DNA from: an uncultured delta proteobacterium
GTDB lineage: Bacteria > Desulfobacterota > Binatia > UBA9968
Length of the DNA: 64,000 nt
Assembly (NCBI GenBank): GCA_963847445.1
Contig: CAWJZV010000024.1
Location: forward strand, 32,001 to 96,000
Reading direction: 5' to 3'
Part shown: in pieces, positions 1 to 64,000 of the stretch
Layout of the letters: every line of letters begins with the position of its first letter
How positions within the stretch are numbered: the first letter of the stretch is position 1
Notes under the pieces: generated by a model
What the model saw: the letters and a program-made list of their open reading frames with translations, nothing else
Told to the model about the DNA's origin: nothing
Databases searched by the model: none
Position numbers and translations under genes: made by a program

Positions 1-133
1 CCGGGAATGAGAATCTTGCAACTCAATAAATACCTCCCGTCGACAACAGCGAAACGGAACTAAAACTACTCAGTGCGAGACCGGCATTCACAAAACCGAA
101 AATGTTTTCACCTTACGCTTCACCCTTCACTCC

Positions 134-1125
134 TCAACGAATCACCTTATCCGCCCGCACCAGCACGTTGGGCGGAATCGTCAGGCCGATCTGCTTCGCC
201 GCTTTCAGATTGATAATGAACTCGAACTTGATCGGTTGCTCGACGGGCAAGGTCGGCGGGCGTCCGACCTTTCAGGATCTTGTCCACATACGTAGCGGCA
301 CGCCGGGCCAAGGTCGTTAGAGTTCACGTCGTAACTCATAAGCCCGCCGGCTTCGACAAACTCGCTGGTCGGGTATGTCGCTGGAAGCCGGTTCTTTACT
401 GCGAGCTCGGTGAACTGTGTTCGCTGAGAATTCAGCACAGGACTCGCGCAGTACGAAGACTGCGTCAGCCCGCCCCTTGCTGGCGGCTCGAAATGCGGTC
501 TCAATATCCTTGGGTCCTAGTACGTCTAGGTATTGAAGCTTAACCCCGAACGCCGCCTGCGGCGAGCTCAGTCTCTTTTAGCGATTGTGTGTTGCCTGGA
601 TTGGTTGAAGTCCCGAAGACTGCCACGCGGGAGAGCTTGGGAAGTATTTCTTTAAGCAGCTCCAGCCGTCTTTCCAGATTAGTCCGGAGCGAGGGAGGAT
701 AACCCGGTGATATTTCCGCCCAGGTCGCGCAAGGCTGGCTACGAAACCATTGCCAATAGGATCGGTATCTTGCGCCATGACAATCGGAATCGTCGACAGT
801 TGCTTCCTTGGCGGCACGGGTTGTTGTCGGACCATGCGAGACGATGATGTCGACCTTGAGACGCACCAGTCTCGGCCACGAGCGCAGGCAGCCGATCAAA
901 TTTTCCCTCTGCAGATCGCTGTTCAATGACAATGTTTTTCCCCTCTACGTAACCAAGCTCGCGCAGACCTTGACGGAATGCCTCGATGACGGGCTGCGAC
1001 CGCGGAAAGCGGTGAGCAGTTAAATATCCTATCCGAGGGATTTTCGTTGGCTGCTGCGCCTCGGCGGGGAGGCTAAGCGCGAAGAGCATAGCGCCAAGCG
1101 TAAAGACAAAGATTTTTTTACTCAT
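134..1125 (-). CDS. ABC transporter substrate-binding protein (ABC_sub_bind-type), multiply frameshifted
   Basis: Pieces in different frames: MSKKIFVF...[13 protein letters not shown]...[16 protein letters not shown]; [21 protein letters not shown]; [18 protein letters not shown]; [19 protein letters not shown]; C-terminus [31 protein letters not shown] (stop 134-136). Paralog of 45011-45997. Confidence 0.8.
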
Positions 1126-1178
1126 AGAGTTTGCCGGCTCTGTAAAATTCAGAATTGAAAAAGCATTTCGTCGTGTCC

Positions 1179-1335
1179 GTCATACCGTTGAAAGCTTGCC
1201 CCGGACGCGATCCGGGGACGGTATCCAGGTGGATGATGGGTCTGGATTCCCGTTGTCACGGGAATGAGTGCGATTCGATGTAGGGGCGGGTCGCGACCCG
1301 CCCTCGCCTGGATTACCGCCTGCGCGGAAATGACG
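1179..1335. repeat. REP-like palindrome cluster (GTCAT...ATGAC / TGGATTCCCG family)
   Basis: gtcataccgttgaaa...cggtatccagg...ctggattcccgttgtcacgggaatga and ctggattaccgcctgcgcggaaatgac. Related copies at 7233-7313, 21833-21907 and 60994-61040. Confidence 0.7.
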
Positions 1336-1379
1336 GATCAAGCAGAGCCGCTTCTTAATCGAGCTTGTGAGGCAGCACA

Positions 1380-2304
1380 CTAGCGAAAAGTCTCCTTGAT
1401 GTAGCGGTACGCCGCGATGGCCGCAGTGGCTCCGTCGCCGGCGGAGGTGATCGCTTGGCGCGCCGAGTCCTCGCGGATATCGCCGACGGCGTAGAGGCCG
1501 TCGTCGCGCAGTCTTCATCCAGTTGTCCGTTGGGACATGGCCGCTGTCGCTCAGCTTTACGACATCACGCAATAACGCTGTGTTCGGCTGCAAGCCGACG
1601 TAGATGAAAAGACCGGCGAGCTCGACTTGAGAGGTTTCGCCGGATTTAAGGTCGCGGGCGCGCACGCCGGTGACGACTTCGTCGCCGAGAACTTCTTCGA
1701 TGACCGTTTGGTAGCGCGGCGTGATCTTCGCGTTGTCCAACACCCTTTGCAAATAGGTCTGCTGCGCGGCAAACGAATCGCCGTGATGGAAGAGCAATAC
1801 TTTCTCGGCGTAGTTCGTCAGCGTCAACGCTTCCTGCAGCGCCGAGTCGCCGCCACCGACGACGCCGACGGTCTGGCCGTTGTACATCGGGCCGTCGCAG
1901 CTGGCGCAATGGCTGACGCCGCGGCCCATGAGTTTTTCTTCTCCCGGGACGCCGAGATGCTTGAGCGTCGAGCCGGTGGCGACGATCACCGCCTTGGCCT
2001 GATAGCTTTCTTCCTCCGTGACCACCGACCAGAGTTTTTCTGCCGCATCGAGTCGCAAAACTTCGGCGCGCTGAAACTCCGCGCCATGGTCTGACGCCTG
2101 ACGCTGCAAGTTGGGGCAGATTTCATAGCCGGAAACGCCGTCGGGGAAACCGGGAAAGTCTTCGATCTTTTCAATGCTGATCAGATGGCCGCCGGGAATG
2201 TTCGATTCGAAAACCAAAGTCGAGAGTCCTTGGCGCGCCGAAAAAAGTCCGGCGGTGAGGCCGGCGAGGCCGGAGCCGACAATAATTACGTCGTAATCAG
2301 CCAT
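1380..2304 (-). CDS. trxB: Thioredoxin-disulfide reductase-like FAD/NAD(P)H oxidoreductase (frameshift near 1505)
   Basis: DVIIVGSGLAG FAD motif, SHCASCDG redox motif and VVGGGDSA NAD(P)H motif. The true C-terminus (GLYAVGDIR...QAITSAGDGATAAIAAYRYIKETFR*) is in another frame and ends at 1380. Confidence 0.85.
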
Positions 2305-2354
2305 GATTTGTTTCGTAAGGGGTGAAGGGTTAAGGGGTTAGGGGTTTCGATCGC

Positions 2355-2420
2355 CTCACCTCCCTCGCGACGCGGGGGAGGACGAGTGGGGATTGAACGG
2401 AGCGTAACGTTGAACGTTGA
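2355..2420. repeat. Partial GTTCAA/TTGAAC-family palindromic repeat
   Basis: cctccctcgcgacgcgggggagg hairpin followed by ttgaac units; same family as 27521, 34954, 36153 and 37363. Confidence 0.75.
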
Positions 2421-2430
2421 CCGCATGTCG

Positions 2431-4095
2431 TTATCTCCACTCATCCACCGACACCGTCTTTTGATAGTTGCAATCCATGATGCGCCAGTAGCCGTTGGTT
2501 TCGCCGCCGACGACGACGACGTGGATTTCTTCGGGCTTGAACATATGGATCATTTCGTCCGGGGCGGCTTTCAACTTCGACGCGTAGGGTTCTTCGCCGA
2601 AGGTGGCGCGCGGATAGATGTAATTCTGGATCAGCTGATAATCCCAGTATTCCTTCGCCGCCATGAGCGAATTTTCGTAGGCCCATTCGATCAGTTTCTC
2701 CTTAGTATCGAAACCGCCGCGGTCGATGAACTGGCGCGCGGTGATGGGATCGAGCAGGAAGGTCGGCTGGCTGTGGGCGTCGAGACCGCGCAGCATGCTG
2801 CGCACATGCTCGCGCCAATATTGCTCGCGCACGCCGAGGGTAAACGCCGTCGAGCGGCAGCCGGTGAATACGCTGACCGTGCTGTCGGTGGCTTTGAAGC
2901 CATGCTCGACGTGGAACGGCGTCCACGGACTGCGCTCTTCGTTCTCGGCGAAGGTCACGTTGTTGTAGGCGTAGTTGTTGCCCTGGGAGCCCATGTAGGT
3001 GACGCCGGGCACCGAGCTGCCCTGGCCGTTTTGCGAGAGCAGGCCGTAGGCGCGGCCGATGGTGGCGTTGGCGTGGTTGAACGGACCCATGGCGCCGGTG
3101 CCGCTGTTCATTTTGATTTCGTTTCGAATCGGCCCGTTGACCACGACCATGGCGGCCGCCGAGCTCGACGTGCTGCCGCGGGCGGTGACGCCGGTGGACG
3201 CGAGCGCCAGGATCACCGGAAAATATTCCGGCCGGGCGCCGGCCATCACCGCGTTGACCGCGACTTTTTCCACCGTGTATTCCCAGTATTCTCTGAAATG
3301 GGTCGAGCGCATATGGCCGACCACTTCATCGGGCTTGTGGCTGGTGTGGGCGAGCATTGCCGCCACGCGCTTTTCCGTCGGCAGGACGATGGGCAGCTTG
3401 TCGGTCCAATTTTTGTCGAGAAACAGCTGCTGCAAATTCTCTTCGCTATCGGCATCGACCAGGCGCGGCGTCGCGGCATGGGCGAATTTTTCACTGACAA
3501 CGCCGCTGTCGTCGATCGGTTGGGTCAGCCCTTCGATGACTTCCTGCATCACCGGCCGGCCGCTGAGCGGATCCTTGCCGTCGATGTAGGCGCGCAGTTG
3601 CTCGGCGGTCTTGCCCATCACCGGTTGCGGCACGAAGGCGCGCGGCGCCCGCGGCATGCCATGGACGCGGTTCACCGACTCGACGACTTTTTCAAACACA
3701 TGGGTGTGCAGCGCCACGGTGGGCACGCCGTACTTATTATCGAGGGTCATTGCATGCGCGGCGACCGCCGGCGCACAGGTGCTTCAATGACCGACACCGA
3801 CGATGGCGGCGTCGCCGTCCGCTTTGATTATCTCCCAGGTCTTGGGATCGTCCTTGGTGTAGACGTTGTTCATCTCGACGAACTTGGTTTTTACCGTCGG
3901 CATGTTGTCGGTGAACCAATTCTGCAACTGGCGCAGAAACAGTCCCGAGTCGTCGAAGCGCGGATCGACTAAATAGACGGTCTTGCCGTCCAAGCTGTCG
4001 AGCCGCGGCGCCAGCGCTTTGGGCGTGATCTTGGGCGGATAGCCCACCGGATTTAACACCGAAATGTTTTGGGTTGCGTTAGTGCTGTCAGCCAT
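2431..4095 (-). CDS. Selenoprotein with U-x-x-C motif (UGSC-like N-terminal domain fused to a WTDxLPIVxPT domain), 554 aa, Sec at codon 104
   Basis: ORFs 4095-3784 and 3750-2431 are in the same frame, separated only by TGA (3786-3784) plus 11 sense codons: ...AAIVGVGH-U-STCAPAVAAHAMTLDNKYGVPTV. RBS GAGGAGG precedes 4095 and a hairpin follows the UGA. Confidence 0.85.
3753..3777 (-). promoter_or_regulatory. Putative bacterial SECIS element
   Basis: Minus-strand UGUGCG-C-CGGC-[GGUC]-GCCG-CGCAUG hairpin. The apical loop starts 17 nt after the UGA and begins with G. Confidence 0.65.
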
Positions 4096-4182
4096 AGGTA
4101 AATCCTCCTCGCTTATTTACAACCGAAATATCACGGCGGTTGGCCGATTCCTAGCTAAAGATATTGGGCGAAAAACGGAAAA

Positions 4183-4345
4183 ATTCGAAGCTCGAAATCC
4201 GAAACAAATTCAAAACGATGAAAAACAACTACAATGCTCCAAACGGGAAGGATCAGATTCGATGTTTGGATTTTCCAAGTTTGAGATTTATTTGGCTGCG
4301 TTTGTTTCGGTCCGCGGGGCCGCTTTCGATATTCGGATTTCGGAT
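4183..4345. repeat. CGAAAT/ATTTCG-family long imperfect palindrome
   Basis: attcgaagctcgaaatccgaaacaaattcaaa ... tttgtttcgg...tttcgatattcggatttcgga. Copies at 12589-12750 and 20950-21185. Confidence 0.75.
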
Positions 4346-4438
4346 TTTTTCCGTGGCGTCCCTTCGACCTGGCTCAGGATAATCTCCGAGAGGGATCTCA
4401 CCAAACTGAACCACCACCGTTTTTTTGCTTTCGCGCGC

Positions 4439-5509
4439 TTACTCGGCGAGAAGTTTTTTCACTCTCTCGATCACCTCGGCGCTCTGGTCCATGACTTCGC
4501 GCGCGAGCTTTTGCAACTGCTCTCCCGGCGTGTAGTCGATATCCAGGTTGCTCTTCTTCACCTCGGCAAGCAACTCGGGATCCTTGAGCGCTTGCGCATA
4601 AGCGGCGCGCAGGATCTTCACGAGGTCGGCGCGCGTGCCCGGCGGGGCGATCAGCGCGCGGCCAAAATCATTCGCCGTGAGCACCGTTTCGGCGACACTC
4701 CGGCTCACCTGCGGGGTCTTGTATTCGCTCATGATCTCCCAGATCGTCGGCGTCTCGGGCAGCCTCGGGTCGCGGCTGCGCGCGTCCTGCACCAGATGGC
4801 GGTCGTAACCTTTCGCGTGCCATGTGTTAAACGGTTCACGGCCGAAGTGAGATGAGATGTCATGACCGCGGCAGACGACCTCGCCCTTTTCCACGGCAAG
4901 ATCGATTTCTTTGCCGCCGGCGTAACCGACGATGACATTGAATTTCGCGCCGACGGTTTCCTCTAGAATCTTGGGTAAAATGTAGCCAGAGCTGGCAAAG
5001 CCCGAGGCGCCGCATTTCGGCGGCTCTTTCGCCTTGATGACATCGCCGATGGTTTTGAAAGGAGCGTCGGCGCGAAAATAGAGCATCTGCGTCCATTTTT
5101 CTTGGCTGCCGATCCAGTCGAATTTGCGCACGTCGAACTTGACCTCGGTGCGTCCGACCAGTTGGGTTAGATAGAGGCTGCTATTCGGTATGCCGACGGT
5201 GAGGCCGTCCGGTTTGGCGACGCTGTAAACGTAGTTGGCCGCCACCACCGAGCTGGCGCCGGGCATGTTTTGCACGATCATGTTCGGGCGCCCGGCAATG
5301 AATTTCGGCATGCTCCGGGCGAACATGCGCGCCCATTGATCGGACAAACCGCCGGCGGTGAAACCGACGATAATCCGAATCGTCTTGCCTTGGTAGTAGG
5401 GCTCCGTTTGCGCCTGACCTGGAGCCGTTAGGGCTGCGCAGAGCAGAACCGAGATCAAAGCCAGCGCATATTTCGACGCGCGTGACAGGAATGGAAATTT
5501 TTCAAACAT
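4439..5509 (-). CDS. Tripartite tricarboxylate transporter substrate-binding protein (TctC/Bug family)
   Basis: Signal peptide, then YYQGKTIRIIVGFTAGG, VQNMPGAS, AKPDGLT, GYAGGKEIDLAVEKGEV. The start is likely MFEKF at 5509; the upstream ORF extension is repeat DNA. Confidence 0.9.
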   Translation of the reverse strand: MFEKFPFLSRASKYALALISVLLCAALTAPGQAQTEPYYQGKTIRIIVGFTAGGLSDQWARMFARSMPKFIAGRPNMIVQNMPGASSVVAANYVYSVAKPDGLTVGIPNSSLYLTQLVGRTEVKFDVRKFDWIGSQEKWTQMLYFRADAPFKTIGDVIKAKEPPKCGASGFASSGYILPKILEETVGAKFNVIVGYAGGKEIDLAVEKGEVVCRGHDISSHFGREPFNTWHAKGYDRHLVQDARSRDPRLPETPTIWEIMSEYKTPQVSRSVAETVLTANDFGRALIAPPGTRADLVKILRAAYAQALKDPELLAEVKKSNLDIDYTPGEQLQKLAREVMDQSAEVIERVKKLLAE

Positions 5510-5574
5510 TTTATACCTCAGAAGAGAAGGGAGATTACCACAAAGTCTGTCCTGAGCGTATGCGAAGGAACTGA

Positions 5575-5855
5575 GTCGCGCAAAGGGCGCAACGAAGATT
5601 TCCAAATGGTAGGGGCGGGTTTCAAACCCGCCCTCTGGGAGTTGGGGCATCGACAAATTGCGCGCAAGCCGCGCCAGGGTTCGGATGAGGGCGCGCGCAT
5701 GCTGTGCTTCTGCGTCGTGAAAACAATACTTCACCCTTCGCTGTGAGGAAGGGCATATGCCATACGCCCCTACTAAAGAGATCCGAACTTTGCGCCCTTT
5801 GCGTGCTTCGCGTGAGATATTCCGAAATTTGGTTGCGGCTCTGCCGCGTTAGGCC
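5575..5855. repeat. Composite intergenic repeat cluster
   Basis: gtaggggcgggtttcaaacccgccc REP (also ~22078 and ~51686), gggcatatgccatacgcccctac, ctttgcgccctttgcg units, and ttggttgcggctctgccgcg (also ~22153 and inverted at ~60886). Confidence 0.7.
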
Positions 5856-6035
5856 TCTGTAGTTAAATGCTCTTCCTACCCGAGAGCTCATTTTTGACCG
5901 CGCCGGCGGTCTATATATCTTCAGCGCAATCTGCCATCGATCGTCCTTGACGTTCAAATTCGATCTGCCTTATGGTGCAGATCGCTCGGGTTTCGTCGAC
6001 TGGCTTGGCGTTTTGGAATTCATAACGGAGGCGAT

Positions 6036-7068
6036 ATGAAAAACATCTACGCGTCCTTCATCCTACTTCTCGTTTGGGGCGCCGAAGGCTGCGGCGCAGA
6101 CTCCCTACTTCCAGGGTAAGACCATAAGAATTGTCGTCGGCTATCCCACCGCCAGTGCCCATGACCAATGGGCGCGCTTGATTGCGCCGCAGTTGACCAA
6201 ACATATTCCGGGAAATCCCGCCACCATCGTGCAAAACATGCCCGGCGCCGGCTCGTTGACCGCGACCAATTATGTTTACAGCGTGGCCAAGCCCGATGGC
6301 TTGACTCTCGGCGTCAACAACGCGGCGCTTTACTTCGAACAGCTGCTGAAAAAGAAGGAAGTTCAGTTCGATTGGGCGAAGTTCACCTGGGTCGGCAGCA
6401 CGACGCCGACGAGTCCACTCCTGTACATGTGGGCGAACACACCCTACAAAACCATTCACGATGTGCGCACGGCGTCGGTGGCGCCGAAGTGCGGCGCGAC
6501 CGGCACGGGCAACACCGGCTACTATCTTCCCAAATTGCTCGAAGAGACCATCGGCGCGAAGTTTCAGATCGTTTTGGGTTACGAAGGCGGCGCGAGTATC
6601 GAGTTGGCCGTGGAGCGCGGCGAGGTGCAGTGCCGCGCCTTTACCATTCAGGTGTTTTTTGGCCGCGAGCCGTTTCATACCTGGCGCAGCAAGAACCTGG
6701 TGCGCGTGCTGGTTCAAGGCGGCAAGAAGCGCGATCCGCGCTTGCCCGAAACGCCGCTAATCAGCGAACTGATGGATCAATACAAGGTCTCGGAAGCCAA
6801 TCGCCGTTTGGTGACCGTGATGATGGGATCGGGTGAGTTCGGCGCCGCGCCGATGTTCGCGCCGCCGGGGACTTCGCCGGAACTGACCAAAATATTGCGC
6901 GCGGGTTATGCCAAAGCGCTCACCAGCCCTGAGCTCATTGCCGACGCCAAAAAGCAGGGTCTCGAACCTGAGTTGATTCCCGCCGAAGAGATCGAAGCAC
7001 TTGCCAAGGAAGTGTTGACCCAGCCGGCCGATGTGATCGCGTCGATGAAGAAAGTCATGGGAGAGTGA
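6036..7068 (+). CDS. TctC/Bug family substrate-binding protein (frameshift near 6087)
   Basis: RBS GGAGG, MKNIYASF signal peptide, then QTPYFQGKTIRIVVGY...KHIPGNPATIVQNMPGAG...KPDGLT in the frame of ORF 6178-7068. Confidence 0.88.
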
Positions 7069-7071
7069 AGA

Positions 7072-7151
7072 TTGGAGTGATGGAGTATTGGAGTGTTGGG
7101 TCTCGGAACTCCGAAAACCCATGACTCCATACTCCAGTACTCCATATTCCA
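7072..7151. repeat. GGAGT/ACTCC 8-bp-periodic palindromic repeat
   Basis: ttggagtgatggagtattggagtgttggg...actccatactccagtactccatattcca; second copy at 26681-26788. Confidence 0.8.
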
Positions 7152-7153
7152 GT

Positions 7154-7222
7154 CTTCTTCACCGTCTTCCCGCCCCACAGGCTGTCGAAGAAGCCGCTTT
7201 TCTCCATCTCGTCGAGATAGCG
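7154..7222 (-). pseudogene. Orphan 3' end of an NMT1-like SBP gene
   Basis: Encodes RYLDEMEKSGFFDSLWGGK. 7185-7222 is identical over 38 bp to 7442-7479 in the neighbouring gene. Confidence 0.7.
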
Positions 7223-7416
7223 CTCAGCGTCCGTCATACCGTTGGAAAACGGTATCCAGGGGATGGATGGACCCCGGTTTTCACCGGGGTGACGATGATA
7301 AGGCGGGAATGACGTCGACTTCTAGTCGATGTTCGCCGCCTCGGCCTCGAACAGACGATTATCAAGACCTCTCGCGTTTTGGGTGAGAGTCGTCAAGTTA
7401 CCGGCAACTTGTTGGG

Positions 7417-8409
7417 CTATTTTTTGGAGCTCCAAATATTTTCGAAGAAGCCGCTTTTCTCCATCTCGTCGAGATAGCGGCGGTCGATGAGCTGCTGGGG
7501 TTGAACTTTCTTGGCGCGCGGGTCGTTGATGGCGAGCTCGTCGAGGATCGCTTGCAGCGCTTCTGGCCGCACGTCGAATCTCGGCTCCATGGCTTTGAGT
7601 TCGTTGTTGTACGAGGTTTCGAGGACTTTGCGATCGCTGACGCGCAAGTACTTGGCTAAAATCTTCAATGTCGTTTCCCTCTCAGCGTGAAAAATCTTCG
7701 ACGCCTCGGCCATCGAGCGCATGAACTGGCCGATCACCTGCGGTTTGCGCGCGATCACGGAACGCCGGGAGACGAAAGCCGCGGCGGCGTAGGGAATGCG
7801 CAGGTCGGGGCCGTAGATCAAATAGTGAAACCCTTGGGCGACGGCGTTTTGACCGTAGGTCAGCATCGCCGAGGCGTCCACCGAGCCATTGAGCAGCGCG
7901 ATCAGGTCGGCGGCATCGCCGCCGGTCTGGCGAAAGATCACATCCTTGGCCGGGTCCAAGCCGATACGCTGCAAAACTTGGATGGCGAAATAATGGTTGT
8001 TGCTGCCGAGGCGGTTGACGCCGATGCTTTTGCCTTTGAGATCTTCCGGCCGTTTGATCTCCGGCTTGGCGACGATGCTGTGCGTCAGAATATTCTTTAC
8101 CGCGCCGACGATGACGAAGTCCTGGGCGCCTTGGACATAGGCACTCAGGATGCCGATGCCGCCGATTATTCCGACGTCGGTTTCCCCGCCGATCATGGCT
8201 GCGGCAGCAGTGCTGGCGGAGCGCATGAGCACCAGATCGAAGTCGAGATTATGCTTGCGAAAGATGCCGGCATCGCGGGCGATCCAGGGCAAGGATTGCG
8301 AAATTGCGATGGCCGAGTGAATGCCGATGAGCTTGTCGGCGCCGGCCGCGTTGTGCAATGGCAAGACGATGAGCAGGAAACCAAGAACGGCGATTCTGTG
8401 GACTCGCAT
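7417..8409 (-). CDS. ABC substrate-binding protein, NMT1/THI5/SsuA-like
   Basis: Signal peptide; LPWIARDAGIFRKHNLD, DLKGKSIGV, C-terminal IDRRYLDEMEKSGFF. Confidence 0.88.
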   Translation of the reverse strand: MRVHRIAVLGFLLIVLPLHNAAGADKLIGIHSAIAISQSLPWIARDAGIFRKHNLDFDLVLMRSASTAAAAMIGGETDVGIIGGIGILSAYVQGAQDFVIVGAVKNILTHSIVAKPEIKRPEDLKGKSIGVNRLGSNNHYFAIQVLQRIGLDPAKDVIFRQTGGDAADLIALLNGSVDASAMLTYGQNAVAQGFHYLIYGPDLRIPYAAAAFVSRRSVIARKPQVIGQFMRSMAEASKIFHAERETTLKILAKYLRVSDRKVLETSYNNELKAMEPRFDVRPEALQAILDELAINDPRAKKVQPQQLIDRRYLDEMEKSGFFENIWSSKK

Positions 8410-8579
8410 AGGCCAGGGCTCCCTTCGCTGGTTCCGGATAGCGCACGCTTACGCTTCCGTTGCACTCGCGTCAATTGAATTCTAGCGGTTTACGAGTTCC
8501 CCATTTGAAAAATCTGATCATGGGCGACATATCATTGGCTGGACACAGAGCTGACGAAGTAAATTGCGAGCGATGATCG

Positions 8580-8730
8580 ATTCCCCCTTTGGAAAAGGGG
8601 GATTCAGGGGGATTTGATTGTGGTGTGGGGCGGATTCTTCGCAGCGGATCGGCTAACGTCTTCGACCGTGAAGCCGCATGAAAGAAAAAAATCTCCCCTG
8701 CCCCTCTTTTCCAAAGAGGGGTAACGGAGA
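8580..8730. repeat. CCCCCTTT..AAAGGGGG palindromic repeat
   Basis: ttccccctttggaaaagggggattcagggggattt...aaatctcccctgcccctcttttccaaagaggggtaacgga; related copy at 11290-11460. Confidence 0.75.
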
Positions 8731-8898
8731 ACTCGCCACGACTTGAGCGGTTAACCAAATTTCATTGTGTCTCCCACGCCCGCCGTGTCCAACCGAGGCT
8801 TATGGCTAACGATGAGTTCTTAAAGGAGAGGTAATACTTGGCGCTTGCGCCAGTTCTCGAATATGATGCAGCGACTTTCGCCGGATGAGTGGTGCTAA

Positions 8899-9909
8899 AT
8901 GACGAAACTTCGATCGATTCCGTTCTTGATTTTGCTGTTTTGCTCGCCGTTGGTTGCGCTAGCTGCCGCGGCGGCGCCGGTGCGCGTCAATATCGGCGCT
9001 GCTTCGGTGAGCAGCAGCATGCTCAGTCTGTGGGCGGCGCAGGAGCAGGGGCTGTTCGCCAAGCATGGCATCGACGCGCAGTTGATTTTAATTCGCGGCG
9101 GCTCGACGCTGGTGGCGAGCTTGGTCACCGGCGAGATTCAGCTGGCGTTTACCTCTGGTGTATCGGTGCTCGGTGCGGCGGCCCAGGGTGTCGACGTGAA
9201 AATGCTGACTTCTATTTCGAGCCGGGTGAGTTGGAAGCTCGTCGCCAATCCGCAGATTAAAACCGCCGCCGAGCTGCGCGGCAAGCGCTTCGGCGTGCAA
9301 AGCATCGTCGGCAGCACCTGGATGTACGCGATGCTGGCGCTGGAGCAGTTGGGATTAGAACCGAAGCGCGACAACATTTCCTTTCTGCCGATCGGCGATG
9401 CCGTGACCATCGGTCATTCACTTGAAGCCGGCCGTATCGACGCCGCGGTGCTCGACCCGCCGCTCAGCCGGCGGCTCACCGGCAAAGGCTTTTCCCAGTT
9501 GGTCGATCTCGCCAAGACCAATGCAAGTTTCCCTGGCTTGGGCGTCGGCGTGACGCGGAATTATCTCGATCAGCAGCCGACGACGCTTGAAAAAGTTGTT
9601 ACGGCCTTGACGGAAGGATTGGCGTTCGCTCAGTTGCCGGCCAACAAGCCGGTTGTCCTGAAAATTCTCATGAAGCATCTGCGTGTCACCGACTCGGTCG
9701 TCGCCGAAGATGGCTATCAAGATCATCTGTCGACGCTCAACCGTAAGCCTTATCCCTCGCTCGACGGTCTGCGCAGCGCGCAAAGATTGATGGCCCAGCA
9801 GAATCCGAAGATCGCGACGCTCAAGGTGGAAGATTTGGTTGACGCGCGGTTTGTGCGCAAGTTGGACGAGAGCGGGTTCATCGACCGGCTGTACGGCGGG
9901 CAGCGCTGA
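8899..9909 (+). CDS. ABC substrate-binding protein, NMT1/THI5/SsuA-like
   Basis: LWAAQEQGLFAKHGID, ELRGKRFGV, KPYPSLDGL, VDARFVRKLDESGFIDRLY. Confidence 0.88.
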   Translation: MTKLRSIPFLILLFCSPLVALAAAAAPVRVNIGAASVSSSMLSLWAAQEQGLFAKHGIDAQLILIRGGSTLVASLVTGEIQLAFTSGVSVLGAAAQGVDVKMLTSISSRVSWKLVANPQIKTAAELRGKRFGVQSIVGSTWMYAMLALEQLGLEPKRDNISFLPIGDAVTIGHSLEAGRIDAAVLDPPLSRRLTGKGFSQLVDLAKTNASFPGLGVGVTRNYLDQQPTTLEKVVTALTEGLAFAQLPANKPVVLKILMKHLRVTDSVVAEDGYQDHLSTLNRKPYPSLDGLRSAQRLMAQQNPKIATLKVEDLVDARFVRKLDESGFIDRLYGGQR

Positions 9910-9936
9910 GGGCGTTGTTTGGATTCGGATTTCCTC

Positions 9937-10072
9937 CCGCAAAGGCGCAAAGGTGACGGGCGAGGCCCGTCATCCCGAGCGAATGCGATGGATCTAAGAA
10001 GATTTCTCCCTACGGTCGAAATGACAGAATTCCGAACTTAGCGTCTTTGCGCCTTTGCGAGATAAATTCCGA
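9937..10072. repeat. CGCAAAG/CTTTGCG-family repeat with internal GTCATCCCGAG...GAAATGAC unit
   Basis: cgcaaaggcgcaaag...gtcatcccgag...ggatctaagaagatttctc...cgaaatgac...ctttgcgcctttgcgaga. Copies at 43531-43670, 48760-48900 and 55272-55460. Confidence 0.78.
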
Positions 10073-10167
10073 GTATTCAGTACATGAAACCCAGAAGAGC
10101 TCGGTTTGAATCGGCGGTGGGATTGCGATATTCGCTGAATATACAATCATATTTTCGGAGGTAGATC

Positions 10168-10909
10168 GTGTTGGAAAACAAAGTGGTGGTGATTACCGGC
10201 AGCGGCCAGGGCATCGGCAAACATGCGGCGATGACTTTCGCCAAGGAAAAGGCGAAAGTGGTGATCGCCGACTTCAACTGCCGACTTGGCGAAGAAGACA
10301 GCCACGGAGCTGAGCGCGCTGACGGAAACCATGGCGGTCCATGCGGACGTGCGCGAAGAAGAAAGCGTCAAGAAACTGATCGACCAAGTGATCGGCCGCT
10401 TCGGCCAGATCGATGTGATGATGAACAACGCGGCGATCGTGCCGCACTTCGCCTGGAACATCCCGCGCTGGCCGCTGATCGCCGACATGCCGTTGGAATT
10501 TTGGGATCGGGTGGTCAAAACCAACCTTTACGGCACCTTTTTCGGCACCAAGCATGCGATCCCGCATATGGTTAAGCGGAAGTCCGGCCACATCATTAAC
10601 CTGTACGGCGGCGGCGGCGTGAAGCCGGGCGGCGCCGGCACCTATATGGTGACCAAGGACGGCATTCGCACGTTCTCGCGTTACGTCGCCGAGGAAGTGC
10701 GCGACGCGAATATTTGCGTCGTGACCTTTTCGCCGCGCGTGCCGATCGCCACCGAGACCGCGCCGGCGGAAGCGATCCAACGGTTGCCCGGTCCCGAAGT
10801 GCTGGGCACGGGATTCGTGCTGTGCGCGCAGTTGCCGATGGAGCAGAGCGGCAAGTGCTTCGCCTATGAGAACGGCAAGCTGGTGGCTGAAACGGTGCGG
10901 GAAGGGTGA
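10168..10909 (+). CDS. Short-chain dehydrogenase/reductase (frameshift near 10280)
   Basis: VVVITGSGQGIG Rossmann motif, NNAA, YMVTK (YxxxK). Confidence 0.85.
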
Positions 10910-11125
10910 GAAGAAGGCGTGCGGCAACAGGCGGCCGGGAATGCAGGGACGGACCGTCGCCTGCCCTGAGCCGAGTCGAAGGGTGTCCGCCCGTTCTGAG
11001 GGCCGACACGCAGGTCGGCACCTACACGCGTCCGAATTGAAAATGGGTCAGGGTGCCATTTGTTTGTTGCGCGCCCTCACCTCTTTCCTCTCCCAGAGGG
11101 AGAGGAAGAAGCAACTGAAAAACTG

Positions 11126-11283
11126 ATGACGAAGAAAATCACTCGGCGAGATTTTTGCTCGATGCTCTTGGCTGATCCCTTTTCAGCCCAGGCGCAACAG
11201 GCAGGGAAAATCTTCCGCATCGGTTTGCTGGATGTAAGCACCGCTTCCGGTATGGCGGTTCTCATCGATGCGTTTCGGCAGTG
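11126..11283 (+). pseudogene. 5' fragment of an ABC_sub_bind-type SBP, truncated by a repeat
   Basis: MTKKITRR...AQAQQAGKIFRIGLLD...LIDAFRQ, running directly into the 11290-11460 palindrome. Confidence 0.7.
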
Positions 11284-11289
11284 GGATCA

Positions 11290-11460
11290 AGGGGGATTTG
11301 ATTGTTGTGTGGGGAGGTTTTCTTTGAAGCAATCGCGCCGTGATTTGTGACGATGGAGCCGCATGCACGCAAAAAATCTCCCCTGGCCCCTCTTTCCCGA
11401 AGAGGGGTAACGGATAACTTGCCTGGATGGGTAACGATGAGCTTTTTCAAAGGGGGGATT
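11290..11460. repeat. CCCCCTTT..AAAGGGGG palindromic repeat
   Basis: gggggatttgattgt...gccgcatg...aaaaaatctcccctggcccctctttcccgaagaggggtaacgga; matches 8607-8730. Confidence 0.72.
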
Positions 11461-11519
11461 AATCGAATGGATGCTTCGATTTGTTTTAACTTCTGGGTTA
11501 GGACAGTAGGGAGTCAAAG

Positions 11520-12539
11520 ATGAAAGTTATCGATGCGGATGCCCATGTGATCGAGAATGAGTCGACTTGGGATTACATGCTGGAGTCGGAGAAGGCGTTC
11601 AAACCGAAGATCGTCGGCGCGAGCAATGGCAAGGATGCGTTCGACTACTGGATGATCGACGGGCGGGTGATTCCGCGCAACAACGTCGGCCGCGATCTGC
11701 CGGTGGAGTCGCGCGAGATGAGCGATCTGAGCGCGCGGATCAAGCATATGGACGAGTTGGGCATCGACTTCCAGGTGATCTATCCGACGTTTTTTATCAC
11801 GCCGGTGAGCCGGCGGCCGGACATCGATCTCGCCGTTTCGCGCAGCTACAACCGCTGGATGGCCGACATCGTCAAAAAGCAGCCGGATCGTTTTCGCTGG
11901 GTGCTGGTGCCGCCGCTGCAAAGCCAGGAGCATCTGTCGGAGGAATTGAAGTTCGGCAAGGAGAACGGCGCCTGCGGCGTCTATATGCGCGGCTTGGAGT
12001 GCGAGCGCAGCCTAAGCGATCCTTACTTCTATTCACTGTACGAGCAGGCGAGCGCGCTCGATCTGCCGATCTGCGTGCACTCGGCCAACGGCGCGTTTAC
12101 CACCTACGATTTTTTCGCCGACGATCCGGGTTTTACTAAGTTCAAGCTCGCCGTCATCGGCGCGTTTCATTCGCTCGTGTTTCACGCCATCCCGCAGCGC
12201 TTTCCCAAGTTGAAGATCGGCATCATCGAAGTCAGCGCCCAATGGATTCCCTACGCGGTGCACGATCTGTCGCGGCGCTTCGCCCGGCGCGGCCGGACGT
12301 TCCCGCAGAATATTCTCAAAGAAAATCGCATTTACGTGACTTGCCAGACCGATGACGATCTCGACCAGGTGCTGCGTTACGCCGGCGACGATAACCTGGT
12401 CATCGGCACGGACTACGGCCACGCCGACAATGCCGCCGAGATCGAAGCGCTGCGCAAGCTGCGCACCGACGGCAAAATCAGCGGACGGGTGATCGACAAG
12501 ATCTTGCAAGATAATCCGTCGGCGTTTTACGGGTTATGA
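11520..12539 (+). CDS. Amidohydrolase family protein (Amidohydro_2; decarboxylase/hydratase-like)
   Basis: IDADAHV metal motif, QVIYPT, YNRWMAD, LPICVH, RFPKLKIG, GTDYGHAD. Confidence 0.88.
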   Translation: MKVIDADAHVIENESTWDYMLESEKAFKPKIVGASNGKDAFDYWMIDGRVIPRNNVGRDLPVESREMSDLSARIKHMDELGIDFQVIYPTFFITPVSRRPDIDLAVSRSYNRWMADIVKKQPDRFRWVLVPPLQSQEHLSEELKFGKENGACGVYMRGLECERSLSDPYFYSLYEQASALDLPICVHSANGAFTTYDFFADDPGFTKFKLAVIGAFHSLVFHAIPQRFPKLKIGIIEVSAQWIPYAVHDLSRRFARRGRTFPQNILKENRIYVTCQTDDDLDQVLRYAGDDNLVIGTDYGHADNAAEIEALRKLRTDGKISGRVIDKILQDNPSAFYGL

Positions 12540-12555
12540 AATCAAAAGAGGATTC

Positions 12556-12750
12556 TCTCGCAAAGGCGCAAAGATGCCAAGAAAATGAATTCGAAGCACG
12601 AAATCCGAAATTCCGAAACAAATTCAAATGATCGAAAATCAGAAAATTCCAAACGGGCCCGACTCGGATTCGAAGTTTTGGATTTTCCGTCTTTGTGAAT
12701 TATTTTGGCCGCGGTTTGTTTCGGATTTAGATATTCGAATTTCGGATTTA
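12556..12750. repeat. CGCAAAG unit plus CGAAAT/ATTTCG palindrome
   Basis: ctcgcaaaggcgcaaag; ttcgaagcacgaaatccgaaattccgaaacaaattcaaa...tttgtttcggatttagatattcgaatttcgga. Confidence 0.72.
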
Positions 12751-12766
12751 TTTAAGGAGGTTGCAG

Positions 12767-13806
12767 ATGTTAAGTATCGATGCTGACGCGCATGTGATCG
12801 AGTGCGAGAAGACTTGGGATTATTTAGAAGGCGCCGACAAGCGCTATCGGCCGGTGCCGATCGCCGTCGACATGCCGACCGGCAAGAAGAGCAACTTTTG
12901 GATCATCGGCGGGCGCTTGATCGGCGGGCGCGACAACATCGGCCAGGACACCTCGAAGGAATCCCGCGAGATGGCCAACATCGACTCGCGGTTGAAACAT
13001 ATGGACGACATCGGCACCGGCGTGCAGGTGCTCTATCCGACGTTGTTTCTTGCGGCCGGTGACCGACAATCCGCGCATCGAGCTGGCGCTGTGCAAGTCC
13101 TACAACCGCTGGATGGCGGATATTTGGTCGAAGGATAAGAAGCGTTTGCGCTGGGCGGTGCAGTTGCCGCTGTTGACCATGGACGCGGCGCTTGGATGAA
13201 TTGCGCTGGTCCAAGGGCAACGGCGCCTGCGCGGTGTTCATGCGCGGCATCGAGACCAATCACGTGCTGCACGATCCGTACTTTTTCCCGCTCTACGAGG
13301 AGGCGAGCCGGCTCAATCTGCCCATCGGCATTCACTCCGGCATCGGCAACTTCACCGTCAACGACATGCTCGGCGCCGAGCCGTTTCGCGTCGCCAAGCT
13401 GATCGTCATCGGCGGCTTTCACTCGATGATCTTGAACGGCATCCTGGAAAAGTTTCCCAAGCTGCGCGTCGGCGCTATCGAAGTGGCGGCGCAGTGGGTG
13501 CCGTATATCGTGCACGATTTGAATCTGCGTTTCCCCAAGCTCGAAGGCAAAGAAGCGCGGCCCGACGTCTTGACCGGCAGCAGCCAGTTGTTCGTCGCCT
13601 GCCAGACCGACGACGACCTGCCCTACGTGCTCAAGTACGCCGGCGAAAATTGCTTGATGATCGGCTCGGACTACGGCCACGCCGATAATGCCAGCGAGTT
13701 GCTCGCCTTGGCGAAGTTGAAAGAAACCAGTGACATCGATCCCAAAGTGATCGACAAAATTCTGACTTACAATCCGGCGAAGTTTTACGGGCTGGATGTG
13801 GATTGA
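12767..13806 (+). CDS. Amidohydrolase family protein (Amidohydro_2), frameshifted near 13050 and 13190
   Basis: RBS AGGAGG; IDADAHV, QVLYPT, LPIGIH, KFPKLRVG, GSDYGHAD. Paralog of 11520 and 59820. Confidence 0.82.
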
Positions 13807-14044
13807 GAAACGTGATCGTGTTCGTGATCGTGGCTCGTGGTCGATTGGACGTGCTCGAAAGCGCTGCGTTGTCCCTTTGAGTTTCCCCTCGCCCGTTGCG
13901 GGAGAGGAGGGTGAGGGTTCTTGTAGGGCGATCGGCGGTCGCCCTTGCCCTCATCCCTGCCTTCTCCCAGAGGGAGAAGGGGTAAGACATCTCGAGTGAG
14001 GATTGACCCTAGCCGAAAGACAAACTAAATCGATGAGTGAAATC

Positions 14045-15196
14045 ATGGCTGATACTTACGATTTACTTTTGACCGGCGGCACGGTGGTCAATCCGGCGAC
14101 CAAGACCAATGAGAAACTCGACGTCGGCGTCAAAGGCGATCGGGTCACGGCGATTCAAGCGAGCATTCCGCGCACCGAGTGTCAAGCGCGTCATCGATGT
14201 CACCGGCTGCTACGTGACGCCGGGGTTGATCGACTTCCATGTGCATAGTTACTGGGGAGTGAATCCCTACGGCTGCGATCTCGACGCGCTGTGTCTTGCC
14301 ACCGGTGTGACCACGCGCGCTCGATGCCGGCTCGGCCGGGCCGGTGAACCTGCTCGGCTTTCGCAAACTCGTCTACGAGCGATCGAAGACGCGCATGATC
14401 GGTTTCGTCGCGTTGGCGCAGCATGGCGTGCTGCAACGAACCGGGCGAGCTGCTTAATTTGGGCTTCGCCGACTTGCGACGGCTCGGCGCAAGCGGTGAT
14501 CGACAACCGCGACATCGGCGTCGGCATCAAAGTCCGGTTGCACAAGAAATCCATCGGCGATAACAGCCGCGAAGCCTTGCGCCTGGCGATCAAGGCCGGC
14601 GAAGCGTCGGGCACGCCGATCATGGTCCATGTCGGCAGCACGGCGATCGGCATGGACGAGATCGCCGACACGTTGCGGCCGGGCGACATCATCACGCACT
14701 GCTACACGCCGCAGAAGCCGTCGATCATCGACGACAAGGGTAAGCTGCTGCCGCTCGTGCGCAAGGCCAAAGAGCGCGGCGTGATCTTCGATGTCGGCCA
14801 TGCCGGCGGCCATTTCGATTTCGCTCTGGTCGAGCGCGCCATGGGCGAGGGGATCATGCCCGATATCATCAGCTCGGACCTGCACGGGCGCTTGAGCCAG
14901 CCGGGCTTTGGCGTCGTCGGCGATTTACCGACGGTGCTGACTAAGTTCATTGCCGCTAGGCTTGAGCTTCGATGAGATTATCGCCAAGCTGCACGGTCGA
15001 CGCCGCGCAAGCGGTTGGCTGGCAAGACCGTATCGGCAGTCTCGAAGTCGGCCGCGAAGCGGATATCGCCGTGCTGCAAATCGTCGACGATCCGGTGACG
15101 CTGCACGACTCCGTCGGCGGCGAGAAGTTGCACAAGCAACGCATCGCCGCCAAGTGGACCGTCCGCGCCGGCGAAGTGTTTCAAGGCCGCGGGTGA
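14045..15196 (+). CDS. Dihydroorotase-like amidohydrolase/deacetylase, several frameshifts
   Basis: DLLLTGGTVVNP, PGLIDFHVH, GIKVRL, MVHVG, GDIITHCY, FDVGHAGGHF, ISSDLH, IGSLEVGREADIAVL. Confidence 0.82.
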
Positions 15197-15517
15197 GATA
15201 GGATTCGGAATCGGGATTTGACCACAAAGAGCGCAAGCCGGATTCGGACGTATTGCAACGCCGAGGTGCGGTCGGCAATCGCAGATGCGAATTCACCAGG
15301 CGCGCAAATTTCAGAATCGCAAAGGGCGCAAACTTCGAAGGGAAATCGTTGGGGCGTATGGCATACGCCCTGGGGTGGCGGAGAGGCGAACGCGTCGCCA
15401 CAGGATTTGCGAAGACGACGCTAATTCATTAGGAAAGTTATACGAAGGACAGAAAGGGTTCCATCGTAGGGGCAAAGTCGTGGCTTGCCCATTAATCGCG
15501 TGGAGAAAGAGGGAACA

Positions 15518-16549
15518 ATGCGAAAAGCAATTCGACTTTCATTATTGATGCTGATGGCAACGGTTGCGACCGCGGCGGCGCAGACGCCTTACTATCAAGG
15601 CAAGACGATCACGATCATCACCGGCAGCCAGACCGGCGACGTTTTCGATATCTTTGCGCGCATGATCGCGGCGCATATGGGCAAGAATATTCCCGGCAAT
15701 CCTAACATCGTCGTGCAGAATATGACCGGCGCCGGCCATATCGTCGCGGCGAATTTCGTTTATAGCGTCGCCAAACCCGACGGTCTGACGCTGCTCGCGC
15801 CCAACCCCAATCTTTACGTCGATCAACTGATCGGCCGGCCCGAGATCAAATTCGACTGGGCAAAGTTTGCCTGGCTCGGCAATGCTCAACGCACGACGGA
15901 CATGCTCTACATGCGCACCGACGCTCCTTTCAAAACCATGGAAGATGTGCGCAGCGCCAAGGAGCCGCCGAAATGCGGTGCCACCGGCACCGGTACCACC
16001 GGATTCATGGTGCCGCGGCTGTTGGATGAAACCATCGGCGCGAAATTCAATGTGATTACCGGTTACAAGGGCGGCAACGAAGTTGACTTGGCGGTGGAAC
16101 GAGGGGAGATCCAGTGCCGGGCCTTCAGTGTTACGGCCTTCTTCGCTCGCGAGCCTTTTCATACCTGGCGCAAAAACAACTTTGCGCGGGCGATTATCCA
16201 AATGGGCCACAAGCGAGATAGCCGGTTGCCTGATGTGGCGACGCTCAATGAATTGATGGAAAAATATAAGACTCCCGAAATCAGCCGTCGCGTGGCGTTG
16301 GTGGTAACCGCATCGGAAATCTTTCAACGCCCTTACATGGGCCCGCCGGGCTTGCGCCCCGAGCTGGTGAAAATTCTCCGCGAAGCGTTTCAGAAGACGC
16401 TGAAGGACAACGCGTTTTTGGAAGACGTAAAAAGCAAGAAGCTCGATGCCGAGTACACTTCCGGCGAAGAGATGGAAACCATGGCCAAAGAGATGATGTC
16501 GCAGCGGCCGGAGGTTGTCGAACGATTGAGGAAAGTGTTGGGAAACTAA
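15518..16549 (+). CDS. TctC/Bug family substrate-binding protein
   Basis: AQTPYYQGKTITII, IPGNPNIVVQNMTGAG, KPDGLT, GYKGGNEVDLAVERGE. Confidence 0.9.
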   Translation: MRKAIRLSLLMLMATVATAAAQTPYYQGKTITIITGSQTGDVFDIFARMIAAHMGKNIPGNPNIVVQNMTGAGHIVAANFVYSVAKPDGLTLLAPNPNLYVDQLIGRPEIKFDWAKFAWLGNAQRTTDMLYMRTDAPFKTMEDVRSAKEPPKCGATGTGTTGFMVPRLLDETIGAKFNVITGYKGGNEVDLAVERGEIQCRAFSVTAFFAREPFHTWRKNNFARAIIQMGHKRDSRLPDVATLNELMEKYKTPEISRRVALVVTASEIFQRPYMGPPGLRPELVKILREAFQKTLKDNAFLEDVKSKKLDAEYTSGEEMETMAKEMMSQRPEVVERLRKVLGN

Positions 16550-16614
16550 GATGGCAAGTAAGGCAATCTGTCCAGGGGCCGATAGGCCGTGTCCCTGCAC
16601 TTCGGAGGTTTATC

Positions 16615-17326
16615 ATGAGTTCATCGTGGGAAAACGTCAAAGTCGATGGCTCGAACATGCGCGCTTACGTCAGCGCGCCGGACGATTCGAGCAAAGCTCC
16701 GGCGATCGTCATCGTCCAGGGCCAGACCGGCGTCGACGATTTTGTTCAATTTACCCGCATGGTCGCGAGCGAAGGATTTGTCGGCGCGGCGCCGGATCTC
16801 TATCACCGCGATCCGGCGGACTGCAAAGACGACGCGCCGACGCGGCGCATGCGCTTGACCGATCAGACCGTGATCGCGGACGTCAATGCGACGGTCGGAC
16901 TTTCTCAAGTCGCATCCCGTCGGTCGACCCGGCGCGGATCGGCATCGTCGGCTTCTGCATGGGCGGGCGGGCGGTCTATTTGATGTCGGCGGTGAATCCG
17001 GACCTCAAAGCCGGCGTGATGTATTACGGCAGCGATCCGTTTCATGCCTGGGGCGATGGACCGTCGCCGTTCGAGCGCACGGCAAAGATATCCACTGCCC
17101 GATCATGGGCCACTTCGGCGAAGACGATAAGAATCCATCACCGGCGGATATGCGCAAGCTCGACGCCGAGATGACGCGGCTCGGCAAAGTCCACGAATTT
17201 CATTCCTATGCCAACGCCGCCCATGCCTTCGCCAATTTCGGCTCGCCGGGATACCGCGAACACGCGGCAACGGCTTCGTGGCCGCGGACCTTCGGGTTTT
17301 TTTCCAAGCATCTCAAGGGACGCTAA
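16615..17326 (+). CDS. Dienelactone hydrolase family protein (frameshifts near 16900 and 17085)
   Basis: APDLYHR, IGIVGFCMGG nucleophile motif, GHFGEDD, YANAAHAF. Confidence 0.85.
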
Positions 17327-17527
17327 GATCGATCTGTTCAAGTCGTTCAAAAGGTTCAAACCGTTCAAACCGTTTCCGAAGATCTCGCAGTTTGCGAAAA
17401 CCTTTTCGAGGTGCCGTATCGACATTGCTCATGACGACCGGACGATTGACTGAAATGACTGCGATAAATTCGTTCATGCTGAGCGTGTCGAAGCATGCTC
17501 TGCACTTTGTTTCTCAGCTAGGATCTA

Positions 17528-18526
17528 TTACCGGTACAGCCGGTCGAAAAATCCTTCCTTTTCCAGTTCTGCGACGATGGTGTCGTCGACGATGTCGTCG
17601 ACCTTCACGGTCGAGCCGGGCTTTTTCGACAGCGCGTCTTTGAGTTGAATATCCATGCCTTCCCTGCCGACGTAGGGCACGCGATCTAAAAGTTTCGCAT
17701 TGGTTTCCCAGGCGGCTTCCAGGTACGCCGGGTCATTCTGGCGCGAATACTTGGCGAGAATTTGCTTGCTCTCCTCCTTGCGGGTCTTGAAAAAGTGCGA
17801 GCCTTCGCTGAGCGCCATGACCAAACGTTTAACCGTCGGACGGTTGGCTGCTAGGTAATTTTTCGTCGTCGTGCCGCAGATGTAGGGAAATGGATAAGGC
17901 TTTTGAAAGTCGGCGGTGCTGACCAAAACCCGCTGCGGCATGCCTTTCGTCAGGTGCAAGACTCCGGGAGGCGCGGGGAACGCGGCGATGCGGCCGGTGC
18001 GGAACGCAGCGGCGCGTTCGCCGCCGCCGCCCACTTGGATCATCGCCACGTCTTTGTCCGGTTCCAAGCCGAGATATTTGAGAAACACCCGCGCGATCAC
18101 GTCCGATGAACTGCCGATGCGGCTGATGCCCATGCTCTTGCCTTTCAACTGCTCCTTGGTCTTGATCGACTCCTGGACGATCAACTCGTAGGGCAATGTG
18201 TTCATGAAGCAGGCGACCGCGACCAAGTTGGCGCCGCTGACGGCGGCGCTGGCGATGGTGCCGCCGGTGCCATTGCCGAATTTTAATTGCCCGGCGACCA
18301 GCACGGCGACGTTGGTGGACGACGCTGGGATAAAGATCGATTCGACGTCGAGGCCATGTTTTTTGTACAAGCCTTTTTCCTGGGCGATGTACCAATTGGC
18401 GCTCGGCGCGTCGATGGAGCTGTAGGAGACCGTGAGCTTCTCTTGGGCGGAGAGATTCGGATTGGCCGCAAAGAACGCAAAGAACACAAATAGGAAACAT
18501 CGTCGGCAAGTTTTGGACATCGTCAT
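17528..18526 (-). CDS. ABC substrate-binding protein, NMT1/THI5/SsuA-like
   Basis: IAQEKGLYKKHGLDVE, QLKGKSMGISRIGSSSD, VDDTIVAELEKEGFFDRLY. Confidence 0.88.
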   Translation of the reverse strand: MTMSKTCRRCFLFVFFAFFAANPNLSAQEKLTVSYSSIDAPSANWYIAQEKGLYKKHGLDVESIFIPASSTNVAVLVAGQLKFGNGTGGTIASAAVSGANLVAVACFMNTLPYELIVQESIKTKEQLKGKSMGISRIGSSSDVIARVFLKYLGLEPDKDVAMIQVGGGGERAAAFRTGRIAAFPAPPGVLHLTKGMPQRVLVSTADFQKPYPFPYICGTTTKNYLAANRPTVKRLVMALSEGSHFFKTRKEESKQILAKYSRQNDPAYLEAAWETNAKLLDRVPYVGREGMDIQLKDALSKKPGSTVKVDDIVDDTIVAELEKEGFFDRLYR

Positions 18527-18546
18527 CGGGCCTCCGTTTGGCGGCG

Positions 18547-18575
18547 ATAGTAGTGAAGGATTGTGATTCGGTCAA
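18547..18575 (-). promoter_or_regulatory. Putative sigma70 promoter for the SBP gene
   Basis: Minus strand TTGACC-N17-TACTAT, 20 nt upstream of the 18526 start. Confidence 0.45.
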
Positions 18576-18657
18576 GGCGGCGTTGACGTTGGTGCGGTGG
18601 GTCGGTTAGTGTTTCTTTGATTCGTACCCATCAACTTATGTTAGAAGGAGAACCGCC

Positions 18658-18942
18658 ATGCTATCCGCTATCGTATTGCTCACTACCGATCGCGACAAAA
18701 CCAACAAAGTTGCCGAGGCCCTCGCCGACTTGGACGGCGTCACGGAAGTCTACTCGGTGGCGGGGCGCTATGACCTGGCGGCGATCGTGCGCGCGAGCGA
18801 TAACGATCAGCTGGCGAAAGTGGTCACGGAACGGATTCGCGCTGTGCCGGGCATTACAAGCTCGGAGACTCTGATCGCGTTCCGCGTCTACTCGCGGCAT
18901 GATCTGGAACGGATGTTCTCCATCGGCATGGAGCATCCATAG
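18658..18942 (+). CDS. Stand-alone Lrp/AsnC ligand-binding domain protein
   Basis: GVTEVYSVAGRYDLAAIV...IRAVPGITSSETLIAF; no HTH; RBS AAGGAG. Confidence 0.88.
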   Translation: MLSAIVLLTTDRDKTNKVAEALADLDGVTEVYSVAGRYDLAAIVRASDNDQLAKVVTERIRAVPGITSSETLIAFRVYSRHDLERMFSIGMEHP

Positions 18943-19199
18943 CCAGCGACTGAAAAAGACTCATCTACTTCGTTGCGCTCGATCTCCTCGCGTCAACGTA
19001 CAGGAGTACGCCTCCGCTCGTCGATTCTTCGCGCGCCTCGTAGCTGAATCTTTTTGAGTCGCTGGCCAAGCGCTGCAGCGTCCGGCTAAAAACTCATTGA
19101 CTTCCGTGCGTCGATCTCCTCGCGTCAACGTACAGGAGTACGCCTCCGCTCGTCGATTCTTCGCGCGCCTCGTAGCTGAATCTTTTTGAGTCGCTGGCC
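18943..19199. repeat. Two tandem ~130-bp MITE/REP-like palindromic units (CGTAC-N4-GTACG core)
   Basis: 18979-19067 and 19111-19199 are identical over 89 bp. Unit 1 has 26-bp imperfect terminal inverted repeats ccagcgactgaaaaagactcatctac / gtagctgaatctttttgagtcgctgg. Confidence 0.85.
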
Positions 19200-19394
19200 T
19201 AAAGATAGCCCACCGGCCATGGGATTGTTCCAATCGTTCCAGCCGTTCAAAACGTTCAAGTCGTTTTCGGATAATGACAATGTTCCAATGATTGTCATTT
19301 CGCGGCGGAGCCGAGAAATCTTCGGAAGATCCCTCACGTTGTTCGGGATGACAGCGAGTATTTCGCAAAAAGCGATCTGGTAAAAGTCAGCTAA

Positions 19395-20882
19395 TCAACT
19401 GCGGCGCGCGATTCGGACGATGATCGGCAAGATGAGCAGCAGTAACGAGACGGCCAGGATGCTCGCCGAGATCGGATGGGTGATGAAAACTGACGGATCG
19501 CCTTGGCTGATCGCCAATGCGCGGCGGGCTTGGGTTTCGGCCAGGGGGCCGAGGATGAGGCCGATGACCGCGGGGGCGACGGGGATGTTCCAGCGGCGCA
19601 TGGCGAAGCCGAGCAGGCCGAAGACGTAGAGTGTGATCAAATCCACCACCGATTGATGCAAACTGTACGCGCCGAGGGTGGCGAATACTAAGATGCCGGC
19701 GTAAAGCAGCGGTTGCGGGATCGTCAGAACTTTCACCCACATGCCGACTAGCGGCAAGTTGAGTATCAGCAGCAAGGCATTGCCGATATACAAACTGGCT
19801 AACAGTCCCCAAACCAAATCCGGCTGCATCTGAAACAGCAGCGGCCCCGGCGAGATGCCGTAGTTCTGAAACGCGCTGAGCAACACCGCGGCGGTGGCCG
19901 AAGTCGGAATGCCAAGCGTTAATAGCGGCACCAGTGCGCCGGTAACCGAGGCATTGTTGGCCGCTTCGGGACCGGCGACGCCTTCGATGGCGCCGTGGCC
20001 GAATTCTTCGGGATGTTTCGTCAGTCTTTTTTCCGTCGCATAGGACAGGAAGGTGGGAATCTCGGCGCCGCCCGCTGGAATCGAGCCGAAAGGGAACCCG
20101 ATGGCGGTGGCGCGCAGCCAGGCGGGCCAGGAACGTTTCCAGTCTTCCTTCGACATCCATAGCGAACCTTTGATCTGTTCCATCTTCTCTTCGAGGCGGC
20201 TCGCGTAGGCTCCGACATAGAGCGCCTCGCCGACGGCGAACAGGCCGACGGCGAGCACGACCACGTCGATGCCATCCAACAGTTCCGGCACGCCGAAGGC
20301 GAAGCGCGACTTGCCGGTTTGACTGTCGATGCCGATGAGGCCCAGCAGCAAGCCGAGAAACAGACTGGTCAAGCCGCGCACGGTGGAACTGCCGATCACC
20401 GCCGAAACCGTCGTGAAGGCGAACACCATCAGGGCGAAGTATTCCGCCGGGCCGAACTTGAGCGCGACTTCGACGACGATGGGCGCGAGCAAGGTGACAA
20501 GAATTGTCGCGATGGTGCCGGCGACGAAGGAGCCGATGGCGCTGGTGGCGAGGGCCGGGCCGGCGCGGCCGTTCTTGGCCATCATGTTGCCTTCCAAGGC
20601 GGTGGCGATGGATGCCGACTCGCCGGGAGTATTCAACAAGATCGTCGTCGTCGAGCCGCCGTACATGGCACCGTAATAGATGCCTGCGAACATGATCAGC
20701 GCACCGGTGGGATCGAGCTTAATCGTCAGAGGCATCAGCATGGCGACGGTGAGAGCCGGACCGACGCCGGGCAGCACGCCGATGAAAGTGCCGAGCATGG
20801 TGCCGATGAAACCCCAAAGCAGATTGAGCGGCGTCAGGGCGATACTAAAGCCGTGTAACAATGAGGTGAAAGTCTCGGCCAT
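19395..20882 (-). CDS. tctA: Tripartite tricarboxylate transporter large membrane subunit
   Basis: [41 protein letters not shown]; about 12 hydrophobic segments. Confidence 0.95.
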
Positions 20883-20949
20883 TAGCTTCTTCCGTTAGAA
20901 ATGTTCAGCAGAACCATTTCAGTTATTCGCGCGTAGAGGCCAGCGAAAG

Positions 20950-21185
20950 AAAATCCGAAAGTCGAATATCGAATCAAACCGCACAAGGGAAAATCCGAAA
21001 TTCGAAGCACTCAAGAAGCCCCGCGGACCGAAACAAACCGGGGCCAAACAAATTCAAAATCAGAAAATCCAAAACAGTGAATTCAATCCTTCCCGTTTGG
21101 AACATTGCTACTAGTTTTTCAGTCATTAGAATTTGTTTCGAGTTTCGTGCTTCGGTCCGGGGGGCCGCTTTCGTGCTTCGAGTTT
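20950..21185. repeat. CGAAAT/ATTTCG-family palindrome between tctB and tctA
   Basis: aaatccgaaattcgaagcac...ccccgcggaccgaaacaaa...tttgtttcgagtttcgtgcttcgg. Confidence 0.72.
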
Positions 21186-21206
21186 TTCCGTATTTTCTCC
21201 TCGTTT

Positions 21207-21707
21207 CTAGATGCCGGCGCCACCGAGCAATGGCTTCAACCATCCCGCCGGTAGATTGACGTTTAAGAATTTTACAAAGAAGAAGAAAACCAACAGACCG
21301 AGCAAGCAGCCAACGGCCAGATCACGCGGCCATTTGCTGCTGCCAAAACCGCGGGCCACGCAACAGAACAGTGCGGCTTGCGCGAGCACGAAGCCGGCGC
21401 GATGGATCAAAAGGATTTGCGCGAATAGACCGGCGCTCACCCAGATAAATGCACTCGGGGTAAAGCGATGCTCGCCGCGTTCTGCCGGGTCGTCGGCGAT
21501 GGCGTTGCGCCAGCCGCCGCTGAAAGTTTCGTAAAGGAGCCAGAGTCCCAGCAGGATGAGGCCGCCGGCGATGACCGCAGGGGCGATGTTAGGCCCGATG
21601 CGCGCGTAACCGCCGGCGCTGGGTAGTTGCGCCGTGCCGACGGCCGTGGCTGCTCCCAAAGCCAAGATGGCCAGGGAAAGAGTCAGCTCGGCGGGTTTGG
21701 CTTTCAT
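21207..21707 (-). CDS. tctB: Tripartite tricarboxylate transporter small membrane subunit
   Basis: 4 TM segments, IGP motif, C-terminal FVKFLNVNLPAG; lies between tctC and tctA. Confidence 0.9.
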   Translation of the reverse strand: MKAKPAELTLSLAILALGAATAVGTAQLPSAGGYARIGPNIAPAVIAGGLILLGLWLLYETFSGGWRNAIADDPAERGEHRFTPSAFIWVSAGLFAQILLIHRAGFVLAQAALFCCVARGFGSSKWPRDLAVGCLLGLLVFFFFVKFLNVNLPAGWLKPLLGGAGI

Positions 21708-21746
21708 GAGTTAGTAGATAATGGTCCCACGGTCAAAAATTCATTA

Positions 21747-22030
21747 TTCACCACGAAGTGAATCATGATCTTACGCACGCCACGGATAATGAAAATGGAT
21801 GGGATTTTCTCCATAGGCGGTCTGCTTGACGCGTCATTCCCGCGCACGCGGGAATCCAGGTTAGCCTGCGCCGAATTAGCCTGGATACCCGCTTTCGCGG
21901 GTATGACGGAACCCAGGTGACATCTTCATTGTGGAGACCCTCCCCTTACATGTATTTTCTAGGAGGCACGAAGGACACGAAGGTCTCGGATAATTAATAT
22001 TCCGAACTTCGTGCTCTTCGCGACCTCCTT
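21747..22030. mobile_element. Nested non-autonomous element (21759-21965) inserted in a CACGAAG repeat
   Basis: Same 39-bp left end (1 mismatch) and similar right end as 60932-61118; uninterrupted host repeat at 51643-51680. Confidence 0.65.
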
Positions 22031-22203
22031 GATAACGTGCGCGGCTTGCGCATAATATATCCGAGCGCCAAATCCAAGAGGGCGGGTTTCAAACCCGCCC
22101 CGACCGGATCCCGATCCTGCGCCTCTGCGTTCTATGCGGCCATTGCGAACTTCGGTTGCGGCTGTGCCGCGCAGTCCTTCGTGGTAAAAGGAAATCTCAC
22201 CGC

Positions 22204-23161
22204 CTATTTCGTGGTCTTGATACCGAGCGAAGCGATGATCCCGGCGATGCGCTTGGTGTCTTCATCGATGAACTTCTTGTAGGGTTCGCCGCTCAGAAAG
22301 ATCGGCGACCAGCCGAGTTTAATCAAGGTCTCTTTCCATGACGCCGATTCGGTGGCGCCGCGCACGATCTTGATCAAGGCGTCGGTCTGCGCCGGAGTGA
22401 TGCCGGGCGCGCCGAAGATGCCGCGCCAGTTGGCAAGCTCAACGTCGATTCCCTGTTCTTTCAGGGTCGGGTAGCCGTCGATCTTCGCCGGGCTGGAGAC
22501 CGCCAGGGCGCGCATGCGGCCGCCTTTGACCTGCTCGGCGAACTCGCCGATGCCGGAAACGCCGGCGGTAACATGACCGCCGATGATAGCGGCGATCGCT
22601 TCGCCGCCGCCCTTGAAGGGCACGTAATTGACTTTCGCGGCGTCAACGCCGCTCGCTTTGGCAATCAGTCCGGCCAGGATGTGATCGGTGCCGCCGGCGG
22701 AACCGCCGCCCCAGGAAACGCTGCCAGGATTGGCTTTGAACACTTTGACTAGATCCGCCATCGTCTTGTGCGGAGAGCTAGCCGGCACGACGATGATCTC
22801 GTACTCGCCGGTCAAGCGCGCCAACGGCGTGACCATGCCCACGTTCACCGGCGACCCTTCGAGGAGAATGGCGCCGACCATGACCATACCGCCGATTATG
22901 ACCGCGTTAGGGTCGCCCTTGGCCGAGTTGATGAATTGCGCCAGGCCAATCGTGCCGCCGGCGCCGCCCTTGTTCTCGAACTGCACCGATGACACCAGCT
23001 TGGCGCTTTGCATCGCATTGGCCAAGCTTACGCCCGGTCTGATCCCAGCCGCCGCCGGGATTGGCCGGAATCATCATTTTGAGACTAGGCTGGGCGTGAG
23101 CTCCGACGACCGTCGCTGCAACAGTCAGAGCCACGAGCAGGCTGGAAAACCATTTACGCAT
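22204..23161 (-). CDS. tctC: Canonical TctC substrate-binding protein (frameshift near 23030)
   Basis: MRKWFSS signal peptide, MIPANPGGGWDQTGR, ENKGGAGGTIG, WGGGSAGGTDH, YVPFKGGGE, NWRGIFG. Confidence 0.9.
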
Positions 23162-23288
23162 AATGCCTCCTTGCAATTGACCGGTTCTCATTTCGAACCA
23201 AGTTGACGATGTATAGTAGACGGCGAATAAATTGACAAGCTTCAATTAGCTAAGTCCGGCTGGGCACTGGCCGGGCAAAACATTCAGA

Positions 23289-23380
23289 TCACGAGGTGAC
23301 AAGCGGATTGCGGGTGGTCAGCGTCGGAAAGCGGCTGAAGTCGCGATCCGCGGTCCACAGTTCTCGCACAACATCATCAT
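23289..23380 (-). pseudogene. vapC: VapC/PIN toxin remnant (C-terminal ~27 aa only)
   Basis: VRELWTADRDFSRFPTLTTRNPL is the typical PIN C-terminal strand/DxDF motif, directly after the antitoxin stop. The N-terminal ~100 aa are absent. Confidence 0.7.
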
Positions 23381-23385
23381 CCACC

Positions 23386-23622
23386 CTAGCCGTCGTAAGC
23401 CATGTCACGAATCTGGTCCCAAGTTTTTGTCGAGACTCCTGGTTGAAGCCCTTGGCCTTTGAACGTGGCCTTTCGAAGTCGAAATTCGCTTGGCCGCTTT
23501 CTGTCCATAAAGAGCTGTCGTAGACCCTGTTCAATCAGTGCACTGACTGTAGTTTTTTCCCGTGCAGCCAGCTTCTTTGCCGCTTTCAAGAGGCTGTCGG
23601 GTATATTCACCGTCGTTTTCAT
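23386..23622 (-). CDS. vapB: VapB-family RHH antitoxin
   Basis: MKTTVNIPDSLLKAAKKLAAREKTTVSALIEQGLR...FRLRKATFKGQGLQPG...WDQIRDMAYDG. Confidence 0.82.
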   Translation of the reverse strand: MKTTVNIPDSLLKAAKKLAAREKTTVSALIEQGLRQLFMDRKRPSEFRLRKATFKGQGLQPGVSTKTWDQIRDMAYDG

Positions 23623-23634
23623 GTGGTTATATTT

Positions 23635-25352
23635 TCAGACGATGTGACTAGATGTCAAATCGCTGCCATCGAAAACATCACTAACTCCTACCGTAGCGAG
23701 CCGGGTTGCTTGAGATGCCAATTTGTCGCCTAACGCCTCAACTGAAATCTTCGCGCCGCTCTGACATCTAATCGCTCCGATTTCACGCAACGCGCGCGTG
23801 AAGAGCTCGGTACGAAACTTCTGATTCTCGCGCAAACCTTGAGTGGTTGCGAAGTATAAGCGACCGGTTTCGGACAGTTGCTGAAGCAAATCAATACCGA
23901 TCTGAGTTCGCGGCTCAGACCAACGTACGCTTATGAGTTCTTTCAAACTGGTTGATGCGTCGACGGGCAGCCCTTTAAGAAAGTTCACAATCCGGGTGGC
24001 CACAAACAGCGTGTAAATATCAGCGCGCTTGAAATGGTCGGTTTCGATCGCCAGAGCGGTGAGGCGGGCCTTGATGAAATCGCTTTCATTGAATTTCACG
24101 CCGCGCGCGATGGGCGAGTTGGGCGTTTGATAAAAGGGCGAGGCACCGAGCAACACCGGCAGGCGCGCGTTGAACGCCAAGGTCTGGATCATGCTGTCCA
24201 AGGATTCGTTGGGCAGGCCGAGGATTTGATAGGAAACGATCTTGAAACCCAGAGCGGCGGCCTTGTGCACGACGCGGAGATAGGCCTCCAGGGTATGCGG
24301 TCGCTTGGTGGTCTCGCGAACGGTTTTGTCCGAGCTGACCAGCGCCAAATTGAGATGGGAGAAGCCGGCTTGGCGCATCAGTTCGAGCAATTCGTCGTCG
24401 AGACTCAAGTAACTGATGCCGTTCATGGCGACGAATTCCATTTCCCGGTTGGGGAAGCGCGCGATCAGACGGCGGCACAGCTCTTTGAACGTCTGCTTGT
24501 AGTAGGTCAGGTTGTCGTCTTCGAAGTCGATGACGCGGTAGCCCTGACGGTAGCGCAATTGGATTTCTTCCAGCACCTGTTCGAGCGAGCGCCGGCGATA
24601 GTCGGTGCCGAAGGTCGTGTGCACCGAACAGAACGAGCATTTATGCGGGCAGCTGCGCGACGTGATCATGAAGGTCAGCGGCTTGCCGGCGAGTGTGTAG
24701 CTTGCCGGTGAGAAGTCGCTCAGATCCGGCATCGGCAGATCTTCGATGGGAAAGTTTTCTTCGATTGGATTGAGAACGACCTCGCCATTTCGTTTGTAGG
24801 CCAGATTGGCAACAGTCTCGACGGGCTTGTGGTTCTTTAGACAACGGAGAAATTCGACGAACGGCCTCTCACCTTCGCCGCGAATGACGTAATCGACATG
24901 CGGCCGACGCCAGCAGCGATTCCGGCACCGCCGAGGCGTGAGAGCCGCCCATGACGACGATGGCATTCGAAGCCTTCTTTATCCGCGCGGCCACTGCGAG
25001 AGCTTCGCGAAAATAGGGTGTGAACAGCGACGAGATGCCGACGATGTCCGGTTTTAGCAGCGCGATTTCTTCCTCAATCGCCTCGAAGGACTTGCCGAAG
25101 TGATAGTAGCGATGAAAGGTCGAGAACGGCGACTTATCCGCGACCCCATAATACTCGGTCAGGTAGCGGAGTTCCTTTGGGATCGGCACGGTCCTGCGGC
25201 CGGCGCCGCTGTGATAGTCCTTAACGATAACTGTCAATGTCCGGGAGATGTTTGTTGACCGCGGCTTTGAGGTAGCAAAGACCGATGGGTTGCAGGCGCA
25301 CGTCGGTGTCGTAGAAATCTTCGACCGGCGGTTGGATGAGCAAAACTCGCAT
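23635..25352 (-). CDS. B12-binding domain radical SAM protein (frameshifts near 25240 and 24910)
   Basis: MRVLLIQPP...PIGLCYLKA, DIVGISSLFT, VVMGGSHAS, DYVIRGEGE, SRSCPHKCSFC (CxxxCxxC), FEDDNL. Confidence 0.85.
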
Positions 25353-25608
25353 TATTCTTGAAAGCTATTTTCTACTGAGAAATTCGACTATAGCATGGGC
25401 TTGGTCGAACGCTATACGAACAGTGACTTATGATCGGTTCATCAAAGGAGCGCGGGTTTTCTAACCCGCCGAATGAAATGGGCGGACAAGAATGTCCGCG
25501 CTCCTTTGGGTGTGCCGGCGGACCTACGATCACTGGCGGCTATGACGGATTTTTGTTAAGCATCGTCCAATAATGCTCCAATGCCAATTCCGTTGAGGTG
25601 CGACGGCC

Positions 25609-26677
25609 ATGAAGATCGAAAAAATCGAAACCCGCAAGCTCGAGATGCCCTACACCAAGCCCTTGGTGACGGCGACCAACAACTTCACGGTGGCGCGCGG
25701 TTTGTTGGTGACGGTGGGGACCAATGGCGGGGTGGAAGGTTACGGCTACGCCGATCTGTTTCCGCGCGCGGGGGAGACCCCCGAGACAGCGCAGCATGTC
25801 ATCGAGACTGTGTTGAAAGCCAAGGCGATGGGCAGGGAGTTGGAAGACTTGGGGCGCATTCGCGCCGATATGGATCATGCATCTGACCGGCCATCCGCGG
25901 GCGAAGTCGGCTTTGGAAGGGGCGCTGTATGATGCCCTGGCACGCAGCTATCATATGCCGCTGTCGGTGATGCTCGGCGGCAAGTGCCGCAGCGAAATCA
26001 ACGTCATCAAGATGGTCAGCGTCGGTGATCCCGAGGCGATGGCGGCGGAAGCCAAAGAGCTGGTCGCCGAAGGTTTGTCGCTGAAGCTCAAGGTCAGCGG
26101 CCGGATCGAAAAGGATCTGCCGCGGGTCGCCGCCGTGCGCAAGGCGGTCGGCGATGATGTGTTTATCAAGATCGACGCCAATGAAGCCTACGACGCCAAG
26201 ACTGCCATCCGTCTCGCCAAAGCTTTGGCCGACCTCGGCGTCGAGATTTTTGAGCAGCCGGTGCCGCGGGATCAGTTCGATGCCTTGTGGGAGGTGAAAA
26301 AGCATTCGCCGATCAAAATCGAGGCGGACCAATCCTGCCGCAACTTTGCCGACGCGCAGATGCTGATCAAAAACCGCATGGTCGATTCGATCAACACCGG
26401 CATTCCCAAGGTCGGCAGCATCGGCGAAGTCAGGCGCATCGCCGAGCTGTGCGAGGCCAGCGGCATCCGCTGCGCGTTATCCAATACGGCGGGCAGCGTG
26501 GTCGGCGACGCTGCGGCACTCCATCTGGCGGCGAGCACGCCGGGGATTGCGCCGTTATGCGAGTTGGGCGAATTCGAGGTGATCACCGGCGATCCGTTCT
26601 TCGGTCTCGCCGTGACCAAAGGCACTCTCACCGTGCCTGAGGGCGAAGGGCTGGGAGTGAGTCTGAGGGGGTTTTGA
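25609..26677 (+). CDS. Enolase superfamily enzyme (muconate cycloisomerase/dipeptide epimerase-like), frameshift near 25880
   Basis: GYGYA capping domain, AKSALEGALYD, KLK, DANE, FEQP, ADQS. Confidence 0.85.
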
Positions 26678-26680
26678 AGA

Positions 26681-26788
26681 ATGGAGTGATGGAGAATGAA
26701 GACTGGAGTAATGGAATAGGAGTAATGGAGTATTGGGAAGAATCCGAAACCCATCACTCCAGTACTCCAACGACTCCATCACTCCAAT
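26681..26788. repeat. GGAGT/ACTCC palindromic repeat
   Basis: atggagtgatggag...ggagtaatggagtattggg...cccatcactccagtactccaacgactccatcactcca. Confidence 0.8.
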
Positions 26789-26806
26789 CCGCTTGGGAGG
26801 TTTTGC

Positions 26807-27505
26807 ATGAGTTCAGCTTTTGCCGCGGCGATGGATAAGATCGTCGCCGACTGTAACGACCGGCTCGAGTGGGTGAAGTCGTCGAAGGACAATTTGACCA
26901 AGGACGCGGCGCGGGTGCTGATCGAACAGTGGTCGAGTTTCACCCGGCATAGCCGGCAGTGTTGGGCTTACGTAGTCGGCAACTGTCCCCATGTCGAAGT
27001 GCGCAAGTTCGTCGTGACCGAGAACTTGTACGAGGAAGAAGCCCAGGAAGGCCATTCCCACTTTGAAATCCTCGCGCGTATGGGCATGGCGTTGGGCTTG
27101 ACCCGAGACCAGATCGTCAACGCGACACCGCTGCCGACAACCGTGGTGTCGATGCGTTGCTGGGAAGCGCTGACCAAGAACCGCACCTGGTACGAGGGAC
27201 TTGCCGCCAAGTCGGTGCTCGAGCGCACCAACAATCCCAACTGCGGCAACTTTTCCCATCATCAATCCGAGTATTGGACGCGCCAGTTGGGTTTGTCGAA
27301 AGAGGACACCGAGTTCTGGTGGATGCATGACTCCGTCGATCAGATCCATGGCGACGGTTCGCTCAATTTGCTCGAGAAATATCTCACCACCGACGCCGAG
27401 AAGCAGGCGGCGCTGCGCGCCGCGGAGGAATCGATGATGGCGTGGCAGATTTATTTTGATGGCTTTTATTTTGAAGGGATAAGGCGTTCGGCAGCGAAGC
27501 GCTAG
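26807..27505 (+). CDS. Heme-oxygenase-like diiron oxidase (TenA/PqqC/CADD-like)
   Basis: ENLYEEE-x4-SH and E...HDSVDQIH fit the E-x6-H / E / H-x3-D-x2-H ligand pattern. Confidence 0.75.
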   Translation: MSSAFAAAMDKIVADCNDRLEWVKSSKDNLTKDAARVLIEQWSSFTRHSRQCWAYVVGNCPHVEVRKFVVTENLYEEEAQEGHSHFEILARMGMALGLTRDQIVNATPLPTTVVSMRCWEALTKNRTWYEGLAAKSVLERTNNPNCGNFSHHQSEYWTRQLGLSKEDTEFWWMHDSVDQIHGDGSLNLLEKYLTTDAEKQAALRAAEESMMAWQIYFDGFYFEGIRRSAAKR

Positions 27506-27520
27506 ATTCGTCGCAGAACC

Positions 27521-27628
27521 GTTCAAATCGTTCAAGCCCCCTCTTCACATCCTCCCCCGCATCGCGGGGGAGGACGAGGTGGGGGATTGAACGGAGCGAA
27601 GCGGTTGAACGGCTTGAACGATTTGAAC
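27521..27628. repeat. GTTCAA/TTGAAC palindromic repeat
   Basis: gttcaaatcgttcaag...cctcccccgcatcgcgggggagg...ttgaacggcttgaacgatttgaac. Confidence 0.85.
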
Positions 27629-27651
27629 CCTAATTGGGAATTGGGAGATTT

Positions 27652-28749
27652 ATGGCCAAGCCGGAAACTAAAAAATCACTGCAGCAATTCGACGATGAGC
27701 TGAAGCAACTCTACATCACCGGGCAGTGGCAGTACGAAGGTTTGCTGGCGGCGTGTATCGGCGGGCCGAAGCCGCGCGGCGAGGCTTATCTTTGGCCCTG
27801 GAAGATGGTCGGTGAAAAGCTTGCCGAGGCCTGCGACGTGCTCGAAGAGAGCGTCACGGCGCGGCGCAGTTTGTTGTTCAACAATCCCGGCGTGCCGATG
27901 GGCGGCACGACGCATACGCTGCTCATGGGCATTCAGATGATCAAGGCCGGCGAGATCGCATGGGCGCATCGCCACACTTTGGCGGCGGTGCGTTTCGTCG
28001 CCAAAGGCGACGGCAAGGTGTTCACCGTGGTCAACGGCGAGAAGTGCCCGATGCAACCGAACGACTTGATTCTGACGCCGCAATGGACCTGGCACGATCA
28101 TCAGAATCCGACCAAGGAAACGGCGATGTGGGTCGATGTCCTCGACGTGCCGTTCATGCTCGGCCTCAACCAGCCGTTTTACGAGCCCTATCCGGGCGAC
28201 AAGGTGCAAGCGGTGCGCGACAAGCCGAGCGAGCATTTGCAGCAGCGCGCGGGTTGGGTGCGGCCGGTTTGGGAAAATTCGCAAAAGGAAAACTTGCCGC
28301 TGCGCTATGCCTGGAACGATATTGAACCGCAGCTGCGCGCCCTGGCCGATCAACCTGGCAGCCCCTACGATGGTGTTGCCCTGGAATATGTCAATCCGAT
28401 GACCGGCGGGCCAACCTTGCCGACGCTGAGCTGCTGGATACAGCTGCTGCGGCCCGGCGAACACACCAAGAAGCATCGCCACACCTCGAGCGCGGTGTAT
28501 TTCGTCGCCGGCGGCGAGGGCACGACGATCGTCGGTGACAAAGCGCTCGAATGGACCAAGAACGATTGTTTCGCTGTGCCCAACTGGGCGTGGCATGAGC
28601 ATGTCAACCGCTCAAAGAGCGAGGAAGCGTTGCTTTTCTCGGTCAACGATTCGCCGATCGTCAGCGCCTTCGGCCACTACCGCGAGGAACCGGAGGTTTC
28701 ATTGAGGTCGATGTCGATCCCCGCGGTGCCGATTCCAAAATCCAAATAA
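27652..28749 (+). CDS. Gentisate 1,2-dioxygenase-like bicupin
   Basis: AHRHTLAAVRF, LTPQWTWHDH, EYVNPMTGGPTLPTL, HRHTSSAVY, VPNWAWHEH. Confidence 0.88.
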   Translation: MAKPETKKSLQQFDDELKQLYITGQWQYEGLLAACIGGPKPRGEAYLWPWKMVGEKLAEACDVLEESVTARRSLLFNNPGVPMGGTTHTLLMGIQMIKAGEIAWAHRHTLAAVRFVAKGDGKVFTVVNGEKCPMQPNDLILTPQWTWHDHQNPTKETAMWVDVLDVPFMLGLNQPFYEPYPGDKVQAVRDKPSEHLQQRAGWVRPVWENSQKENLPLRYAWNDIEPQLRALADQPGSPYDGVALEYVNPMTGGPTLPTLSCWIQLLRPGEHTKKHRHTSSAVYFVAGGEGTTIVGDKALEWTKNDCFAVPNWAWHEHVNRSKSEEALLFSVNDSPIVSAFGHYREEPEVSLRSMSIPAVPIPKSK

Positions 28750-28808
28750 CACCGTTCAAAATGTTCAATGCGTTCGATCGCTCGGATTTGAACATGCAAG
28801 GAGATGGC

Positions 28809-29194
28809 ATGATCAAGAACTTTGCACTGGCAATTCTCATCTTATCTTTGCCAAGTTCTGCCCATGTCCAGGCCCCCTTTTACGAAGAACGATCTGGGAA
28901 CTTTTGGATAAACACAATAAGAGTCCAACCATGCGCGGGCTCACCCGAGTGCTCCTCGCACCGGATGATATGGGCCGGCCGTTTTTTGGCCCGCCGCGCA
29001 TTTCCGCGGAGCGGATAAAAATACTGCGCGCAGCTTTTACCAAAGTGCTGAGCGATCCGGACGTCCAGGTCGATGCCCGCAAGAAAGGGCTGGAGCCAGC
29101 GCCGGTCAGTGGCGATGAACTAGAGAATTTGGTAAAAGAGCTCGCTCAGCCTGCGGAGGTGATTGAGCGGATGAAAGCGTTTCTGCAAAATTAG
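28809..29194 (+). pseudogene. Internally deleted TctC-like gene
   Basis: Signal peptide + QAPFYE joined within ~40 bp to the C-terminal region GRPFFGPP...ERIKILRAAF...PVSGDELENLVKE...EVIERMK. Confidence 0.72.
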
Positions 29195-29219
29195 CCGCGG
29201 TAAGCGATGGTCTCCTGCT

Positions 29220-29365
29220 AATTTCTACAGAAACATATTCCAGAGGATTCAACTGTCGCGAGTGCGCCTGGATCTACGGGACGTAGGCAATCGACCGAAG
29301 CAACTCCGGAGCTCATCGAGATATTCAATAAACTGATTGCGGCAGGACCGTTATCGCCGCGGTAA
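29220..29365 (+). pseudogene. Degenerate TctC-like remnant
   Basis: Fragments FLQKHIP and PELIEIFNKLIAAGPLSPR* match the paralogs downstream. Confidence 0.55.
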
Positions 29366-29389
29366 AGGAAAAATCTAGGGAGGACGATC

Positions 29390-30460
29390 ATGAAGAGTTG
29401 CCAATGTAGATTTTCGTCGGCAGCGATGCTTCTAGCGGCCGTATTTGTTTCTGTGGGGTTCTTACCGACTCACGTTTACTCTCAAGCTAATTTTTACGAA
29501 GGCAAGACCGTTACACTCATCGCGTTCAACGCACCAGGTGGTTCCGCAGATCTTCGGGTAAAAGCCGCTCTCCCCTTTCTGAAAAAACACATTCCCGGAA
29601 ATCCCACCGTCGCGATCGACTACATGGACGGCGGAGGTGGTCGGAAAGGGGCCAATCACCTCTATCATTCGGCCCGCCCCGATGGTCTCACCATAGGCGC
29701 GGCCAGCGGGGCGATCGTGGGTTTGGGCATCATGCGCGAACAAGGCGTCACCTATGACGTCGACAGGTTCATTTATCTCGGTACCCCAGAACATGAAAAT
29801 CACGCGGTCATCTATACCAGAAAGGATCTTGGACTCGACAACTTGGAAAAGCTCAAGACCAAGCCAGGTATCAGAATCGGCGGTCAGACCGTCGGCCATA
29901 CTTCCTACGTTGCCGGACGGCTGTTTGCGTATTTCTTGGACTTGAAGGATCCCAAGTTCGTCGTTGGCTATACTTCGCCCGAAGTGGACGTCGCCTTAAT
30001 GAACGGCGAGCTCGATGCCAGAGCCAACTCGGCCATATCGGTTTTGCGCCGCAATCCGGAGTGGCTGGATAAAGGCGTGATGAACTTCCACGCCATCATG
30101 GAAGTCCCGAAAGGCGATAAACATCCGCGCCTCAGTCATGTTCCAGAGATCGAAAGTTTCGCCAAGATGGAAAGAGAAAAAAAAGTTCTCGCCGTTTGGC
30201 GCGCTTTCCGAGGCGTCGGCTCCCCTTACATCTTGCCTCCGGGAACACCCAAAGACCGGGTTGCGATTCTCGAAGAGGCGATGCGCAGGACCTTTAAAGA
30301 TCCAGAGTTTCCAAAATACTTCAGGAAACTGGTCGACGACGATCCGTCGCCACTGGGAGCGGCGGACTTGACTAAGGTAATCAGGGAGATGCCGCGGGAC
30401 GCGGAGATCCTAGAGCTGCTCAAAAGATTCTCTGGGGCCGGGCCGTTGCCAGAAAGATAA
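29390..30460 (+). CDS. TctC/Bug family substrate-binding protein
   Basis: FYEGKTVTLI..PGGSADLR, KKHIPGNP, GGGGRKGAN, RPDGLT, C-terminal GAGPLPER. Confidence 0.88.
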   Translation: MKSCQCRFSSAAMLLAAVFVSVGFLPTHVYSQANFYEGKTVTLIAFNAPGGSADLRVKAALPFLKKHIPGNPTVAIDYMDGGGGRKGANHLYHSARPDGLTIGAASGAIVGLGIMREQGVTYDVDRFIYLGTPEHENHAVIYTRKDLGLDNLEKLKTKPGIRIGGQTVGHTSYVAGRLFAYFLDLKDPKFVVGYTSPEVDVALMNGELDARANSAISVLRRNPEWLDKGVMNFHAIMEVPKGDKHPRLSHVPEIESFAKMEREKKVLAVWRAFRGVGSPYILPPGTPKDRVAILEEAMRRTFKDPEFPKYFRKLVDDDPSPLGAADLTKVIREMPRDAEILELLKRFSGAGPLPER

Positions 30461-30495
30461 ATACAGGGAATTCAAGAAACAAATTTGGAGGAAAT

Positions 30496-31531
30496 ATGCT
30501 GAAGACATTAACTCTTGTCACTTACATCTTGTTCTCATTGACGGCGGCCCACGCCCAGGCGCCCTTCTATCAGGGCAAGACCGTCACGATCCTACACGGC
30601 CGAGCACCCGGTGGATCGGGCGACTATCGCGTGCGCGCGGTGTTGCCGTTTCTGCAAAAATATATTCCCGGCAATCCCACCTTCGTGCACGAGTACATGG
30701 ACGGCGGCGGCGGGCGCAAGGCGGCCAATCATATATTCGCGCTCGCGCGTACCGACGGCCTGGTGATCGGCAACGTCGGCGGCGGGGTGGTCGCCAACGC
30801 CGTGCTCGGCGAACAGGGCGTGCAGTACGACCTCGACAAGCTTCCCTTCATCGGCTCGCCTTACAGCGCGACCCATTATGTCTTCGCCACCCGCCGGGAG
30901 GCCGGGCTCAGTAATCTGGAGAAACTTCGCGCCGCCACCGGGGTGCGCATCGGCGCCCAGTCCGTCGGCCATACCAATTACACCATCGGCAGAATCTTCG
31001 CCGCGCTGCTCGGTCTCAAAGATAGCAAGTACGTCACCGGCTATTCGATTCCCGAGCGCGATGTGGCGTTGCTGCGCGGCGAGATCGACGCGATCGCCAA
31101 CACCGACGATTTCTACGCGCGCAACCCCGAATGGATCGACAAAAAAATGGTCGACTTTCACCTCGTCATGGAGATCCCCAAAGGACTGAAGCACCCGCTC
31201 TTTTCCCACCTGGCCGAGGTCGAGACCTTCGCCAAAACCGAGCGCGGCCGCAAGGTGCTTTCCCTCTTCCGTCTTTTCCGTCTCTCCGGCTCGCCGTTCA
31301 TTGTCCCGCCAACGACGCAAAAAGACCGGCTGGAGATCATCAAAGAAGCTTTGCGCAAAGACTTTCAAGGATCCGGAGTTCGTCAAGGAATACCGCAAAG
31401 TCGTCGGCGAAGATCCGACGCCGCTCATGCCGGAGGAAAACGAGCGCGCCATCCGCGACCTGCCGCGCGACGCCGAGATCATCGATCTGTTTAAAAAGTT
31501 TGCCGGTGCGGGCCCGCTGCCGCCGCTGTGA
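30496..31531 (+). CDS. TctC/Bug family substrate-binding protein (frameshift near 31358)
   Basis: AQAPFYQGKT, KYIPGNP, GGGGRKAAN; C-terminus FKDPEF...GAGPLPPL* in ORF 31301-31531. Confidence 0.85.
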
Positions 31532-31579
31532 TGCGCCGCGCGCTGGCACCGCGACCGCAATCAACCAAGAGATGAAAAG

Positions 31580-32665
31580 ATGAAAAGAATCTTTATGAAT
31601 AATGATAGGAAACCAGATAAATCAGCGCCGCGGCATAGCTCGGCGTTAGTCGTCGCCGTCATGCTATTGGCCGCACCGGCGTTTGCCCAGACGCCGTTTT
31701 ATCAAGGCAAGACGATCACAATGGTCGCTAGCACCGCGCCAGGAGGGACTGGGGACCTGCGAGTTAAAGCCATGGTTCCCACGCTGCGCAAACATATTCC
31801 CGGCAATCCCACTATCATCATCGAGTACATGGACGGCGGCGGCGGGCGCAAGGGGGCCAACTATTTGTATCGCAACGCCAAGCCCGACGGCTTGACCATC
31901 GGTGCGCTCAGCGGCGGCATCGTCGGGCTGCAAGTCATGCGCGAGAGCGGCGTCATGTACGATATCGACAAATTCATTCAACTGGGCACGCCCGAAAGCA
32001 CCAACCATTACACGATCTACACGCGCAAGGAGCTGGGCGCCAATAACGTCGAGAAACTGCGCGCCTTAAGCGGCATGCGCATCGGCGCCCAATCGGTGGG
32101 TCATGTGTCCTACATCGCCGGGCGGCTTTTTGCCTATCTTTTCGGGTTAAAGCAGCCGCAGTTTATTGCCGGATACACGGCGCCGGAAGTCGACGCGGCG
32201 CTCTTGCGCGGCGAGCTCGATGCGCGGGCGAACAACGCCGCGTCGGTGTTGCGGCGCAATCCGGATTGGCTCGATAAAGGGGACATGGATTTTCACTCCA
32301 TCATGGAAGTGCCCAAGGGGATCAAGCATGCCAAGCTCGGCCATCTGCCGGAGATCGAGAGCTTCGCCAAGAACGACAAAGAAAAAAAGCTGGTCGCCAT
32401 GTGGCGTGGGTTCCGGCTCGTCGGCTCGCCCTACATGCTGCCGCCGGGAACACCCAAAGATCGCGTCGACGTGCTGGAGGATGCCTTTCGCAAGACCTAT
32501 CGAGATACGGAGTTTCGCAAAGACTTTCTGAAACTGGTCGGCGATGACGCCGAACCGATGATGCCTGAAGAACTCGCAAAGGTGATCCGCGAGATACCGC
32601 GCGATGCTGAGGTCGTCGAATTATTGAGAAGTCTGGCCGGTGCGCGGCCGCTGCCGGCGCGGTGA
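31580..32665 (+). CDS. TctC/Bug family substrate-binding protein
   Basis: AQTPFYQGKT, KHIPGNP, KPDGLT, LPPGTPKDR, ARPLPAR. Confidence 0.88.
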   Translation: MKRIFMNNDRKPDKSAPRHSSALVVAVMLLAAPAFAQTPFYQGKTITMVASTAPGGTGDLRVKAMVPTLRKHIPGNPTIIIEYMDGGGGRKGANYLYRNAKPDGLTIGALSGGIVGLQVMRESGVMYDIDKFIQLGTPESTNHYTIYTRKELGANNVEKLRALSGMRIGAQSVGHVSYIAGRLFAYLFGLKQPQFIAGYTAPEVDAALLRGELDARANNAASVLRRNPDWLDKGDMDFHSIMEVPKGIKHAKLGHLPEIESFAKNDKEKKLVAMWRGFRLVGSPYMLPPGTPKDRVDVLEDAFRKTYRDTEFRKDFLKLVGDDAEPMMPEELAKVIREIPRDAEVVELLRSLAGARPLPAR

Positions 32666-32945
32666 AGCACCGAGTTCAAATCGTTCAACCGCGGCCCTGC
32701 GATTGCCCTCATGGCGGTAAGGCTCTCGCCACCAGGCTCCGTTCAAACGTTTCGCACAGCGCACGGCACCCAAGTAGTTTGCGGGATTAAAAGCCCAATC
32801 CCAGTTGCACGAACCGGCTGTGACACTGTATAAGTGCGCTGCAACTTCGCACGGTACGCCGGAGTTGGGGAATCAGCTAAAGACCGAAACGCATTAAATC
32901 GCTGGACCGCGAACCACGGCAATTTCGCCACAAGGATCATTGTTC

Positions 32946-34475
32946 ATGGACAGTTCACTGTTCGACGCCGCCATCAAAGGTTTCTTAAACATTCTGCAGC
33001 TCAAAGTGTTCTTCGCCATGGCCATGGGCGTTGGCATTGGCACCTTCACCGCCGTGGCGCCGCAGGGACTGGGCATGCCGCTGGTTTATGCCATCGCATT
33101 GCCGGTGGTGATCAAATGGGAGCCGGTGACCGGCATCGCGTTTTTGATCGGCGCCAGCTCGGTGAGCGCCATCTGCGCCGCCTATCTGCCGATCCTATTC
33201 GGCATCCCCGGCGGCTCGGGCTCCCAAGCCACCGTGCTCGACGGTTATCCGATGGGTAAGAAAGGCGAAGGCCGGCGCGCTCTCGGCGCGTCCTTCATGG
33301 CCGGCGGCATGGGCGCCTTGATCGGGACACTGACTCTGATGGTCGCGATTCCGGCGGCCAAACCGTTAATTTATTTAATGGGCTCGCCGGAGCTGTTCGT
33401 CATCATGCTGTGGGGCTTGAGCATGGTCGCCGTGCTCGCCGGCAGCCGGCCGCTCAAGGGACTGATCGCCACCGCCTTGGGTCTGTTGCTCGCCACCGTC
33501 GGTCAGCAAGCGCAGAGCGGCGTCATGCGTTTCGTCTACGACCAACCCTACTTGCTCGACGGCATGTCGATCAGCATCATGGCCCTGGCTTTGTTCGGCG
33601 TGCCCTCCGCCCTCGATCTCGCCTTGACCAAGTTGGGCGTCGAGCAACAGCCGGTGCCGCTCAAAGGCAGTCTGTTCGACGGCGTCAGAGACGCGCTGCG
33701 CGAGTGGTGGCTGGTGTTGCGCTGTAGCTTCGTCGGCGTCTGGGTCGGCATCGTGCCCGGCTTGGGCTCGCAGGTGGTCGACTGGCTCGCCTATGGCCAT
33801 GCCGCGCAAACTTGCAAAGGCGGCCGGGAAACTTTCGGCACCGGCGATGTCCGCGGCGTGATCGCGCCGGAGAGCGCCAACGACGCCAAGGACGGCGGCG
33901 ATTTGGTGACGACCCTGCTCTTGGGCTTTCCCCAAGGCGTCGTCACGGCGCTGTTCATCGTCGCGCTGCTGGCCTGGGGATTCGTCCCCGGTCCTGAGAT
34001 GATCAAGAAAAATCCCGAAGTCATTTACAGCGTCGTCTGGCTTCAGGGCATCTCCGGCATCGTCGGCACCCTGGTCGGCTTTTGCCTGGCCAGCCAGCTC
34101 GCCAAGCTCGCCGAGGTGCGCTACACCTTCATGGTTCCGATCATGTTCATGTTCATCCTGATGGGCGCCTTCAGCGTCAACCGCGATCCGCTCGATCTCG
34201 TCGTGGTCGTCGGCTTCGGCATCCTCGGTTACTTCATGCGCCGCGCCGGCTATCCGCGCCCGGCGATGATCCTGGGTCTGGTGCTGGGCGATCTGATGGA
34301 AAAATATCTTTACCGCTCGGTGGCGAGCTACGGCTATAGTTGGCTCAGCCGTCCCGCCGTCATCGTGCTTTTCATCATCGCCGGCGGCTCGCTCTATCTG
34401 ACGCTGCGCGGCAAGACTAAAAGCGAGCAAGAAAGATTCCACGGCGACCTTCAGCGGCGCCATCGCGAGGTCTGA
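32946..34475 (+). CDS. tctA: TctA-family large membrane subunit
   Basis: ILFGIPGG..SQATVLDGYPMGKKGEGRRALG, GVIAPESANDAKDGG, YPRPAMILGLVLG. Confidence 0.9.
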   Translation: MDSSLFDAAIKGFLNILQLKVFFAMAMGVGIGTFTAVAPQGLGMPLVYAIALPVVIKWEPVTGIAFLIGASSVSAICAAYLPILFGIPGGSGSQATVLDGYPMGKKGEGRRALGASFMAGGMGALIGTLTLMVAIPAAKPLIYLMGSPELFVIMLWGLSMVAVLAGSRPLKGLIATALGLLLATVGQQAQSGVMRFVYDQPYLLDGMSISIMALALFGVPSALDLALTKLGVEQQPVPLKGSLFDGVRDALREWWLVLRCSFVGVWVGIVPGLGSQVVDWLAYGHAAQTCKGGRETFGTGDVRGVIAPESANDAKDGGDLVTTLLLGFPQGVVTALFIVALLAWGFVPGPEMIKKNPEVIYSVVWLQGISGIVGTLVGFCLASQLAKLAEVRYTFMVPIMFMFILMGAFSVNRDPLDLVVVVGFGILGYFMRRAGYPRPAMILGLVLGDLMEKYLYRSVASYGYSWLSRPAVIVLFIIAGGSLYLTLRGKTKSEQERFHGDLQRRHREV

Positions 34476-34477
34476 CA

Positions 34478-34945
34478 ATGAAGATTAATTTCGCGCTATT
34501 CTTACTCATTATCTTCGCCGTCGCCACGGTGTCCGGTTGGGGCTGGCCCGACATCGCCAAGATCATGCCGGTCTATGTCGCCGCCATGCCAGGGCTCGTG
34601 ATGATCATCGTCCAGATCTATCGCGAGGCCACCGGCTGGGAGACCAGCCGCAACGCCACCGGCATGGACATGGACGAGAGCGGCGAAAATCAGTTGGACG
34701 AAGCCACCGCACGCAAGCGCACGCTGGCGTTCTTTGCTTGGTTCATCGGCGGCGCATTGGGAATCTGGCTGATCGGCATCGTCTACGCTTTGCCGCTATT
34801 GGTTTTTCTCTACGCTCTGCTCCAAGGCAAGGAAAAGTTGCTCACATCGCTGATTATCGGCGGCTGCGCCTATTTACTGATCTGGGGTTTGTTTGAATAT
34901 ATGCTCGAGACCCGCTGGCCGTCCGGAATACTGTTCGGCTATTGA
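34478..34945 (+). CDS. tctB: TctB-family small membrane subunit
   Basis: 4 TM segments immediately after tctA; C-terminal LFEYMLETRWPSG. Confidence 0.8.
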   Translation: MKINFALFLLIIFAVATVSGWGWPDIAKIMPVYVAAMPGLVMIIVQIYREATGWETSRNATGMDMDESGENQLDEATARKRTLAFFAWFIGGALGIWLIGIVYALPLLVFLYALLQGKEKLLTSLIIGGCAYLLIWGLFEYMLETRWPSGILFGY

Positions 34946-34953
34946 TACTGGGG

Positions 34954-35087
34954 GTTCAAAACGTTCAATCCGTTCAACCGCTATCGTTCCGTCAAGCCCC
35001 CTCGCAGGCTCGATCCTCCCCCGTGACACGGGGGAGGACCAGAGGTGGGGGCTTGAAGCAGATTTGAACGACTTGAACGTTTTGAAC
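34954..35087. repeat. GTTCAA/TTGAAC palindromic repeat
   Basis: gttcaaaacgttcaatccgttcaac...cctcccccgtgacacgggggagg...ttgaacgacttgaacgttttgaac. Confidence 0.85.
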
Positions 35088-35104
35088 CTGTTTAGGAGTA
35101 GTTA

Positions 35105-36143
35105 ATGCTCAAGTGTTTCACTCTTGTCGCTTACATCTTACTTTCGCTGACTGCCGCGTCCGCCCAGACCCCGTATTTTCAGGGCAAGACGATCAAGATC
35201 GTTCGCGGCGGCGAGCCCGGCGGCACCGGTGACATGCAAGCGCGCGCAGTCATTCCCTTCTTGAAAAAACATATTCCCGGCAACCCGACGATCATCGTCG
35301 AAAACATGCCGGGTGCGGCGGGACGCAAAGCCGCCAACCATATTTACTCGACGGCGAAACCCGACGGGCTGTCGATCGGCGCGGTGGGCGCCGGCCTGGT
35401 CGCCGGTCAGATTCTTGAATTGGCCGGCTCGCAATACGACATCGAAAAGCTGATCTACTTGGGCTCCACCGAAAGCGGCGATCCCTACGTCTTCGTCGGC
35501 CGCAAGGACGCCGGTCTCGATACTCTCGATAAACTGCGCGCCGTCATCGGGGATCAGGATCGGCGCCCAAGCCGTGGGCCATCCGGTCTATGTCAGCGGC
35601 AGGCTGTTCGCCTATCTGCTCGGCTTGAAAGAACCGAGAATGGTGCTCGGTTACGGCGGTCCGGAAATGGACATTGCGATGGCGAAGGGAGAAATCGATG
35701 TGCGCGCCAATGGCGCGGATACGGTACTGCAGCGCAACAAAGAGCAGCTCGAAAAAGGCTTCTACCAATTTCACGCGTCGATCTCGATACCCAAGGGGCG
35801 CTACGCCGTCGGCCTGCCGAAAGCGCCGGAGTTGGAGAGCTTTGCCAAGAACGATCAAGAGCGCCAGCTGATCAATCTGTTTCGCACATTTCTCTATCCG
35901 CGCTGGCCCTATCTCTTGCCGCCGGCCACGCCCAAGGAAATCGTCGCGATCCTGCGCGGCGCCATGACCAAAGCGTTGAAAGATCCCGAGTTCCACAAAG
36001 AGTTCAAAAAACTCATGGCCACCGACGCCACGCCGCTCACCGGCGAGGAACTGGAAACCGCGATCAAAGAGCTGCCGCGCGATCCGGAAATCGTCGCGCT
36101 GTACAAAAAAATCGCCGATCAGGGGCCGCTTCCCGCGCGCTAA
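35105..36143 (+). CDS. TctC/Bug family substrate-binding protein (frameshift near 35543)
   Basis: MLKCFTLVAYIL signal peptide, KKHIPGNP..ENMPGAAG, second half in ORF 35574-36143 ending QGPLPAR. Confidence 0.85.
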
Positions 36144-36152
36144 AACAGAGGA

Positions 36153-36282
36153 GTTCAAAACGTTCAAACCGTTCAACGCTACGCTCCGTTCAATCCCTTC
36201 AACGCTCATGTTCCTCCCCCGCGACGCGGGGGAGGATCGAGGAGGGGGCTTGAGCGATTTGAACGGCTTGAACGTTTTGAAC
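36153..36282. repeat. GTTCAA/TTGAAC palindromic repeat
   Basis: gttcaaaacgttcaaaccgttcaac...cctcccccgcgacgcgggggagg...ttgaacggcttgaacgttttgaac. Confidence 0.85.
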
Positions 36283-36313
36283 GATACAGGCTTGATGTAA
36301 GAAGGAGGAGTTT

Positions 36314-37352
36314 ATGCTGAAACGCTTCACTCTCGTCGCTTACATTTTGTTCTCGGTAAATTCCGCGTCCGCCCAGACGCCCTTCTACCAGGGCAAAACC
36401 CTCACCATCGTTCAGGGCACGGAAGCGGGCGGCAGTTCCGACACTCAGACTCGCGCGCTGCTCCCCTATCTGAAAAAACATATTCCCGGCGAGCCCAACA
36501 TCGTCTCCGAGTACATGCCCGGTGGCGGCGGCATGAAAGCCGCCAATCATATTTTCAAGGGCGTCCGGCCCGATGGCTTGACCATCGGCCGCAGTCGGCG
36601 GCGGTCTGGTCGCCAATGCCGTCCTCGGCGAGAAGGGCGTGCTTGTACGATCTCAGCAAGTTTATTTATCTCGGTTCGCCGCACAGCACCTACCATTGGG
36701 TTTTCATCACGCGCAAAGAAGCGGGGCTGAAAAATATCGAAGCCCTGCGCTCGGCGACGGGAGTGAGAATCGGCGCGCAAACCGTCGGCCACTCAAACTA
36801 CTTCGTCGGCCGTTTGTTCGCGCATCTGATCGGCTTCAAAGATCCCAAAATGGTCGTCGGTTACTCCGGCACCGAGCTCGACATTGCGCTGATGAGCGGC
36901 GAGATCGACGGCCGGATCAACAATCCCGACACCTTGGCGATCCGCAACGCCGAGTGGCTCGCCAAAGGCATGATCGATATCCACGCGATCATGGAAGTGC
37001 CGCGCGGCCTCAAACAACCGGGCTTCGACCGCTTGCCCGAAATCGAAGAGTTCGCCAAATCGAGCGCGAGAAAAGGCTGCTGGCAATGGTGCGCGCTTTC
37101 CGGCAATTCGGCACGCCGTCATTCTTCCCGCCGGGCACGCCGCCGGAACCGGTAAAAATTCTTCGCGCCGCAACCGCGAAAATGTATAGCGATCCGGACT
37201 TTCACAAAGAGTACAAGAAACTGGTCGGTGAAGAGCCGACGCCGCTGTTGGGTGAAGATATGGAGCGCGTGATCAAAGAACTGCCACGCGACCCGGAGAC
37301 CGTCGAGCTGTTTAAGAAGCTCAACGCCGCCGGGCCAGTGCCGGCGCGCTAA
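36314..37352 (+). CDS. TctC/Bug family substrate-binding protein (about three frameshifts)
   Basis: MLKRFTLVAYIL signal peptide, KKHIPGEP, RPDGLT, RIGAQTVGH, ends AAGPVPAR. Confidence 0.82.
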
Positions 37353-37362
37353 CGCGCAAGCA

Positions 37363-37490
37363 GTTCAAAACGTTCAAGTCGTTCAACCGCTGCGCTCCGT
37401 TCAATCCCCCTCCTCCGATCCTCCCCCGTGACACGGGGGAGGATCAGAGGAGGGGGCTTGAGCGATTTGAACGGCTTGAACGATTTGAAC
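37363..37490. repeat. GTTCAA/TTGAAC palindromic repeat
   Basis: 128-bp imperfect palindrome with core gatcctcccccgtg-a-cacgggggaggatc. Confidence 0.85.
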
Positions 37491-37506
37491 GTGTTAAGGG
37501 GAAAAC

Positions 37507-38547
37507 ATGCTAAAGACATTCGCACTCGTAATTTTTATCTTATCGACGTTAAGCTCCGCCCACGCCCAGACGCCCTTTTATCAAGGCAAACATATTCTGC
37601 TCATCGTCGGCTCAGGCCCCGGCGGCATGGGCGACCTGCGCGCCAAGGCGCTGGCGGCGGGTTTGACGCGCCACATTCCCGGTAATCCGCCGATCGTTTT
37701 TCAGTACATGGGTGGCGCCGGCGGGCGCCGAGCGGCCAATCAAATCTACAATACCTCCAAGCCCGATGGGCTCACGCTGCTGCGCGTCACCAGCAGCATC
37801 ATTCCCTACGCCGTTCTCGGCGAGCCAGGTGTGCAGTACGACATCGATAAATTGAATTATCTCGGCGCCACCGAACATCAGTTGTATTATATGTTAGTCA
37901 CGCGCAAAGGCGCCGGCATCAATAGTTTGGAAAAACTCCGCAGCACACCCGGCATTCGCATCGGCAGCAGCCCGGTGGGCCACACCGGTTACTTGCAGAT
38001 CCGCATGCTCGCTTATCTGCTCGACATGAAAGATCCCAAAATCGTGCCCGGCTATGAAGGCAAAGATTTGGATGTCGCCATGGCCGCCGGCGAAGTCGAC
38101 GGTCGCATCGCTTCAACGGGGACGGTATCGCAAAACGACCTGTTATCGAAAAATCTCGCCGACTTTCACGTCGGCCTGGGAATACCGGCCAGCTACAAAG
38201 ACCCGCGCTTCGCACACCTGAAGCTGCCGGACCTCAGCAGCTTCGCCAAGTCGGAGAAGGAACGAAAACTCCTGACGATGGCGGAAGGCTTTCGCGTCGT
38301 CGGCACGATCCTCACCGCCCCGCCAGGGACGCCCAAAGAACGTCTCGACACTCTCAAAGAAGCCGTGCGCAAAACCTACGCCGATCCGCAGTTCGCCGCC
38401 GACTATAAACGCCTCACCGGCGGCGACGACCCATCGCCGCTACTGCCCGACGACCAAGCCAAAATCGTCCGCGGCATCCCGCGCGATCCGGAGATCATCG
38501 AGCTGTTCAAGAAATTCGCCTCGACGGCGGCGCTGCCGCCGCGCTGA
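37507..38547 (+). CDS. TctC/Bug family substrate-binding protein
   Basis: MLKTFALV signal peptide, AQTPFYQGK, RHIPGNP, KPDGLT, APPGTPKER. Confidence 0.88.
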   Translation: MLKTFALVIFILSTLSSAHAQTPFYQGKHILLIVGSGPGGMGDLRAKALAAGLTRHIPGNPPIVFQYMGGAGGRRAANQIYNTSKPDGLTLLRVTSSIIPYAVLGEPGVQYDIDKLNYLGATEHQLYYMLVTRKGAGINSLEKLRSTPGIRIGSSPVGHTGYLQIRMLAYLLDMKDPKIVPGYEGKDLDVAMAAGEVDGRIASTGTVSQNDLLSKNLADFHVGLGIPASYKDPRFAHLKLPDLSSFAKSEKERKLLTMAEGFRVVGTILTAPPGTPKERLDTLKEAVRKTYADPQFAADYKRLTGGDDPSPLLPDDQAKIVRGIPRDPEIIELFKKFASTAALPPR

Positions 38548-38667
38548 GGTGGCAGTTCAACGTCAAGCAGTTCAAAACCGTTTGAACGGAGCGGAGCGTC
38601 GGAATCTAAAGTCTCGACTCAAGATGTCAAGGAGGTAATTCATGACGCGAGGCATAAGGAACTTGCC

Positions 38668-39750
38668 ATGAAATTTGCAAGGTACACGCGGCTTAAAGGG
38701 TTTCTCGACCGCGTGCAGCGTTCTGCACGTTGAACTCTTGAACCCCTTGAACCTTGTCCGGGCGCCTTGGCGCAAGCGCCCTTCTACCAGGGTAAGACTA
38801 TTACCCTCATCGTCGGCTTGAGTCCGGGAGGCACTGGTGATTTGAGGATCAAAGCGACCTTGCCGTATCTGAGCAAGTATATTCCCGGCAATCCCAACAT
38901 CGTCGCGCAACATGTCGCCGGCGCTGGCGGCCGAACCGCGGCGAATCAGATGTACAAGCAGGTTAAGCCCGACGGTCTCACCATCGGCAATCCGGGCGCG
39001 TCGATGGTGACCAACGCCGTCCTCGGCGCCGCCGGGGTGGAATACGATGTCGATAAATTCATCTACCTCGGCTCCCCCGACACGATCGTCCACTGGGTGT
39101 TTGCGACCAGGAAAGAAGCCGGCCTCAACACAATCGAAAAACTCCGATCGGCGTCGGGCCTGAGGACCGGCGCTCAATCCATCGGCCATACGATCTACAT
39201 CACCGGCCGGCTTTTTGTCTGGATATTGGGAGTTAAAGAGCCGAAATTCGTCGTCGGCTATAGCGGCCCTGAGATCGACATCGCCCTATTGCGCGGCGAG
39301 GTCGATGCTCGAGCAAACTTAGCCGACACGCTCGTCCAGCGAAACGCCGATTGGTTGGACAAGGGTGTCGTCGACTTCCACAGTATTATCGATGTTCCCA
39401 AGGGAAATCGACACCCGCGTTTCGCCCACTTGCCTGAGCTCGAGGGATTTGCCAAATCGGATCGCGAGAGAAAAGTCCTGGCGATGCAGCGCGGCCTCAG
39501 ACAAGTAGGCTCACCTTACGTTTTCCCTCCCGGCGTGCCCAAGGATCGGGTAGAAATCTTGCGCAATGCGATGCGGAAAACTTTTGAGGACCCGGCGTTC
39601 CATAGCGATTTTAAAAAGCTCGCCGGTGAGCAGGCCACCCCGACCATGGCCGAAGAACAGGAGAAGGTCGTGCGGGAAATCCCGCGCGAGAGCGAGATCA
39701 TCGAGCTGTTCAAAAAAATTTCCGGCGAAGGACCGTTGCCGGGGCGATAG
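38668..39750 (+). CDS. TctC/Bug family substrate-binding protein (signal-peptide region frameshifted; start approximate)
   Basis: AQAPFYQGKTITLIVGLSPGG, KYIPGNP, KPDGLT, ends EGPLPGR. Confidence 0.82.
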
Positions 39751-39997
39751 ATTGAACAGGTTCAAAACGTTCCCTTCGGCGGGCTCAAGGCCTGAGTTTA
39801 TCGAAGGCAAGTCGTTCAAGCGCCGCTCAGTTCAGGCTCTCCGTGCAAAGCGGTAAAGCTGCCATTGCTTTGCAGCAATGAATCGGCATTCACCTTGCAG
39901 CTGGCATTGGCAGACATTTATATCGCTAAAGGTAGGTCTTTTATGCATGTAGGTTATGCCGATAGACCCGAGATTTCCCATGGTGTAAAGTCGCTGC

Positions 39998-40279
39998 ATG
40001 GCACTCGATTTCGAGTGGGATCCGGCTAAGGCTGAAGCCAACCTGAAAGAACATGGAGTCTCTTTCGACGAAGCGACGACAATTTTCCGTGACACGCTTT
40101 CAATTACCATCTCGGACCCGGATCACTCCGATTCTGAAGATCGCTTTATCGATATCGGCATGTCTCATCGTATGCAATTGCTCGTGGTGTCGTACACAGA
40201 ACGCCAAGATAAGATTCGAATCATAAGTGCACGACAACCAACTCGGGCTGAACGGAGAAGCTATGAAGAAACAAACTAG
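39998..40279 (+). CDS. brnT: BrnT-family toxin
   Basis: FEWDPAKAEANLKEHGVSFDEA...EDRFI.IG...IRIISAR. Confidence 0.9.
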   Translation: MALDFEWDPAKAEANLKEHGVSFDEATTIFRDTLSITISDPDHSDSEDRFIDIGMSHRMQLLVVSYTERQDKIRIISARQPTRAERRSYEETN

Positions 40280-40505
40280 ACGGAAGCCGTCGGCAAGCAG
40301 TGATACGATGCGTCCGGAATACGACTTCAGCAAAGGGGTGCGAGGTAAGCACGCCGCAAGTTACGCCGAAGGTACTAATGTGGTCGTTCTGGAAGCCGAC
40401 GTCGCACGCGAGTTCCGAACCACTGAGCAAGTGAACGAAACCCTGCGTGCAGTTTCAAAACTGCTTCAACTACGGCGAAAACCACCGCGCCGGACGACGG
40501 CCTAA
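40263..40505 (+). CDS. brnA: BrnA-like antitoxin
   Basis: Overlaps the brnT 3' end; MRPEYDFSKGVRGK...VVLEADVAREF...VNETLR. Confidence 0.85.
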   Translation: MKKQTRRKPSASSDTMRPEYDFSKGVRGKHAASYAEGTNVVVLEADVAREFRTTEQVNETLRAVSKLLQLRRKPPRRTTA

Positions 40506-40829
40506 CAAAGCGATGAATCCGGCGCCGCTGCCGAGCGCATCATGGGACTTCGCGTCGCATCTGCCATCATACTTGCGCTCTACTACCATATGGGGCTTAT
40601 GTTCTTTTTCGTCCCTCGTGATGCGAAACCGGCAGACTCGGCCAGCAAAGGGGTTCGCGACGTCTGACCCGCGGCTCAAGACTGATGTCGAAAGCGCTCG
40701 CCTTCCAGGCGCGCTTGTTCGCCACGGCTTAGCCGCATTGCGTTATCGATCCCATTCGCAAGCCCTGCTTGCATATTCCACCGCCCGCATCTCTACCCTC
40801 ATTCGCCGATAGATGATAGTTATCGCCTC

Positions 40830-42104
40830 ATGCGATTAGACCTTGGCTACATTCACATAAAGGACATTCGTTTCGGTGCGGGGACGTCGATTGAAAGCGG
40901 CGTACTGACAATCAACCGCGTGGAAATCATTTCTCTACTCGAACAAGAGCCGCTCTTCGAGCGCGTCGACATCGAACTCGCTCATCCCGGCGAATCCTGC
41001 CGAATCCTGCGCGTGCTCGACGTCCTCGAGCCGCGTTATCGCTTGAACGGTCCCAATTTTCCCGGCGCCCTCGACGGCAACGGTCTGGTCGGCGACGGCG
41101 CGACCCGCGCTTTGAAGAATGTCGCGGTGGTCGAAACCGATCAGACGGCGCCGCGCTCGCGCAACTTGATCGACATGAGCGGACCGGCGGCGGACTATTC
41201 GCCCATCGCCAATACCCACAACGTCGTCCTGCTGCCTTTTCCGAAAAAGGACGTCGATAAAAATGACTATCGTCTTGCCGTCAAGAAAGCCGGTCTCAAA
41301 ACTGCCGCCTATCTCGCCGCGGCGGCGAAGGATTTAAAACCTGACGAAACCCGGGTCTTCGAACTGCCGCCGGTGGCGGCGAATCAAGGGCCGAAGGATC
41401 TGCCGCGCATCGCCTACATCTTTCCGATGCACTCGCATCAGCATCCGACGCAGCAAAAAGAGACGGTCTTTTACGGCAGCAACATCCAGGGCTTCATGCC
41501 CACCGTGGTCCATCCCAATGAGATTCTCGACGGCGCGCTGATGTTTTCCTACTCGGCGTTTACCTGGTTTGCGCAGAATCATCCGGTGATCCTGGAGCTC
41601 TACCGCCGCCATGGCAAAGATCTCTGGTTCGCCGGCGTCGTCCTCACCGTCGCGCCCGCCGTGGTGTCTGAAAAGGAACGCAACGCTTTTCTCAATGCCC
41701 GGCTCGCCAAAGAAGTCTTGAACGCCGACGGCATCCTGTCGACGAAAATCGGCGGCGGCGCCGTCGACACCGATTTGATGATGACCTACACCCGCGCCGA
41801 GGAGATGGGCATGAAGGCCGCTCTGATCATCATGGAGCGCTACCCCGACACTGGCATCACTTTCGTGCCGGAGAATGTCAACGCGCTGATCACACCCGGC
41901 CTGACCCGCGACCCGATCACCCTGCCCGCCGTTGACCGCGTTATCGGCGGCGACACGCTGCACCTGGATAACTCGAACCCAGACAATACAAACCCCGGCC
42001 TTGTGCCGCTGCCGGCGAAGCAGGAGATTACCGTCTGGATGGGCGACCTGGTCGGCGCCATCAGTCAAACCGGCGCATCGCGACTGACGACGTATATGAG
42101 TTAA
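40830..42104 (+). CDS. Glycine/sarcosine/betaine reductase component B proprotein-like (GrdE/GrdI/PrdA family)
   Basis: MRLDLGYIHIKDIRFG, AHPGESCRI..VLDVLEPR, IDMSGP, HPNEILDGA, NHPVILELY, LPAVDRVIG; directly upstream of the grdB-like gene. Confidence 0.85.
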   Translation: MRLDLGYIHIKDIRFGAGTSIESGVLTINRVEIISLLEQEPLFERVDIELAHPGESCRILRVLDVLEPRYRLNGPNFPGALDGNGLVGDGATRALKNVAVVETDQTAPRSRNLIDMSGPAADYSPIANTHNVVLLPFPKKDVDKNDYRLAVKKAGLKTAAYLAAAAKDLKPDETRVFELPPVAANQGPKDLPRIAYIFPMHSHQHPTQQKETVFYGSNIQGFMPTVVHPNEILDGALMFSYSAFTWFAQNHPVILELYRRHGKDLWFAGVVLTVAPAVVSEKERNAFLNARLAKEVLNADGILSTKIGGGAVDTDLMMTYTRAEEMGMKAALIIMERYPDTGITFVPENVNALITPGLTRDPITLPAVDRVIGGDTLHLDNSNPDNTNPGLVPLPAKQEITVWMGDLVGAISQTGASRLTTYMS

Positions 42105-42220
42105 GAAAATGCTTCGGATTGTTCTCGCGCCAAGCGCGCCAAGTTCGGAACTTTTTTCTTTGCGTCCTTTGCGGTCTTTGCGCGAGATATTCCGGAATCC
42201 GTAGTTTGGGAGTCATTAAC

Positions 42221-43510
42221 ATGAGTACCAAGATCCGCGTCGTTCACTACTTGAATCAATTCTTCGCCCAGATCGGCGGCGAGGACAAAGGCGATGTCGG
42301 CCCAACCGTAAAAGCCGGGGTGATCGGCGCCGGCCGCGCGCTGCAGCAAGCGCTCGGCGAAGATGCCGAAGTGGTCGCGACGATTTATTGCGGCGACAAT
42401 TATTTCGCCGAGCATCAAAATCAGGTCGTCGCCGAACTGCTTCGGCGCACAGCGGAATTCACAGCCGATCTATTGATCGCCGGCCCGGCCTTCGAGAGCG
42501 GCCGCTACGGCGTGGCCTGCGGCGCTATTTGCCAAGCGGCGCAGCAAAAACTCGGTATCGCCAGCGTTGCCGGCATGGATGAAGACAACGTCGGCGCCGG
42601 CTTGTATCGCAAAAATATTTACATCGTCAACTCAGGCGCATCCATCGCGCGCATGGTGCCGACGCTGCAACGCATGGCAGCTTTGGGATTGAAACTGGCG
42701 CGCCGCGAAGCGATCGGCAAACCGGCGGACGAAGGCTACCTGTCACGCGGCATCAAGCGCAACGAATTCGCCGCCAAGCCGCCCGCCGAGCGCGCCGTCG
42801 ATATGTTGCTCGCCAAACTGGCCGGCAAAGAATTTCACTCCGAAATCGCCACGCCAAAATTCGCCGGTGGCAAACCGGCCGCGCCGCTGGGCGATTTGAA
42901 ATCAGCGGTGATCGCACTGGTCACCGACGGCGGGCTAGTGCTGGAAGGGAATCCGGATAAGATCGAGCCGGGACGGCCAACCCGCTTCACGACCATTCCG
43001 ATTCACAACGTCAACACGCTCGCCGCCGACAAGTACGACGCCGTCCATTCGGGCTACGACACCGCCAGCGCCAATCTAGACCCCAACCGACTGGTGCCGC
43101 TCGACACCATGCGCGAACTCGCCCGCGAGGGCGTCATCGGCAGCGTCCATGAATTCATTCACTCCACCGGCGGCGCCCACGCCGCGGTGGAGAACGCCGT
43201 GCAAATCGGCCGGCAGATCGCCGACCAGCTGAAAGCCGCCGGCGTCACCGGCGTGATCCTCACCTCCACTTGAGGCTCCAGCACTCGCTGCGGCGCAGCG
43301 ATCAGCAAGGAAATCGAAAAGCTGGAAATCCCGGTGACGCAGATCTGCACGATGATCCCGGTGGCCAAAGAAGTCGGCTCGCTGCGCGCCATCGCCGCCG
43401 GCGGCATCGTCAGCCCGACCGGCAATCCGGAACTATCGCCGGAAAAAGAAAAACAGTTCAGGCGGGACCTGGTGCTGCGCGCACTGGAGACACTGCAGCA
43501 AGAAGTGTGA
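42221..43510 (+). CDS. grdB: GrdB-family reductase selenoprotein B, 429 aa, Sec at codon 351
   Basis: RVVHYLNQFFAQIGGEDK, CGDNYF, AGPAF..GRYG.ACG, IALVTDGG, DPNRLVPLD. In-frame TGA at 43271-43273 in ILTST-U-GSSTRCGAAISKEIEKLEIPV...PTGNP...RALETLQQEV*. Confidence 0.92.
43285..43301 (+). promoter_or_regulatory. Putative bacterial SECIS element
   Basis: Perfect 7-bp stem TCGCTGC-[GGC]-GCAGCGA. The loop starts 18 nt after the UGA and begins with G. Confidence 0.7.
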
Positions 43511-43530
43511 TTAATCGTTGGGAGTATTTC

Positions 43531-43670
43531 TCGCAAAGGCGCCAAGACGCAAAGTTAAGTAAAGACATGTCATTGCGACCGAGGGGAGTAATCTCGCCCG
43601 AATCCGACAGGTCTCCTCCGGACTGACGGTCTTCGCCCGTCACTTTGCGCCTTAGCGCCTTTGCGAGATC
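43531..43670. repeat. CGCAAAG/CTTTGCG-family repeat
   Basis: tcgcaaaggcgccaagacgcaaag...gtcattgcgacc...ctttgcgccttagcgcctttgcgaga. Confidence 0.72.
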
Positions 43671-43711
43671 AATGTTCTCTCAGAATTCGACCATCGAACG
43701 TTGGAGTCACG

Positions 43712-44714
43712 ATGAACCTACCAACCCTGCTGCTCGTCATCGCGCTTAGTCTTAGCAGTCTACACTTCGCGCCTTCTTGCCGCCACCGTAGAAGACGATC
43801 ACATCGCCGGCGCCAAGAAAGAAGGCGCTCTCGTCCTCTATCTTTCCACCAATCTCGCCGATGCCAACGGTTTGGTCCAGCTCTACAAATCCAAGTATCC
43901 CTTCGTCAAGGTCGACATGTTCCGCGCCGACAACGAAAAACTGTTGAATCGCATCTTGACCGAATCGGCGGCCAACAAGTTCAACGGCGACGCGATTATG
44001 ATCAGCAGTTTCGAAGTCCGCGTGTTGTTGCAGAAAAAGCTCCTGCAACGCTACGTCTCGCCCCACGCCAAGTATTATCCAGAAGGATTCACCGACAAAG
44101 AAGGCTATTGGACCAGTGTCTACTCGATTCCCCGGGTTATCGCTTACAACACCAATCTCGCCAAGCCCGATGTCGCGCCGAAGAGTTGGGAAGACATCCT
44201 CCATCCGCGTTGGAGAGGCGGTTTTGGCCTGTCCGATAGCGCCACCCTCTGGTACACCGGCTTCATGAAATATCTCGGCGAAGAGAAAGGCCGCGACTTC
44301 ATGCGCAAGCTCGCCGCCCAGAAGCCGGCATTTCGCGACGGCGAAAGCATCGTCATGCAACTGCTCGCCGCCGGCGAGTTTCCTCTCGGCATGGTTTACT
44401 CGCACCAAGTGGCAACTCTGAAGCGGCGCGGCGCGCCAGTGGACTGGGTGCGCACCGCACAGCCCATCGTCACCGGCCTAAAACCTCTGGGCCTCAGTGC
44501 CAAGACGCAACATCCCAACGCGGCAAAATTATTCATCGACCTCACCCTCTCGAAGGAAGGCCAGGAGCTGATCAAGAGCTTCAACCGCATTCCCGACCGC
44601 GGCGACGTTACCTCCGAGCTAAAGGAAGGCCTCAAACTCTACCCTGCCGACCCGCGCTGGGGCGACAGCTATGCGAAACATGTGGAGGAATTTCGCGAGA
44701 TATTTTTCAAGTAA
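43712..44714 (+). CDS. Extracellular solute-binding protein (Fe3+/polyamine/thiamine-type), frameshift near 43770
   Basis: AKKEGALVLY, IAYNTNL, PKSWEDILHPRWRG, LLAAGEF, GAPVDW, HPNAAKLFID. Confidence 0.85.
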
Positions 44715-44774
44715 GCGCTACGGTTCCGGGAACTCCTGACCCCTTACCCTTCACCCCTAACGTTTAATAAGCGA

Positions 44775-44811
44775 GTAGCAATCCTGCTACGCCGAGTAGC
44801 AAAACGACTAC
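44775..44811. promoter_or_regulatory. Tandem palindromic operator/enhancer boxes
   Basis: GTAGCA-ATCC-TGCTAC (44775-44790) and GTAGCA-AAAC-GACTAC (44796-44811), 21-bp period. Confidence 0.55.
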
Positions 44812-44907
44812 GCCTAGCCTTCGCCACGGCAATTTCCCCACCCTGCCGGAACGTCAAGTTTCTCCATAATTTCAGAACCTTTCATTCGATACCACGCTGC
44901 CGCTCCG

Positions 44908-44924
44908 CTGGCATAACCCTTGTA
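44908..44924 (+). promoter_or_regulatory. Putative sigma54 (-24/-12) promoter
   Basis: CTGGCATAACCCTTGTA = GG-N10-GT variant of TGGCAC-N5-TTGC, about 100 bp downstream of the boxes and upstream of the 45011 gene. Confidence 0.45.
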
Positions 44925-45010
44925 ATGTAATTAGCAAGATCATCGTTGACAGGGAACCGCGATGATGGAACAAGATCGAGACAGTACGATCACAGCTTTT
45001 GGAGGAACCG

Positions 45011-45997
45011 ATGCTGGCAAAACTAACCGTGGCCATAGTCGCAGCTTTCGTTCTCACCCTCACCGCGTTCCCACCCAGCCAGGCGCAGCAGTTGGCAAAG
45101 ATGCCGAAGATTGGCTGGCTCGCGACCCGATCCGCCGCTTCTGGCACTGGGCTCGATAGATTGCGACGACATCTCCGGCCTCTGGGCTATATCGAGGGCA
45201 ATAACATCGACTTCGAGTATCGGTCGGCTGAGGATAACCTCGACCGGTTACCTGCACTCGCCGATGAATTAGTAAAACTTAAACTTGACGCGCTTGTCAC
45301 ACCATCGAGCGCTGAAACCCTAGCCGCAAAGAACGCTACCACGACGATCCCGATTATATGTTTGAACGTCGGGGATGCTGTTGCGCTGGGGCTGGTTGCG
45401 AGCTTCGCGAAGCCTGGCGGCAATATTACGGGCCTCACCAACTTCACAGATGTCCTCGCCGGCAAACGACTGGAGTTGCTCAAGGAAACTGTTCCCAAGC
45501 TGACCCGCGTTGCGGTGTTGTGGTATCCGCAAGATCCTGGTTCCACGCCGCAATGGAAAGAAAGCCAAGTGACTGCAGGAGAATTGGGCTTGCAACTCTA
45601 TTCTATGGAGGTCACCAGTAGCGACAAATACGAGAGCGCATTCAGAGACGCAATCAAGGCTCGAAGTGCTGCGGTCGCAGTTACGCCGGGACCGTTGAGC
45701 ATTTCTCACCAAAAACGGATTGCGGATCTCGCGATAAAAAATCGGTTGCCGATAATGACCCCTCGCGCGGATTTAGCCGAGAGCGGCGGCTTAATTTCAT
45801 ATGGACCCGACCGCGATGAACACTACAGGCGTGCTGCTTCGATGGTGGACAAAATTTTGAAGGGCTCAAAGCCCGCTGACCTACCTGTTGAACGGCCAAT
45901 GAAGTTTGAGTTTGTCGTCAATCTGAAAACCGCAAAGCAGATCGGTCTGACGATTCCGCCGAATGTGCTGGTGCGGGCTGATCGGGTGATTAAGTAG
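45011..45997 (+). CDS. ABC transporter substrate-binding protein (ABC_sub_bind-type)
   Basis: RBS GGAGG; MPKIGWL, LGYIEGNNI, ATTTIPII, GLVASFAKPGGNITG, KRLELLKE, GGLISYG, KILKG.KPADLPVERP.KFEFVVNLKTAK. Confidence 0.9.
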   Translation: MLAKLTVAIVAAFVLTLTAFPPSQAQQLAKMPKIGWLATRSAASGTGLDRLRRHLRPLGYIEGNNIDFEYRSAEDNLDRLPALADELVKLKLDALVTPSSAETLAAKNATTTIPIICLNVGDAVALGLVASFAKPGGNITGLTNFTDVLAGKRLELLKETVPKLTRVAVLWYPQDPGSTPQWKESQVTAGELGLQLYSMEVTSSDKYESAFRDAIKARSAAVAVTPGPLSISHQKRIADLAIKNRLPIMTPRADLAESGGLISYGPDRDEHYRRAASMVDKILKGSKPADLPVERPMKFEFVVNLKTAKQIGLTIPPNVLVRADRVIK

Positions 45998-46089
45998 GGC
46001 AAAAGTAAAAGTGAAAAAGGCCACCGGGAAATTCTAAAATACGAAGAGACAATGCAGATAAACGAATAAGCGGTTAGGGTACGACGTCT

Positions 46090-46554
46090 TCAGCGCGAAA
46101 TAAATTCGGATGGGACGAGCACCTCGAAAGCGTCGATTTTCTTCAGACGCTTGTCATTGGTGATGAAAAGCGTCGCTTCGCCTCGGATCGCCGCGGCGAC
46201 TTGCAAAGCATCGGGCAGACGGATGCCGTGGCGCGCCCGCACCAGGGCCGCGGCTTCGGCAAGCTTCTCGTCAATGGCCAACATGGTGAGCGTGGAGAAA
46301 GATTTCAAGGTGAATTTGATTTCATCGACGAGGGCGTACTTTTTTTCCACCAGAGGTTTTGCCAAAATTTCCGCCAGCGTGATGGTTGATGTGACGGCGT
46401 GCAAGCGATGGTTGGCCAAAAGTTCGAACACGGGTTCGAGAAGATCCGCGTAGGGCGCAACATCTTCGATAAAATAGATCAACGGCGCGGTATCGAGCCC
46501 GACGATCCGATGCTTTTCTATAGTTCGGCGAAAGTTAAGCGCGTTGCCATTCAT
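46090..46554 (-). CDS. vapC: VapC/PIN domain toxin
   Basis: GLDTAPLIYFIE, TSTITLAE, LPDALQVAAA, FITNDKRL. Confidence 0.88.
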   Translation of the reverse strand: MNGNALNFRRTIEKHRIVGLDTAPLIYFIEDVAPYADLLEPVFELLANHRLHAVTSTITLAEILAKPLVEKKYALVDEIKFTLKSFSTLTMLAIDEKLAEAAALVRARHGIRLPDALQVAAAIRGEATLFITNDKRLKKIDAFEVLVPSEFISR

Positions 46555-46780
46555 CGCGGAGTTTGTCGAGGTAGGCGTCGATCTTGGTGCGATCGCCCCA
46601 GGCGCCTTTACCGATACCGCGCAACCGGGCCGCCGGGTTCTTGGGTTTCGGCCGCAGGATTATTCTGTCGCTCTCTACCACCGCGGCTAATTGATCGCCG
46701 GGTTTTAGTCCCAAGGCCTGTCGCATCTGCTTGGAAATTACGATTTGTGACTTTTCGTTAAGTTTTAGCACTATTTCCAT
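46535..46780 (-). CDS. AbrB/MazE-family antitoxin
   Basis: KLNEKSQIVISKQMRQALGLKPGDQL...IILRP; overlaps the PIN gene start. Confidence 0.85.
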   Translation of the reverse strand: MEIVLKLNEKSQIVISKQMRQALGLKPGDQLAAVVESDRIILRPKPKNPAARLRGIGKGAWGDRTKIDAYLDKLRDEWQRA

Positions 46781-46894
46781 CTTTGTCACCCATTTTAATG
46801 GTTTCGGGTAAAATTAGCAGATATGGGCTACTTTAGCAATTTGTCAGCGGGAGAACGGTAAGGAGGCTCGTAGGTCCGAGAAGATTGGGTGGCG

Positions 46895-46965
46895 ATTAAC
46901 TTGAAAACGACAAAGCAGATCGGCGTGGCGATCCTGTTCCAGCGCAACTGACCGCGCCGGACTGA
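46895..46965 (+). pseudogene. Degenerate 3' end of an ABC_sub_bind-type SBP
   Basis: Encodes INLKTTKQIGVAI, compared with [13 protein letters not shown] at the end of 45011-45997. Confidence 0.6.
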
Positions 46966-47053
46966 ATTTAACAATTGCGCCGAGAACTTCGCCGCCGTAT
47001 AGTCGCGCTGTTCGTGTGGACCGGTCTTAGCATCCTATACATGAGGTGCGACA

Positions 47054-48742
47054 ATGTATGACTTGATTCTCAAAGGCGGGCGGATTTACGACGGCTCGGG
47101 GTTGCCGTCGTTCAATGGCGACGTGGCCATTCGCGACGGCAAAATTGCCGCCATCGGTAGAATCAACGAAGCAGCGGAGCGCGTGCTCGACGTTGGCGGC
47201 CTGGCGGTCGCGCCCGGGGTCATCGATTTTCACACTCACTTCGACGCCCAGCTTTGGTGGGACCCGCTCGCTTCATCATCGAATGAACATGGCGTCACCA
47301 CCGTGGTCACCGGCAACTGCGGCTTGACGCTGGCGCCGTGCAAACCGGAGAGCCGAGATGCCTTGATCGGCACTTTCGTGCGCGTCGAAGCGATGCCGCG
47401 GGCGAGCCTGCAAGCGGGCATTCCCTGGCAGTGGACGACACATGCGGAATATCTCAACGCGCTCGAGCGCCAGCCGCTCGGCTTGAACGTCGCGACGCTC
47501 ATCGGTCACTGCGCCGTGCGCCAACATGCCATGGGCGAAGCCAGCGTCGAGCGCGAAGCCAAGGACAGCGAAATCGCCGAGATGGAGGAATCGGTCCGCC
47601 AAGCTATGGCGGCTGGCGCCTTCGGGTTTTCGACGAACTCGAACCAAAGCCACTATCGCGAAGACGGCAAGCCGGTGGCAAGCCGATTCTCCAGCTTGGA
47701 AGAAATCGCCCGCCTGTGCCGCGTCGTCGGCGAGTCCCAGCGCGGCTTGGTGCAATTCACCCATGGCGCCTTCGCCACGCCGGAGCATGTCGCGCACATC
47801 AGCCAATGGTACGACACGATTTTACAGGAAACCCGCCGGCCGTTGATCGGTGAAAGCATCCGCCACCGTTGGAGCGAACCCGAGCTATGGCGCAAACAGT
47901 TGCACGACGTCGAAGCGCGTGCCCGTCAGGGCTACGCCGCCTACGCCATGACCAGCACGCGCCGATCAATGCGCCGCTGGACGCTCAAAGACGGCGCTCG
48001 TCTCGATATCATCCCGGCGTGGAAAAAACTTTCGGCGTTGCCGATCGCCAAACGAATGGAGAAACTGCGCGATGCCGCCGTGCGCGCGGAACTGGCGGAA
48101 GAAACCGTCGATGGAAAACCGATAGATTTCTCGCGCCGCTGGGATTTGATCGGCGTCAATAAAGCAGCGCGCAAAGAAAATCAAAGTCTCGAAGCCAAAA
48201 GCATCGCGGAGATCGCCACCGCGCAGCATAAGTCACCCATCGATGCCATGCTCGATCTCGCCCTGGCGGAAGACTTGGAAACCACTTTCGAAGATTCGAC
48301 GACCCAGGGCGACGAGCAAGCGGTCAAAGAAATCTTCTGCAACCCCAACGTCCTGCTCGGCCAGTCCGACGCCGGTGCCCATGTCGCCAGCGGCAATCCC
48401 GGTTTCGGTTACGCAACCTTGATGCTCGCCTATTGGGTGCGCGAGCGAAAGCTCATGACACTCGAAGACGCCATCAAGAAACTGACGTTCTTGCCGGCGT
48501 CGATCTTCGGCATCCACGACCGCGGCCTGCTGCGCCGCGGCCTTGCCGCCGACATATTTGTCTTCGATCCTGAGAGGATAGACTTAGCCACGCCGGCAAA
48601 AGTCAATGATCTCCCCGAAGGCGCGCCTCGTTTCGTTCAAGGCGCCAAGGGAATTCATTACACGATTGTTAACGGCAAAGTGCTCATGGATAACGGCGCT
48701 CACACTGGCGCCTATCCCGGAAGAGTACTGCGGAGTTCGTGA
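47054..48742 (+). CDS. N-acyl-D-amino-acid deacylase family amidohydrolase
   Basis: DLILKGGRIYDGSG, APGVIDFHTHFDAQ, GVTTVVTGNCG, SDAGAH, DRGLLRRG.AADI, TIVNG. Confidence 0.9.
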   Translation: MYDLILKGGRIYDGSGLPSFNGDVAIRDGKIAAIGRINEAAERVLDVGGLAVAPGVIDFHTHFDAQLWWDPLASSSNEHGVTTVVTGNCGLTLAPCKPESRDALIGTFVRVEAMPRASLQAGIPWQWTTHAEYLNALERQPLGLNVATLIGHCAVRQHAMGEASVEREAKDSEIAEMEESVRQAMAAGAFGFSTNSNQSHYREDGKPVASRFSSLEEIARLCRVVGESQRGLVQFTHGAFATPEHVAHISQWYDTILQETRRPLIGESIRHRWSEPELWRKQLHDVEARARQGYAAYAMTSTRRSMRRWTLKDGARLDIIPAWKKLSALPIAKRMEKLRDAAVRAELAEETVDGKPIDFSRRWDLIGVNKAARKENQSLEAKSIAEIATAQHKSPIDAMLDLALAEDLETTFEDSTTQGDEQAVKEIFCNPNVLLGQSDAGAHVASGNPGFGYATLMLAYWVRERKLMTLEDAIKKLTFLPASIFGIHDRGLLRRGLAADIFVFDPERIDLATPAKVNDLPEGAPRFVQGAKGIHYTIVNGKVLMDNGAHTGAYPGRVLRSS

Positions 48743-48759
48743 ACACGAATATAATTTTC

Positions 48760-48900
48760 TCGCAAAGGCGCAAAGACGCCAAGGCGACGGGCGATGCCCG
48801 TCATCCCGAGGGAACACGAGGGATCTAAGAAAGATTTCTCCCAGGGGTCGAAATGACAACAATTCCGAACTTAGCGCCTTTGCGAGAGACATTCCGAATT
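48760..48900. repeat. CGCAAAG/CTTTGCG-family repeat
   Basis: Closely matches 9937-10072 (gtcatcccgag...ggatctaagaaagatttctc...gtcgaaatgac...attccgaacttagcg). Confidence 0.8.
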
Positions 48901-48921
48901 TCAGAATTTATCTAGATCTGC

Positions 48922-49923
48922 TCAGCGCAGCCCAAAAATCTCTTTCCACAACTTCTCATACTTCGGATAATCTTTGATGTCGTCTTCGCCCACCGGGTAA
49001 ACTTTCGCCGGCCGGGTTTTTTCCGTCGGCTCGACTTTCGGATGGGCCGGCAATCTGCCGCCAAGAGCGTAGATTTTTTGGCCTTCTTCGCTCGCCGACC
49101 AGCGGGCGAACAACAGTGCGGTATTGGGATGCGGTGCACTTTTCATAATCGCCGTGGCGTCGATGTCGCCGGTGCCCTCGGTCAGCATATAGTCCACCGG
49201 CGCGCCTTTGCGTTTGCGCACCGGATAATGGTGCGAATAGCAGGTCAAACAGGCGGCGGCCTGTCCGGCGACCAACAGTTCGGCCAACTGCGAATGGCCT
49301 TTGTGAAATTCCAGATTGTTGGCGGCGATGCGCTTGAGCAGCGCCACGGCCTTGTCGTCGTTTTTGTATTTGTGCTTGGCCAGGCCGAGCAGCAATTGGA
49401 AATCTCGCGGCTCGGCGATCAAACGATTTTTCCAACGCGGATCGGCGAAATCTTCGAACTGCTTGGGCTCTTCGTCTTTTTTTACCTTCGAGGTATTCCA
49501 AGCCGGCACGATGTAAATCAAGTCGGTGGCGAGCCACCCGGTGCCTTTGAGTTCATCCGGATAGGCAGCCGCTTCCGGGTAGAGTCGGTCGAGAAACAAT
49601 CCTTGGCCTTGGACCCGCATGAGGCCGTCCAGCAAAGTTTGAAAAACATCGGCGAGGATCCGTCCGCCGCGCGATTCCGCGATGATCCGCGTCGCCAACT
49701 GATCCGACGTCGCGTCCACATGGTTCACTTTGATACCGGGAAAACGCTTCTCGAACGCCGGCAAAATGATCTCGGCATTGACCTGCGCCAAGGTGGCGTA
49801 AAAATTCAGCGTGCCGCCTTCGGTGAGCGCCCGCTTATAAACTTCGTCGATAGTTTGCGCCTGAAGGGAGACCACACCGCACATTGACAGCGTTAAGGCT
49901 AAGAGAAACTTTCCACTTTTCAT
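48922..49923 (-). CDS. Extracellular solute-binding protein (Fe3+/polyamine-type)
   Basis: FEKRFPGIKV, AWNT, FEDFADPRWK, LLVAGQ, GAPVDY, APHPNTALLF. Confidence 0.85.
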   Translation of the reverse strand: MKSGKFLLALTLSMCGVVSLQAQTIDEVYKRALTEGGTLNFYATLAQVNAEIILPAFEKRFPGIKVNHVDATSDQLATRIIAESRGGRILADVFQTLLDGLMRVQGQGLFLDRLYPEAAAYPDELKGTGWLATDLIYIVPAWNTSKVKKDEEPKQFEDFADPRWKNRLIAEPRDFQLLLGLAKHKYKNDDKAVALLKRIAANNLEFHKGHSQLAELLVAGQAAACLTCYSHHYPVRKRKGAPVDYMLTEGTGDIDATAIMKSAPHPNTALLFARWSASEEGQKIYALGGRLPAHPKVEPTEKTRPAKVYPVGEDDIKDYPKYEKLWKEIFGLR

Positions 49924-50072
49924 CGCAATCCTCCTGTTAAGGCATCCCGTGTTAGATTGAGCGGTGGCCGAACTCTATGAGAGCTGATGCGTACAGCCGA
50001 TGTAGCAGGTGAAATCATCGATCGTCAAGCTGGCAAGACCCCTTGTTTTCAACCTCACGACACCATGGACTC

Positions 50073-50160
50073 GTTCAAAAGTTCAAGGTTCAAAAGTTCA
50101 ATCGGAAGTCCGCCTCCGCCTCCGGCACAGTTGAACTATTGAACCCTTGAACCTTGAACG
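50073..50160. repeat. GTTCAA/TTGAAC palindrome between same-strand genes
   Basis: gttcaaaagttcaaggttcaaaagttcaa...ttgaactattgaacccttgaaccttgaac. Confidence 0.75.
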
Positions 50161-50166
50161 AATAAT

Positions 50167-51612
50167 TCACGCCCAATACGTCGTCCGATCGATGGGGATA
50201 TGCTGCAAGACTTCTCCCGGCACGAAGTCTTCCAGCTTGATTCGCGCCATCGCTTCGTCGGGGCATTTCGACACCGGCGAGAACGGCCGGTCGAGCGGCT
50301 TGGTGGCGTCGACGATCATGCAGGAAGTCTTGATCTCGTCGTCGAGCGACGGATCGAGCATGTTGCCGCGGAAGATCGGCGGCGTGATCGAGATTTGCAG
50401 GTGCGGTTGCACGCGGGTCGCGATCGCCCACAAGACATCGGTCGGATTGAAAACGTCAATATCGTCGTCGAAGACGAAAACATTTTTCGCGTGATCGAAG
50501 GTCAGCGCCGCCGCCGCGGCCCGGCCCGGATCGCCTTCGGACATTTTTTTCATGGCAATGAAAATATTGTAGTTCGCCTGCCGGCCGAGCTTGCACACCG
50601 CCGTGACGCCCGGCACCGCCTCGCGGCAGCGCCGCAAATACGCGCCCTCGCGCGGCAGATCCATCCACGGCTTGTCGCCTTCCGGCGTGATGACCGACTG
50701 GTACATGGCGCCCTTGCGATAATTAATCGCCCGCACTTCGTACTCGACACAACGGACATAGCGCTGCGGGCCGAGATAACCGGGCGCTTCGCCGAACGGC
50801 CCTTCGACGACCCGCTTGCCGGGAATCAACGCGCCTTCGATGACGATCTCGGCATCGGCGGGAATCAGCAAGTCGTCGCCCCAGGTCTCCGATGGCGTCA
50901 GCCGCAGCGGCTCTTGCAGATAGCCGCCGATGATATCGAACTCGCTGACCTCGAACGGTCCGGTGTAGCAAGCGCCGATGTGATAGGCCGGATGATGGCC
51001 CATCACCGTGGCCACCGGACATTCCATATTCTGCTCTTCGTAGTCGCGGTACATGCGCCAGAGATGGCGCGGCGAGGCGTACAGCGCGGTGCGGTTCGGT
51101 GACTTGATCTCCATGCGGTGGTACGAGCAGTTGTAAATACCGCTCTTGCGGTCTTTGGTGATGGTCGACAGCGTGCTATAGGGACCGCCGTCCATCTCGT
51201 AGTGGCGCATGAACGGCAACTGAAACAGATCGACATCGGCGCCGCGCTTGATGTTCTGCTTCACCGGCGCGTCTTTCTTGTCGATGACGATCGGCGGAAT
51301 CGGCTTGGCTTCCCGCGCCAGGCAGGCCTCAGCCATCTCACTGCGCGTCAGGCTGCGCGGCATGCCGAGAGCGATCTGGGTCTTTCGCTGCGAAATCTCG
51401 CAATTGAGCACAAGCGGGAAGTCACTCACCTGGCCGTGCAAATTGAGCGGCTTGTCGAAGATCGCGATGGGAAACTTTTTCTGCGCGCCGAGGTGCTTGA
51501 TGATCGCCGTCGCGTCATAATGCGCCGGATCGATGGTCTTGCCGATGTGAACGACTTCGTTAGGAATCTCGCGGCGGCACTCTTCGAGAAACGTGCTCAA
51601 GCTCTTCGGCAT
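50167..51612 (-). CDS. UbiD-family (prFMN-dependent) decarboxylase
   Basis: APVKQ, DGGPY, YNCSYHRM, AEIVIEG, EGPFGE..GY, FDDDIDVFN..DVLWAIATR, IVDATKP. Confidence 0.92.
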   Translation of the reverse strand: MPKSLSTFLEECRREIPNEVVHIGKTIDPAHYDATAIIKHLGAQKKFPIAIFDKPLNLHGQVSDFPLVLNCEISQRKTQIALGMPRSLTRSEMAEACLAREAKPIPPIVIDKKDAPVKQNIKRGADVDLFQLPFMRHYEMDGGPYSTLSTITKDRKSGIYNCSYHRMEIKSPNRTALYASPRHLWRMYRDYEEQNMECPVATVMGHHPAYHIGACYTGPFEVSEFDIIGGYLQEPLRLTPSETWGDDLLIPADAEIVIEGALIPGKRVVEGPFGEAPGYLGPQRYVRCVEYEVRAINYRKGAMYQSVITPEGDKPWMDLPREGAYLRRCREAVPGVTAVCKLGRQANYNIFIAMKKMSEGDPGRAAAAALTFDHAKNVFVFDDDIDVFNPTDVLWAIATRVQPHLQISITPPIFRGNMLDPSLDDEIKTSCMIVDATKPLDRPFSPVSKCPDEAMARIKLEDFVPGEVLQHIPIDRTTYWA

Positions 51613-51642
51613 GGGATCTCCAGGGGACTAATGAATCATGGT

Positions 51643-51870
51643 TTCACCACGAAGGCACGAAGGACACGAAGGTTCGGATAGAATAAGGGCGGGTTTAAAA
51701 CCCGCCCCTACGAAAACCTCGTGCTCTTCATGTCATTCGTGGTGATCTGCCCTTTCCGATTTTTGCGTTCTTTGCGCCCTTTGCGGTCAATTATCCGATT
51801 CCGAATCTTTCTTTCGGTTGAGGTACCGGTCTTCCGTTTGCGAACTTTGCGTTCTTTGCGGCCAATCTTC
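51643..51870. repeat. CACGAAG repeat (empty site) with REP and CTTTGCG units
   Basis: ttcaccacgaaggcacgaaggacacgaagg...gggcgggtttaaaacccgcccc...ctcgtgctcttcatgtcattcgtggtga; ctttgcgttctttgcggccaatc. Confidence 0.75.
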
Positions 51871-51877
51871 AGGTGCT

Positions 51878-52890
51878 CTACTTCGCCGGATAGCGCTTGG
51901 CCATTTCGTTGAAGAAGCCTTCCTTTTCCAGCTCCTGCAAGAAGCTCAGGTCGACGAACTGTTCCGGTTTCGCCGTCTTGGCCTGGGGCATCTGCGGCGC
52001 CAGGCGGTCGAGCAGAAACTGCAAACCCTTCAGCGTCGGGTAAGGTTTCTTTGGCGTCGTGGTGACGTAAGCTTGGTAAGAAGTCTCCAGCACCTCGGCA
52101 TCGTTGGTGCGCATGTATTTGCCGAAGACTTTGAGCGCGCCGGCTTTATTATAAAATATCGAGTGAATGCCTTCGATGTAGCCTTTGAGCGCCGACTTGA
52201 CGACGTCGCGGTTGCTCTTGATATAAGCCCGCGTCGTCGCCATGCCGTTGCCTTGGACTTCGACTTTAAGATCGGGAATTCGTCACCAACTCGACCAGCC
52301 CCATGCGCTTGGCGATGGGCAACGTCGAAGAGTTAAAGACCCCGGCATCGATCTTATTCGCCGACATGGCGGCGATACGCTCCGCGTCGGGACCGCCGGG
52401 AATGAGCTGCCAATCCTTGTCAGGGTCGAGCTTGAGATGATTCGCCAGAATGATCGCGGCAAAATGCGTCGCCGCGCCGTAGCCGCTGATGCCGATGCGT
52501 TTTCCTTTCAGTTGTTCGAGACGGGTAATTTCCGGGCGGGCGAAAACGGTCGAATCGTAGTAAATCTCCACGCCGCCGATCAGCACCAGATCATGGCCGG
52601 CCAACGACGCTTGGACCACCTGGCCGATGCTCATGAGCGGCGGATCGCCGCTCGCCAGGGCTTGAATCGCCATCTGCCCGCCACGGAGAAAAATCGGCTC
52701 GACATCGAGCCCGTACTTTTTGAAAAACCCCTCGTCCTTCGCCACCCAAATATGGCCCTGGCGAAAACCCGAGGGAGGGATAACCGAAGCGAACTTTTTT
52801 CAGCTCTTGGGCAACGACGGCTGCCGCCATGCTCAATTGAAGACCGAGAATCAAAGCAACAATGAAAAGCTTTTTACCATTCGGTTCCAT
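51878..52890 (-). CDS. NMT1/SsuA-like SBP (frameshifts near 52770 and 52270)
   Basis: AKDEGFFKKYGLDVE, QLKGKRIGIS, KPYPTLKGL, VDLSFLQELEKEGFF. Confidence 0.83.
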
Positions 52891-53030
52891 CACCGACTCC
52901 TCCGCAAACCTCAACTATTCACTGCTCCGTCGCATGTGAATGCTAACATTGCGCCCCTCTTGCCTCGCCCGCATCGCGGGCTGGAGCGATGCGTCGAAGG
53001 CTCTGTGACGCGTCCAATCATCAAGCTCTT

Positions 53031-54058
53031 CTAATAGTCCAAAAATCTCCCGGAACTCTTTGATCGATGGCGTTGAACTGGGCGCCGGTTTCCACCGGAT
53101 TGGTGACCAGTTTCAATTTCGATTGCTCCATGCGCGGCGAGAACGGTTCGATATCCGGCCGCGCCGGGATGCGCCGCAGCGTGCGCAAGCCGCTGCTGGG
53201 CCGGTCTCGACAAGAGAAAGTCGACGAACAAGCGGGCGACGTTGGGATGTTGCGGTTTGTTGCTGATTCCCGCCGAGTTGAGGGTGACCACCAAGGGGTT
53301 CACCGTATTCACCCACTCGATCGGCGCGCCGCGGGTTTTCATCTCTTCGGTGCGGTGCGCATAGACCACGCCGAGCGGGAACTCGCCGGCGGACATCAGC
53401 TGGGCGATCAAGGTATGCCCCTTGCGCCATTGAATGTCCTGTTTAGCGATCGCCCGCATATATTTCTGCGCCCGTTCGCGCCCCCAGGCTTTGTGCAGAG
53501 TGCCGAACCAGGAGTACTGCTCTTGGTCGATGGAAATCTTACCTTTCCATTTCGCATCGAGCAGATCTTCCCACTGCTTGGGCGCTTCCTTCTCGCTCAC
53601 CAGTTTGGTGTTGTAGCCGATGGTCGCGTAGTTGACATAGACGGCGGTCCAATAACCGTTGGCATCTTTGAATTCCGGAATATAACGTCCTGGCTTCCGG
53701 CGAACGGTAAGTCATGAGCAACTTGGCATCGGTGAGCGCATCCACTTCGCTGATCGTCACGACATCGAAATCCCAGCGGCCGGCCCGGCCTTCGGTGACG
53801 ATCCGGTTCAGCGTCTTCTCGCCGCTGGCGCGAATGATCTCGCCTTTGATGCCGTAGGCCTTTTCGAAATCGTCGAGCAGCGGTTTCGACTCGGTGATGT
53901 TAGTCGACGTGTACCAAACCAGTTTGCCTTCCTTCTTCGCCGCCTCGACCATCTTCGCGCGCTCGTCGCTCTGGCTCCACGCCAAGCTCGCCGCATACCA
54001 ACAGGATAATTGCCGCTAGGCCGATCTGCAAAAACCTGCTGCCAGTTACTGTCATCAT
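53031..54058 (-). CDS. Extracellular solute-binding protein (Fe3+/polyamine-type), several frameshifts
   Basis: AAKKEGKLVWYTS, PKQWEDLLDAKWKG, LMSAGEF, GAPIEW, HPNVARLFVDF. Confidence 0.8.
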
Positions 54059-54254
54059 ATATTCTCCCTTCCTTAGATGGTTCGCCGATTTGCGCCCACT
54101 GGCGCAAGCTGCGGCGAAGTATAAGGCAAGGATTGCGAAGTCAATTTGGTCAGTGGCAGGGTTGCCAAAGCGACTTGGGTTAGAAACTTTCCGGGCGGCT
54201 CATGCCTGCAGCTTCAAATCCTGGCAAAATCAAGCGCGTGGCGACGACGCTGAT

Positions 54255-55241
54255 TCAGGATAGATAGCCCAGCTCGCGCCAGAAACGCCTCCGCCGCGGC
54301 GATGGAGCGGCACTTCAAGATGGCCTTCGGCGCTGTCGCGAACCATTTGCGCCATCGGCAGCGGCTCGGCTTTGGCCCAGGGAATCAGCGCTTTGCTTTC
54401 TTCCAGCGCACGGCAGAAGTCGCGCACCAAGCCATCGGGCGTGGAGGCGAGGGTGTAGATCGGCCAGCCGCTGAAATCGAGAGTCGGCACATCGGCGCTG
54501 AGTTTGGGAAAGCTCTTTTTTTCAATCAAGCCGCGCCGCAATCCGACCGCTTCCAAGCGTTGCAAAAGCGCTTCCGGCAACGACAGAAAATGTCATGCCC
54601 AAATCCAGGGCCATATTGCCCCAGGCGCTGGCGCCTTCATCGAAGATCGCGTCGATCTCGCCGCGATGCACCGCGCCGATGCGGTTCTGGCCATAGGGCA
54701 TGCCGGCGTCGAATTGCACCTCGCCGCCCCAGGAGACGATATCGTCGAGAGTAAAGCCGGCGGCGGCGCAGACATGGTTGATGATGACCTGCAAGGAGTG
54801 GTCGGGCTGGCCGCGCAGCGAAAGCTTGAGGGGAAACTTGCGGTCGCGAATGTCGGCGATCGATCTCAAACCGGTCGCTTGTTTGACGGCGAAGACCATT
54901 TGATCCAACGCCGGCAGCACGGCGATGATTCGCAGCGGAATCGGCGCTCTGAACGGCGCGCTGCCCAGAGCCGCCAGTTTGAGAATCATGCCCGGATTGA
55001 TCATGGCGAATTGGACCTTGCCCGCGGCCACTTCATGGATCGTCGCCGGGCTGTCGCTGCCGAACAGAGTCAGCGGCCAGTCGTCCGACCCTTGCTCGCG
55101 CAAACTGACGCGCGCCTGGAGCAGCGGCCAATCGCGCCGGTTGACCAGCGCCGAAGCGACCTCCAGCATCAAGCGCGAGCGCGTCGTATGCGGATGGGTC
55201 AGCATCCGCGTCGGCTTCAAAGTAAATTCGTTATCGCTCAT
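54255..55241 (-). CDS. TAXI-type TRAP solute-binding-like protein (frameshifts near 54590 and 54295)
   Basis: PLRIIAVLP..DQMVFAV, GLRSIADI, GEIDAIFDE, DVPTLDFSGWP, VPLH..A..FWRELGYL. Confidence 0.65.
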
Positions 55242-55271
55242 ATGGGTTCTACCAAGACTCGGAGATTCCTC

Positions 55272-55460
55272 CCGCAAAGGCGCAAAGACGCCAAGTTCGG
55301 AATCGTTGTCATTTCGACCTCGCAATCGGCGACTCCGGAAGATCTCTCGCTAGATCCCTCGCCTCGCTCGGGATAACGGAGATCCCGTCACCTTTGCGCC
55401 TTCGCGCCTTTGCGGAAATAATCTGAATCTATTTTGCGGACTTTGCGTTCTTTGCGGCTA
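55272..55460. repeat. CGCAAAG/CTTTGCG-family repeat
   Basis: cgcaaaggcgcaaagacgccaagttcggaa...gtcatttcgacc...ctttgcgccttcgcgcctttgcgga. Confidence 0.75.
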
Positions 55461-55467
55461 ATTCCCG

Positions 55468-56490
55468 TCACTTCCCCTTCAACTCGCGATAGACTTCTCG
55501 CGCCAAGCTGAAATCCGCCACCCGCGAGATCGGCACGGATTGTTTGCTGTTGGAAAGTCTCAAACTTTCTTCGATGCCCATTTGCAGCGCCTGGTCCGAG
55601 GAGATGCCGTTGTCCGACCAAGTCTTGATCGTCAGTTCGAAGGCTTTCTCGGCCACCTCTCGTTCGAGTTTCCACTTCGACGCGATCAGCGCGATGGATT
55701 CCTGGCGCTGGGCGCGGGCATGGGCCATGCCGCGAAAAGCCACGGCGATCATTTTCTTAATCTGATCGGGCCGTTGTTGCAGCCAGCGGTCGGAAACGCC
55801 GTAGCCGCCGTTGATGCTCTCCAAAGTGTCGCCCATGAACGCCAGTCTTCTCAGCCCCGTGCGCTCGGCGTGGATATCCACCGGCGTCGTCAGCGTGGTG
55901 GCGTCCACCGCGCCGGCGCGCAGCGCCTGAAAGCGATCCGGAGTATTGCCGATGACCCGCAACGTCATCTCTTTGTCGGCATCGATGCCGGCATCTTTGA
56001 GCAAGCCGGCGCGACAAAAACGATTCTCCCGATGTCAGGGTCGCGACTCCCAACACTTTGCCTTTGAGCTCCTTGATCGAGCGAATATCCGGCACGCGAC
56101 ATCAAGGAAAACAACGGCCGGTCGTTGTAAACCATCACCAGCTTGACCGGCAGACCGCGCACCGCCGCGTTGAGCGTGGTGCCGGCGAAGATCACGTATT
56201 GAATGTCGCCCGAGATCAACGCCGTCACCGCGATGGTCGGCGGAATATTGATCAGCTCGACGTCGAGGCCGGCCTGCTCGAAGAAGCGGTTCTCCTTGGC
56301 GACGATCAATGGGAACGGAATCAGCCCGCCCACCGAGTAGCCGATGCGCACTCGCTCCAAGTCTCGGCGTCGCCGCGTCGGCAAGCGCCGGGACGCCGCA
56401 AAACAAGGCAAGAATCAGCAGTATGGATCGGACCGATCGATCTAATCCGGTTGATCCGTCCGATCCCATCTTAAAAAGATCCTTCATCAT
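55468..56490 (-). CDS. NMT1/SsuA-like SBP (several frameshifts)
   Basis: VAKENRFFEQAGLDVE, IKELKGKVLGV, RFQALRAGAVDA, ADFSLAREV. The start overlaps the upstream stop (TGATG). Confidence 0.8.
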
Positions 56491-57203
56491 CACGGCCACC
56501 GGTTTCGCTGCTGCGGCCGCTTGGCCCAGTAGTCTTCGAACGCTTTCGGCCCGGCGCGCTGGTAGACGCGCCGATGGGTCGCTTGATCGGCTTCGTGCGC
56601 CACCACCCGCTCGGAGTATTGCAAGTGCACCACTCGGCCAGCGGCAACGGCTTGTTCCGCCGCGACCATATCTTCCAGGAATTGGCGCAGCTCACGGTGA
56701 TTCGCCATGTTGCTGCGAAAAACCAACCGGCCGTCTTTGTGAATCACGAACAGCGCGTTGGGCCAAACGCCGTAGGCACGGTGAATCCGGCCATCGAGGT
56801 GATCGACGATGATCGGAAAATGAATATCCTCCAGCCGCTGCAACTCACGGGCATAGGAAAGTTTTTGCTCGAAGCTCCTGTGCGCGCCGTAATTCTCCGC
56901 CGGGTGCGACTCGCGCGTGTAAAGCAAGAAAAACGCCACGCCTTGGGCGGCGAAGTCAGTTTGCAGTCGGTTGAACTCCGGCACCTCGAAGGCGCACATC
57001 GGGCTGGTCACAGCGCCGGTCATCATCACCACATGACTGCGGCCGCGAAAGTCGCTCAGCCGGACGATCTTGCCGTCCAGCGCCGTCGCTTCGAACTCCG
57101 GCGCGGCGACACCGACCTGTGCCGGCAGAGTCTCGCCCGGATTGGTGACGCTCGCCCCGGCGGCGAATTCTGTTAGGTTATAAGCGCGTTCTTGTTCGTT
57201 CAT
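56490..57203 (-). CDS. Thioredoxin-fold AhpC/TSA / iodothyronine-deiodinase-like protein
   Basis: VGVAAPEF..LDG..VRLSDFRG, TGAVTSPMC, LYTRESHP, IHRAYGVWPN. Confidence 0.78.
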   Translation of the reverse strand: MNEQERAYNLTEFAAGASVTNPGETLPAQVGVAAPEFEATALDGKIVRLSDFRGRSHVVMMTGAVTSPMCAFEVPEFNRLQTDFAAQGVAFFLLYTRESHPAENYGAHRSFEQKLSYARELQRLEDIHFPIIVDHLDGRIHRAYGVWPNALFVIHKDGRLVFRSNMANHRELRQFLEDMVAAEQAVAAGRVVHLQYSERVVAHEADQATHRRVYQRAGPKAFEDYWAKRPQQRNRWP

Positions 57204-57218
57204 CGGCGCCGTCGACTT

Positions 57219-58236
57219 TCACCGGCTCTGCTCGCGGTACACGCCGATCGCTTCGTGCAGCGGCCGGTCGGTGGTGGAAAACAACACCGCGGGCGCGGCC
57301 GAAGTATTCTTGTGGCGGTGCCACGACCAGTTGGGCACGACGAAAAAGTCGCCCGCTTCCCAGACGAGCTTCTCGCCTTCCACCTCGCAGACGCCGCTGC
57401 CTTCCACTGCGTAGTAAAGTTGGTTCGAGGTATGGCGGTGCTCGGCGGTCTGTTGATTAGCGTCGAGCATTTGGATCCAGCAGGAAAAAGTCGGGAAAGT
57501 CGCACCGCCGGTGACCGGATTGCGATACTCCAGACAGCGGCCGTCGAATGGGCTGGCGCTGTCGGCGAGCATTTCCGCCAGCGCGCGCCGGGTCTCAGTC
57601 CATTTGTACACCAGCGATTTCAACGGCTGTCCGGGCGGCGCGAGCAAGCCGGGATTGCGCAGCGTGGTGTCCGCCGGGCTGTTGTAAAGCCGCACATCTT
57701 CGGCCGGATGGGGTTCCTGAAACATCGTCCGCAACATGCGCATCAGGCCCGAGTCCAGGCCGTCGATCCAGATCGCGTCGCGCTCGGTTTCATTGATGTG
57801 ATTATGCCAACCCCAGCTCGGCTGAATCACCAGGTCGCCGCGCTCCATGACACACTTCTCGCCGTTGGTGATGGTGTAGACGTTGGCGCCGCCGTCGATG
57901 ACGAAGCGCATGGCGGCGTTGGTATGGCGATGGGAGTAGACCGCTTCGCCGGCTTTGACCAGCTGCACCGCCAGGTTGAGCGTATGGCTGGTGCTCTCGT
58001 TCATGTTCGGATGAACCAGACTGATGGCCCGGCGCGCGCCTTTGTAGTTGGTCGTGATCAGTTGCCCGGCCGCTTCAAGACCGGCGCGAATCTTTGCCCA
58101 CTTCCAAAGAATCGGCTTGCCGAAGGGCGCCGGCTCGCGCCGAATCGATTCCTCGCGCGCCCACAGGCCGCGCAAATTATCCTTCGCCAGTTCGTCGTCG
58201 AGATTTTTCAGATCGTTGGATTTGCGCTGTAGTCAC
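57219..58236 (-). CDS. Gentisate 1,2-dioxygenase-like bicupin (frameshift near 58224)
   Basis: RBS AAGGAG before GTG; HRHTNAAMRF, PSWGWHNH, EYRNPVTGG, HRHTSNQLY, VPNWSWHRH. Confidence 0.86.
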
Positions 58237-58366
58237 AATCGCTCCTTGGTTCACCGAAACTCATGAACCGTCTACGAAGCATCTCGATGCGACCACCCAG
58301 TATCGACAGAACATGCAGCGGCGCGCCGATTGTTGGGTCATTTCGACCGCAGGGAGAAATCTGCTC

Positions 58367-59558
58367 TTAGCCATCGGCCAAGTGAAAATACTTCACCGCG
58401 TTGCCCACGGTCATTTTCCAGATCTCGTCTTCGCCGACGCCGGCGAAGTTTTCCGCGAGCACGCGGCGCGAGTTGGGCCAGTCCGATTCGAGATGGGGAA
58501 AGTCGCTGGCCCACATCACTTTGTCCACGCCCAACTCCTGGCGCGCGATGCGCACGCCGATGGGATTGCGATTGAAACCCCAGTGGACATACTCGCGGCC
58601 ATACTCGCTGGGCATGCGTTTCAAACGCGGCAAACCGAGCACGCGCTCGGCCCAATATTGCTGGCGGCCATATTCATTGTCCATCTGGTCGAGCCAATTG
58701 GGCACCCAGCCGATCTGCACTTCGGCGACATAAATATTCAGCTTCGGGAAACGATCGAACACGCCGCCCCAGATCATCTGGACGACTTGTTTACTGCCGC
58801 GAAAACCATATTTGTTGAATCGCTCGATCACGTCCGGCACATGGTGTTCGGGATCGGTTTGCTTGGCGTACTTGAATGCAGGCGCCGCCACCGCCGGCTG
58901 GCCGCGGCCGCGGCGCGGAAAACCGAACTCGACGTGAATCGTCAGCGCCATTTGTAGATCGACCACCGCGGCCCAGAAGGGATCGTCCGCCGGCCGTCGG
59001 CTGGCGGTTGCCGGCGGGAAAGTTGTCGATCGCCACCGCCTTGAGACCGATGCGCTTGCAGTGCTGCAACTCGGCGACGGCATCGCCGATGTTGGTGATC
59101 GGAATCACGCCGACGCCGATCAAGCGCTCAGGGGAAAAGGAGCAATACTCCTCGGCGAGCCAATCGTTGTAGGCGCGCACCACCGACTTGTAGGCATCGT
59201 CGTTGCGAATGCCGCGCCAGAAGCCGGGACCGACGTTGCCGGGAAACAACACTTCGGCGTCGACACCGTCCTGGTCCTGCTCGCGCAAACGCTGCTCGGG
59301 CGAGCCGGTGCCGGGGGAGCTTTCATAATTTTCACCGGGAAGCGGATCGAAGGGGCGCCGTTCTTCATAGGGCAGGCCGCAGGAGATGTTGGAGATCAAA
59401 CGCTCCAACGGCTGGCCTTCCTGCAGCACCGCCAGAGTGCCGTCTTCGAGAGTGATCACCTTGGGCGCGCGGTCGCGAAACTTCTCCGGCACACGCTTGG
59501 CGTAACGGTCGGGACGTATTTCTAGGTGGGAGTCGGCGGAAATGCAGTGATACTTCAT
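58367..59558 (-). CDS. Amidohydrolase family protein (frameshift near 58990)
   Basis: ISADSHLE, DQDGVDAEVLFP, AYNDWLAEEYC, GVFDRFPKL, MWASDFPHLESDWP. Confidence 0.86.
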
Positions 59559-59819
59559 AAATCCTCGCGTCAGTCGGTCAGCGCCCGGATTACACCGGCG
59601 CACCGGGGTTGTCAACGTGCGCCGGCAAGGCGGCGACCGTAAATCTGTCATTTCGAGCGCAGCGAGAAATCTTTCTTGCTCACCGCAGCCGAGCCGAAAT
59701 CGAACTGACCTGACCCGGCAAATCCCCTGCCGGCCCTGCGACTTGAATTCCGCCGCGATTGGAGAGTATGTAATTTTTACTTCACCCGCGCGCGAAAGGA
59801 TTTGCCAATGTTGACCCCG

Positions 59820-60846
59820 ATGTTAACCATAGACGCCGACGCCCATGTCCTGGAGACCGAACAGACCTGGGAGTATATGGACGGAGCCGATAAGAAATAT
59901 CGGCCCAAACTCGTCGGCGCCACGGACGGAGACTCCAAGGACGAATACTGGCTGGTCGACGGCACGTTGCGCTTGAAGTCCGGCAACGTCGGCCGCAACA
60001 CGCCGCAGGCGTCGCGTGAGATGCGCGACGTGCCGACGCGCATCAGAACATATGGACGAGTTGGGCGTGCGCATTCAAGTGCTCTACCCGACGTTGTTTC
60101 TCATACCGCTCACGCCGCGCCCGGAAGTCGAGCTGGCGCTCTGCCGCAGCTACAATCGCTGGCTCGCCGATATCTGGAAGCAAGAACCAGAACGATTGCG
60201 CTGGGCCGCCGTCGTGCCGCTGATGTCGATGGAGCAAACCCTCGCCGAGGCGCGCTTCGCCAAGGAAAACGGCGCCTGCGCGATTTTCATGCGCGGCACC
60301 GAGGGCGACCGGCTGTTGAGCGATCCGTATTTCTTCCCGCTCTACGAAGAGGCCCAGCGCTTGGACATCGCCATCGGCGTCCACGCCGCCAACGGCAGCG
60401 CGACGCTGTATAACTATTATAAATACGAAAGCGTCGGCTTCTCTAAGTTCAAGCTCAATTGCGTCGGCGGCTTTCACTCCATGGTGATGGACCGCATCCC
60501 CGACCGCTTCCCCAAGCTGCGCATCGGTTTCTTGGAAATCAGCGCCGAGTGGCTGCCCTACACCTTCACCGATTTGAAAAAACGCTTCCGCCTGAAGAAT
60601 CAAGAACTCCATGCCGACTTCTTGAAGCACGACCGCATCTTCGTCGCCTGCGAGACCACCGACGATATTCCCTACATCGTCAGCAAGTTGGGCGAAGACA
60701 ATATCGTCATCGGCTCCGACTATGCCCACGCCGACAGCGCCACCGAGTTGATGGCGATCCACAATCTCAGCGCCGACCCGCGCCTGACGCCCGCGCTGGC
60801 GAAAAAGATCGTCAGCGATAACGCCAGGGCGCTGTACGGGCTGTAG
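59820..60846 (+). CDS. Amidohydrolase family protein (Amidohydro_2; frameshift near 60045)
   Basis: IDADAHVLE, QVLYPT, YNRWLAD, IGVH, RFPKLRIG, GSDYAHAD. Confidence 0.85.
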
Positions 60847-60920
60847 TAGAAGAAATGAAATCGGCAGATTGGCGCAATGAACCTAGCGCGGCACAGCCGC
60901 AACCAAATGGGAAAGAGTTT

Positions 60921-61190
60921 TTACCACGAAGTGAATCATGATCTTACGCACGCCCACAGATAATGAAAATACCGGAAGCCATTCCTTAGACTCGTCATGC
61001 CGGCGCAGGCCGGCATCTAGGGGCGGGAAGGGGATGGATAACGGCCTGCGCCGGTATGACGGAACAGAGAGTCGTTATCGATGCGCAGATCATCGCTGCA
61101 CGTGTATTTTCGAAGGAGCTCACGAAGGACACGAAGGGTTCGGAGAATTATTTCTCCGAACTTCGTGCTCTTCGTGTTCTTCTTGGTGAG
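60921..61190. mobile_element. Nested non-autonomous element (60932-61118) in a CACGAAG repeat
   Basis: Same ends and insertion point as 21759-21965; different REP-like interior. Confidence 0.65.
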
Positions 61191-61339
61191 ATGAATTTTT
61201 CCTATTGAGCGCGACTACTTACGGACACCGATCCGGAAAATTTGCGCAAGCTGCGCAAACTGTTAGGTATTGCAGTGCAGAGAACACAAAAAATGAATTC
61301 CGAAATTTAGGGACGGGATTAAAACCCGCCCTTTTCGGT

Positions 61340-61480
61340 TTGCGACGGTCAGGACCATTCTCGAAGGCATGGAGAAACTTCCTGGCGCCAAAGGCGCCGA
61401 TCCACGCGGTTTCGTCGACTTCACGATATTGGATGAGTTGGAGAAAGAAGGCTTCGTCAAAAATCTATACAAGAACTAAA
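61340..61480 (+). pseudogene. Orphan 3' end of an NMT1-like SBP
   Basis: ATVRTILEGMEKLPGAKGADPRGFVDFTILDELEKEGFVKNLYKN*, starting right after the REP gggacgggattaaaacccgccc. Confidence 0.72.
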
Positions 61481-61573
61481 TCTGCTTCGGTGGTCATTCC
61501 GAGGCGCAGCCGAGGTAGCTCGACCGCGAACTGCGACAAGCCAAGCCGCCTGGGCCAGTAAGGAGATAACATC

Positions 61574-62564
61574 ATGCGCAATTTTTTATATCGCGCGCCA
61601 TTCTCGCTCATCGCCGCGCTGCTGTGCGCCGGCTCTGCCTCTAGCCCAGACCATCAAAGTCCCCTACGTCTCGATCTCCGGCTTTCAAGCGCCGCTCTAT
61701 CTCGGCGAACGCGCCGGACTATTCAAGAAAAATCAGCTCGACGCCCAGTTGATCTACATGCCGGGCGGTTCGCTGATCGTGCAGACCTTGCTGTCCGGAG
61801 ATGTCGGCGTCGCCAGCCTCGCGCCGCCGTCCGCGGTAAGCGCCTGGGCCAAAGGCGCCGAGCTCGCCATCGTCGCCGGCGGCATCGAGCGGGTGCTGAA
61901 CGTGCTGATGGTCAATCCGAAAATAAAAAGAGTCGACGAACTCAAAGGCAAACGCGTGGCGATAAGCCGCTTTGGCTCGCTCTCAGATACCTCCCTGCGC
62001 GACGCGCTGGCCCACCACAAGCTCAAAACCCAGGATATTTCCATCGTCCAGATGGGCGGCCTGGGCGAACGCATGGTGGCGCTCACCTCCGGCATCGTCG
62101 ACGGCGCGGTGTTAAACGTCGACCAATTGTACCAAGCGGAGAAGCTGGGCTTTCACGTGCTCATCGACATGCGCAAGCTGCCGCTCAACTATTCGACCCA
62201 AGGCATCGTCGTCAGCCGCGAGTTTCTTCGCGTTCAGCGCGCCGTTGTCAAACGATTTTTAAGAGTTTATATCGAAGGCATCAAGATTTTTAAGACCGAT
62301 AAGGAATTTTCCATCGAAACTTTGGGCCGCTACATCAAGACCAACGACCGCGAAGTATTGGCCAAGACCTATGACTTCTACCGCGAGGCGTGGGAGAGCG
62401 TACCGACCGTCAGACGCGAAGGCATTCAGCAAGCGTTGGACAGCATCCCCGAAGGCAAGAATCCTAAGTTGAACCTCGATAGCCTGATCGACAATTCGCT
62501 GATCCAAGAACTGGACAAGGAAGATTTCCTGAAAGCGCTCTATCCCGAAGGGCTCAAGCGCTAA
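61574..62564 (+). CDS. NMT1/SsuA-like SBP (frameshift near 61645)
   Basis: GLFKKNQLD, ELKGKRVAISRFGSLSD, IDNSLIQELDKEDF. Confidence 0.83.
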
Positions 62565-62655
62565 CGCGGCACTAGGCGCCACCTCAGCACCATTTGACAG
62601 CGCACCGCTGCAAACGTTAATTGAATCTGGCAGCTCATCCACAGAGGAGAAATCC

Positions 62656-63492
62656 ATGCTCAAAACCATCGGCTTGATCGAGGGTCACTATGAATGTCGT
62701 TCGCTGGATGAAACCCTGCCGGTGTTCACCGACCTGCTGGCCATGGAGATCGTCGAGCGCAAAGCGGGTCAAGCCACGATCAAACATCCCAACACCGATT
62801 GGCGCCTGATCGTCCACGAAGGCGGCCCCGGCGCGCCGGAGAAAACCTTCGACAACCACTACGGCTTTCGCGTCGCCACGCACACTGAGGTCGAAGCCGC
62901 ATGGGAATATGTCGAAGCGCACAAAGACAAGTATCGCATCAGCAAGATTACCAAACCGCAGAGCGCCCACTTCGCCTACTCGATTTATTTCCACGAGCCC
63001 GGCGGCAATCATTTGGAGATCGAATATTACAATCCCGGCGGCGCGCTGCACGGGCGCTCGCATACGGCGGGCCATTGGGACAACACTTTGAACAGCGAGC
63101 GATTCCCTGGCCGCGGCTACGTGCCGCAGGCTTTTACCCACGGCACGCTGCAGTGCGACGACATCGAGCGCAGCCGGCGTTTTTACGTCGAAGTGCTCGG
63201 GCTGGAAATCGCCGCCGGTTTCAATACCGCCCAATACATCAAACATCCAGCGACGCCGTGGTATCTCGTCGTCCTGCAACGCAGCCCGCGTCAATACTTG
63301 GCGCCGGTCAATCGTTTCACCTTGCAACTCGGCACGGCGGCGGAAGTCGAACAGGCGCACCGCGAGTTTGTGTCGAATAAGAAGTCGCTGGGCCTAAACG
63401 AAATCACCGACATAGACCGCGCCGACGGCACAGTCAATTTCATCTTCAGCGATCTCGACAAAAATTGGTGGGAACTCACAGCCAATGGTTAA
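62656..63492 (+). CDS. Two-domain VOC (glyoxalase/extradiol dioxygenase) family protein
   Basis: GHYEC, HYGFRV, YFHEPGGNHLEIEY, HGTLQC...FYVEVLGLE, DLDKNWWE. Confidence 0.82.
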   Translation: MLKTIGLIEGHYECRSLDETLPVFTDLLAMEIVERKAGQATIKHPNTDWRLIVHEGGPGAPEKTFDNHYGFRVATHTEVEAAWEYVEAHKDKYRISKITKPQSAHFAYSIYFHEPGGNHLEIEYYNPGGALHGRSHTAGHWDNTLNSERFPGRGYVPQAFTHGTLQCDDIERSRRFYVEVLGLEIAAGFNTAQYIKHPATPWYLVVLQRSPRQYLAPVNRFTLQLGTAAEVEQAHREFVSNKKSLGLNEITDIDRADGTVNFIFSDLDKNWWELTANG

Positions 63493-63496
63493 CCCC

Positions 63497-64000
63497 ATGA
63501 TGAAACTTGCACAGCTGACCTGTTGTCTATTGGTTGTCTGCGTCGCCGCCGGCGCACAAGCCCAAGCGCCGTTTTACGAAGGAAAAAATATCCTCTTAGT
63601 CAGCGGCACCGACGCCGGCGGCGCCGGCGACCTGCGCACGCGAGCGCTCCTCGCACCGCTGAAGAAACATATTCCCGGCCAGCCCAATATCGTCATGCAA
63701 TACATGCCCGGCGCCGGCGGCCGGAGAGCAGCCAATTATCTTTACAAGTCGGTGAAACCCGACGGCTTGACCATGGGTGCCATGATTACCGGCATGATTC
63801 AGGGCACGCTGTTCGGCGAAAGCGACGTGCTCTACGACATCGACAAGTTCATCTATCTCGGCTCCCACGCGCGCTACGCGCCCTACGGCTTCATCAGCCG
63901 CAAAGGCGCCGGTTTCACGACCAAGGAAAAACTCGCCGCCGCCACTGGAGTGCGCATCGGCGCTCCCTCCGTCGGTCACAGCCTGTACACCATGGCGCGG
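63497..64000 (+). CDS. TctC/Bug family substrate-binding protein (runs off the window)
   Basis: Signal peptide, AQAPFYEGK, GGAGDLR, KKHIPGQP..YMPGAGG, KPDGLT. Confidence 0.85.
   Translation, partial: MMKLAQLTCCLLVVCVAAGAQAQAPFYEGKNILLVSGTDAGGAGDLRTRALLAPLKKHIPGQPNIVMQYMPGAGGRRAANYLYKSVKPDGLTMGAMITGMIQGTLFGESDVLYDIDKFIYLGSHARYAPYGFISRKGAGFTTKEKLAAATGVRIGAPSVGHSLYTMAR

Follow-up and report, generated by a model that had tools for sequence, protein, structure and literature searches.

We found that the window (i.e. the whole stretch of 64,000 nucleotides that was analysed) encodes what is almost certainly a real selenoprotein of the UGSC family, present in its long (fused) form and followed on the same strand by a divergent paralog of thioredoxin reductase (TrxR) with a CASC redox motif. 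The locus as a whole is, in our view, best explained by a selenocysteine (Sec) protein served by this dedicated paralog as an NAD(P)H-driven reductase, an explanation that we favour at somewhat better than even confidence. The features on which the argument turns are the following:

2431..4095, strand -: long-form UGSC family selenoprotein gene, 554 codons plus stop (ATG at 4095-4093; one frame with a single TGA).
4104..4110, strand -: Shine-Dalgarno-like GAGGAGG, 8 nt 5' of the ATG (read from the sequence).
3784..3786, strand -: UGA read as selenocysteine (U104) in GVGH-U-STC (TGA/TGC alternation across loci).
3754..3776, strand -: bacterial SECIS hairpin of 6 bp, a bulged C, 3 bp and the apical loop GGUC at 3766-3763 (folding and conservation).
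3589..4059, strand -: UGSC domain, residues 13-169 (Pfam PF24696, 82.1 bits against a cut-off of 25).
2434..3483, strand -: C-terminal domain of about 350 aa, residues 205-554 (AF2 pLDDT 94.5; without a Pfam family).
2305..2430, strand -: intergenic spacer of 126 nt with short direct and inverted repeats.
1380..2304, strand -: gene for a CASC-type thioredoxin-reductase-like flavoprotein, a divergent TrxB paralog (TIGR01292, PF07992).

The 103-aa (3784..4095, -) and 439-aa (2431..3750, -) open reading frames (ORFs) that are called separately share one frame, and the translation of 4095..2431 (-) with TGA as U gives 554 residues in which U104 is the sole non-standard step (GVGH-U-S-T-C), in agreement with the initial annotation, which had joined them across a single TGA at 3786-3784 and had recognised a U-x-x-C redox motif in the product. 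Exactly one TGA was found in each of the 26 near-full-length matches (70-100% identity) recovered from the source genome (G000) and 25 related genomes, and all 20 close loci fetched have it at the same codon (GVGH*STC). It had been proposed to check whether homologs show Cys or TGA at this codon, on the view that TAA/TAG, a change of frame or a lack of Cys orthologs would speak against recoding. Across the best 80 loci (full-length matches with 64-97% identity to the 554-aa protein, from Binatia, Chloroflexota, Rokubacteria, Alpha- and Betaproteobacteria, Actinomycetota and others), position 104 is TGA in 46 and TGC (Cys) in 34, and neither TAA/TAG nor a frame change occurs there in the homologs examined; the Cys forms are full-length and read GVGHCSTCAP, their Cys aligning at U104. 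Since the same TGA recurs in every orthologous locus and in more than half of the wider ones, the pattern is far beyond chance, and it presents what is expected of a bacterial selenoprotein: an in-frame UGA at a Cys-aligned position with coding conservation on both sides. Furthermore, an independent contig (run X3, record 24) covers 3428-4013 with two differing letters and no gap, and none of its listed differences falls on the TGA. Gene callers split the gene at the UGA, and truncated models of 438-441 aa are common in databases. Contigs from RNA libraries (run X16) were considered as evidence of transcription and set aside, as they cover only short pieces with 90-95% likeness.

The hairpin with a G-starting loop that had been described 17 nt downstream of the TGA was recovered by RNA folding at exactly this spacing (MFE -14.2 kcal/mol for 3779-3752), and it agrees with all four criteria of the bacterial SECIS consensus quoted in PMC13188914, i.e. 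in its 4-nt loop, in the GG at the first loop positions, in the distance from UGA to loop and in its energy. The energy is in itself ordinary for a sequence as GC-rich as this one (z = -0.57). Within the hairpin, the 16-mer GCGCCGGCGGTCGCCG is exact in 43 of the 46 Sec loci and in none of the 34 Cys loci, both types of locus encoding the same A-P-A-V-A at this point, and a comparison of 20 loci shows no variation at six consecutive third-codon positions (+14 to +29), as against invariance at only 3 of the other 34. The nucleotide-level constraint on the hairpin is thus confined to the Sec forms, and the SECIS check that had been proposed at the outset came out in favour of the element.

A very improbable (and by now largely refuted) reading would have the TGA as a true stop or a sequencing error, leaving two genes of 103 and 439 aa or a pseudogene, perhaps in a lineage in which Sec decoding has been lost; what speaks for it comes from the state of the source assembly (91.8% complete), in which several genes carry frameshifts. 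In the genome, selA, selB and a selD that contains a TGA follow one another on contig 14, with selA (570 bits) broken near its end and the selB matches collinear but scattered over at least four separate frame pieces. For tRNA-Sec, Rfam gave no match over the gathering score and no intact gene was present in the assembled contigs, the only trace being a 3' remnant (C12:77574-77605) beside an integrase, although all 10 congeners possess the gene at 73-77 bits. The single tRNA-SeC call made by ARAGORN, at G000:C2:139122-139203 (82 nt), was rejected as false-looking because its AT-rich acceptor stem is weak and its T-stem poor, and Rfam returned nothing at E<=1 for the same segment. As the remnant adjoins the integrase, it suggests that an inserted element has the intact tRNA-Sec gene at its other end, in sequence that the assembled contigs do not include. 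Of the Sec machinery for which a search had been suggested beforehand, selA, selB and a Sec-containing selD are present, selB in a fragmented state, and the assembled contigs contain no intact tRNA-Sec gene. Against a true stop, moreover, selD itself (360 bits) has an in-frame TGA, the Pfam UGSC domain spans the TGA of the gene, and the same TGA, together with the Sec-specific hairpin, is found in every ortholog at 70-97% identity. The frameshift in the neighbouring TrxR-like gene also fails to support decay: one extra base near 1504-1506 makes the table-11 ORF continue to 1180, while the true C-terminus (...DGLYAVGDIR...KETFR*) is encoded in a different frame that closes at 1380. In independent contigs one base is missing at 1504/1506, and the TrxR-like orthologs read through, which points to an assembly indel rather than to gene decay (the initial annotation does not mention this frameshift).

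With the selenoprotein thus established as almost certainly real, its family placement is clear: the protein is a long-form (fused) member of the UGSC family, and this family is already known. Besides the whole protein, the N-terminal 204 residues alone pass the PF24696 gathering score (85.2 bits), and the likeness to the family (PF24696, NF041046) extends to the UxxC motif and to the Cys of homologs. The differences are that the present protein has about 550 aa as against 150-190 aa, that it scores 54.2 bits and so falls short of the NF041046 equivalog cut-off (125 bits), and that the literal U/C-G-S-C tetrapeptide is absent, being replaced by U-S-T-C here and by C-S-T-C in the Cys forms. The family corresponds to the 'UGSC-containing protein' of Zhang and Gladyshev 2008 (PMC2398784), where a UGSC/Unknown_1 fusion was reported; environmental data place UGSC among the predicted prokaryotic selenoproteins of highest abundance, with its function unassigned (PMC2398784, PMC13188914), and is described as functionally uncharacterised in reviews of 2022 and 2026. 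The fused form of about 550 aa is very common (more than 6000 database matches), and several close homologs of this length bear the NCBI name 'UGSC family (seleno)protein'. Hence, of the 'hidden' 554-aa fused selenoprotein of the initial annotation, the fused form is real and the concealment holds only for a plain ORF caller; the novelty claimed was overstated, since the form is common, annotated by NCBI and known as a fusion since 2008. The source genome contains two further UGSC domains (133-146 bits against the Pfam model). Its C36 copy may be a split pair of UGSC and C-terminal domains or, equally, a second fused paralog with assembly frameshifts.

The UGSC domain (pLDDT 93.5 in the AF2 model) is predicted to form a flavodoxin/CheY-like alpha/beta/alpha sandwich, with the Sec placed in the model between a strand (96-102) and a helix (107-121). 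In a VIA search with the whole 554-aa model, the top 50 rows for residues 33-198 are CheY-, flavodoxin- and Rossmann-like sandwiches (Z 8-10.7; many CheY-like ones at Z 8-9), and no thioredoxin is listed among them. This predicted fold may differ from the thioredoxin-like one suggested for UGSC proteins in 2008 (PMC2398784). The best structural row for the N-terminal domain, 8s7v_H (Z 10.7), is tied with many generic alpha/beta sandwiches.

The C-terminal domain probably corresponds to 'Unknown_1' of PMC2398784, and a representative search returned 3977 clusters at 50% identity for it. A conserved cluster of residues in it comprises T231, D232, T240, S312, N343, R348 and E384. It gave no Pfam match at E<=10, no Foldseek match to the PDB at E<=0.001 and nothing below E 0.2 in a profile search of PDB sequences, and in the ESM Atlas it was found only in unannotated clusters of 353-384 aa and in none of the named ones. 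Class I fumarate hydratase, the best Foldseek row (E 1.4e-3), was rejected as its fold on account of a TM of 0.27 and an rmsd of about 16 A, and serine hydroxymethyltransferase-like rows obtained with the full model (TM 0.14-0.17) were taken as noise. A wide VIA alignment reached a best Z of 5.4, covering a sub-domain of 71 residues only. We do not take these negative results as evidence of a new fold.

The next gene on the same strand, which had been called a CASC-type TrxR, does encode a thioredoxin-reductase-like flavoprotein with CASC, starting at 2304. The low-Mr TrxR type is recognisable from PF07992 (Pyr_redox_2, 122.7 bits) and the redox CxxC, and GRGVSHCASCDG is invariant in 15 adjacent copies. 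Its sequence marks this neighbour as a paralog distinct from the housekeeping trxB: the window copy stays below the TIGR01292 cut-off of 343.45 bits (282 bits plus 31.5 bits for the shifted tail), the adjacent copies elsewhere score 316 and 320 bits (intact ones) or 260-280 bits, and a canonical TrxB is encoded elsewhere in G000 and in all five other genomes examined (384-419 bits in those five). The 126-bp gap before it had been described as mostly repeat DNA, which is roughly right since it holds a 15-nt direct repeat in two copies (2316-2345), a hairpin with 11-nt arms (2359-2381) and an AACGTT-type palindrome (2408-2423); in other loci the gap varies in length, from 13 to 314 nt.

The conservation of this adjacency, proposed as a check on the initial reading, is evident. 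A TrxR-like gene lies 3' on the same strand in 16 of the 20 close loci (two of the four misses are contig ends, which leaves 16 of 18 testable), and is immediately adjacent in 27 of the 80 wider loci (25 of the 68 whose flanks extend for 900 nt or more on each side); the arrangement occurs with Sec as well as with Cys forms and spans four phyla. The recurrent adjacency of the paralogous reductase is thus shown, and Binatia, Chloroflexota, Alphaproteobacteria and Agromyces all retain the flavoprotein paralog next to the gene. The pairing is not obligatory in cis, as about two thirds of the wider loci (e.g. all from Rokubacteria, and most from Chloroflexota and Xanthobacteraceae) have no TrxR-like gene within their 4-kb flanks. 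Clustering of the ORFs around the 80 loci returned, apart from it, only lineage-restricted neighbours (TctC, NMT1 and other solute-binding proteins, an ABC ATPase and a MetE-like protein, as well as GFO/IDH/MocA, SDR, enolase-type, MFS and others) and no thioredoxin-like gene as a conserved cluster; weak neighbours may have been missed because the ORF picking took up spurious antisense ORFs in GC-rich loci (cluster 1). Cys-form pairs occur at loci that bear the labels Chelativorans sp. J32, Bradyrhizobium sp. C9, Sphingomonas sp., Roseomonas sp. and Agromyces sp., and some of these form operons with malonyl-CoA synthase and malonyl-CoA decarboxylase (matA-matB-UGSC-trxR-gntR).

Structure prediction and docking to TrxR, also suggested beforehand, gave a concordant picture. 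For a natural Cys-form pair (locus L095, Chelativorans sp. J32), the TrxR-like protein modelled with FAD and UGSC residues 1-200 scored 0.64, the best of three controls scoring 0.14 (of the 80 solved complexes 58 attain this mark, of the 110 mismatched pairs 2). The setting deviates from the calibration of the tool; the prediction used custom alignments and an included ligand, and the Cys-form pair comes from another organism. The runs share at least 49% of their contacts, with a partner pLDDT of at least 82, and the predicted interface brings residues 133 and 135-137 of the TrxR-like protein (C-A-S-C-D) against UGSC residues 99-102 (C-S-T-C, equivalent to U104-C107 in the window), so that the two redox motifs are predicted to be in contact. 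Since complexes of TrxR with thioredoxin have already been solved, likeness to these may account for part of the score.

We consider it somewhat more probable than not, on these grounds, that the TrxR-like neighbour is the direct reductant of the UGSC selenoprotein, and the NAD(P)H to TrxR to Sec-protein module put forward in the initial annotation gains support from both the adjacency and the predicted motif contact. It is improbable that, with the selenoprotein equally real, the TrxR-like enzyme acts on thioredoxin, another small thiol or a pathway product and is adjacent merely as a gene of the same pathway. Such an indirect role would suit a neighbour that adjoins the gene in only 27 of 80 loci, that keeps all hallmarks of low-Mr TrxR (316-320 bits to TIGR01292 at full length) and whose predicted complex, obtained away from the calibration, has 53 of 76 contacts confident in run 1; it sits poorly with the excess of the complex score over its controls, with an interface that contains both CxxC motifs, with the retention of a distinct paralog beside the gene in the four groups named above and with the lack of a thioredoxin-like neighbour cluster.

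The mechanism that we propose for direct reduction starts from a UGA at 3786-3784 that is recoded by the SECIS hairpin, which follows it closely within the reading frame, and from an N-terminal alpha/beta/alpha domain with its U-S-T-C redox centre where a helix begins. NAD(P)H would reduce the FAD of the TrxR-like protein, the FAD would then reduce its CASC disulfide, and the CASC would reduce the U104-C107 selenenylsulfide directly, with no separate thioredoxin. The reduced Sec/Cys pair may finally give two electrons to a small substrate held by the C-terminal domain, possibly a carboxylate in view of the malonate and solute-binding-protein neighbours. We infer here the direction of electron flow, the catalytic role of the C-terminal domain and the class of its substrate, substrate and chemistry being matters of inference because this domain is without a usable fold or family match. 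That it constitutes the substrate-binding catalytic part of the reductase is a suggestion to which we give a little less than even weight.

A different division of labour, which we regard as unlikely although less so than an indirect partner, would make the C-terminal domain of the (real) selenoprotein a non-redox enzyme or binding module and the N-terminal U/CxxC a redox switch or a peroxidase-like antioxidant site that is reset by the TrxR-like protein. The CxxC is missing in at least 10 of the 17 distant full-length homologs inspected (30-50% identity), which retain both domains, so the two-domain scaffold can evidently work without the redox centre; the broadly conserved residues of the C-terminal domain are polar and non-Cys (T, S, N, R, E and D), and the same genomes encode stand-alone C-terminal-domain proteins of about 355 aa (e.g. 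G000:C26:63027-64028) with no UGSC partner nearby. Within the U/CSTC subfamily, on the other hand, the motif shows no variation from phylum to phylum and 46 of 80 loci keep selenium, which would be costly for a mere switch, and in many lineages the dedicated reductase is transcribed together with the gene.

The NAD(P)H-driven Sec reductase that we prefer has partial counterparts among known systems. AhpF and NTRC are reductases fused to a dithiol acceptor, and the present pair resembles them, as well as TrxB/TrxA, in combining an NAD(P)H flavoprotein with a CxxC and (here) an acceptor beside it, the CxxC motifs meeting in the predicted interface. It differs from TrxB/TrxA in an acceptor domain that is not a recognisable thioredoxin, and from TrxB in its CASC/CAAC motif, where CATC is usual, as well as in scoring below the TrxB equivalog cut-off. 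Operons for glycine/sarcosine/betaine and D-proline reductase often include trxB, and the GrdB/PrdB reductases, which cleave small carboxylates reductively, are reduced via the thioredoxin system. With these the analogy is one of working principle only: both sides have UxxC selenoproteins, but the present locus has no GrdA-like or pyruvoyl subunit genes nearby, its lineages are mostly aerobic or from soil and not clostridia fermenting amino acids, and Pfam gave no match of the protein to GRDB (PF07355) or Gly_reductase at E<=10, only UGSC being returned for the N-terminal part. PMC2398784 gives the UxxC motif of PrdB in its Table 2. We further entertain, as a speculation with a low chance of being right in full, that long-form UGSC and its CASC-type TrxR paralog could make up an unrecognised, thioredoxin-independent two-protein NAD(P)H reductase distributed widely among soil bacteria, and that the UGSC C-terminal domain, as a new catalytic module without a solved relative, would bind a small (possibly malonate-related) carboxylate to be cleaved or reduced at the Sec/Cys centre, functionally akin to glycine or proline reductase.

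From the viewpoint of annotation the case is routine, being that of a gene split at a UGA by the gene caller. For the family, we argue that the locus and its relatives offer a testable handle on the functionally unassigned UGSC proteins, with a dedicated reductase partner beside the gene across four phyla. As whole pairs of the Cys form occur in cultured bacteria, they should be expressible without selenocysteine machinery, and the operons with malonyl-CoA synthase and decarboxylase suggest where the substrate may be sought.

The initial annotation had joined two separately called ORFs into one reading frame interrupted by a single TGA (3786-3784), and both its coordinates and its description held: translation of the window with TGA read as U gives a protein of 554 residues (from 103 aa and 439 aa) with one recoded step, U104, in GVGH-U-S-T-C. 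It was equally right that a CASC-type TrxR comes next on that strand; this gene begins at 2304 (Pyr_redox_2 122.7 bits, TIGR01292 282 bits, active site CASC in the window copy). In other loci the spacer between the two genes is anywhere from 13 to 314 nt long, and its length is therefore not conserved.

Features of the gene pair in the window
3784..4095, minus strand: ORF of 103 aa (ORF list)
2431..3750, minus strand: ORF of 439 aa (ORF list), sharing the frame of the 103-aa ORF
8 nt upstream of the ATG at 4095, minus strand: GAGGAGG (window sequence)
2305-2430, minus strand: intergenic spacer of 126 nt, with two copies of a 15-nt direct repeat, a GC-rich hairpin (11-nt arms, no T-run) and an AACGTT-type palindrome

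On the strength of sequence comparisons we consider the TGA to be a selenocysteine codon, a reading on which four lines of evidence (homologs, related genomes, wider sampling and RNA signal) agree. The database search returned more than 6000 relatives, the closest of which (80-95% identity) are 438-441-aa models starting at the first Met past the TGA, those at 65-72% identity being full-length (~550 aa); in the alignment, position 104 of the full-length homologs is precisely a Cys, in GVGHCSTCAP. When 61 genomes belonging to this order were searched in six frames, 26/26 near-full-length matches (70-100% identity; the window's own assembly, G000, and 25 others) had exactly one TGA and no further stop, and the identical TGA codon recurred in 20/20 fetched close loci (24/24 and 19/19, respectively, on excluding the unpublished-flagged genomes G005, with locus L036, and G035, with one row). 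Among the 80 best loci from one-genome-per-species contigs (by record title: Binatia or "delta proteobacterium", Chloroflexota, Rokubacteria, Acidimicrobiales, Latescibacterota, Alpha-/Betaproteobacteria, Agromyces and others), codon 104 was TGA in 46 (Sec forms) and TGC in 34 (Cys forms), with no other stop or frame break at this codon, which bears out the alternation of Cys and TGA envisaged for homologs. An independent-study contig (run X3, record 24) spans 3428-4013 without a gap and differs there at two letters, and none of the 40 listed differences (of 143) of independent contigs falls on 3784-3786; with 40 of 143 listed, this is consistent with the TGA without proving it. Separately, a paralog in a related genome (G025:C50:1283-2965) covers the full length at 53% identity with two in-frame TGA codons; it may be a variant with two Sec residues, or else a broken copy.

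The RNA signal is a hairpin 3' of the UGA, predicted by RNA folding to consist of 6 bp, a bulged C, 3 bp and the loop GGUC, with 17 nt from UGA to loop and an MFE of -14.2 kcal/mol. In the SECIS of E. coli fdhF the loop is likewise GGUC and one base is bulged. The loop, spacing and energy of the window hairpin fit the bacterial SECIS consensus as outlined in the legend of Fig. 2 of PMC13188914 (loop 3-9 nt, first two loop positions G, spacing 16-37 nt, MFE <= -7.5 kcal/mol). Its energy alone is ordinary for such GC-rich sequence (z = -0.57), and the weight for a putative SECIS rests on the comparative signal: third positions are invariant over six consecutive codons (+14 to +29) across the 20 close loci, as against 3/34 elsewhere, and the 16-mer GCGCCGGCGGTCGCCG is found exactly in 43/46 Sec-form loci versus 0/34 Cys-form loci. 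Both forms encode A-P-A-V-A at this 16-mer, the Cys forms by mixed synonymous codons; the three Sec-form exceptions (L071, L073 and L080) have a different sequence in its place.

As for the Sec machinery expected in the genome, the protein genes are present, two of them in broken frames, and the tRNA appears as a remnant. Genes for selA (570 bits), selB and selD (360 bits) lie in a row on contig 14 of G000, selB being collinear yet in at least four frame pieces and selA broken near its end; selD carries an in-frame TGA, and the selenophosphate synthetase is therefore the Sec-containing form. The assembly has frequent frameshifts, which affect selA and selB as well as both TrxR genes. The window TrxR-like gene shifts frame near 1504-1506, a break missing from the initial annotation, so that its N-terminal 262 residues are out of frame with the conserved C-terminus (...DGLYAVGDIR...KETFR, stop at 1382-1380). 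Since contigs from two other runs restore the frame (one base fewer at 1504 or 1506) and orthologs read through this position, we ascribe the frame breaks to indels of the assembly rather than to decay of the genes, and assume the same for selB.

Selenocysteine-related and trxB loci of G000
G000:C14:191492-194790: selA/selB region with frameshifts
G000:C14:194887-195726: selD with in-frame TGA, immediately following selA and selB
G000:C12:77574-78841 (locus L147:5575-6841), outside the window: tRNA-Sec 3' remnant and integrase
G000:C44:53835-54741: housekeeping trxB, frameshifted

Rfam gave no intact tRNA-Sec above the gathering score in the G000 assembly (91.8% complete), and ARAGORN's single SeC call there looks false. 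A tRNA-Sec scoring 73-77 bits is present in each of the 10 congeners that are at least 95% complete (G005 among them). Of this gene G000 keeps, with identical sequence, the final ~28-32 nt (C12:77574-77605), preceded by unrelated AT-rich DNA in place of the 5' part; a tyrosine integrase gene (Arm-DNA-bind_2 77.8 bits, Phage_integrase 33.7 bits) lies 45 nt away. A truncated tRNA with an adjacent integrase is what an element usually leaves on integrating into a tRNA gene. It thus looks as if an element has integrated into the tRNA-Sec of G000, which would explain why the assembly holds no intact copy; one would be expected at the element's other end, apparently outside the assembled contigs.

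Residues 13-169 match Pfam UGSC (PF24696; 82 bits, cut-off 25) and score 54 bits to the NCBIfam equivalog NF041046, under its cut-off of 125; on these scores the window protein is a long and divergent representative of the UGSC family. Residues ~205-554 (the C-domain) gave no Pfam hit up to E 10, and belong to a large family that includes stand-alone ~355-400-aa and fused ~550-aa proteins (E<=0.001, 3977 clusters at 50% identity). AlphaFold2 modelled the full length at pLDDT 93.5 and pTM 0.91 (C-domain alone, pLDDT 94.5), predicting the N-domain as a parallel alpha/beta/alpha sandwich with Sec between strand 96-102 and helix 107-121. The structural neighbours of this predicted N-domain are CheY/flavodoxin/Rossmann-like (best Z 10.7, rmsd 4.2 A over 137 aligned residues, with many rows at Z 8-9), and thioredoxin is absent from the 50 best matches that the full-length model drew over residues 33-198; for the C-domain, structure searches with the predicted model and a profile search of PDB sequences yielded no convincing solved relative. 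G000 encodes two further UGSC domains (146 and 133 bits), one of which precedes a C-domain lying in two frames; the two are either a split pair or a second fused paralog that frameshifts have broken. The genes around the paralogs listed below include a cupin, Amidohydro_2 and NMT1-type binding proteins.

Paralogs in G000
G000:C36:14404-16168 and G000:C15:55975-56484: further UGSC domains, each with an in-frame TGA
G000:C26:63027-64028: stand-alone C-domain gene

CxxC is missing in at least 10 of 17 inspected distant full-length homologs (30-50% identity); two-domain homologs with neither CxxC nor UxxC in alignment A4 are P0125, P0139, P0147, P0212, P0230, P0235, P0255, P0257, P0259 and P0267. 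The scaffold therefore exists in non-redox versions, and the redox centre is a trait of the U/CSTC subfamily. This counts against a purely redox role of the scaffold, and the C-domain may have chemistry of its own, assisted or regulated by the Sec centre.

The proposed adjacency of trxB held in most close loci and in a minority of the wider ones: a TrxR-like gene is next on the same strand in 16/20 close loci (two of the four misses are contig ends within ~230 nt of the UGSC gene) and immediately adjacent on the same strand in 27/80 wider loci (mostly downstream, upstream in four; 25/68 where at least 900 nt are present on both sides), about two thirds of the 80 having none within 4 kb. It is the sole neighbour cluster common to different lineages (ORF clusters, 80 loci), and accompanies 14/34 Cys forms (labels Chelativorans, Sphingomonas, Bradyrhizobium, Roseomonas, Agromyces, Methylocella and Terripilifer). 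The copies next to UGSC reach 260-320 bits with TIGR01292 (cut-off 343), share an invariant GRGVSHCASCDG in 15 copies, and have CASC or CAAC where usual low-Mr TrxR has CATC; canonical TrxB (384-419 bits) is encoded elsewhere in 5/5 genomes checked, and G000 also has one, on contig 44. By these sequence criteria, the UGSC-adjacent flavoprotein is a distinct paralog and not the housekeeping TrxB.

Contact with TrxR was predicted on the natural Cys-form pair of L095 (TrxR-like, FAD and UGSC residues 1-200, with an alignment for each protein). The window pair differs from it in a frameshifted reductase and a partner that depends on a recoded TGA. The complex scored 0.64 versus 0.14 for the best of three controls, a score to which similarity to solved TrxR-thioredoxin complexes may contribute; the score mark was reached by 58/80 solved complexes and 2/110 mismatched pairs in a calibration without ligands or user alignments. 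Runs had at least 49% of contacts in common and partner pLDDT of at least 82, and both redox motifs lie at the confident predicted interface, formed by TrxR-like 133 and 135-137 (C-A-S-C-D) and UGSC 99-102 (C-S-T-C, corresponding to window U104-C107).

The best-supported mechanism is a two-protein electron relay from TrxR paralog to UGSC protein to substrate. Electrons would pass from NAD(P)H to the FAD and CASC of the paralog and on to the U104-C107 selenenylsulfide of the UGSC domain, both steps being suggested by family knowledge of low-Mr TrxR and the predicted interface, and then, as the domain fusion suggests, to a substrate handled by the C-domain. Gene neighbourhoods give weak pointers to the substrate. 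Two loci have, in order, malonyl-CoA decarboxylase, malonyl-CoA synthase (780 and 703 bits to NF005702), long UGSC, TrxR-like and a GntR regulator.

Malonate-type gene order with Cys-form UGSC
L095:1046-7344: Chelativorans label, Alphaproteobacteria
L113:1231-7275: Agromyces label, Actinomycetota

The shared order suggests a transferable operon, and faintly hints at a possible tie of the pair to malonate metabolism, the malonyl-CoA decarboxylase cluster being present in 4/80 loci. A MetE-like gene (cobalamin-independent methionine-synthase family; NF005085, 413 bits in L102) lies near long UGSC in seven loci of several lineages (L049, L052, L084-L086, L102 and L118). The Binatia surroundings comprise TctC and NMT1-type solute-binding protein genes and Amidohydro_2 genes, families abundant across the genome regions examined and also surrounding paralogs on other contigs.

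Window 4439-16600: dense TctC-family and NMT1/THI5-like solute-binding protein genes, Amidohydro_2 genes and an SDR

This is a genuine finding, and its initial interpretation was essentially right. The long-form protein belongs to a family that is known, already has a name and occurs very widely: according to Zhang & Gladyshev 2008 (PMC2398784), UGSC-containing proteins, with the motif UxxC, are a major selenoprotein family in ocean metagenomes, represented by 255 sequences with Sec and 21 with Cys, and a UGSC/Unknown_1 fusion was reported there, Unknown_1 very likely being our C-domain. The 2022 and 2026 reviews (PMC9312934, PMC13188914) still describe the family as functionally uncharacterised, as the initial annotation had stated, and no mention of a dedicated reductase was found in the accessible portions of the UGSC selenoprotein literature. 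Within limited literature searches, possibly new are the recurrence of a distinct TrxR paralog of CASC type beside long UGSC, the direct contact predicted between both redox motifs, the non-thioredoxin fold predicted for the UGSC domain, the C-domain without any solved relative, and the malonate-operon setting of some Cys forms. Together, these points make the function of the UGSC family testable in cultured bacteria.

Follow-up and report, generated by a model that had tools for sequence, protein, structure and literature searches.

The review literature gives UxxCxxC as the redox motif of the glycine reductase selenoprotein GrdB and places D-proline reductase in the same selenoenzyme superfamily, uncoupled from substrate-level phosphorylation (PMC13188914). 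Sequence motifs have been reported for GrdB (AHGGxD[QTAP]..RV[IL]PxD..TxGNxTxV) and for the sarcosine reductase subunit GrdF (IHGGYDR..TTGTGT) by Nobu et al. (PMC9751293). Pyruvoyl formation in the D-proline reductase subunit PrdA is reported to require a Cys and the helper PrdH, and both the C421S and C421A variants were unprocessed (PMC11229817). FarE of fluoroacetate reductase and GrdI of betaine reductase are described as devoid of the cysteines and not proproteins, and FarB as devoid of CxxC (PMC10838667). In oxic-ocean metagenomes (GOS), 235 "PrdB" and five GrdB selenoproteins of pfam07355 were listed against a single GrdA (PMC2398784, Table 2), and the counts reported for the Sargasso Sea were 42 and one, respectively, against one GrdA (Zhang and Gladyshev 2005, 2008). 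On the basis of this rarity of GrdA, members of PF07355 that act independently of protein A probably exist.

The 64-kb stretch of DNA analysed here (the window) contains a gene pair related to these systems. The first gene (40830..42104, + strand) encodes a 424 aa homologue of the protein B proprotein subunit, matching PF09338 over residues 1–420 in a profile search (321.8 bits, E = 6.5e-96). The second (42221..43510, + strand) encodes a GrdB-like selenoprotein of 429 aa plus stop, with Sec351, Ser354 and Cys357. Its start was assigned to ATG 42221, preceded by GGGAG 8 nt upstream, in preference to the rejected TTG 42119, and its true stop is the TGA at 43508–43510. The protein passes the curated cut-offs of both PF07355 (421.7 bits, cut-off 22, E = 3.4e-126) and TIGR01918 (462.4 bits, cut-off 65.45) and thus belongs to the reductase selenoprotein B family. 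We consider the chances about even that the locus specifies a two-subunit, non-pyruvoyl "protein B"-type selenocysteine reductase of a separate branch, acting by the mechanism proposed below.

The in-frame TGA at 43271..43273 (+ strand) is read here as selenocysteine. Neither the TGA nor the surrounding motif TSTUGSSTRCG varies between the window and any of the 16 related loci, and the 78 codons 3' of the UGA show dN/dS values of 0.03–0.13 in 10 pairwise comparisons, against 0.09–0.16 upstream; purifying selection on the downstream codons indicates that the UGA is translated. Each of the best 120 of 7620 homologues spans only 81–82% of the query, as expected where gene callers end at the Sec codon. 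A SECIS-like hairpin (43285..43301, + strand) with a 6–7 bp stem and a GGC loop begins 14 nt past the first base of the UGA, the same distance as in reference grdF, grdH and grdB genes. Across the alignment 95.2% of the hairpin cells are paired, versus 17.5–70.6% when the pairing is slid by 1–3 columns, and at one pair both bases change together, 12 distinct rows having C-G and 6 having U-A. The Rfam SECIS_4 model scored below its threshold at this position (20.3 bits versus 38, E = 0.57).

The search with the GrdB-like query returned 7620 proteins at E ≤ 0.001 among 7999 scored, and the best 120 were 79–99% identical to it. The window's clade includes 16 of the 19 fetched loci, and the gene pair is present in 16 other species-level MAGs, forming a tight, strongly conserved branch of Binatia-type soil and sediment MAGs. 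The GrdE-like gene lies immediately 5' of the GrdB-like gene in all 13 related loci with upstream sequence, in which adjacency was testable. Throughout the window and all 16 loci the Sec motif is U-G-S-S-T-R-C (UxxSxxC) and not UxxCxxC: Ser354 stands where the reference proteins have Cys, and Cys357 corresponds to the conserved distal Cys. The predicted protein therefore lacks the UxxC redox motif, its proximal Cys being Ser.

By score, motif and tree position, the pair falls outside the characterised substrate classes tested. The GrdB-like protein scored below the NCBIfam cut-offs for GrdB (TIGR01917, 416.9 versus 602.2 bits), GrdF (NF040794, 475.2 versus 800), GrdH (NF040795, 415.1 versus 775) and PrdB (TIGR04483, 78.1 versus 300, with only residues 258–438 matched), and the GrdE-like protein below those for GrdG (NF040793, 258.8 versus 780) and FarE (NF053623, 240.1 versus 675). 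Clade representatives end at the Sec codon, and the scores of these truncated sequences are depressed for that reason. The GrdB and GrdF motifs of PMC9751293, as reported there, are both absent from the window protein, which has other residues at the motif positions; they were recovered in the controls, GrdB of A. noterae and Photobacterium and GrdF of P. acidaminophilum. In an 88-row, midpoint-rooted FastTree phylogeny, the only tree built, in which many deep forks have support below 80, the four references (GrdB, GrdF, GrdH) fall into one 12-row group (support 90), while the window clade (support 100) is placed within the remaining 76 rows, beside P0125/P0126 (support 85). Score, missing motif and tree position speak against glycine reductase GrdB, and the same evidence, with both subunit scores, speaks against sarcosine reductase GrdF/GrdG. 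Assignment to betaine reductase GrdH is opposed by the NF040795 score and by a tree group separate from that of E. gilvus GrdH, to D-proline reductase PrdB by the TIGR04483 score, and to fluoroacetate reductase FarE by the NF053623 score. With scores, motifs and tree all against a glycine, sarcosine or betaine reductase, the suggestion in the preliminary description that component B acts on a different substrate appears likely.

The GrdE-like subunit differs from pyruvoyl proproteins at the cleavage site itself. The segment equivalent to the cysteinolysis site (41544..41567, + strand) reads FSYSAFTW in the alignments instead of SGNCV..C, and two alignments show a 6-residue deletion and zero Cys in this region. 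At this site GrdE and GrdG carry SGNCV..C and GrdI of E. gilvus SGSFMPC, compared with FSYSA and the deletion in the window clade. No Asn/Thr-Cys cleavage site was found by alignment in the window protein or in the 13 related loci with this subunit, where FSYSAFTW is invariant except for one F/Y position. A Ser is aligned opposite the cleavage Cys, with an uncertainty of one or two residues near the gap. Overall identity is 31% to GrdI and 35% to GrdG, so that the protein is not nearer to GrdI. By analogy with GrdI and FarE as reported, we infer that the subunit is probably uncleaved and without a pyruvoyl group. The lost cleavage site and the UxxSxxC motif, neither of which figured in the preliminary description, are the two most informative features of the locus.

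A mechanism can be proposed on this basis. The GrdE-like subunit would stay uncleaved and carry no pyruvoyl, and the substrate would consequently be one requiring no Schiff base, presumably a carboxylate with a good leaving group on the alpha-carbon; a quaternary (betaine-type) amine may be guessed, solely from the missing cleavage site. Sec351 would attack the alpha-carbon and expel the leaving group to give a selenoether, and Cys357 would resolve the selenoether so that the free acid leaves, release without proteins A and C being favoured here, as in D-proline reductase. The resulting Se–S bond would then be reduced by a thioredoxin-type system that the locus does not specify.

The independence from protein A assumed in this scheme accords with the gene content of the region. 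None of the 86 window ORFs scanned (all those of at least 80 aa from a greedy call, save for 34 aa at 4096–4200) had a Pfam match for grdA, grdC, grdD or thioredoxin. Likewise, tblastn with reference GrdA (two queries), GrdC, GrdD and thioredoxin gave no match at E ≤ 1e-3 in the 64-kb window and loci L001–L019, while the same queries recovered four of four control loci (L020–L023); the flanks searched in related species add up to about 300 kb. The earlier statement that no grdA, grdC, grdD or thioredoxin gene is nearby is thus borne out for the window and 16 related loci, and it is only locally, over this range, that the pair is established as an orphan. Characterised organisms also place B-component genes apart from grdC and grdD: the grdG-grdF genes of P. 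acidaminophilum have grdA 3 kb off and no grdC or grdD within 12 kb.

A possible alternative, to which we give rather less than an even chance, is that the pair is another substrate-specific protein B supplying a conventional GrdA, GrdC/D and thioredoxin system whose genes lie elsewhere in the genome. In Peptoclostridium and Cloacibacillus, several B components feed one A/C system. Besides the separation seen in P. acidaminophilum, both Bacilliculturomica loci keep their B-component genes away from grdA, grdC and grdD, and the window protein has kept Cys357 and the STUG context. The non-pyruvoyl precedents, the betaine and fluoroacetate reductases, are both described as working with proteins A and C (PMC10838667), which speaks for such coupling and against A-independent release. 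The missing genes in the window and in the flanks of the 16 related loci argue the other way, as does the host lineage, Binatota, described as aerobic methylotrophs and alkane degraders; the terms "glycine", "selen-" and "thioredoxin" are absent from the main text of the Binatota genome survey (PMC8262859). The clade also lacks the C-terminal tail (..E[ED]QTVF..) common to the A-coupled reference proteins, and GrdA is reported as nearly absent where PF07355 selenoproteins abound (PMC2398784).

The GrdE-like, GrdB-like and solute-binding genes are all on the + strand, as originally described. The periplasmic solute-binding protein gene (43712..44714, PF13343/PF13416), previously grouped with the reductase, is only an occasional companion of the pair: an orthologue lies 3' of the GrdB-like gene in only five of the 15 loci with downstream sequence, and its nearest relatives of solved structure bind iron, pyridoxal phosphate or sugar phosphates. 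The signal peptide, starting at ATG 43712, and the mature domain are read in different frames; relative to L006 the window gene has one extra base near 43765–43770, representing a frameshift or an assembly error. The gene is probably a bystander. Between it and the GrdB-like gene is a palindromic element (43529..43668) with 27-nt inverted ends, whose intergenic fold has a free energy of -77.9 kcal/mol (z = -4.8); the window has 11 copies of its end motif where 1.67 would be expected, and the element is a dispersed repeat separate from the enzyme. Of the dioxygenases noted in the surroundings, dioxygenase-family genes are present: bicupins at 27634–28749 and 57219–58175 (similar to gentisate or 5-aminosalicylate 1,2-dioxygenases, 281 bits, under the cut-off of 650) and a gene for a glyoxalase-fold protein (62656–63492). 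The most frequent conserved neighbour is a 562 aa amidohydrolase (47054..48742, + strand, PF07969), which among solved structures comes closest to D-aminoacylase 1m7j (E = 3.2e-40) and is found 3' of the GrdB-like gene in eight of 15 loci, directly so in L004. Its link to the reductase is one that we only infer.

Most pyruvoyl enzymes form their pyruvoyl group from serine, and the Ser opposite the cleavage Cys leaves room for the same chemistry here. The GrdE-like subunit might then process itself via one of the serines of FSYSA, and the enzyme might deaminate a primary or secondary amine, e.g., a D-amino acid released by the amidohydrolase. The invariance of FSYSAFTW within the clade and the recurrence of the D-aminoacylase-like neighbour are in line with this view, and the P. 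acidaminophilum sarcosine operon likewise has genes for an M24-family hydrolase and for a transporter by grdF. We nevertheless consider it unlikely: the PrdA C421S variant was reported as unprocessed (PMC11229817), six residues are deleted and neither the conserved Asn preceding the site nor the second Cys is retained, and the invariance of the motif says little in a protein that is highly conserved throughout.

A different partner had been proposed in the preliminary description, in which a selenoprotein and thioredoxin reductase locus (1380–4095) was a candidate to replace protein A. In the model considered here, a UGSC-type selenoprotein and a thioredoxin-reductase-like flavoprotein (1180–4095) would replace protein A and thioredoxin as an electron route dedicated to the reductase. 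The former (2431..4095, - strand; Sec codon 3784–3786, motif HUSTC) is a putative UGSC-family selenoprotein fused to an uncharacterised 365-aa domain, its read-through product scoring 82.1 bits with PF24696 (cut-off 25) and 54.2 bits with NF041046 (cut-off 125). The adjoining flavoprotein gene (1180..2304, - strand) has its C-terminus out of frame near 1500, with a tblastn match split across two frames, and scored 282 bits with TIGR01292 (320 for the L004 orthologue; cut-off 343). Both lie in the same window as the reductase, 37 kb away and on the opposite strand. In L004, a UGSC fusion (78% identical) and a TrxR-like gene, again adjoining each other, share the strand of the GrdE-like gene and precede it by about 5 kb, an interval that contains a restriction-modification pair and a TctC gene. 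UGSC and pfam07355 "PrdB" are also both reported to rank with the most abundant selenoproteins, and in the same GOS samples (PMC2398784). Against this, the proximity is seen in only one of the 16 related loci, or one of the seven with 10 kb on both sides (L004), and the loci are close kin, so that a shared neighbourhood carries no independent weight. Moreover, the nearest Atlas clusters to the 365-aa domain are free-standing hypothetical proteins, which suggests that this domain is the probable client of the UGSC moiety in a self-contained unit; a fusion of UGSC with "Unknown_1" was already described in 2008 (PMC2398784). The proposed partnership is therefore weakly supported, and we regard it as quite doubtful. 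Slightly less credence still attaches to a combined reading, in which the Binatia, described as aerobic, would possess a self-sufficient selenoenzyme cleaving a carbon–heteroatom bond with no pyruvoyl group or proteins A and C, served by a selenium relay of the TrxR-like protein and the UGSC fusion; if true, the bond cleaved could be, e.g., that in a quaternary amine, and the relay would be dedicated to recycling the selenoenzyme. Finally, several window genes are frameshifted, including the solute-binding and TrxR-like genes, but a decaying remnant or assembly artefact is extremely improbable for the reductase, whose two genes are intact and whose conservation in related loci and dN/dS values on both sides of the UGA contradict such a reading.

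The non-pyruvoyl selenocysteine reductase favoured here can be compared with five kinds of known systems. Glycine and sarcosine reductases (GrdB/GrdE and GrdF/GrdG of Peptoclostridium acidaminophilum, L020, and Acetoanaerobium noterae, L022) match it in the two Pfam families, gene order, Sec position and hairpin distance, with B subunits 41–44% identical. The window pair differs from them in the loss of the cleavage site, in UxxSxxC and in the replacement of IESSSA[ST]K by IEPGRPTR, HGG by HSG, and T.G[NT]GT by TGGAHA. Betaine reductase of Enterococcus gilvus pCR1A (L021; 38% identity for GrdH, 31% for GrdI) likewise keeps the distal Cys and has Sec in an STUG context, and its GrdI also lacks the Asn-Cys cleavage site, as does the GrdE-like subunit at the sequence level. 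In contrast, GrdH has UxxCxxC and belongs to a different tree group, and its operon includes trxB, trx, grdA, grdC, grdD and a BCCT transporter, none of which lies near the window clade genes. Fluoroacetate reductase of Cloacibacillus porcorum MFA1, likened here through the FarE profile score and otherwise by description, is reported to have a FarE without the processing cysteines and a FarB with an altered CxxC, both as in the window subunits, and exemplifies the ability of the family to cleave bonds besides C–N (PMC10838667); unlike it, the window pair has no adjoining radical-SAM or antiporter gene. Release without proteins A and C was modelled here on D-proline reductase PrdA/PrdB. The pfam07355 selenoproteins of the oxic ocean, reported to be abundant where GrdA is almost absent and without an assigned function (Zhang and Gladyshev 2005, 2008), are compared by description only and were counted under UxxC, a motif missing in the window clade. 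Since reports of 2005 and 2008 had already found PF07355 selenoproteins to far exceed GrdA in oxic seawater, to call the system undescribed, as was first done, is too strong: GrdA-poor PF07355 selenoproteins were known, and what is new here is the loss of the GrdE-like cleavage site together with UxxSxxC.

The three co-oriented genes that the preliminary description reported are present at the place it gave, in a window with a G+C content of 57.7%. The first (40830–42104, plus strand) encodes a GrdE-like protein of 424 aa that matches over its full length PF09338 (E = 6.5e-96), the family to which the protein B subunits GrdE, GrdG, and GrdI belong. The second (42221–43510, plus strand) contains an in-frame TGA at 43271–43273, ends at a second TGA at 43508–43510, and encodes a GrdB-like protein of 429 aa matching PF07355 (E = 3.4e-126) and the NCBIfam subfamily TIGR01918 (462 bits, cut-off 65). 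The third (43712–44714, plus strand) encodes a periplasmic solute-binding protein of the SBP_bac_6/8 type. The start of the GrdB-like gene was assigned to ATG 42221, which is preceded by GGGAG; TTG 42119, which opens the mechanical ORF, was rejected, since the first 34 residues derive from a repeat-like spacer and lie outside the profile match, which begins at residue 38. A promoter and terminator scan of positions 39700–47100 gave no excess over shuffled sequences (2 promoter-like signals vs. 3.3 expected and 12 terminator-like signals vs. 9.9), and Rfam produced no matches at gathering thresholds in the entire window. In the PDB search no chain matched the GrdB-like protein at E ≤ 1, and the GrdE-like protein had a single chance match (E = 0.65).

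Four lines of evidence identify the in-frame UGA of the GrdB-like gene as a selenocysteine codon (Sec351). Neither the TGA nor the TSTUGSSTRCG around it varies between the window and the 16 related loci. Query coverage is only 81–82% in each of the best 120 database homologues, the pattern expected if gene callers stop at the Sec codon. The dN/dS ratio for the 78 codons past the TGA is 0.03–0.13 in ten pairwise comparisons, and for the 350 codons preceding it 0.09–0.16. Finally, a hairpin of 6–7 bp with a GGC loop starts 14 nt past the first base of the UGA, the same position as in Peptoclostridium acidaminophilum grdF, Enterococcus gilvus grdH, and the grdB genes of Acetoanaerobium and Photobacterium. 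At the third pair of the stem, the 12 distinct rows of the window clade have C-G and the 6 other rows U-A, and pairing holds in 95% of cells vs. 18–71% with the partner slid; Rfam SECIS_4 at the hairpin is sub-threshold (20.3 bits vs. 38). We treat the hairpin as modest evidence, because the third-pair change probably happened once in evolution and conserved codons overlap the stem.

A word-indexed protein search yielded 7620 proteins at E ≤ 0.001 among 7999 candidates scored; the best 120 of the 7620 share 79–99% identity with the query, and the few that are named are labelled as Deltaproteobacteria or Candidatus Binatia MAGs. An exhaustive search of representatives found 1559 clusters at E ≤ 0.001, including 287 at E ≤ 1e-30. 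The genome search revealed 19 loci, 16 of which (66–96% identity) belong to the clade of the window and are titled Candidatus Binatia, "uncultured delta proteobacterium", Syntrophobacter sp., or Thermodesulfobacteriota MAGs, the remaining three being two Bacilliculturomica massiliensis loci (41–42%) and one groundwater MAG (36%). The GrdE-like gene lies directly upstream of the GrdB-like gene in all 13 clade loci holding upstream sequence.

The window pair stays below every equivalog cut-off tried, with NCBIfam bits of 417/602 for GrdB, 475/800 for GrdF, 415/775 for GrdH, 78/300 for PrdB, 240/675 for FarE, and 259/780 for GrdG. None of 30 representatives scored with NCBIfam approached an equivalog cut-off, their scores being lowered because the sequences end at the Sec codon. 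Residue motifs separating GrdB from GrdF were given by Nobu et al. (PMC9751293); the GrdB motif was recovered in two GrdB controls and the GrdF motif in P. acidaminophilum GrdF, while neither of these two motifs is matched by the window protein or three clade members. In the alignment, GPxF[NF]AGRYG of the reference proteins corresponds to GPAFESGRYG in the window clade, IESSSA[ST]K to IEPGRPTR, HGG to HSG, and T.G[NT]GT to TGGAHA, and the C-terminal ..E[ED]QTVF.. tail is missing.

A phylogenetic tree was built from the 87 of 150 listed representatives with at least 330 aa, minus eight misaligned or aberrant sequences (P0152, P0184, P0196, P0199, P0221, P0259, P0260, and P0270), to which the window protein, four locus proteins, and four references were added (88 rows in total). 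In this quick, midpoint-rooted FastTree with many weak deep forks, the four references fall within one 12-row group (support 90), and the window protein, its relative L013, and representative P0124 form a clade (100) among the other 76 rows, beside P0125/P0126 (85). The tree shows that the window clade does not nest within the reference enzymes, and little beyond that.

Two catalytic hot spots are altered in the clade. The GrdE/GrdG proprotein is cut at Asn-Cys, which generates a pyruvoyl group. At this site the reference GrdE/GrdG proteins align as ..DGAI.SGNCV..CDK.. and the window clade as ..DGALMFSYSA------FTW.., without Cys, without Asn, and with a six-residue deletion, a replacement that is invariant in the window and 13/13 loci. 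Judged from these sequences, the cleavage site of the GrdE-like subunit is lost. In PrdA, C421S and C421A variants remained unprocessed even with the helper PrdH (PMC11229817). Single-chain GrdE-like/GrdB-like fusions of 770–800 aa occur in other clades (representatives P0146, P0155, P0168, and P0205); their cleavage-site region, where locatable, varies (SGDSW in P0146, YTGSN in P0168), and GGYTG is also found among fused representatives. The second hot spot is the Sec motif, UxxCxxC as named in the review PMC13188914, which in the window clade reads U-G-S-S-T-R-C, with the proximal Cys changed to Ser and the distal Cys kept. The groundwater relative L019 (36%) shows the opposite pattern, UxxCxxS (U-G-T-C-T-R-S), with the distal Cys lost. 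Gene order at that locus (2278–5368) is reversed, an SsuA/TauA-family solute-binding gene being followed after 40 nt by the GrdB-like and then the GrdE-like gene.

The earlier observation that no A, C, or thioredoxin gene adjoins the pair was right and, as a statement on the neighbourhood rather than on the genome, holds across the clade. Pfam searches of the 86 window ORFs detected no GrdA, GrdC/D-type, or thioredoxin protein. For tblastn, query sequences were taken from annotated reference operons in plasmid and chromid records. The gene order is grdG-grdF-BCCT-M24 peptidase-grdA in P. acidaminophilum and trxB-trx-grdA-grdC-grdD-grdI-grdH-BCCT in E. gilvus; Acetoanaerobium noterae and Photobacterium sp. 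contributed canonical, unannotated operons. With two GrdA sequences, GrdC, GrdD, and Trx as queries, neither the window nor any of the 19 loci gave a match at E ≤ 1e-3, and the same queries recovered every control locus. The sole positive query was TrxB, which matched a TrxR-like gene at 1180–2304 and its orthologue in clade locus L004. In the reference P. acidaminophilum, grdG-grdF likewise has no grdC/D within 12 kb. At the two B. massiliensis loci, L016 and L017, two paralogous GrdE/GrdB-like pairs retain both UxxCxxC and the Asn-Cys site and reach no equivalog cut-off; a PrdR-like sigma-54 regulator precedes each pair, and there is no grdA/C/D within 10 kb. A reading of these loci as canonical operons was rejected, since they hold uncharacterised pairs with PrdR-like regulators and no grdA/C/D.

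We infer that the enzyme resembles non-pyruvoyl family members in its mode of action. Lacking a carbonyl group, it would form no Schiff base, and therefore the substrate would have to bear a good leaving group already, presumably on the carbon adjoining a carboxylate; as a guess, it may be of betaine type. Sec351 would displace the leaving group to form a selenoether. The second half of the reaction could follow either of two routes. Cys357 may resolve the selenoether internally, releasing the free acid in the manner of D-proline reductase, after which a thioredoxin-type system would reduce the Se-S bond. Alternatively, the selenoether may pass to GrdA and from there to GrdC/D, the route of betaine and fluoroacetate reduction. 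We lean towards internal resolution, because no A or C component appears in 17 loci, the clade lacks the C-terminal tail common to the A-coupled references, an aerobic lifestyle is described for the host lineage (PMC8262859), and pfam07355 selenoproteins dwarf GrdA in oxic ocean metagenomes, with 235 "PrdB" and 5 GrdB vs. 1 GrdA in Table 2 of PMC2398784; the corresponding counts in PMC1088965 are 42 + 1 vs. 1.

A UGSC selenoprotein fusion and the adjacent TrxR-like gene had been proposed as a partner replacing protein A. The fusion (2431–4095, minus strand; 554 aa) has Sec at codon 104 in H-U-S-T-C. Its N-terminal domain matches PF24696 at 82 bits and NF041046 at 54 bits, below the cut-off of 125, and its 365-aa C-terminal domain has no Pfam match. 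The Atlas grouped the latter with clusters of free-standing hypothetical proteins at scores of 0.95–0.96, with a recognition value slightly below the benchmark; one lower-listed cluster has UGSC in 16% of members. UGSC fused to "Unknown_1" already appears in the GOS paper (PMC2398784). The adjoining TrxR-like gene (1180–2304, minus strand) scores 282 bits against TIGR01292 (cut-off 343), its C-terminus lying in another frame near 1500. In L004 a UGSC fusion (78% identity) and a TrxR-like gene (71%) precede the GrdE-like gene by about 5 kb on the same strand; a TctC gene and a restriction-modification pair occupy the interval. Neither gene is within reach in any of the 15 other clade loci. The L004 arrangement is a lead and does not amount to support. 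The unit looks self-contained, because its Sec redox domain is joined to what resembles a catalytic domain of its own and a dedicated reductase follows.

The solute-binding protein was rejected as a clue to the substrate and is treated as a bystander, because its presence beside the pair varies, a repeat lies between, the gene is frameshifted here, and the protein is similar to binders of iron and phosphate esters. Of the 15 clade loci that include downstream sequence, only 5 (L001, L006, L007, L014, and L015) have an orthologue 3' of the GrdB-like gene, and remnants occur in L003 and L012. The signal peptide and the mature part are in different frames, the window having one additional base relative to L006 near 43765–43770. 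Among solved structures, the protein is closest to binders of ferric iron, pyridoxal phosphate, or sugar phosphates. The intervening 140-bp palindromic repeat (43529–43668; fold −77.9 kcal/mol, z = −4.8) belongs to a dispersed family of about 140 bp in intergenic spacers, whose inverted ends begin TCTCGCAAAGGCGC; the end motif has 11 matches in the window vs. 1.67 expected. Other copies are at 9935–10062, 12556–12569, 48758–48887, and 55270–55417, with a related spacer at 42119–42200, and the element looks like a MITE or a REP-type repeat.

The commonest neighbour is an amidohydrolase gene (47054–48742), found downstream in 8 of 15 loci, directly 3' of the GrdB-like gene in L004 and as a 26-aa remnant in L011; this synteny is weak evidence, because the loci are close kin. 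The closest solved relatives of its product are D-aminoacylases (E = 3e-40). Since grdF in the P. acidaminophilum sarcosine operon is likewise accompanied by a hydrolase and a transporter, it is conceivable by analogy that the amidohydrolase frees a precursor for the reductase. A PIN-domain toxin and a MazE/AbrB-type antitoxin (46090–46789, minus strand), between the solute-binding genes and the amidohydrolase, look like an insertion into the conserved neighbourhood; L007 has the pair as well, and L003 has just the PIN gene.

Several genes in the window are split or change frame, namely the C-terminus of the TrxR-like gene (1400–1510), Amidohydro_2 (12761–13806), the N and C halves of a mandelate racemase (25609–26677), the solute-binding gene (43765–43770), another SBP (53031–53985), and an NMT1 SBP (55468–56411). 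Split genes are likewise found in the related MAG loci L003, L007, L014, and L015, which fits indel errors of long-read assembly or real pseudogenes. Solute-binding genes of the TctC/Bug, NMT1, ABC_sub_bind, and SBP_bac_6/8 types are very numerous (4439–9909, 15485–18526, 22204–23025, 35105–39750, 44999–45997, 48922–49923, 53031–56411, and 61749–62564); the window has only two TctA/TctB pairs and no ABC permease or ATPase genes. Related loci carry tandem ABC_sub_bind arrays of up to about eight genes. A redoxin-fold protein (56490–57203, minus strand; AhpC/TSA, Redoxin; iodothyronine-deiodinase family NF038285 at 59 bits, below cut-off) is encoded beside a bicupin dioxygenase-like gene and is kept near the reductase in L004 (17400–18125, minus strand). 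A radical SAM gene (23635–24966, minus strand) beside a TctABC cluster, with B12-binding radical SAM families as its best NCBIfam matches, has no evident link to the reductase.

The genes of the pair carry generic annotation in public records. In the literature we found nothing linking Binatota with glycine reductase or Binatia with selenocysteine; the terms "selen", "glycine", "trimethylamine", and "thioredoxin" are absent from the main text of a Binatota survey (PMC8262859), and grdH was undetected in a sponge study (PMC9999580). Nor did we find a description of a clade that combines loss of the cleavage site with UxxSxxC and with changed residues in the substrate motifs. The Binatia clade is well suited to biochemical study. 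It makes a good entry point to the family, since it is abundant in public metagenomes, tightly conserved, and found in a lineage described as aerobic with clear changes at two catalytic hot spots. Its substrate, once found, would extend soil carbon or nitrogen cycling by a new selenium-dependent reaction and would begin to explain why, in the ocean surveys of 2005–2008, PF07355 selenoproteins are common where GrdA is not; such selenoproteins without GrdA have been recorded from oxic waters since then. The protein-B-type reductases that we found described have glycine, sarcosine, betaine, D-proline, and fluoroacetate as substrates and are all from anaerobes, and the searches show a family far wider than these. 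Non-pyruvoyl B-type enzymes are already known in GrdI and FarE, and E. gilvus GrdI reads SGSFMPC at the place where the window clade has lost its cleavage site.

What the first reader, a model, noticed from the sequence alone, without database searches (positions are those of the whole stretch)
43250..43510. GrdB read-through with a non-canonical U-x-x-S-x-x-C motif
Seen: the TGA at codon 351 is followed in frame by 78 more GrdB-like codons. The motif is STUGSSTRCG. Established: the GrdB consensus is STUGTCTRCG (U-x-x-C-x-x-C), with Sec near residue 350. The Cys at +3 is Ser (AGC) here. Inference: Sec cannot form the usual +3 selenenyl-sulfide, so protection or turnover of the selenol differs.
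Basis: partly seen in the sequence, partly recalled or inferred. Interest (0 to 1): 0.7.

Follow-up and report, generated by a model that had tools for sequence, protein, structure and literature searches.

The report
Selenoprotein B variant with serine
A soil bacterium's selenium-containing reductase subunit really does carry serine where the textbook enzyme has a cysteine next to its selenocysteine, and this is a fixed trait of a large, unstudied branch of the enzyme family, not a sequencing error.

Summary
Observation confirmed. Gene 42221-43510 (+) has TGA at codon 351, 78 further codons and the motif S-T-U-G-S-S-T-R-C-G, with AGC at 43280-43282. The TGA is a selenocysteine codon. After it, synonymous changes outnumber non-synonymous ones. 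A hairpin with compensatory changes follows. selA, selB, selD and tRNA-Sec are in the genome.

The serine is not an error. All 21 distinct ortholog sequences from Binatia-type assemblies have Ser at +3, 20 as AGC and 1 as AGT. Contigs from four public runs show no variant there. In a quick tree, all 56 proteins with Ser at +3 lie on one side of a branch.

The gene is not glycine reductase GrdB proper. It scores 417 bits against a cut-off of 602. Its GrdE-like partner lacks the Asn-Cys pyruvoyl site. GrdD was not found in 41 related genomes.

A published precedent exists: FarB/FarE of fluoroacetate reductase (PMC10838667). The scan has already noted this cysteine-poor lineage on other DNA, including an ortholog pair (e1-2876041).

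New here: the partner's only cysteine, Cys57, is found almost only in clades with Ser at +3.

The parts
40830..42104 (+). GrdE-family partner gene (424 aa, P0001), the second subunit of the 'protein B' module
   Evidence: Pfam PF09338 321.8 bits over residues 1-420. NCBIfam GrdG 258.8 bits (cut-off 780) and FarE 240.1 bits (cut-off 675), both below cut-off. A GrdE-like gene stands upstream in 50 of the 57 related loci that had a 250-aa or longer ORF just upstream of GrdB, among 80 loci fetched.
40998..41000 (+). TGC, Cys57 of the partner (P-G-E-S-C-R). It is the only cysteine in the 424-aa protein and lies next to the family-invariant Arg58.
   Evidence: Cys at this column in 10/10 window-clade rows with letters, 6/7 U-G-T-S-T-R-C-G rows and 27/27 U-G-T-S-T-R-S-G rows. 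It is Val or Thr in 12/12 canonical rows with letters, and Val or Lys in 6/6 U-G-T-G-T-R-C-G rows.
41553..41555 (+). TCG, Ser242 of the partner, aligned with the pyruvoyl-precursor Cys of canonical GrdE (G-N-C-V-S-A-C)
   Evidence: M-F-S-Y-S-A plus a 6-residue deletion in 15/15 rows of the window's group. The column varies widely across the family.
42221..43510 (+). GrdB-family selenoprotein gene (429 codons plus stop)
   Evidence: Eight full-length orthologs of identical length.
43271..43273 (+). TGA read as selenocysteine 351
   Evidence: TGA kept in all orthologs while the terminal stop varies among TGA, TAA and TAG. The column is invariant in alignment A3. In the AlphaFold2 model it sits at the N-terminal cap of helix 352-366, after strand 344-348.
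43280..43282 (+). AGC, Ser354 (+3), where canonical GrdB has Cys
   Evidence: 20 AGC and 1 AGT among 21 distinct sequences. No variant listed in contigs of 4 runs.
43289..43291 (+). TGC, Cys357 (+6), retained. Its first base pairs within the SECIS stem.
43285..43301 (+). SECIS-like hairpin: 7-bp stem 43285-43291 / 43295-43301 with loop GGC, starting 12 nt after the TGA
   Evidence: 95.6% of cells paired, 0/500 shuffles as high, 2 pairs with compensatory change; the best Rfam match is SECIS_4 at 43281-43302, 20.3 bits, below the gathering score of 38.
43346..43348 (+). TGC, Cys376 (Q-I-C-T-M), a third cysteine in the part after Sec. It is also present in canonical GrdB and absent from the U-G-T-S-T-R-S-G clade.

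Best explanation
Genes 40830-42104 and 42221-43510 encode the two subunits of a substrate-specific 'protein B' module of a glycine-reductase-type (Grd) selenoenzyme in an uncultured Binatia bacterium. Shown: UGA351 is decoded as selenocysteine, and Ser at +3 is a fixed, inherited trait of a large clade. Inferred: the module is of the non-pyruvoyl type, like betaine GrdH/GrdI and fluoroacetate FarB/FarE. In that type the substrate carries its own leaving group on the alpha-carbon and needs no Schiff base. The selenolate of Sec351 attacks that carbon, forms a Se-carboxymethyl-type selenoether, and passes it to the genome's single Sec-containing GrdA, which is encoded beside GrdC on another contig. 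That hand-over needs no neighbouring thiol in GrdB, so the +3 Cys is dispensable for turnover. Its proposed job, capping the selenol as Se-S when oxidised, is then either dropped, left to Cys357, or taken over by Cys57 of the partner subunit. The substrate is unknown.
For: Sec decoding. After the TGA, synonymous codon changes outnumber non-synonymous ones in all 8 orthologs compared, for example 18 to 2, 25 to 9 and 25 to 10. The TGA is kept in all of them while the terminal stop varies. The hairpin has compensatory changes (UGC/GCA against AGC/GCU). selA, selB and a TGA-containing selD are clustered. tRNA-Sec is present.

Fixed Ser. 12/12 orthologs in relatives and 13/13 in named MAG records, which make 21 distinct sequences. 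Neighbouring codons vary synonymously. Contigs of 4 runs from 4 studies show no variant at 43271-73, 43280-82 or 43289-91.

One clade. All 56 rows with Ser at +3 lie on one side of a branch (SH-aLRT 92). The window's group of 13 rows has support 100.

Separate subfamily. TIGR01918 is passed, but GrdB scores 417 against 602, GrdF 476 against 800 and GrdH 415 against 775. 10/10 proteins over the GrdB cut-off have UxxCxxC, and all 8 tested proteins without the +3 Cys fall below it.

Partner without Asn-Cys. 15/15 rows of the window's group lack it, while 13/13 canonical partners have it. Only 10 of 150 family representatives have Cys at that column.

Modular layout. The genome holds about 6 GrdB-like loci and 11 GrdE-family matches, several of them pieces of one gene, but only one GrdA, next to GrdC. 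A closed relative has the operon grdC-grdA-grdE'-grdB'.

Published precedent. [quoted passage not shown]
Against: There is no biochemical evidence for this clade, and no substrate clue from the neighbours. These are solute-binding proteins, an amidohydrolase and a UbiD-like gene, and only one downstream binding-protein gene recurs, in 5 of 11 loci. GrdA and GrdC lie on another contig of a MAG with 6.9% contamination, and GrdC is split across two frames there. GrdD, which makes acetyl phosphate in the textbook enzyme (recalled), was not found over cut-off in 0 of 41 genomes, so the end of the pathway is unknown. Ser242 of the partner aligns with the pyruvoyl-precursor Cys, so a serine-derived pyruvoyl group is not excluded. 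The sample of 80 loci was chosen by likeness to Binatia proteins and the tree is a quick one, so 'one origin' is provisional. The single-sequence fold of the region is no better than shuffles (z = -0.41).
Confidence: 0.6

Rival explanations
1. The resolving or protecting thiol has moved to the partner subunit. Cys57 of the GrdE-like protein lies at the shared active site and forms an inter-subunit Se-S bond with Sec351, replacing the lost +3 Cys.
For: Cys57 is the only Cys in the 424-aa partner and is adjacent to the family-invariant Arg58. It is present in 10/10, 6/7 and 27/27 partner rows of the three clades with Ser at +3. It is absent from 12/12 canonical and 6/6 Gly(+3) partner rows with letters. 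The same split holds among the genome's own paralogs: Cys for C17 and C25, Lys for C42 and C32, Val for C4. Among 150 family representatives, 24 have Cys57 and none of them has the Asn-Cys site.
Against: All proteins with Ser at +3 form one clade, so the association may reflect a single evolutionary event. One Rokuibacteriota partner (L074) has Val there. No complex model or distance could be obtained. The representatives carry no genomic context, so their GrdB motifs are unknown.
Confidence: 0.2
2. Cys357 (+6) alone takes the protective role, forming a U-x5-C selenenyl-sulfide, so the enzyme behaves like canonical GrdB with a longer loop.
For: TGC at +6 is kept in 21/21 distinct orthologs. 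The Rokuibacteriota-type clade also keeps Cys at +6.
Against: In the model Sec351 caps helix 352-366 and residue 357 lies in the second turn. A Se-S bond would therefore need local unwinding, which is an inference because no coordinates were available. The sister clade (34 of 80 loci, 17) has Ser at +6 as well and still keeps Sec. The +6 codon is also constrained by SECIS pairing.
Confidence: 0.2
3. It is a true glycine (or sarcosine) reductase B in which the partner makes its pyruvoyl group from Ser242, and the Ser at +3 is a neutral replacement.
For: Ser242 aligns with the precursor Cys. Most other pyruvoyl enzymes use serine (established knowledge, recalled). GrdF and GrdG are the top-scoring specific models.
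Against: All specific models score far below their cut-offs. The site has a 6-residue deletion and Tyr in place of Asn. The aligned column is highly variable among relatives: Tyr in 60 of 150, Ser in 6 of 150.
Confidence: 0.1
4. It is an artefact or a dead gene: a TGC-to-AGC base error, or a gene truncated at the TGA.
For: The assembly shows frame breaks in other genes: the GrdC pieces and the paralogs on C17, C25 and C4.
Against: Ser appears in 21 distinct sequences from independent assemblies and in contigs of 4 runs. There is purifying selection after the TGA, a covarying hairpin and the Sec machinery. The gene has the same length as 8 orthologs.
Confidence: 0.02

Closest known systems
Glycine reductase selenoprotein B, GrdB with proprotein GrdE (Peptoclostridium acidaminophilum, Acetoanaerobium sticklandii; NCBIfam TIGR01917)
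   Same: Same fold family (PF07355, TIGR01918). Sec lies at the same place in S-T-U-G, near residue 350. The SECIS hairpin sits on the same codons. It is paired with a GrdE-family gene. A Sec-containing GrdA with CxxU and a GrdC are in the genome.
   Different: 417 bits against a cut-off of 602. U-x-x-S-x-x-C instead of U-x-x-C-x-x-C. The partner has Tyr-Ser and a 6-residue deletion instead of Asn-Cys. It is not in an operon with grdA, grdC, grdD or trx. No GrdD in 41 related genomes. The host is a soil and sediment Binatia lineage, not a fermenting clostridium.
Betaine reductase GrdH/GrdI (NF040795)
   Same: The partner subunit lacks the self-cleaving pyruvoyl site (for GrdI this rests on passages of PMC10838667 and on recall). 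It is a protein B module that feeds a shared GrdA.
   Different: 415 bits against a cut-off of 775. GrdH is reported to keep UxxCxxC (PMC6778437 passage). No betaine transporter gene was recognised nearby.
Fluoroacetate reductase FarB/FarE of Cloacibacillus porcorum (PMC10838667; NCBIfam NF053623 for FarE)
   Same: The only case found in print of a GrdB-family selenoprotein without the CxxC, paired with a GrdE-family protein without the processing cysteines, and working with a shared GrdA.
   Different: The FarE model scores 240 against a cut-off of 675. No radical-SAM (FarC) or antiporter (FarA) gene was found among the neighbours scanned. The window protein keeps the +6 Cys. FarB and FarE sequences were not compared directly.
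PrdB of D-proline reductase (TIGR04483)
   Same: Distant homolog (78 bits over residues 224-404) with Sec in the equivalent region.
   Different: 78 bits against a cut-off of 300. It is half the size. In PrdB a cysteine is proposed to cleave the selenoether (PMC3091704 passage), so a neighbouring Cys is catalytic there.

Membership tests
GrdB superfamily / 'various_sel_PB' (PF07355, TIGR01918) | Profile score over the curated cut-off along the full length | tested here: met
   PF07355 422.1 bits (cut-off 22). TIGR01918 462.7 bits (cut-off 65.45), residues 6-429.
GrdB superfamily / 'various_sel_PB' (PF07355, TIGR01918) | In-frame UGA for Sec in the conserved T-x-T-U-G context, with a SECIS hairpin and the Sec machinery | tested here: met
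   T348, T350, U351 and G352 are invariant in 42 sequences.
GrdB superfamily / 'various_sel_PB' (PF07355, TIGR01918) | Encoded next to a GrdE-family (PF09338) subunit gene | tested here: met
Glycine reductase GrdB proper (TIGR01917 equivalog) | Score at or above 602.2 bits | tested here: not met
   417.1 bits.
Glycine reductase GrdB proper (TIGR01917 equivalog) | U-x-x-C-x-x-C motif | tested here: not met
   The gene has U-G-S-S-T-R-C. 10/10 proteins over the cut-off have U-G-T-C-T-R-C.
Glycine reductase GrdB proper (TIGR01917 equivalog) | Partner GrdE with an Asn-Cys self-cleavage site that yields a pyruvoyl group | tested here: not met
   Tyr-Ser plus a deletion in 15/15 rows of the window's group. 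Asn-Cys in 13/13 canonical partners. Cleavage itself cannot be tested with these tools.
Glycine reductase GrdB proper (TIGR01917 equivalog) | Complete complex with GrdA, GrdC and GrdD | tested here: not met
   GrdA and GrdC are present on contig C4. GrdD (NF040747) has no match in the own genome (91.8% complete) and 0 of 41 relatives score over its cut-off. GrdA is found in 34/41 and GrdC in 34/41.
Sarcosine reductase GrdF (NF040794) / betaine reductase GrdH (NF040795) | Score at or above 800 / 775 bits | tested here: not met
   475.5 and 415.3 bits.
Fluoroacetate reductase FarB/FarE | Partner scores at or above 675 bits on NF053623, within a farA-farC-farE-farB operon | tested here: not met
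   240.1 bits. No radical-SAM or antiporter family among the neighbours scanned.
Fluoroacetate reductase FarB/FarE | Defluorination activity | not testable with these tools
   It needs an enzyme or culture assay.

The most novel reading that the evidence does not exclude
In a deep clade of Grd-type selenoenzymes (Binatia, Rokuibacteriota, Chloroflexota/SAR202, Nitrospinota and others), the thiol that partners the selenocysteine has moved from the GrdB helix (+3) to the other subunit: Cys57 in the P-G-E-S-C-R motif, the only cysteine of the window's GrdE-like protein. That would give an inter-subunit selenenyl-sulfide switch in a reductase that uses no pyruvoyl cofactor and no GrdD. Such an enzyme would act on substrates other than glycine, in soil and sediment bacteria of lineages not known as fermenters.
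Probability: 0.2. Interest if true: 0.65.

Novelty: new variant of a known kind. Interest (0 to 1): 0.42.

Why it matters
The papers I saw treat UxxCxxC as a required mark of GrdB-type selenoproteins. One genome paper called a copy without it a likely pseudogene (PMC6778437). Here a copy with Ser at +3 is intact, under purifying selection and conserved across many independent assemblies. Sister clades keep selenocysteine with no neighbouring cysteine at all. So motif-based filtering would discard real genes, and the neighbouring cysteines cannot be essential to the family's core chemistry.

Together with the missing pyruvoyl site and the missing GrdD, this points to a large, uncharacterised set of selenium-dependent reductases in soil and sediment bacteria. 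Gene callers truncate them at the UGA: all 120 listed database homologs cover only 80-81% of the query, most at exactly 350 residues. Their substrates are unknown. The partner-subunit Cys57 gives a concrete hypothesis that mutagenesis can test.

Tried and rejected
1. Protein database search. All 120 listed homologs cover only 80-81% of the query, i.e. they end at the UGA (lengths 347-393, most 350). The motif cannot be read from protein records, so I switched to DNA loci.

2. Single-sequence RNA fold of 43265-43345. z = -0.41, no better than shuffles. Support for the hairpin rests on covariation and on a sub-threshold Rfam SECIS_4 match.

3. Solved structures. phmmer against PDB gave 0 hits. 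Foldseek gave only generic two-lobe alpha/beta matches with TM about 0.2. There is no solved relative.

5. Gene neighbourhood as a substrate clue. Only a PhnS-like solute-binding gene recurs downstream, in 5 of 11 loci. Not informative.

6. An apparent GrdE-GrdB fusion in L059 turned out to be a run of N.

7. Ser242 as a pyruvoyl precursor. I weakened this idea because the aligned column is highly variable in 150 representatives.

8. Raw reads. All runs offered were Logan contigs, so a true per-read check of AGC was not possible. RNA-library contigs of run X15 cover 43230-43396, but this does not show transcription.

9. Literature. One search (Binatota + glycine reductase) found 0 papers. One search listed 20 papers, of which only one holds 'glycine reductase'. 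Searches added only PMC10838667.

Full report
**Observation.** Reading window 42221-43510 (+) with TGA as U gives 429 codons. TGA at 43271-43273 is codon 351 and 78 sense codons follow. The motif is L-T-S-T-U-G-S-S-T-R-C-G, with AGC at 43280-43282. Pfam GRDB matches residues 4-350 (422 bits). NCBIfam TIGR01918 matches residues 6-429 (462.7 bits against a cut-off of 65.45), so the part after the TGA is homologous too. Directly upstream, 40830-42104 encodes a GrdE-family protein (PF09338, 321.8 bits).

**Is the TGA selenocysteine?**
- Eight full-length orthologs have exactly the same length. All keep the TGA, while the terminal stop varies among TGA, TAA and TAG.
- In codons 352-429, synonymous changes outnumber non-synonymous ones in every comparison, for example 18 to 2, 25 to 9 and 25 to 10.
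- A 7-bp hairpin (43285-43291 with 43295-43301, loop GGC) starts 12 nt after the TGA. On 33 sequences (29 distinct), 95.6% of cells pair, 0 of 500 shuffles reach that, and two pairs show compensatory change.
- The +6 codon takes part in this hairpin: UGC (Cys) pairs with GCA, and AGC (Ser) in paralogs pairs with GCU.
- The best Rfam match to the region is SECIS_4, at 20.3 bits, below its gathering score of 38. The single-sequence fold energy is not remarkable (z = -0.41).
- The genome has selA, selB and a TGA-containing selD clustered on one contig, a tRNA-Sec and a TGA-containing GrdA.

**Is the serine real and conserved?**
- In 40 related genomes, 12 orthologous loci (77-96% identical) all read S-T-U-G-S-S-T-R-C-G.
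- In named MAG records, 13 of 13 orthologs whose motif region is present do the same; two further contigs end before it.
- The two sets overlap. Together with the window they give 21 distinct sequences, 20 with AGC and 1 with AGT, while the Gly, Ser and Thr codons around it vary synonymously.
- One of the 21, L018 from G005, comes from an unpublished genome. Without it the count is 20 of 20.
- Contigs of four public runs from four studies cover 43278-43298. They list no other letter at the TGA, the AGC or the TGC; the nearest variants are at 43267 and 43357. These are assembled contigs, not raw reads.
- A base error and a sporadic variant are therefore excluded.

**What the family looks like.** The 80 best loci from a scan of species-representative genomes divide by motif as follows.

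| Motif | Loci | Where |
|---|---|---|
| U-G-S-S-T-R-C-G | 13 | the window's group |
| U-G-T-S-T-R-S-G | 34 | Binatia, Dehalococcoidia/SAR202, Nitrospinota and others |
| U-G-T-S-T-R-C-G | 9 | Rokuibacteriota/Methylomirabilia and others |
| U-G-T-G-T-R-C-G | 7 | Desulfobaccales and others |
| U-G-T-C-T-R-C-G (canonical) | 14 | Bacillota, Syntrophus, Syntrophorhabdus and others |
| U-G-T-C-N-R-C-G | 1 | |
| motif region missing | 2 | |

- Of 21 proteins scanned, the 10 that pass the GrdB equivalog cut-off all have the canonical motif. All 8 without the +3 Cys fall below it, as does the window protein at 417 bits.
- In a quick maximum-likelihood tree of 78 rows, all 56 rows with Ser at +3 lie on one side of a branch (SH-aLRT 92). 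The window's group has support 100, and the double-Ser clade (99) is nested inside. The careful tree search did not finish, and the sample is biased towards relatives of the query.
- The genome's own paralogs carry U-G-T-G-T-R-S-G, U-G-T-S-T-R-S-G and U-G-T-C-S-R-S-G. None is canonical.

**The partner subunit changes too.**
- Canonical partners have G-N-C-V-S-A-C, the Asn-Cys self-cleavage site that yields the pyruvoyl group, in 13 of 13 rows.
- The window's group has M-F-S-Y-S-A with a 6-residue deletion in 15 of 15 rows. No partner of a GrdB with Ser at +3 has Asn-Cys.
- Among the 150 best cluster representatives of the GrdE family (1,995 proteins at E <= 0.001), only 10 have Cys at that column; Tyr is the commonest residue, at 60. 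The profile came from my own sample, so this share is not unbiased.
- Conversely, Cys57 of the partner, its only cysteine and next to the invariant Arg58, is present in 10/10, 6/7 and 27/27 partner rows of the three clades with Ser at +3. It is absent from 12/12 canonical and 6/6 Gly(+3) rows with letters.
- The genome's own paralogs show the same split.
- Because the proteins with Ser at +3 form one clade, this is one evolutionary event as far as the data go.

**The rest of the system.**
- The genome has one GrdA with GrdC beside it. GrdC is split across two frames there, probably an assembly indel.
- It holds about six GrdB-like loci and 11 GrdE-family matches, several of which are pieces of one gene.
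- GrdD has no match in the own genome and none over cut-off in 0 of 41 related genomes. GrdA is found in 34 of 41 and GrdC in 34 of 41.
- A closed relative carries grdC-grdA-grdE'-grdB' as one operon without grdD.

**Structure.** An AlphaFold2 model (mean pLDDT 89.0, 42-row alignment) puts Sec351 at the N-terminal cap of helix 352-366, after strand 344-348. This is the geometry of CxxC-type redox centres. Ser354 then lies in the first helical turn, where a resolving Cys would sit, and Cys357 in the second. No coordinates were available and no solved relative exists.

**Literature** (passages only, through 'find').
- PMC6778437 checks GrdB/F/H genes for UxxCxxC, calls it required 'to protect against accidental oxidation', and judges a copy without it a likely pseudogene.
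[quoted passage not shown] - PMC3091704 gives Sec350 for GrdB and a cysteine-resolved selenoether for PrdB.
- Wagner 1999, Andreesen 2004 and the role of GrdD are recalled, or known to me only through these citations.
- I found no paper on Grd genes in Binatia, or on a U-x-x-S clade. Supplements were not opened.

**Earlier scan notes.** The scan has seen this lineage before. It has seen an ortholog pair in another Binatia genome (e1-2876041), and cysteine-poor, pyruvoyl-less, GrdD-less Grd clusters elsewhere (e1-778443, e1-1246752, e1-1367857, e1-1068891, e1-781305). My own tests agree with them.

**Verdict.** It marks membership of an old, widespread and uncharacterised branch of the selenoprotein B family, not an odd glycine reductase. 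The most likely mechanism is a non-pyruvoyl protein B that hands its selenoether to a shared GrdA, so the +3 cysteine is not needed for turnover. How the selenol is protected is open. The options are nothing, Cys357, or the partner's Cys57.

Noticed in passing
window 43530-43554 (+) and 43643-43667 (-); also 10037-10061, 12557-12581, 48759-48783, 55271-55295, 55392-55416: A REP-like intergenic repeat (consensus CTCGCAAAGGCGCNAAGNCGCAAAG). It has 7 matches with up to 3 mismatches against 0 expected by chance. An inverted pair lies just downstream of the selenoprotein gene. A degenerate copy seems to lie in the 116-nt spacer between the two subunit genes; that copy was judged by eye.
   Followed up: partly
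window 43661-44714 (+): The downstream solute-binding protein gene (SBP_bac_8/PhnS-like) is split between two overlapping frames, 43661-44239 and 43872-44714. GrdC and the GrdB paralogs on contigs C17, C25 and C4 of the same genome are also frame-broken. The pattern looks like single-base indel errors of a long-read assembly.
   Followed up: partly
G000:C42:220744-221790 and G000:C32:4647-5693 (L002, L003): Two nearly identical copies of a GrdE/GrdB-like pair lie on different contigs. Their motif, U-G-T-G-T-R-S-G, has no Cys at +3 or +6. They could be a true duplication, strain heterogeneity, or part of the MAG's 6.9% contamination.
   Followed up: no
41 genomes of the window's order (G000-G040): GrdD (NF040747) scores over its cut-off in 0 of 41 genomes, while GrdA is found in 34 of 41 and GrdC in 34 of 41, always adjacent where both were listed. 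In the own genome PF02504 (the PlsX/GrdD fold family) also has no match.
   Followed up: partly
P0123-P0272 (150 representatives of the GrdE family): Only 10 of 150 cluster representatives have Cys at the pyruvoyl-precursor column, and 7 have the G-N-C motif. By sequence diversity, the biochemically studied type looks like a minority of the family. The profile was built from my own biased sample.
   Followed up: partly
L140 (G025:C1:2279000-2297000): In a closed relative, the grdC-grdA-grdE'-grdB' operon sits beside four other genes: a divergently transcribed gene with weak TsoB/Trx7-type selenoprotein likeness, an ArsS-type radical SAM (seleno)protein gene, a pyridine-nucleotide disulfide oxidoreductase, and a UbiD-family decarboxylase. 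A UbiD-family gene also lies in the window at 50167-51612 (-).
   Followed up: no
G000:C14:194887-195726 (L042): selD itself contains one in-frame TGA (a selenoprotein SelD). It follows selA and selB in one cluster.
   Followed up: no
L086 (Thermodesulfobacteriota MAG): This is a mixed state: GrdB has Gly at +3 (U-G-T-G-T-R-C-G), but its partner keeps the Asn-Cys site. Loss of the +3 Cys and loss of the pyruvoyl site are therefore not strictly coupled.
   Followed up: no
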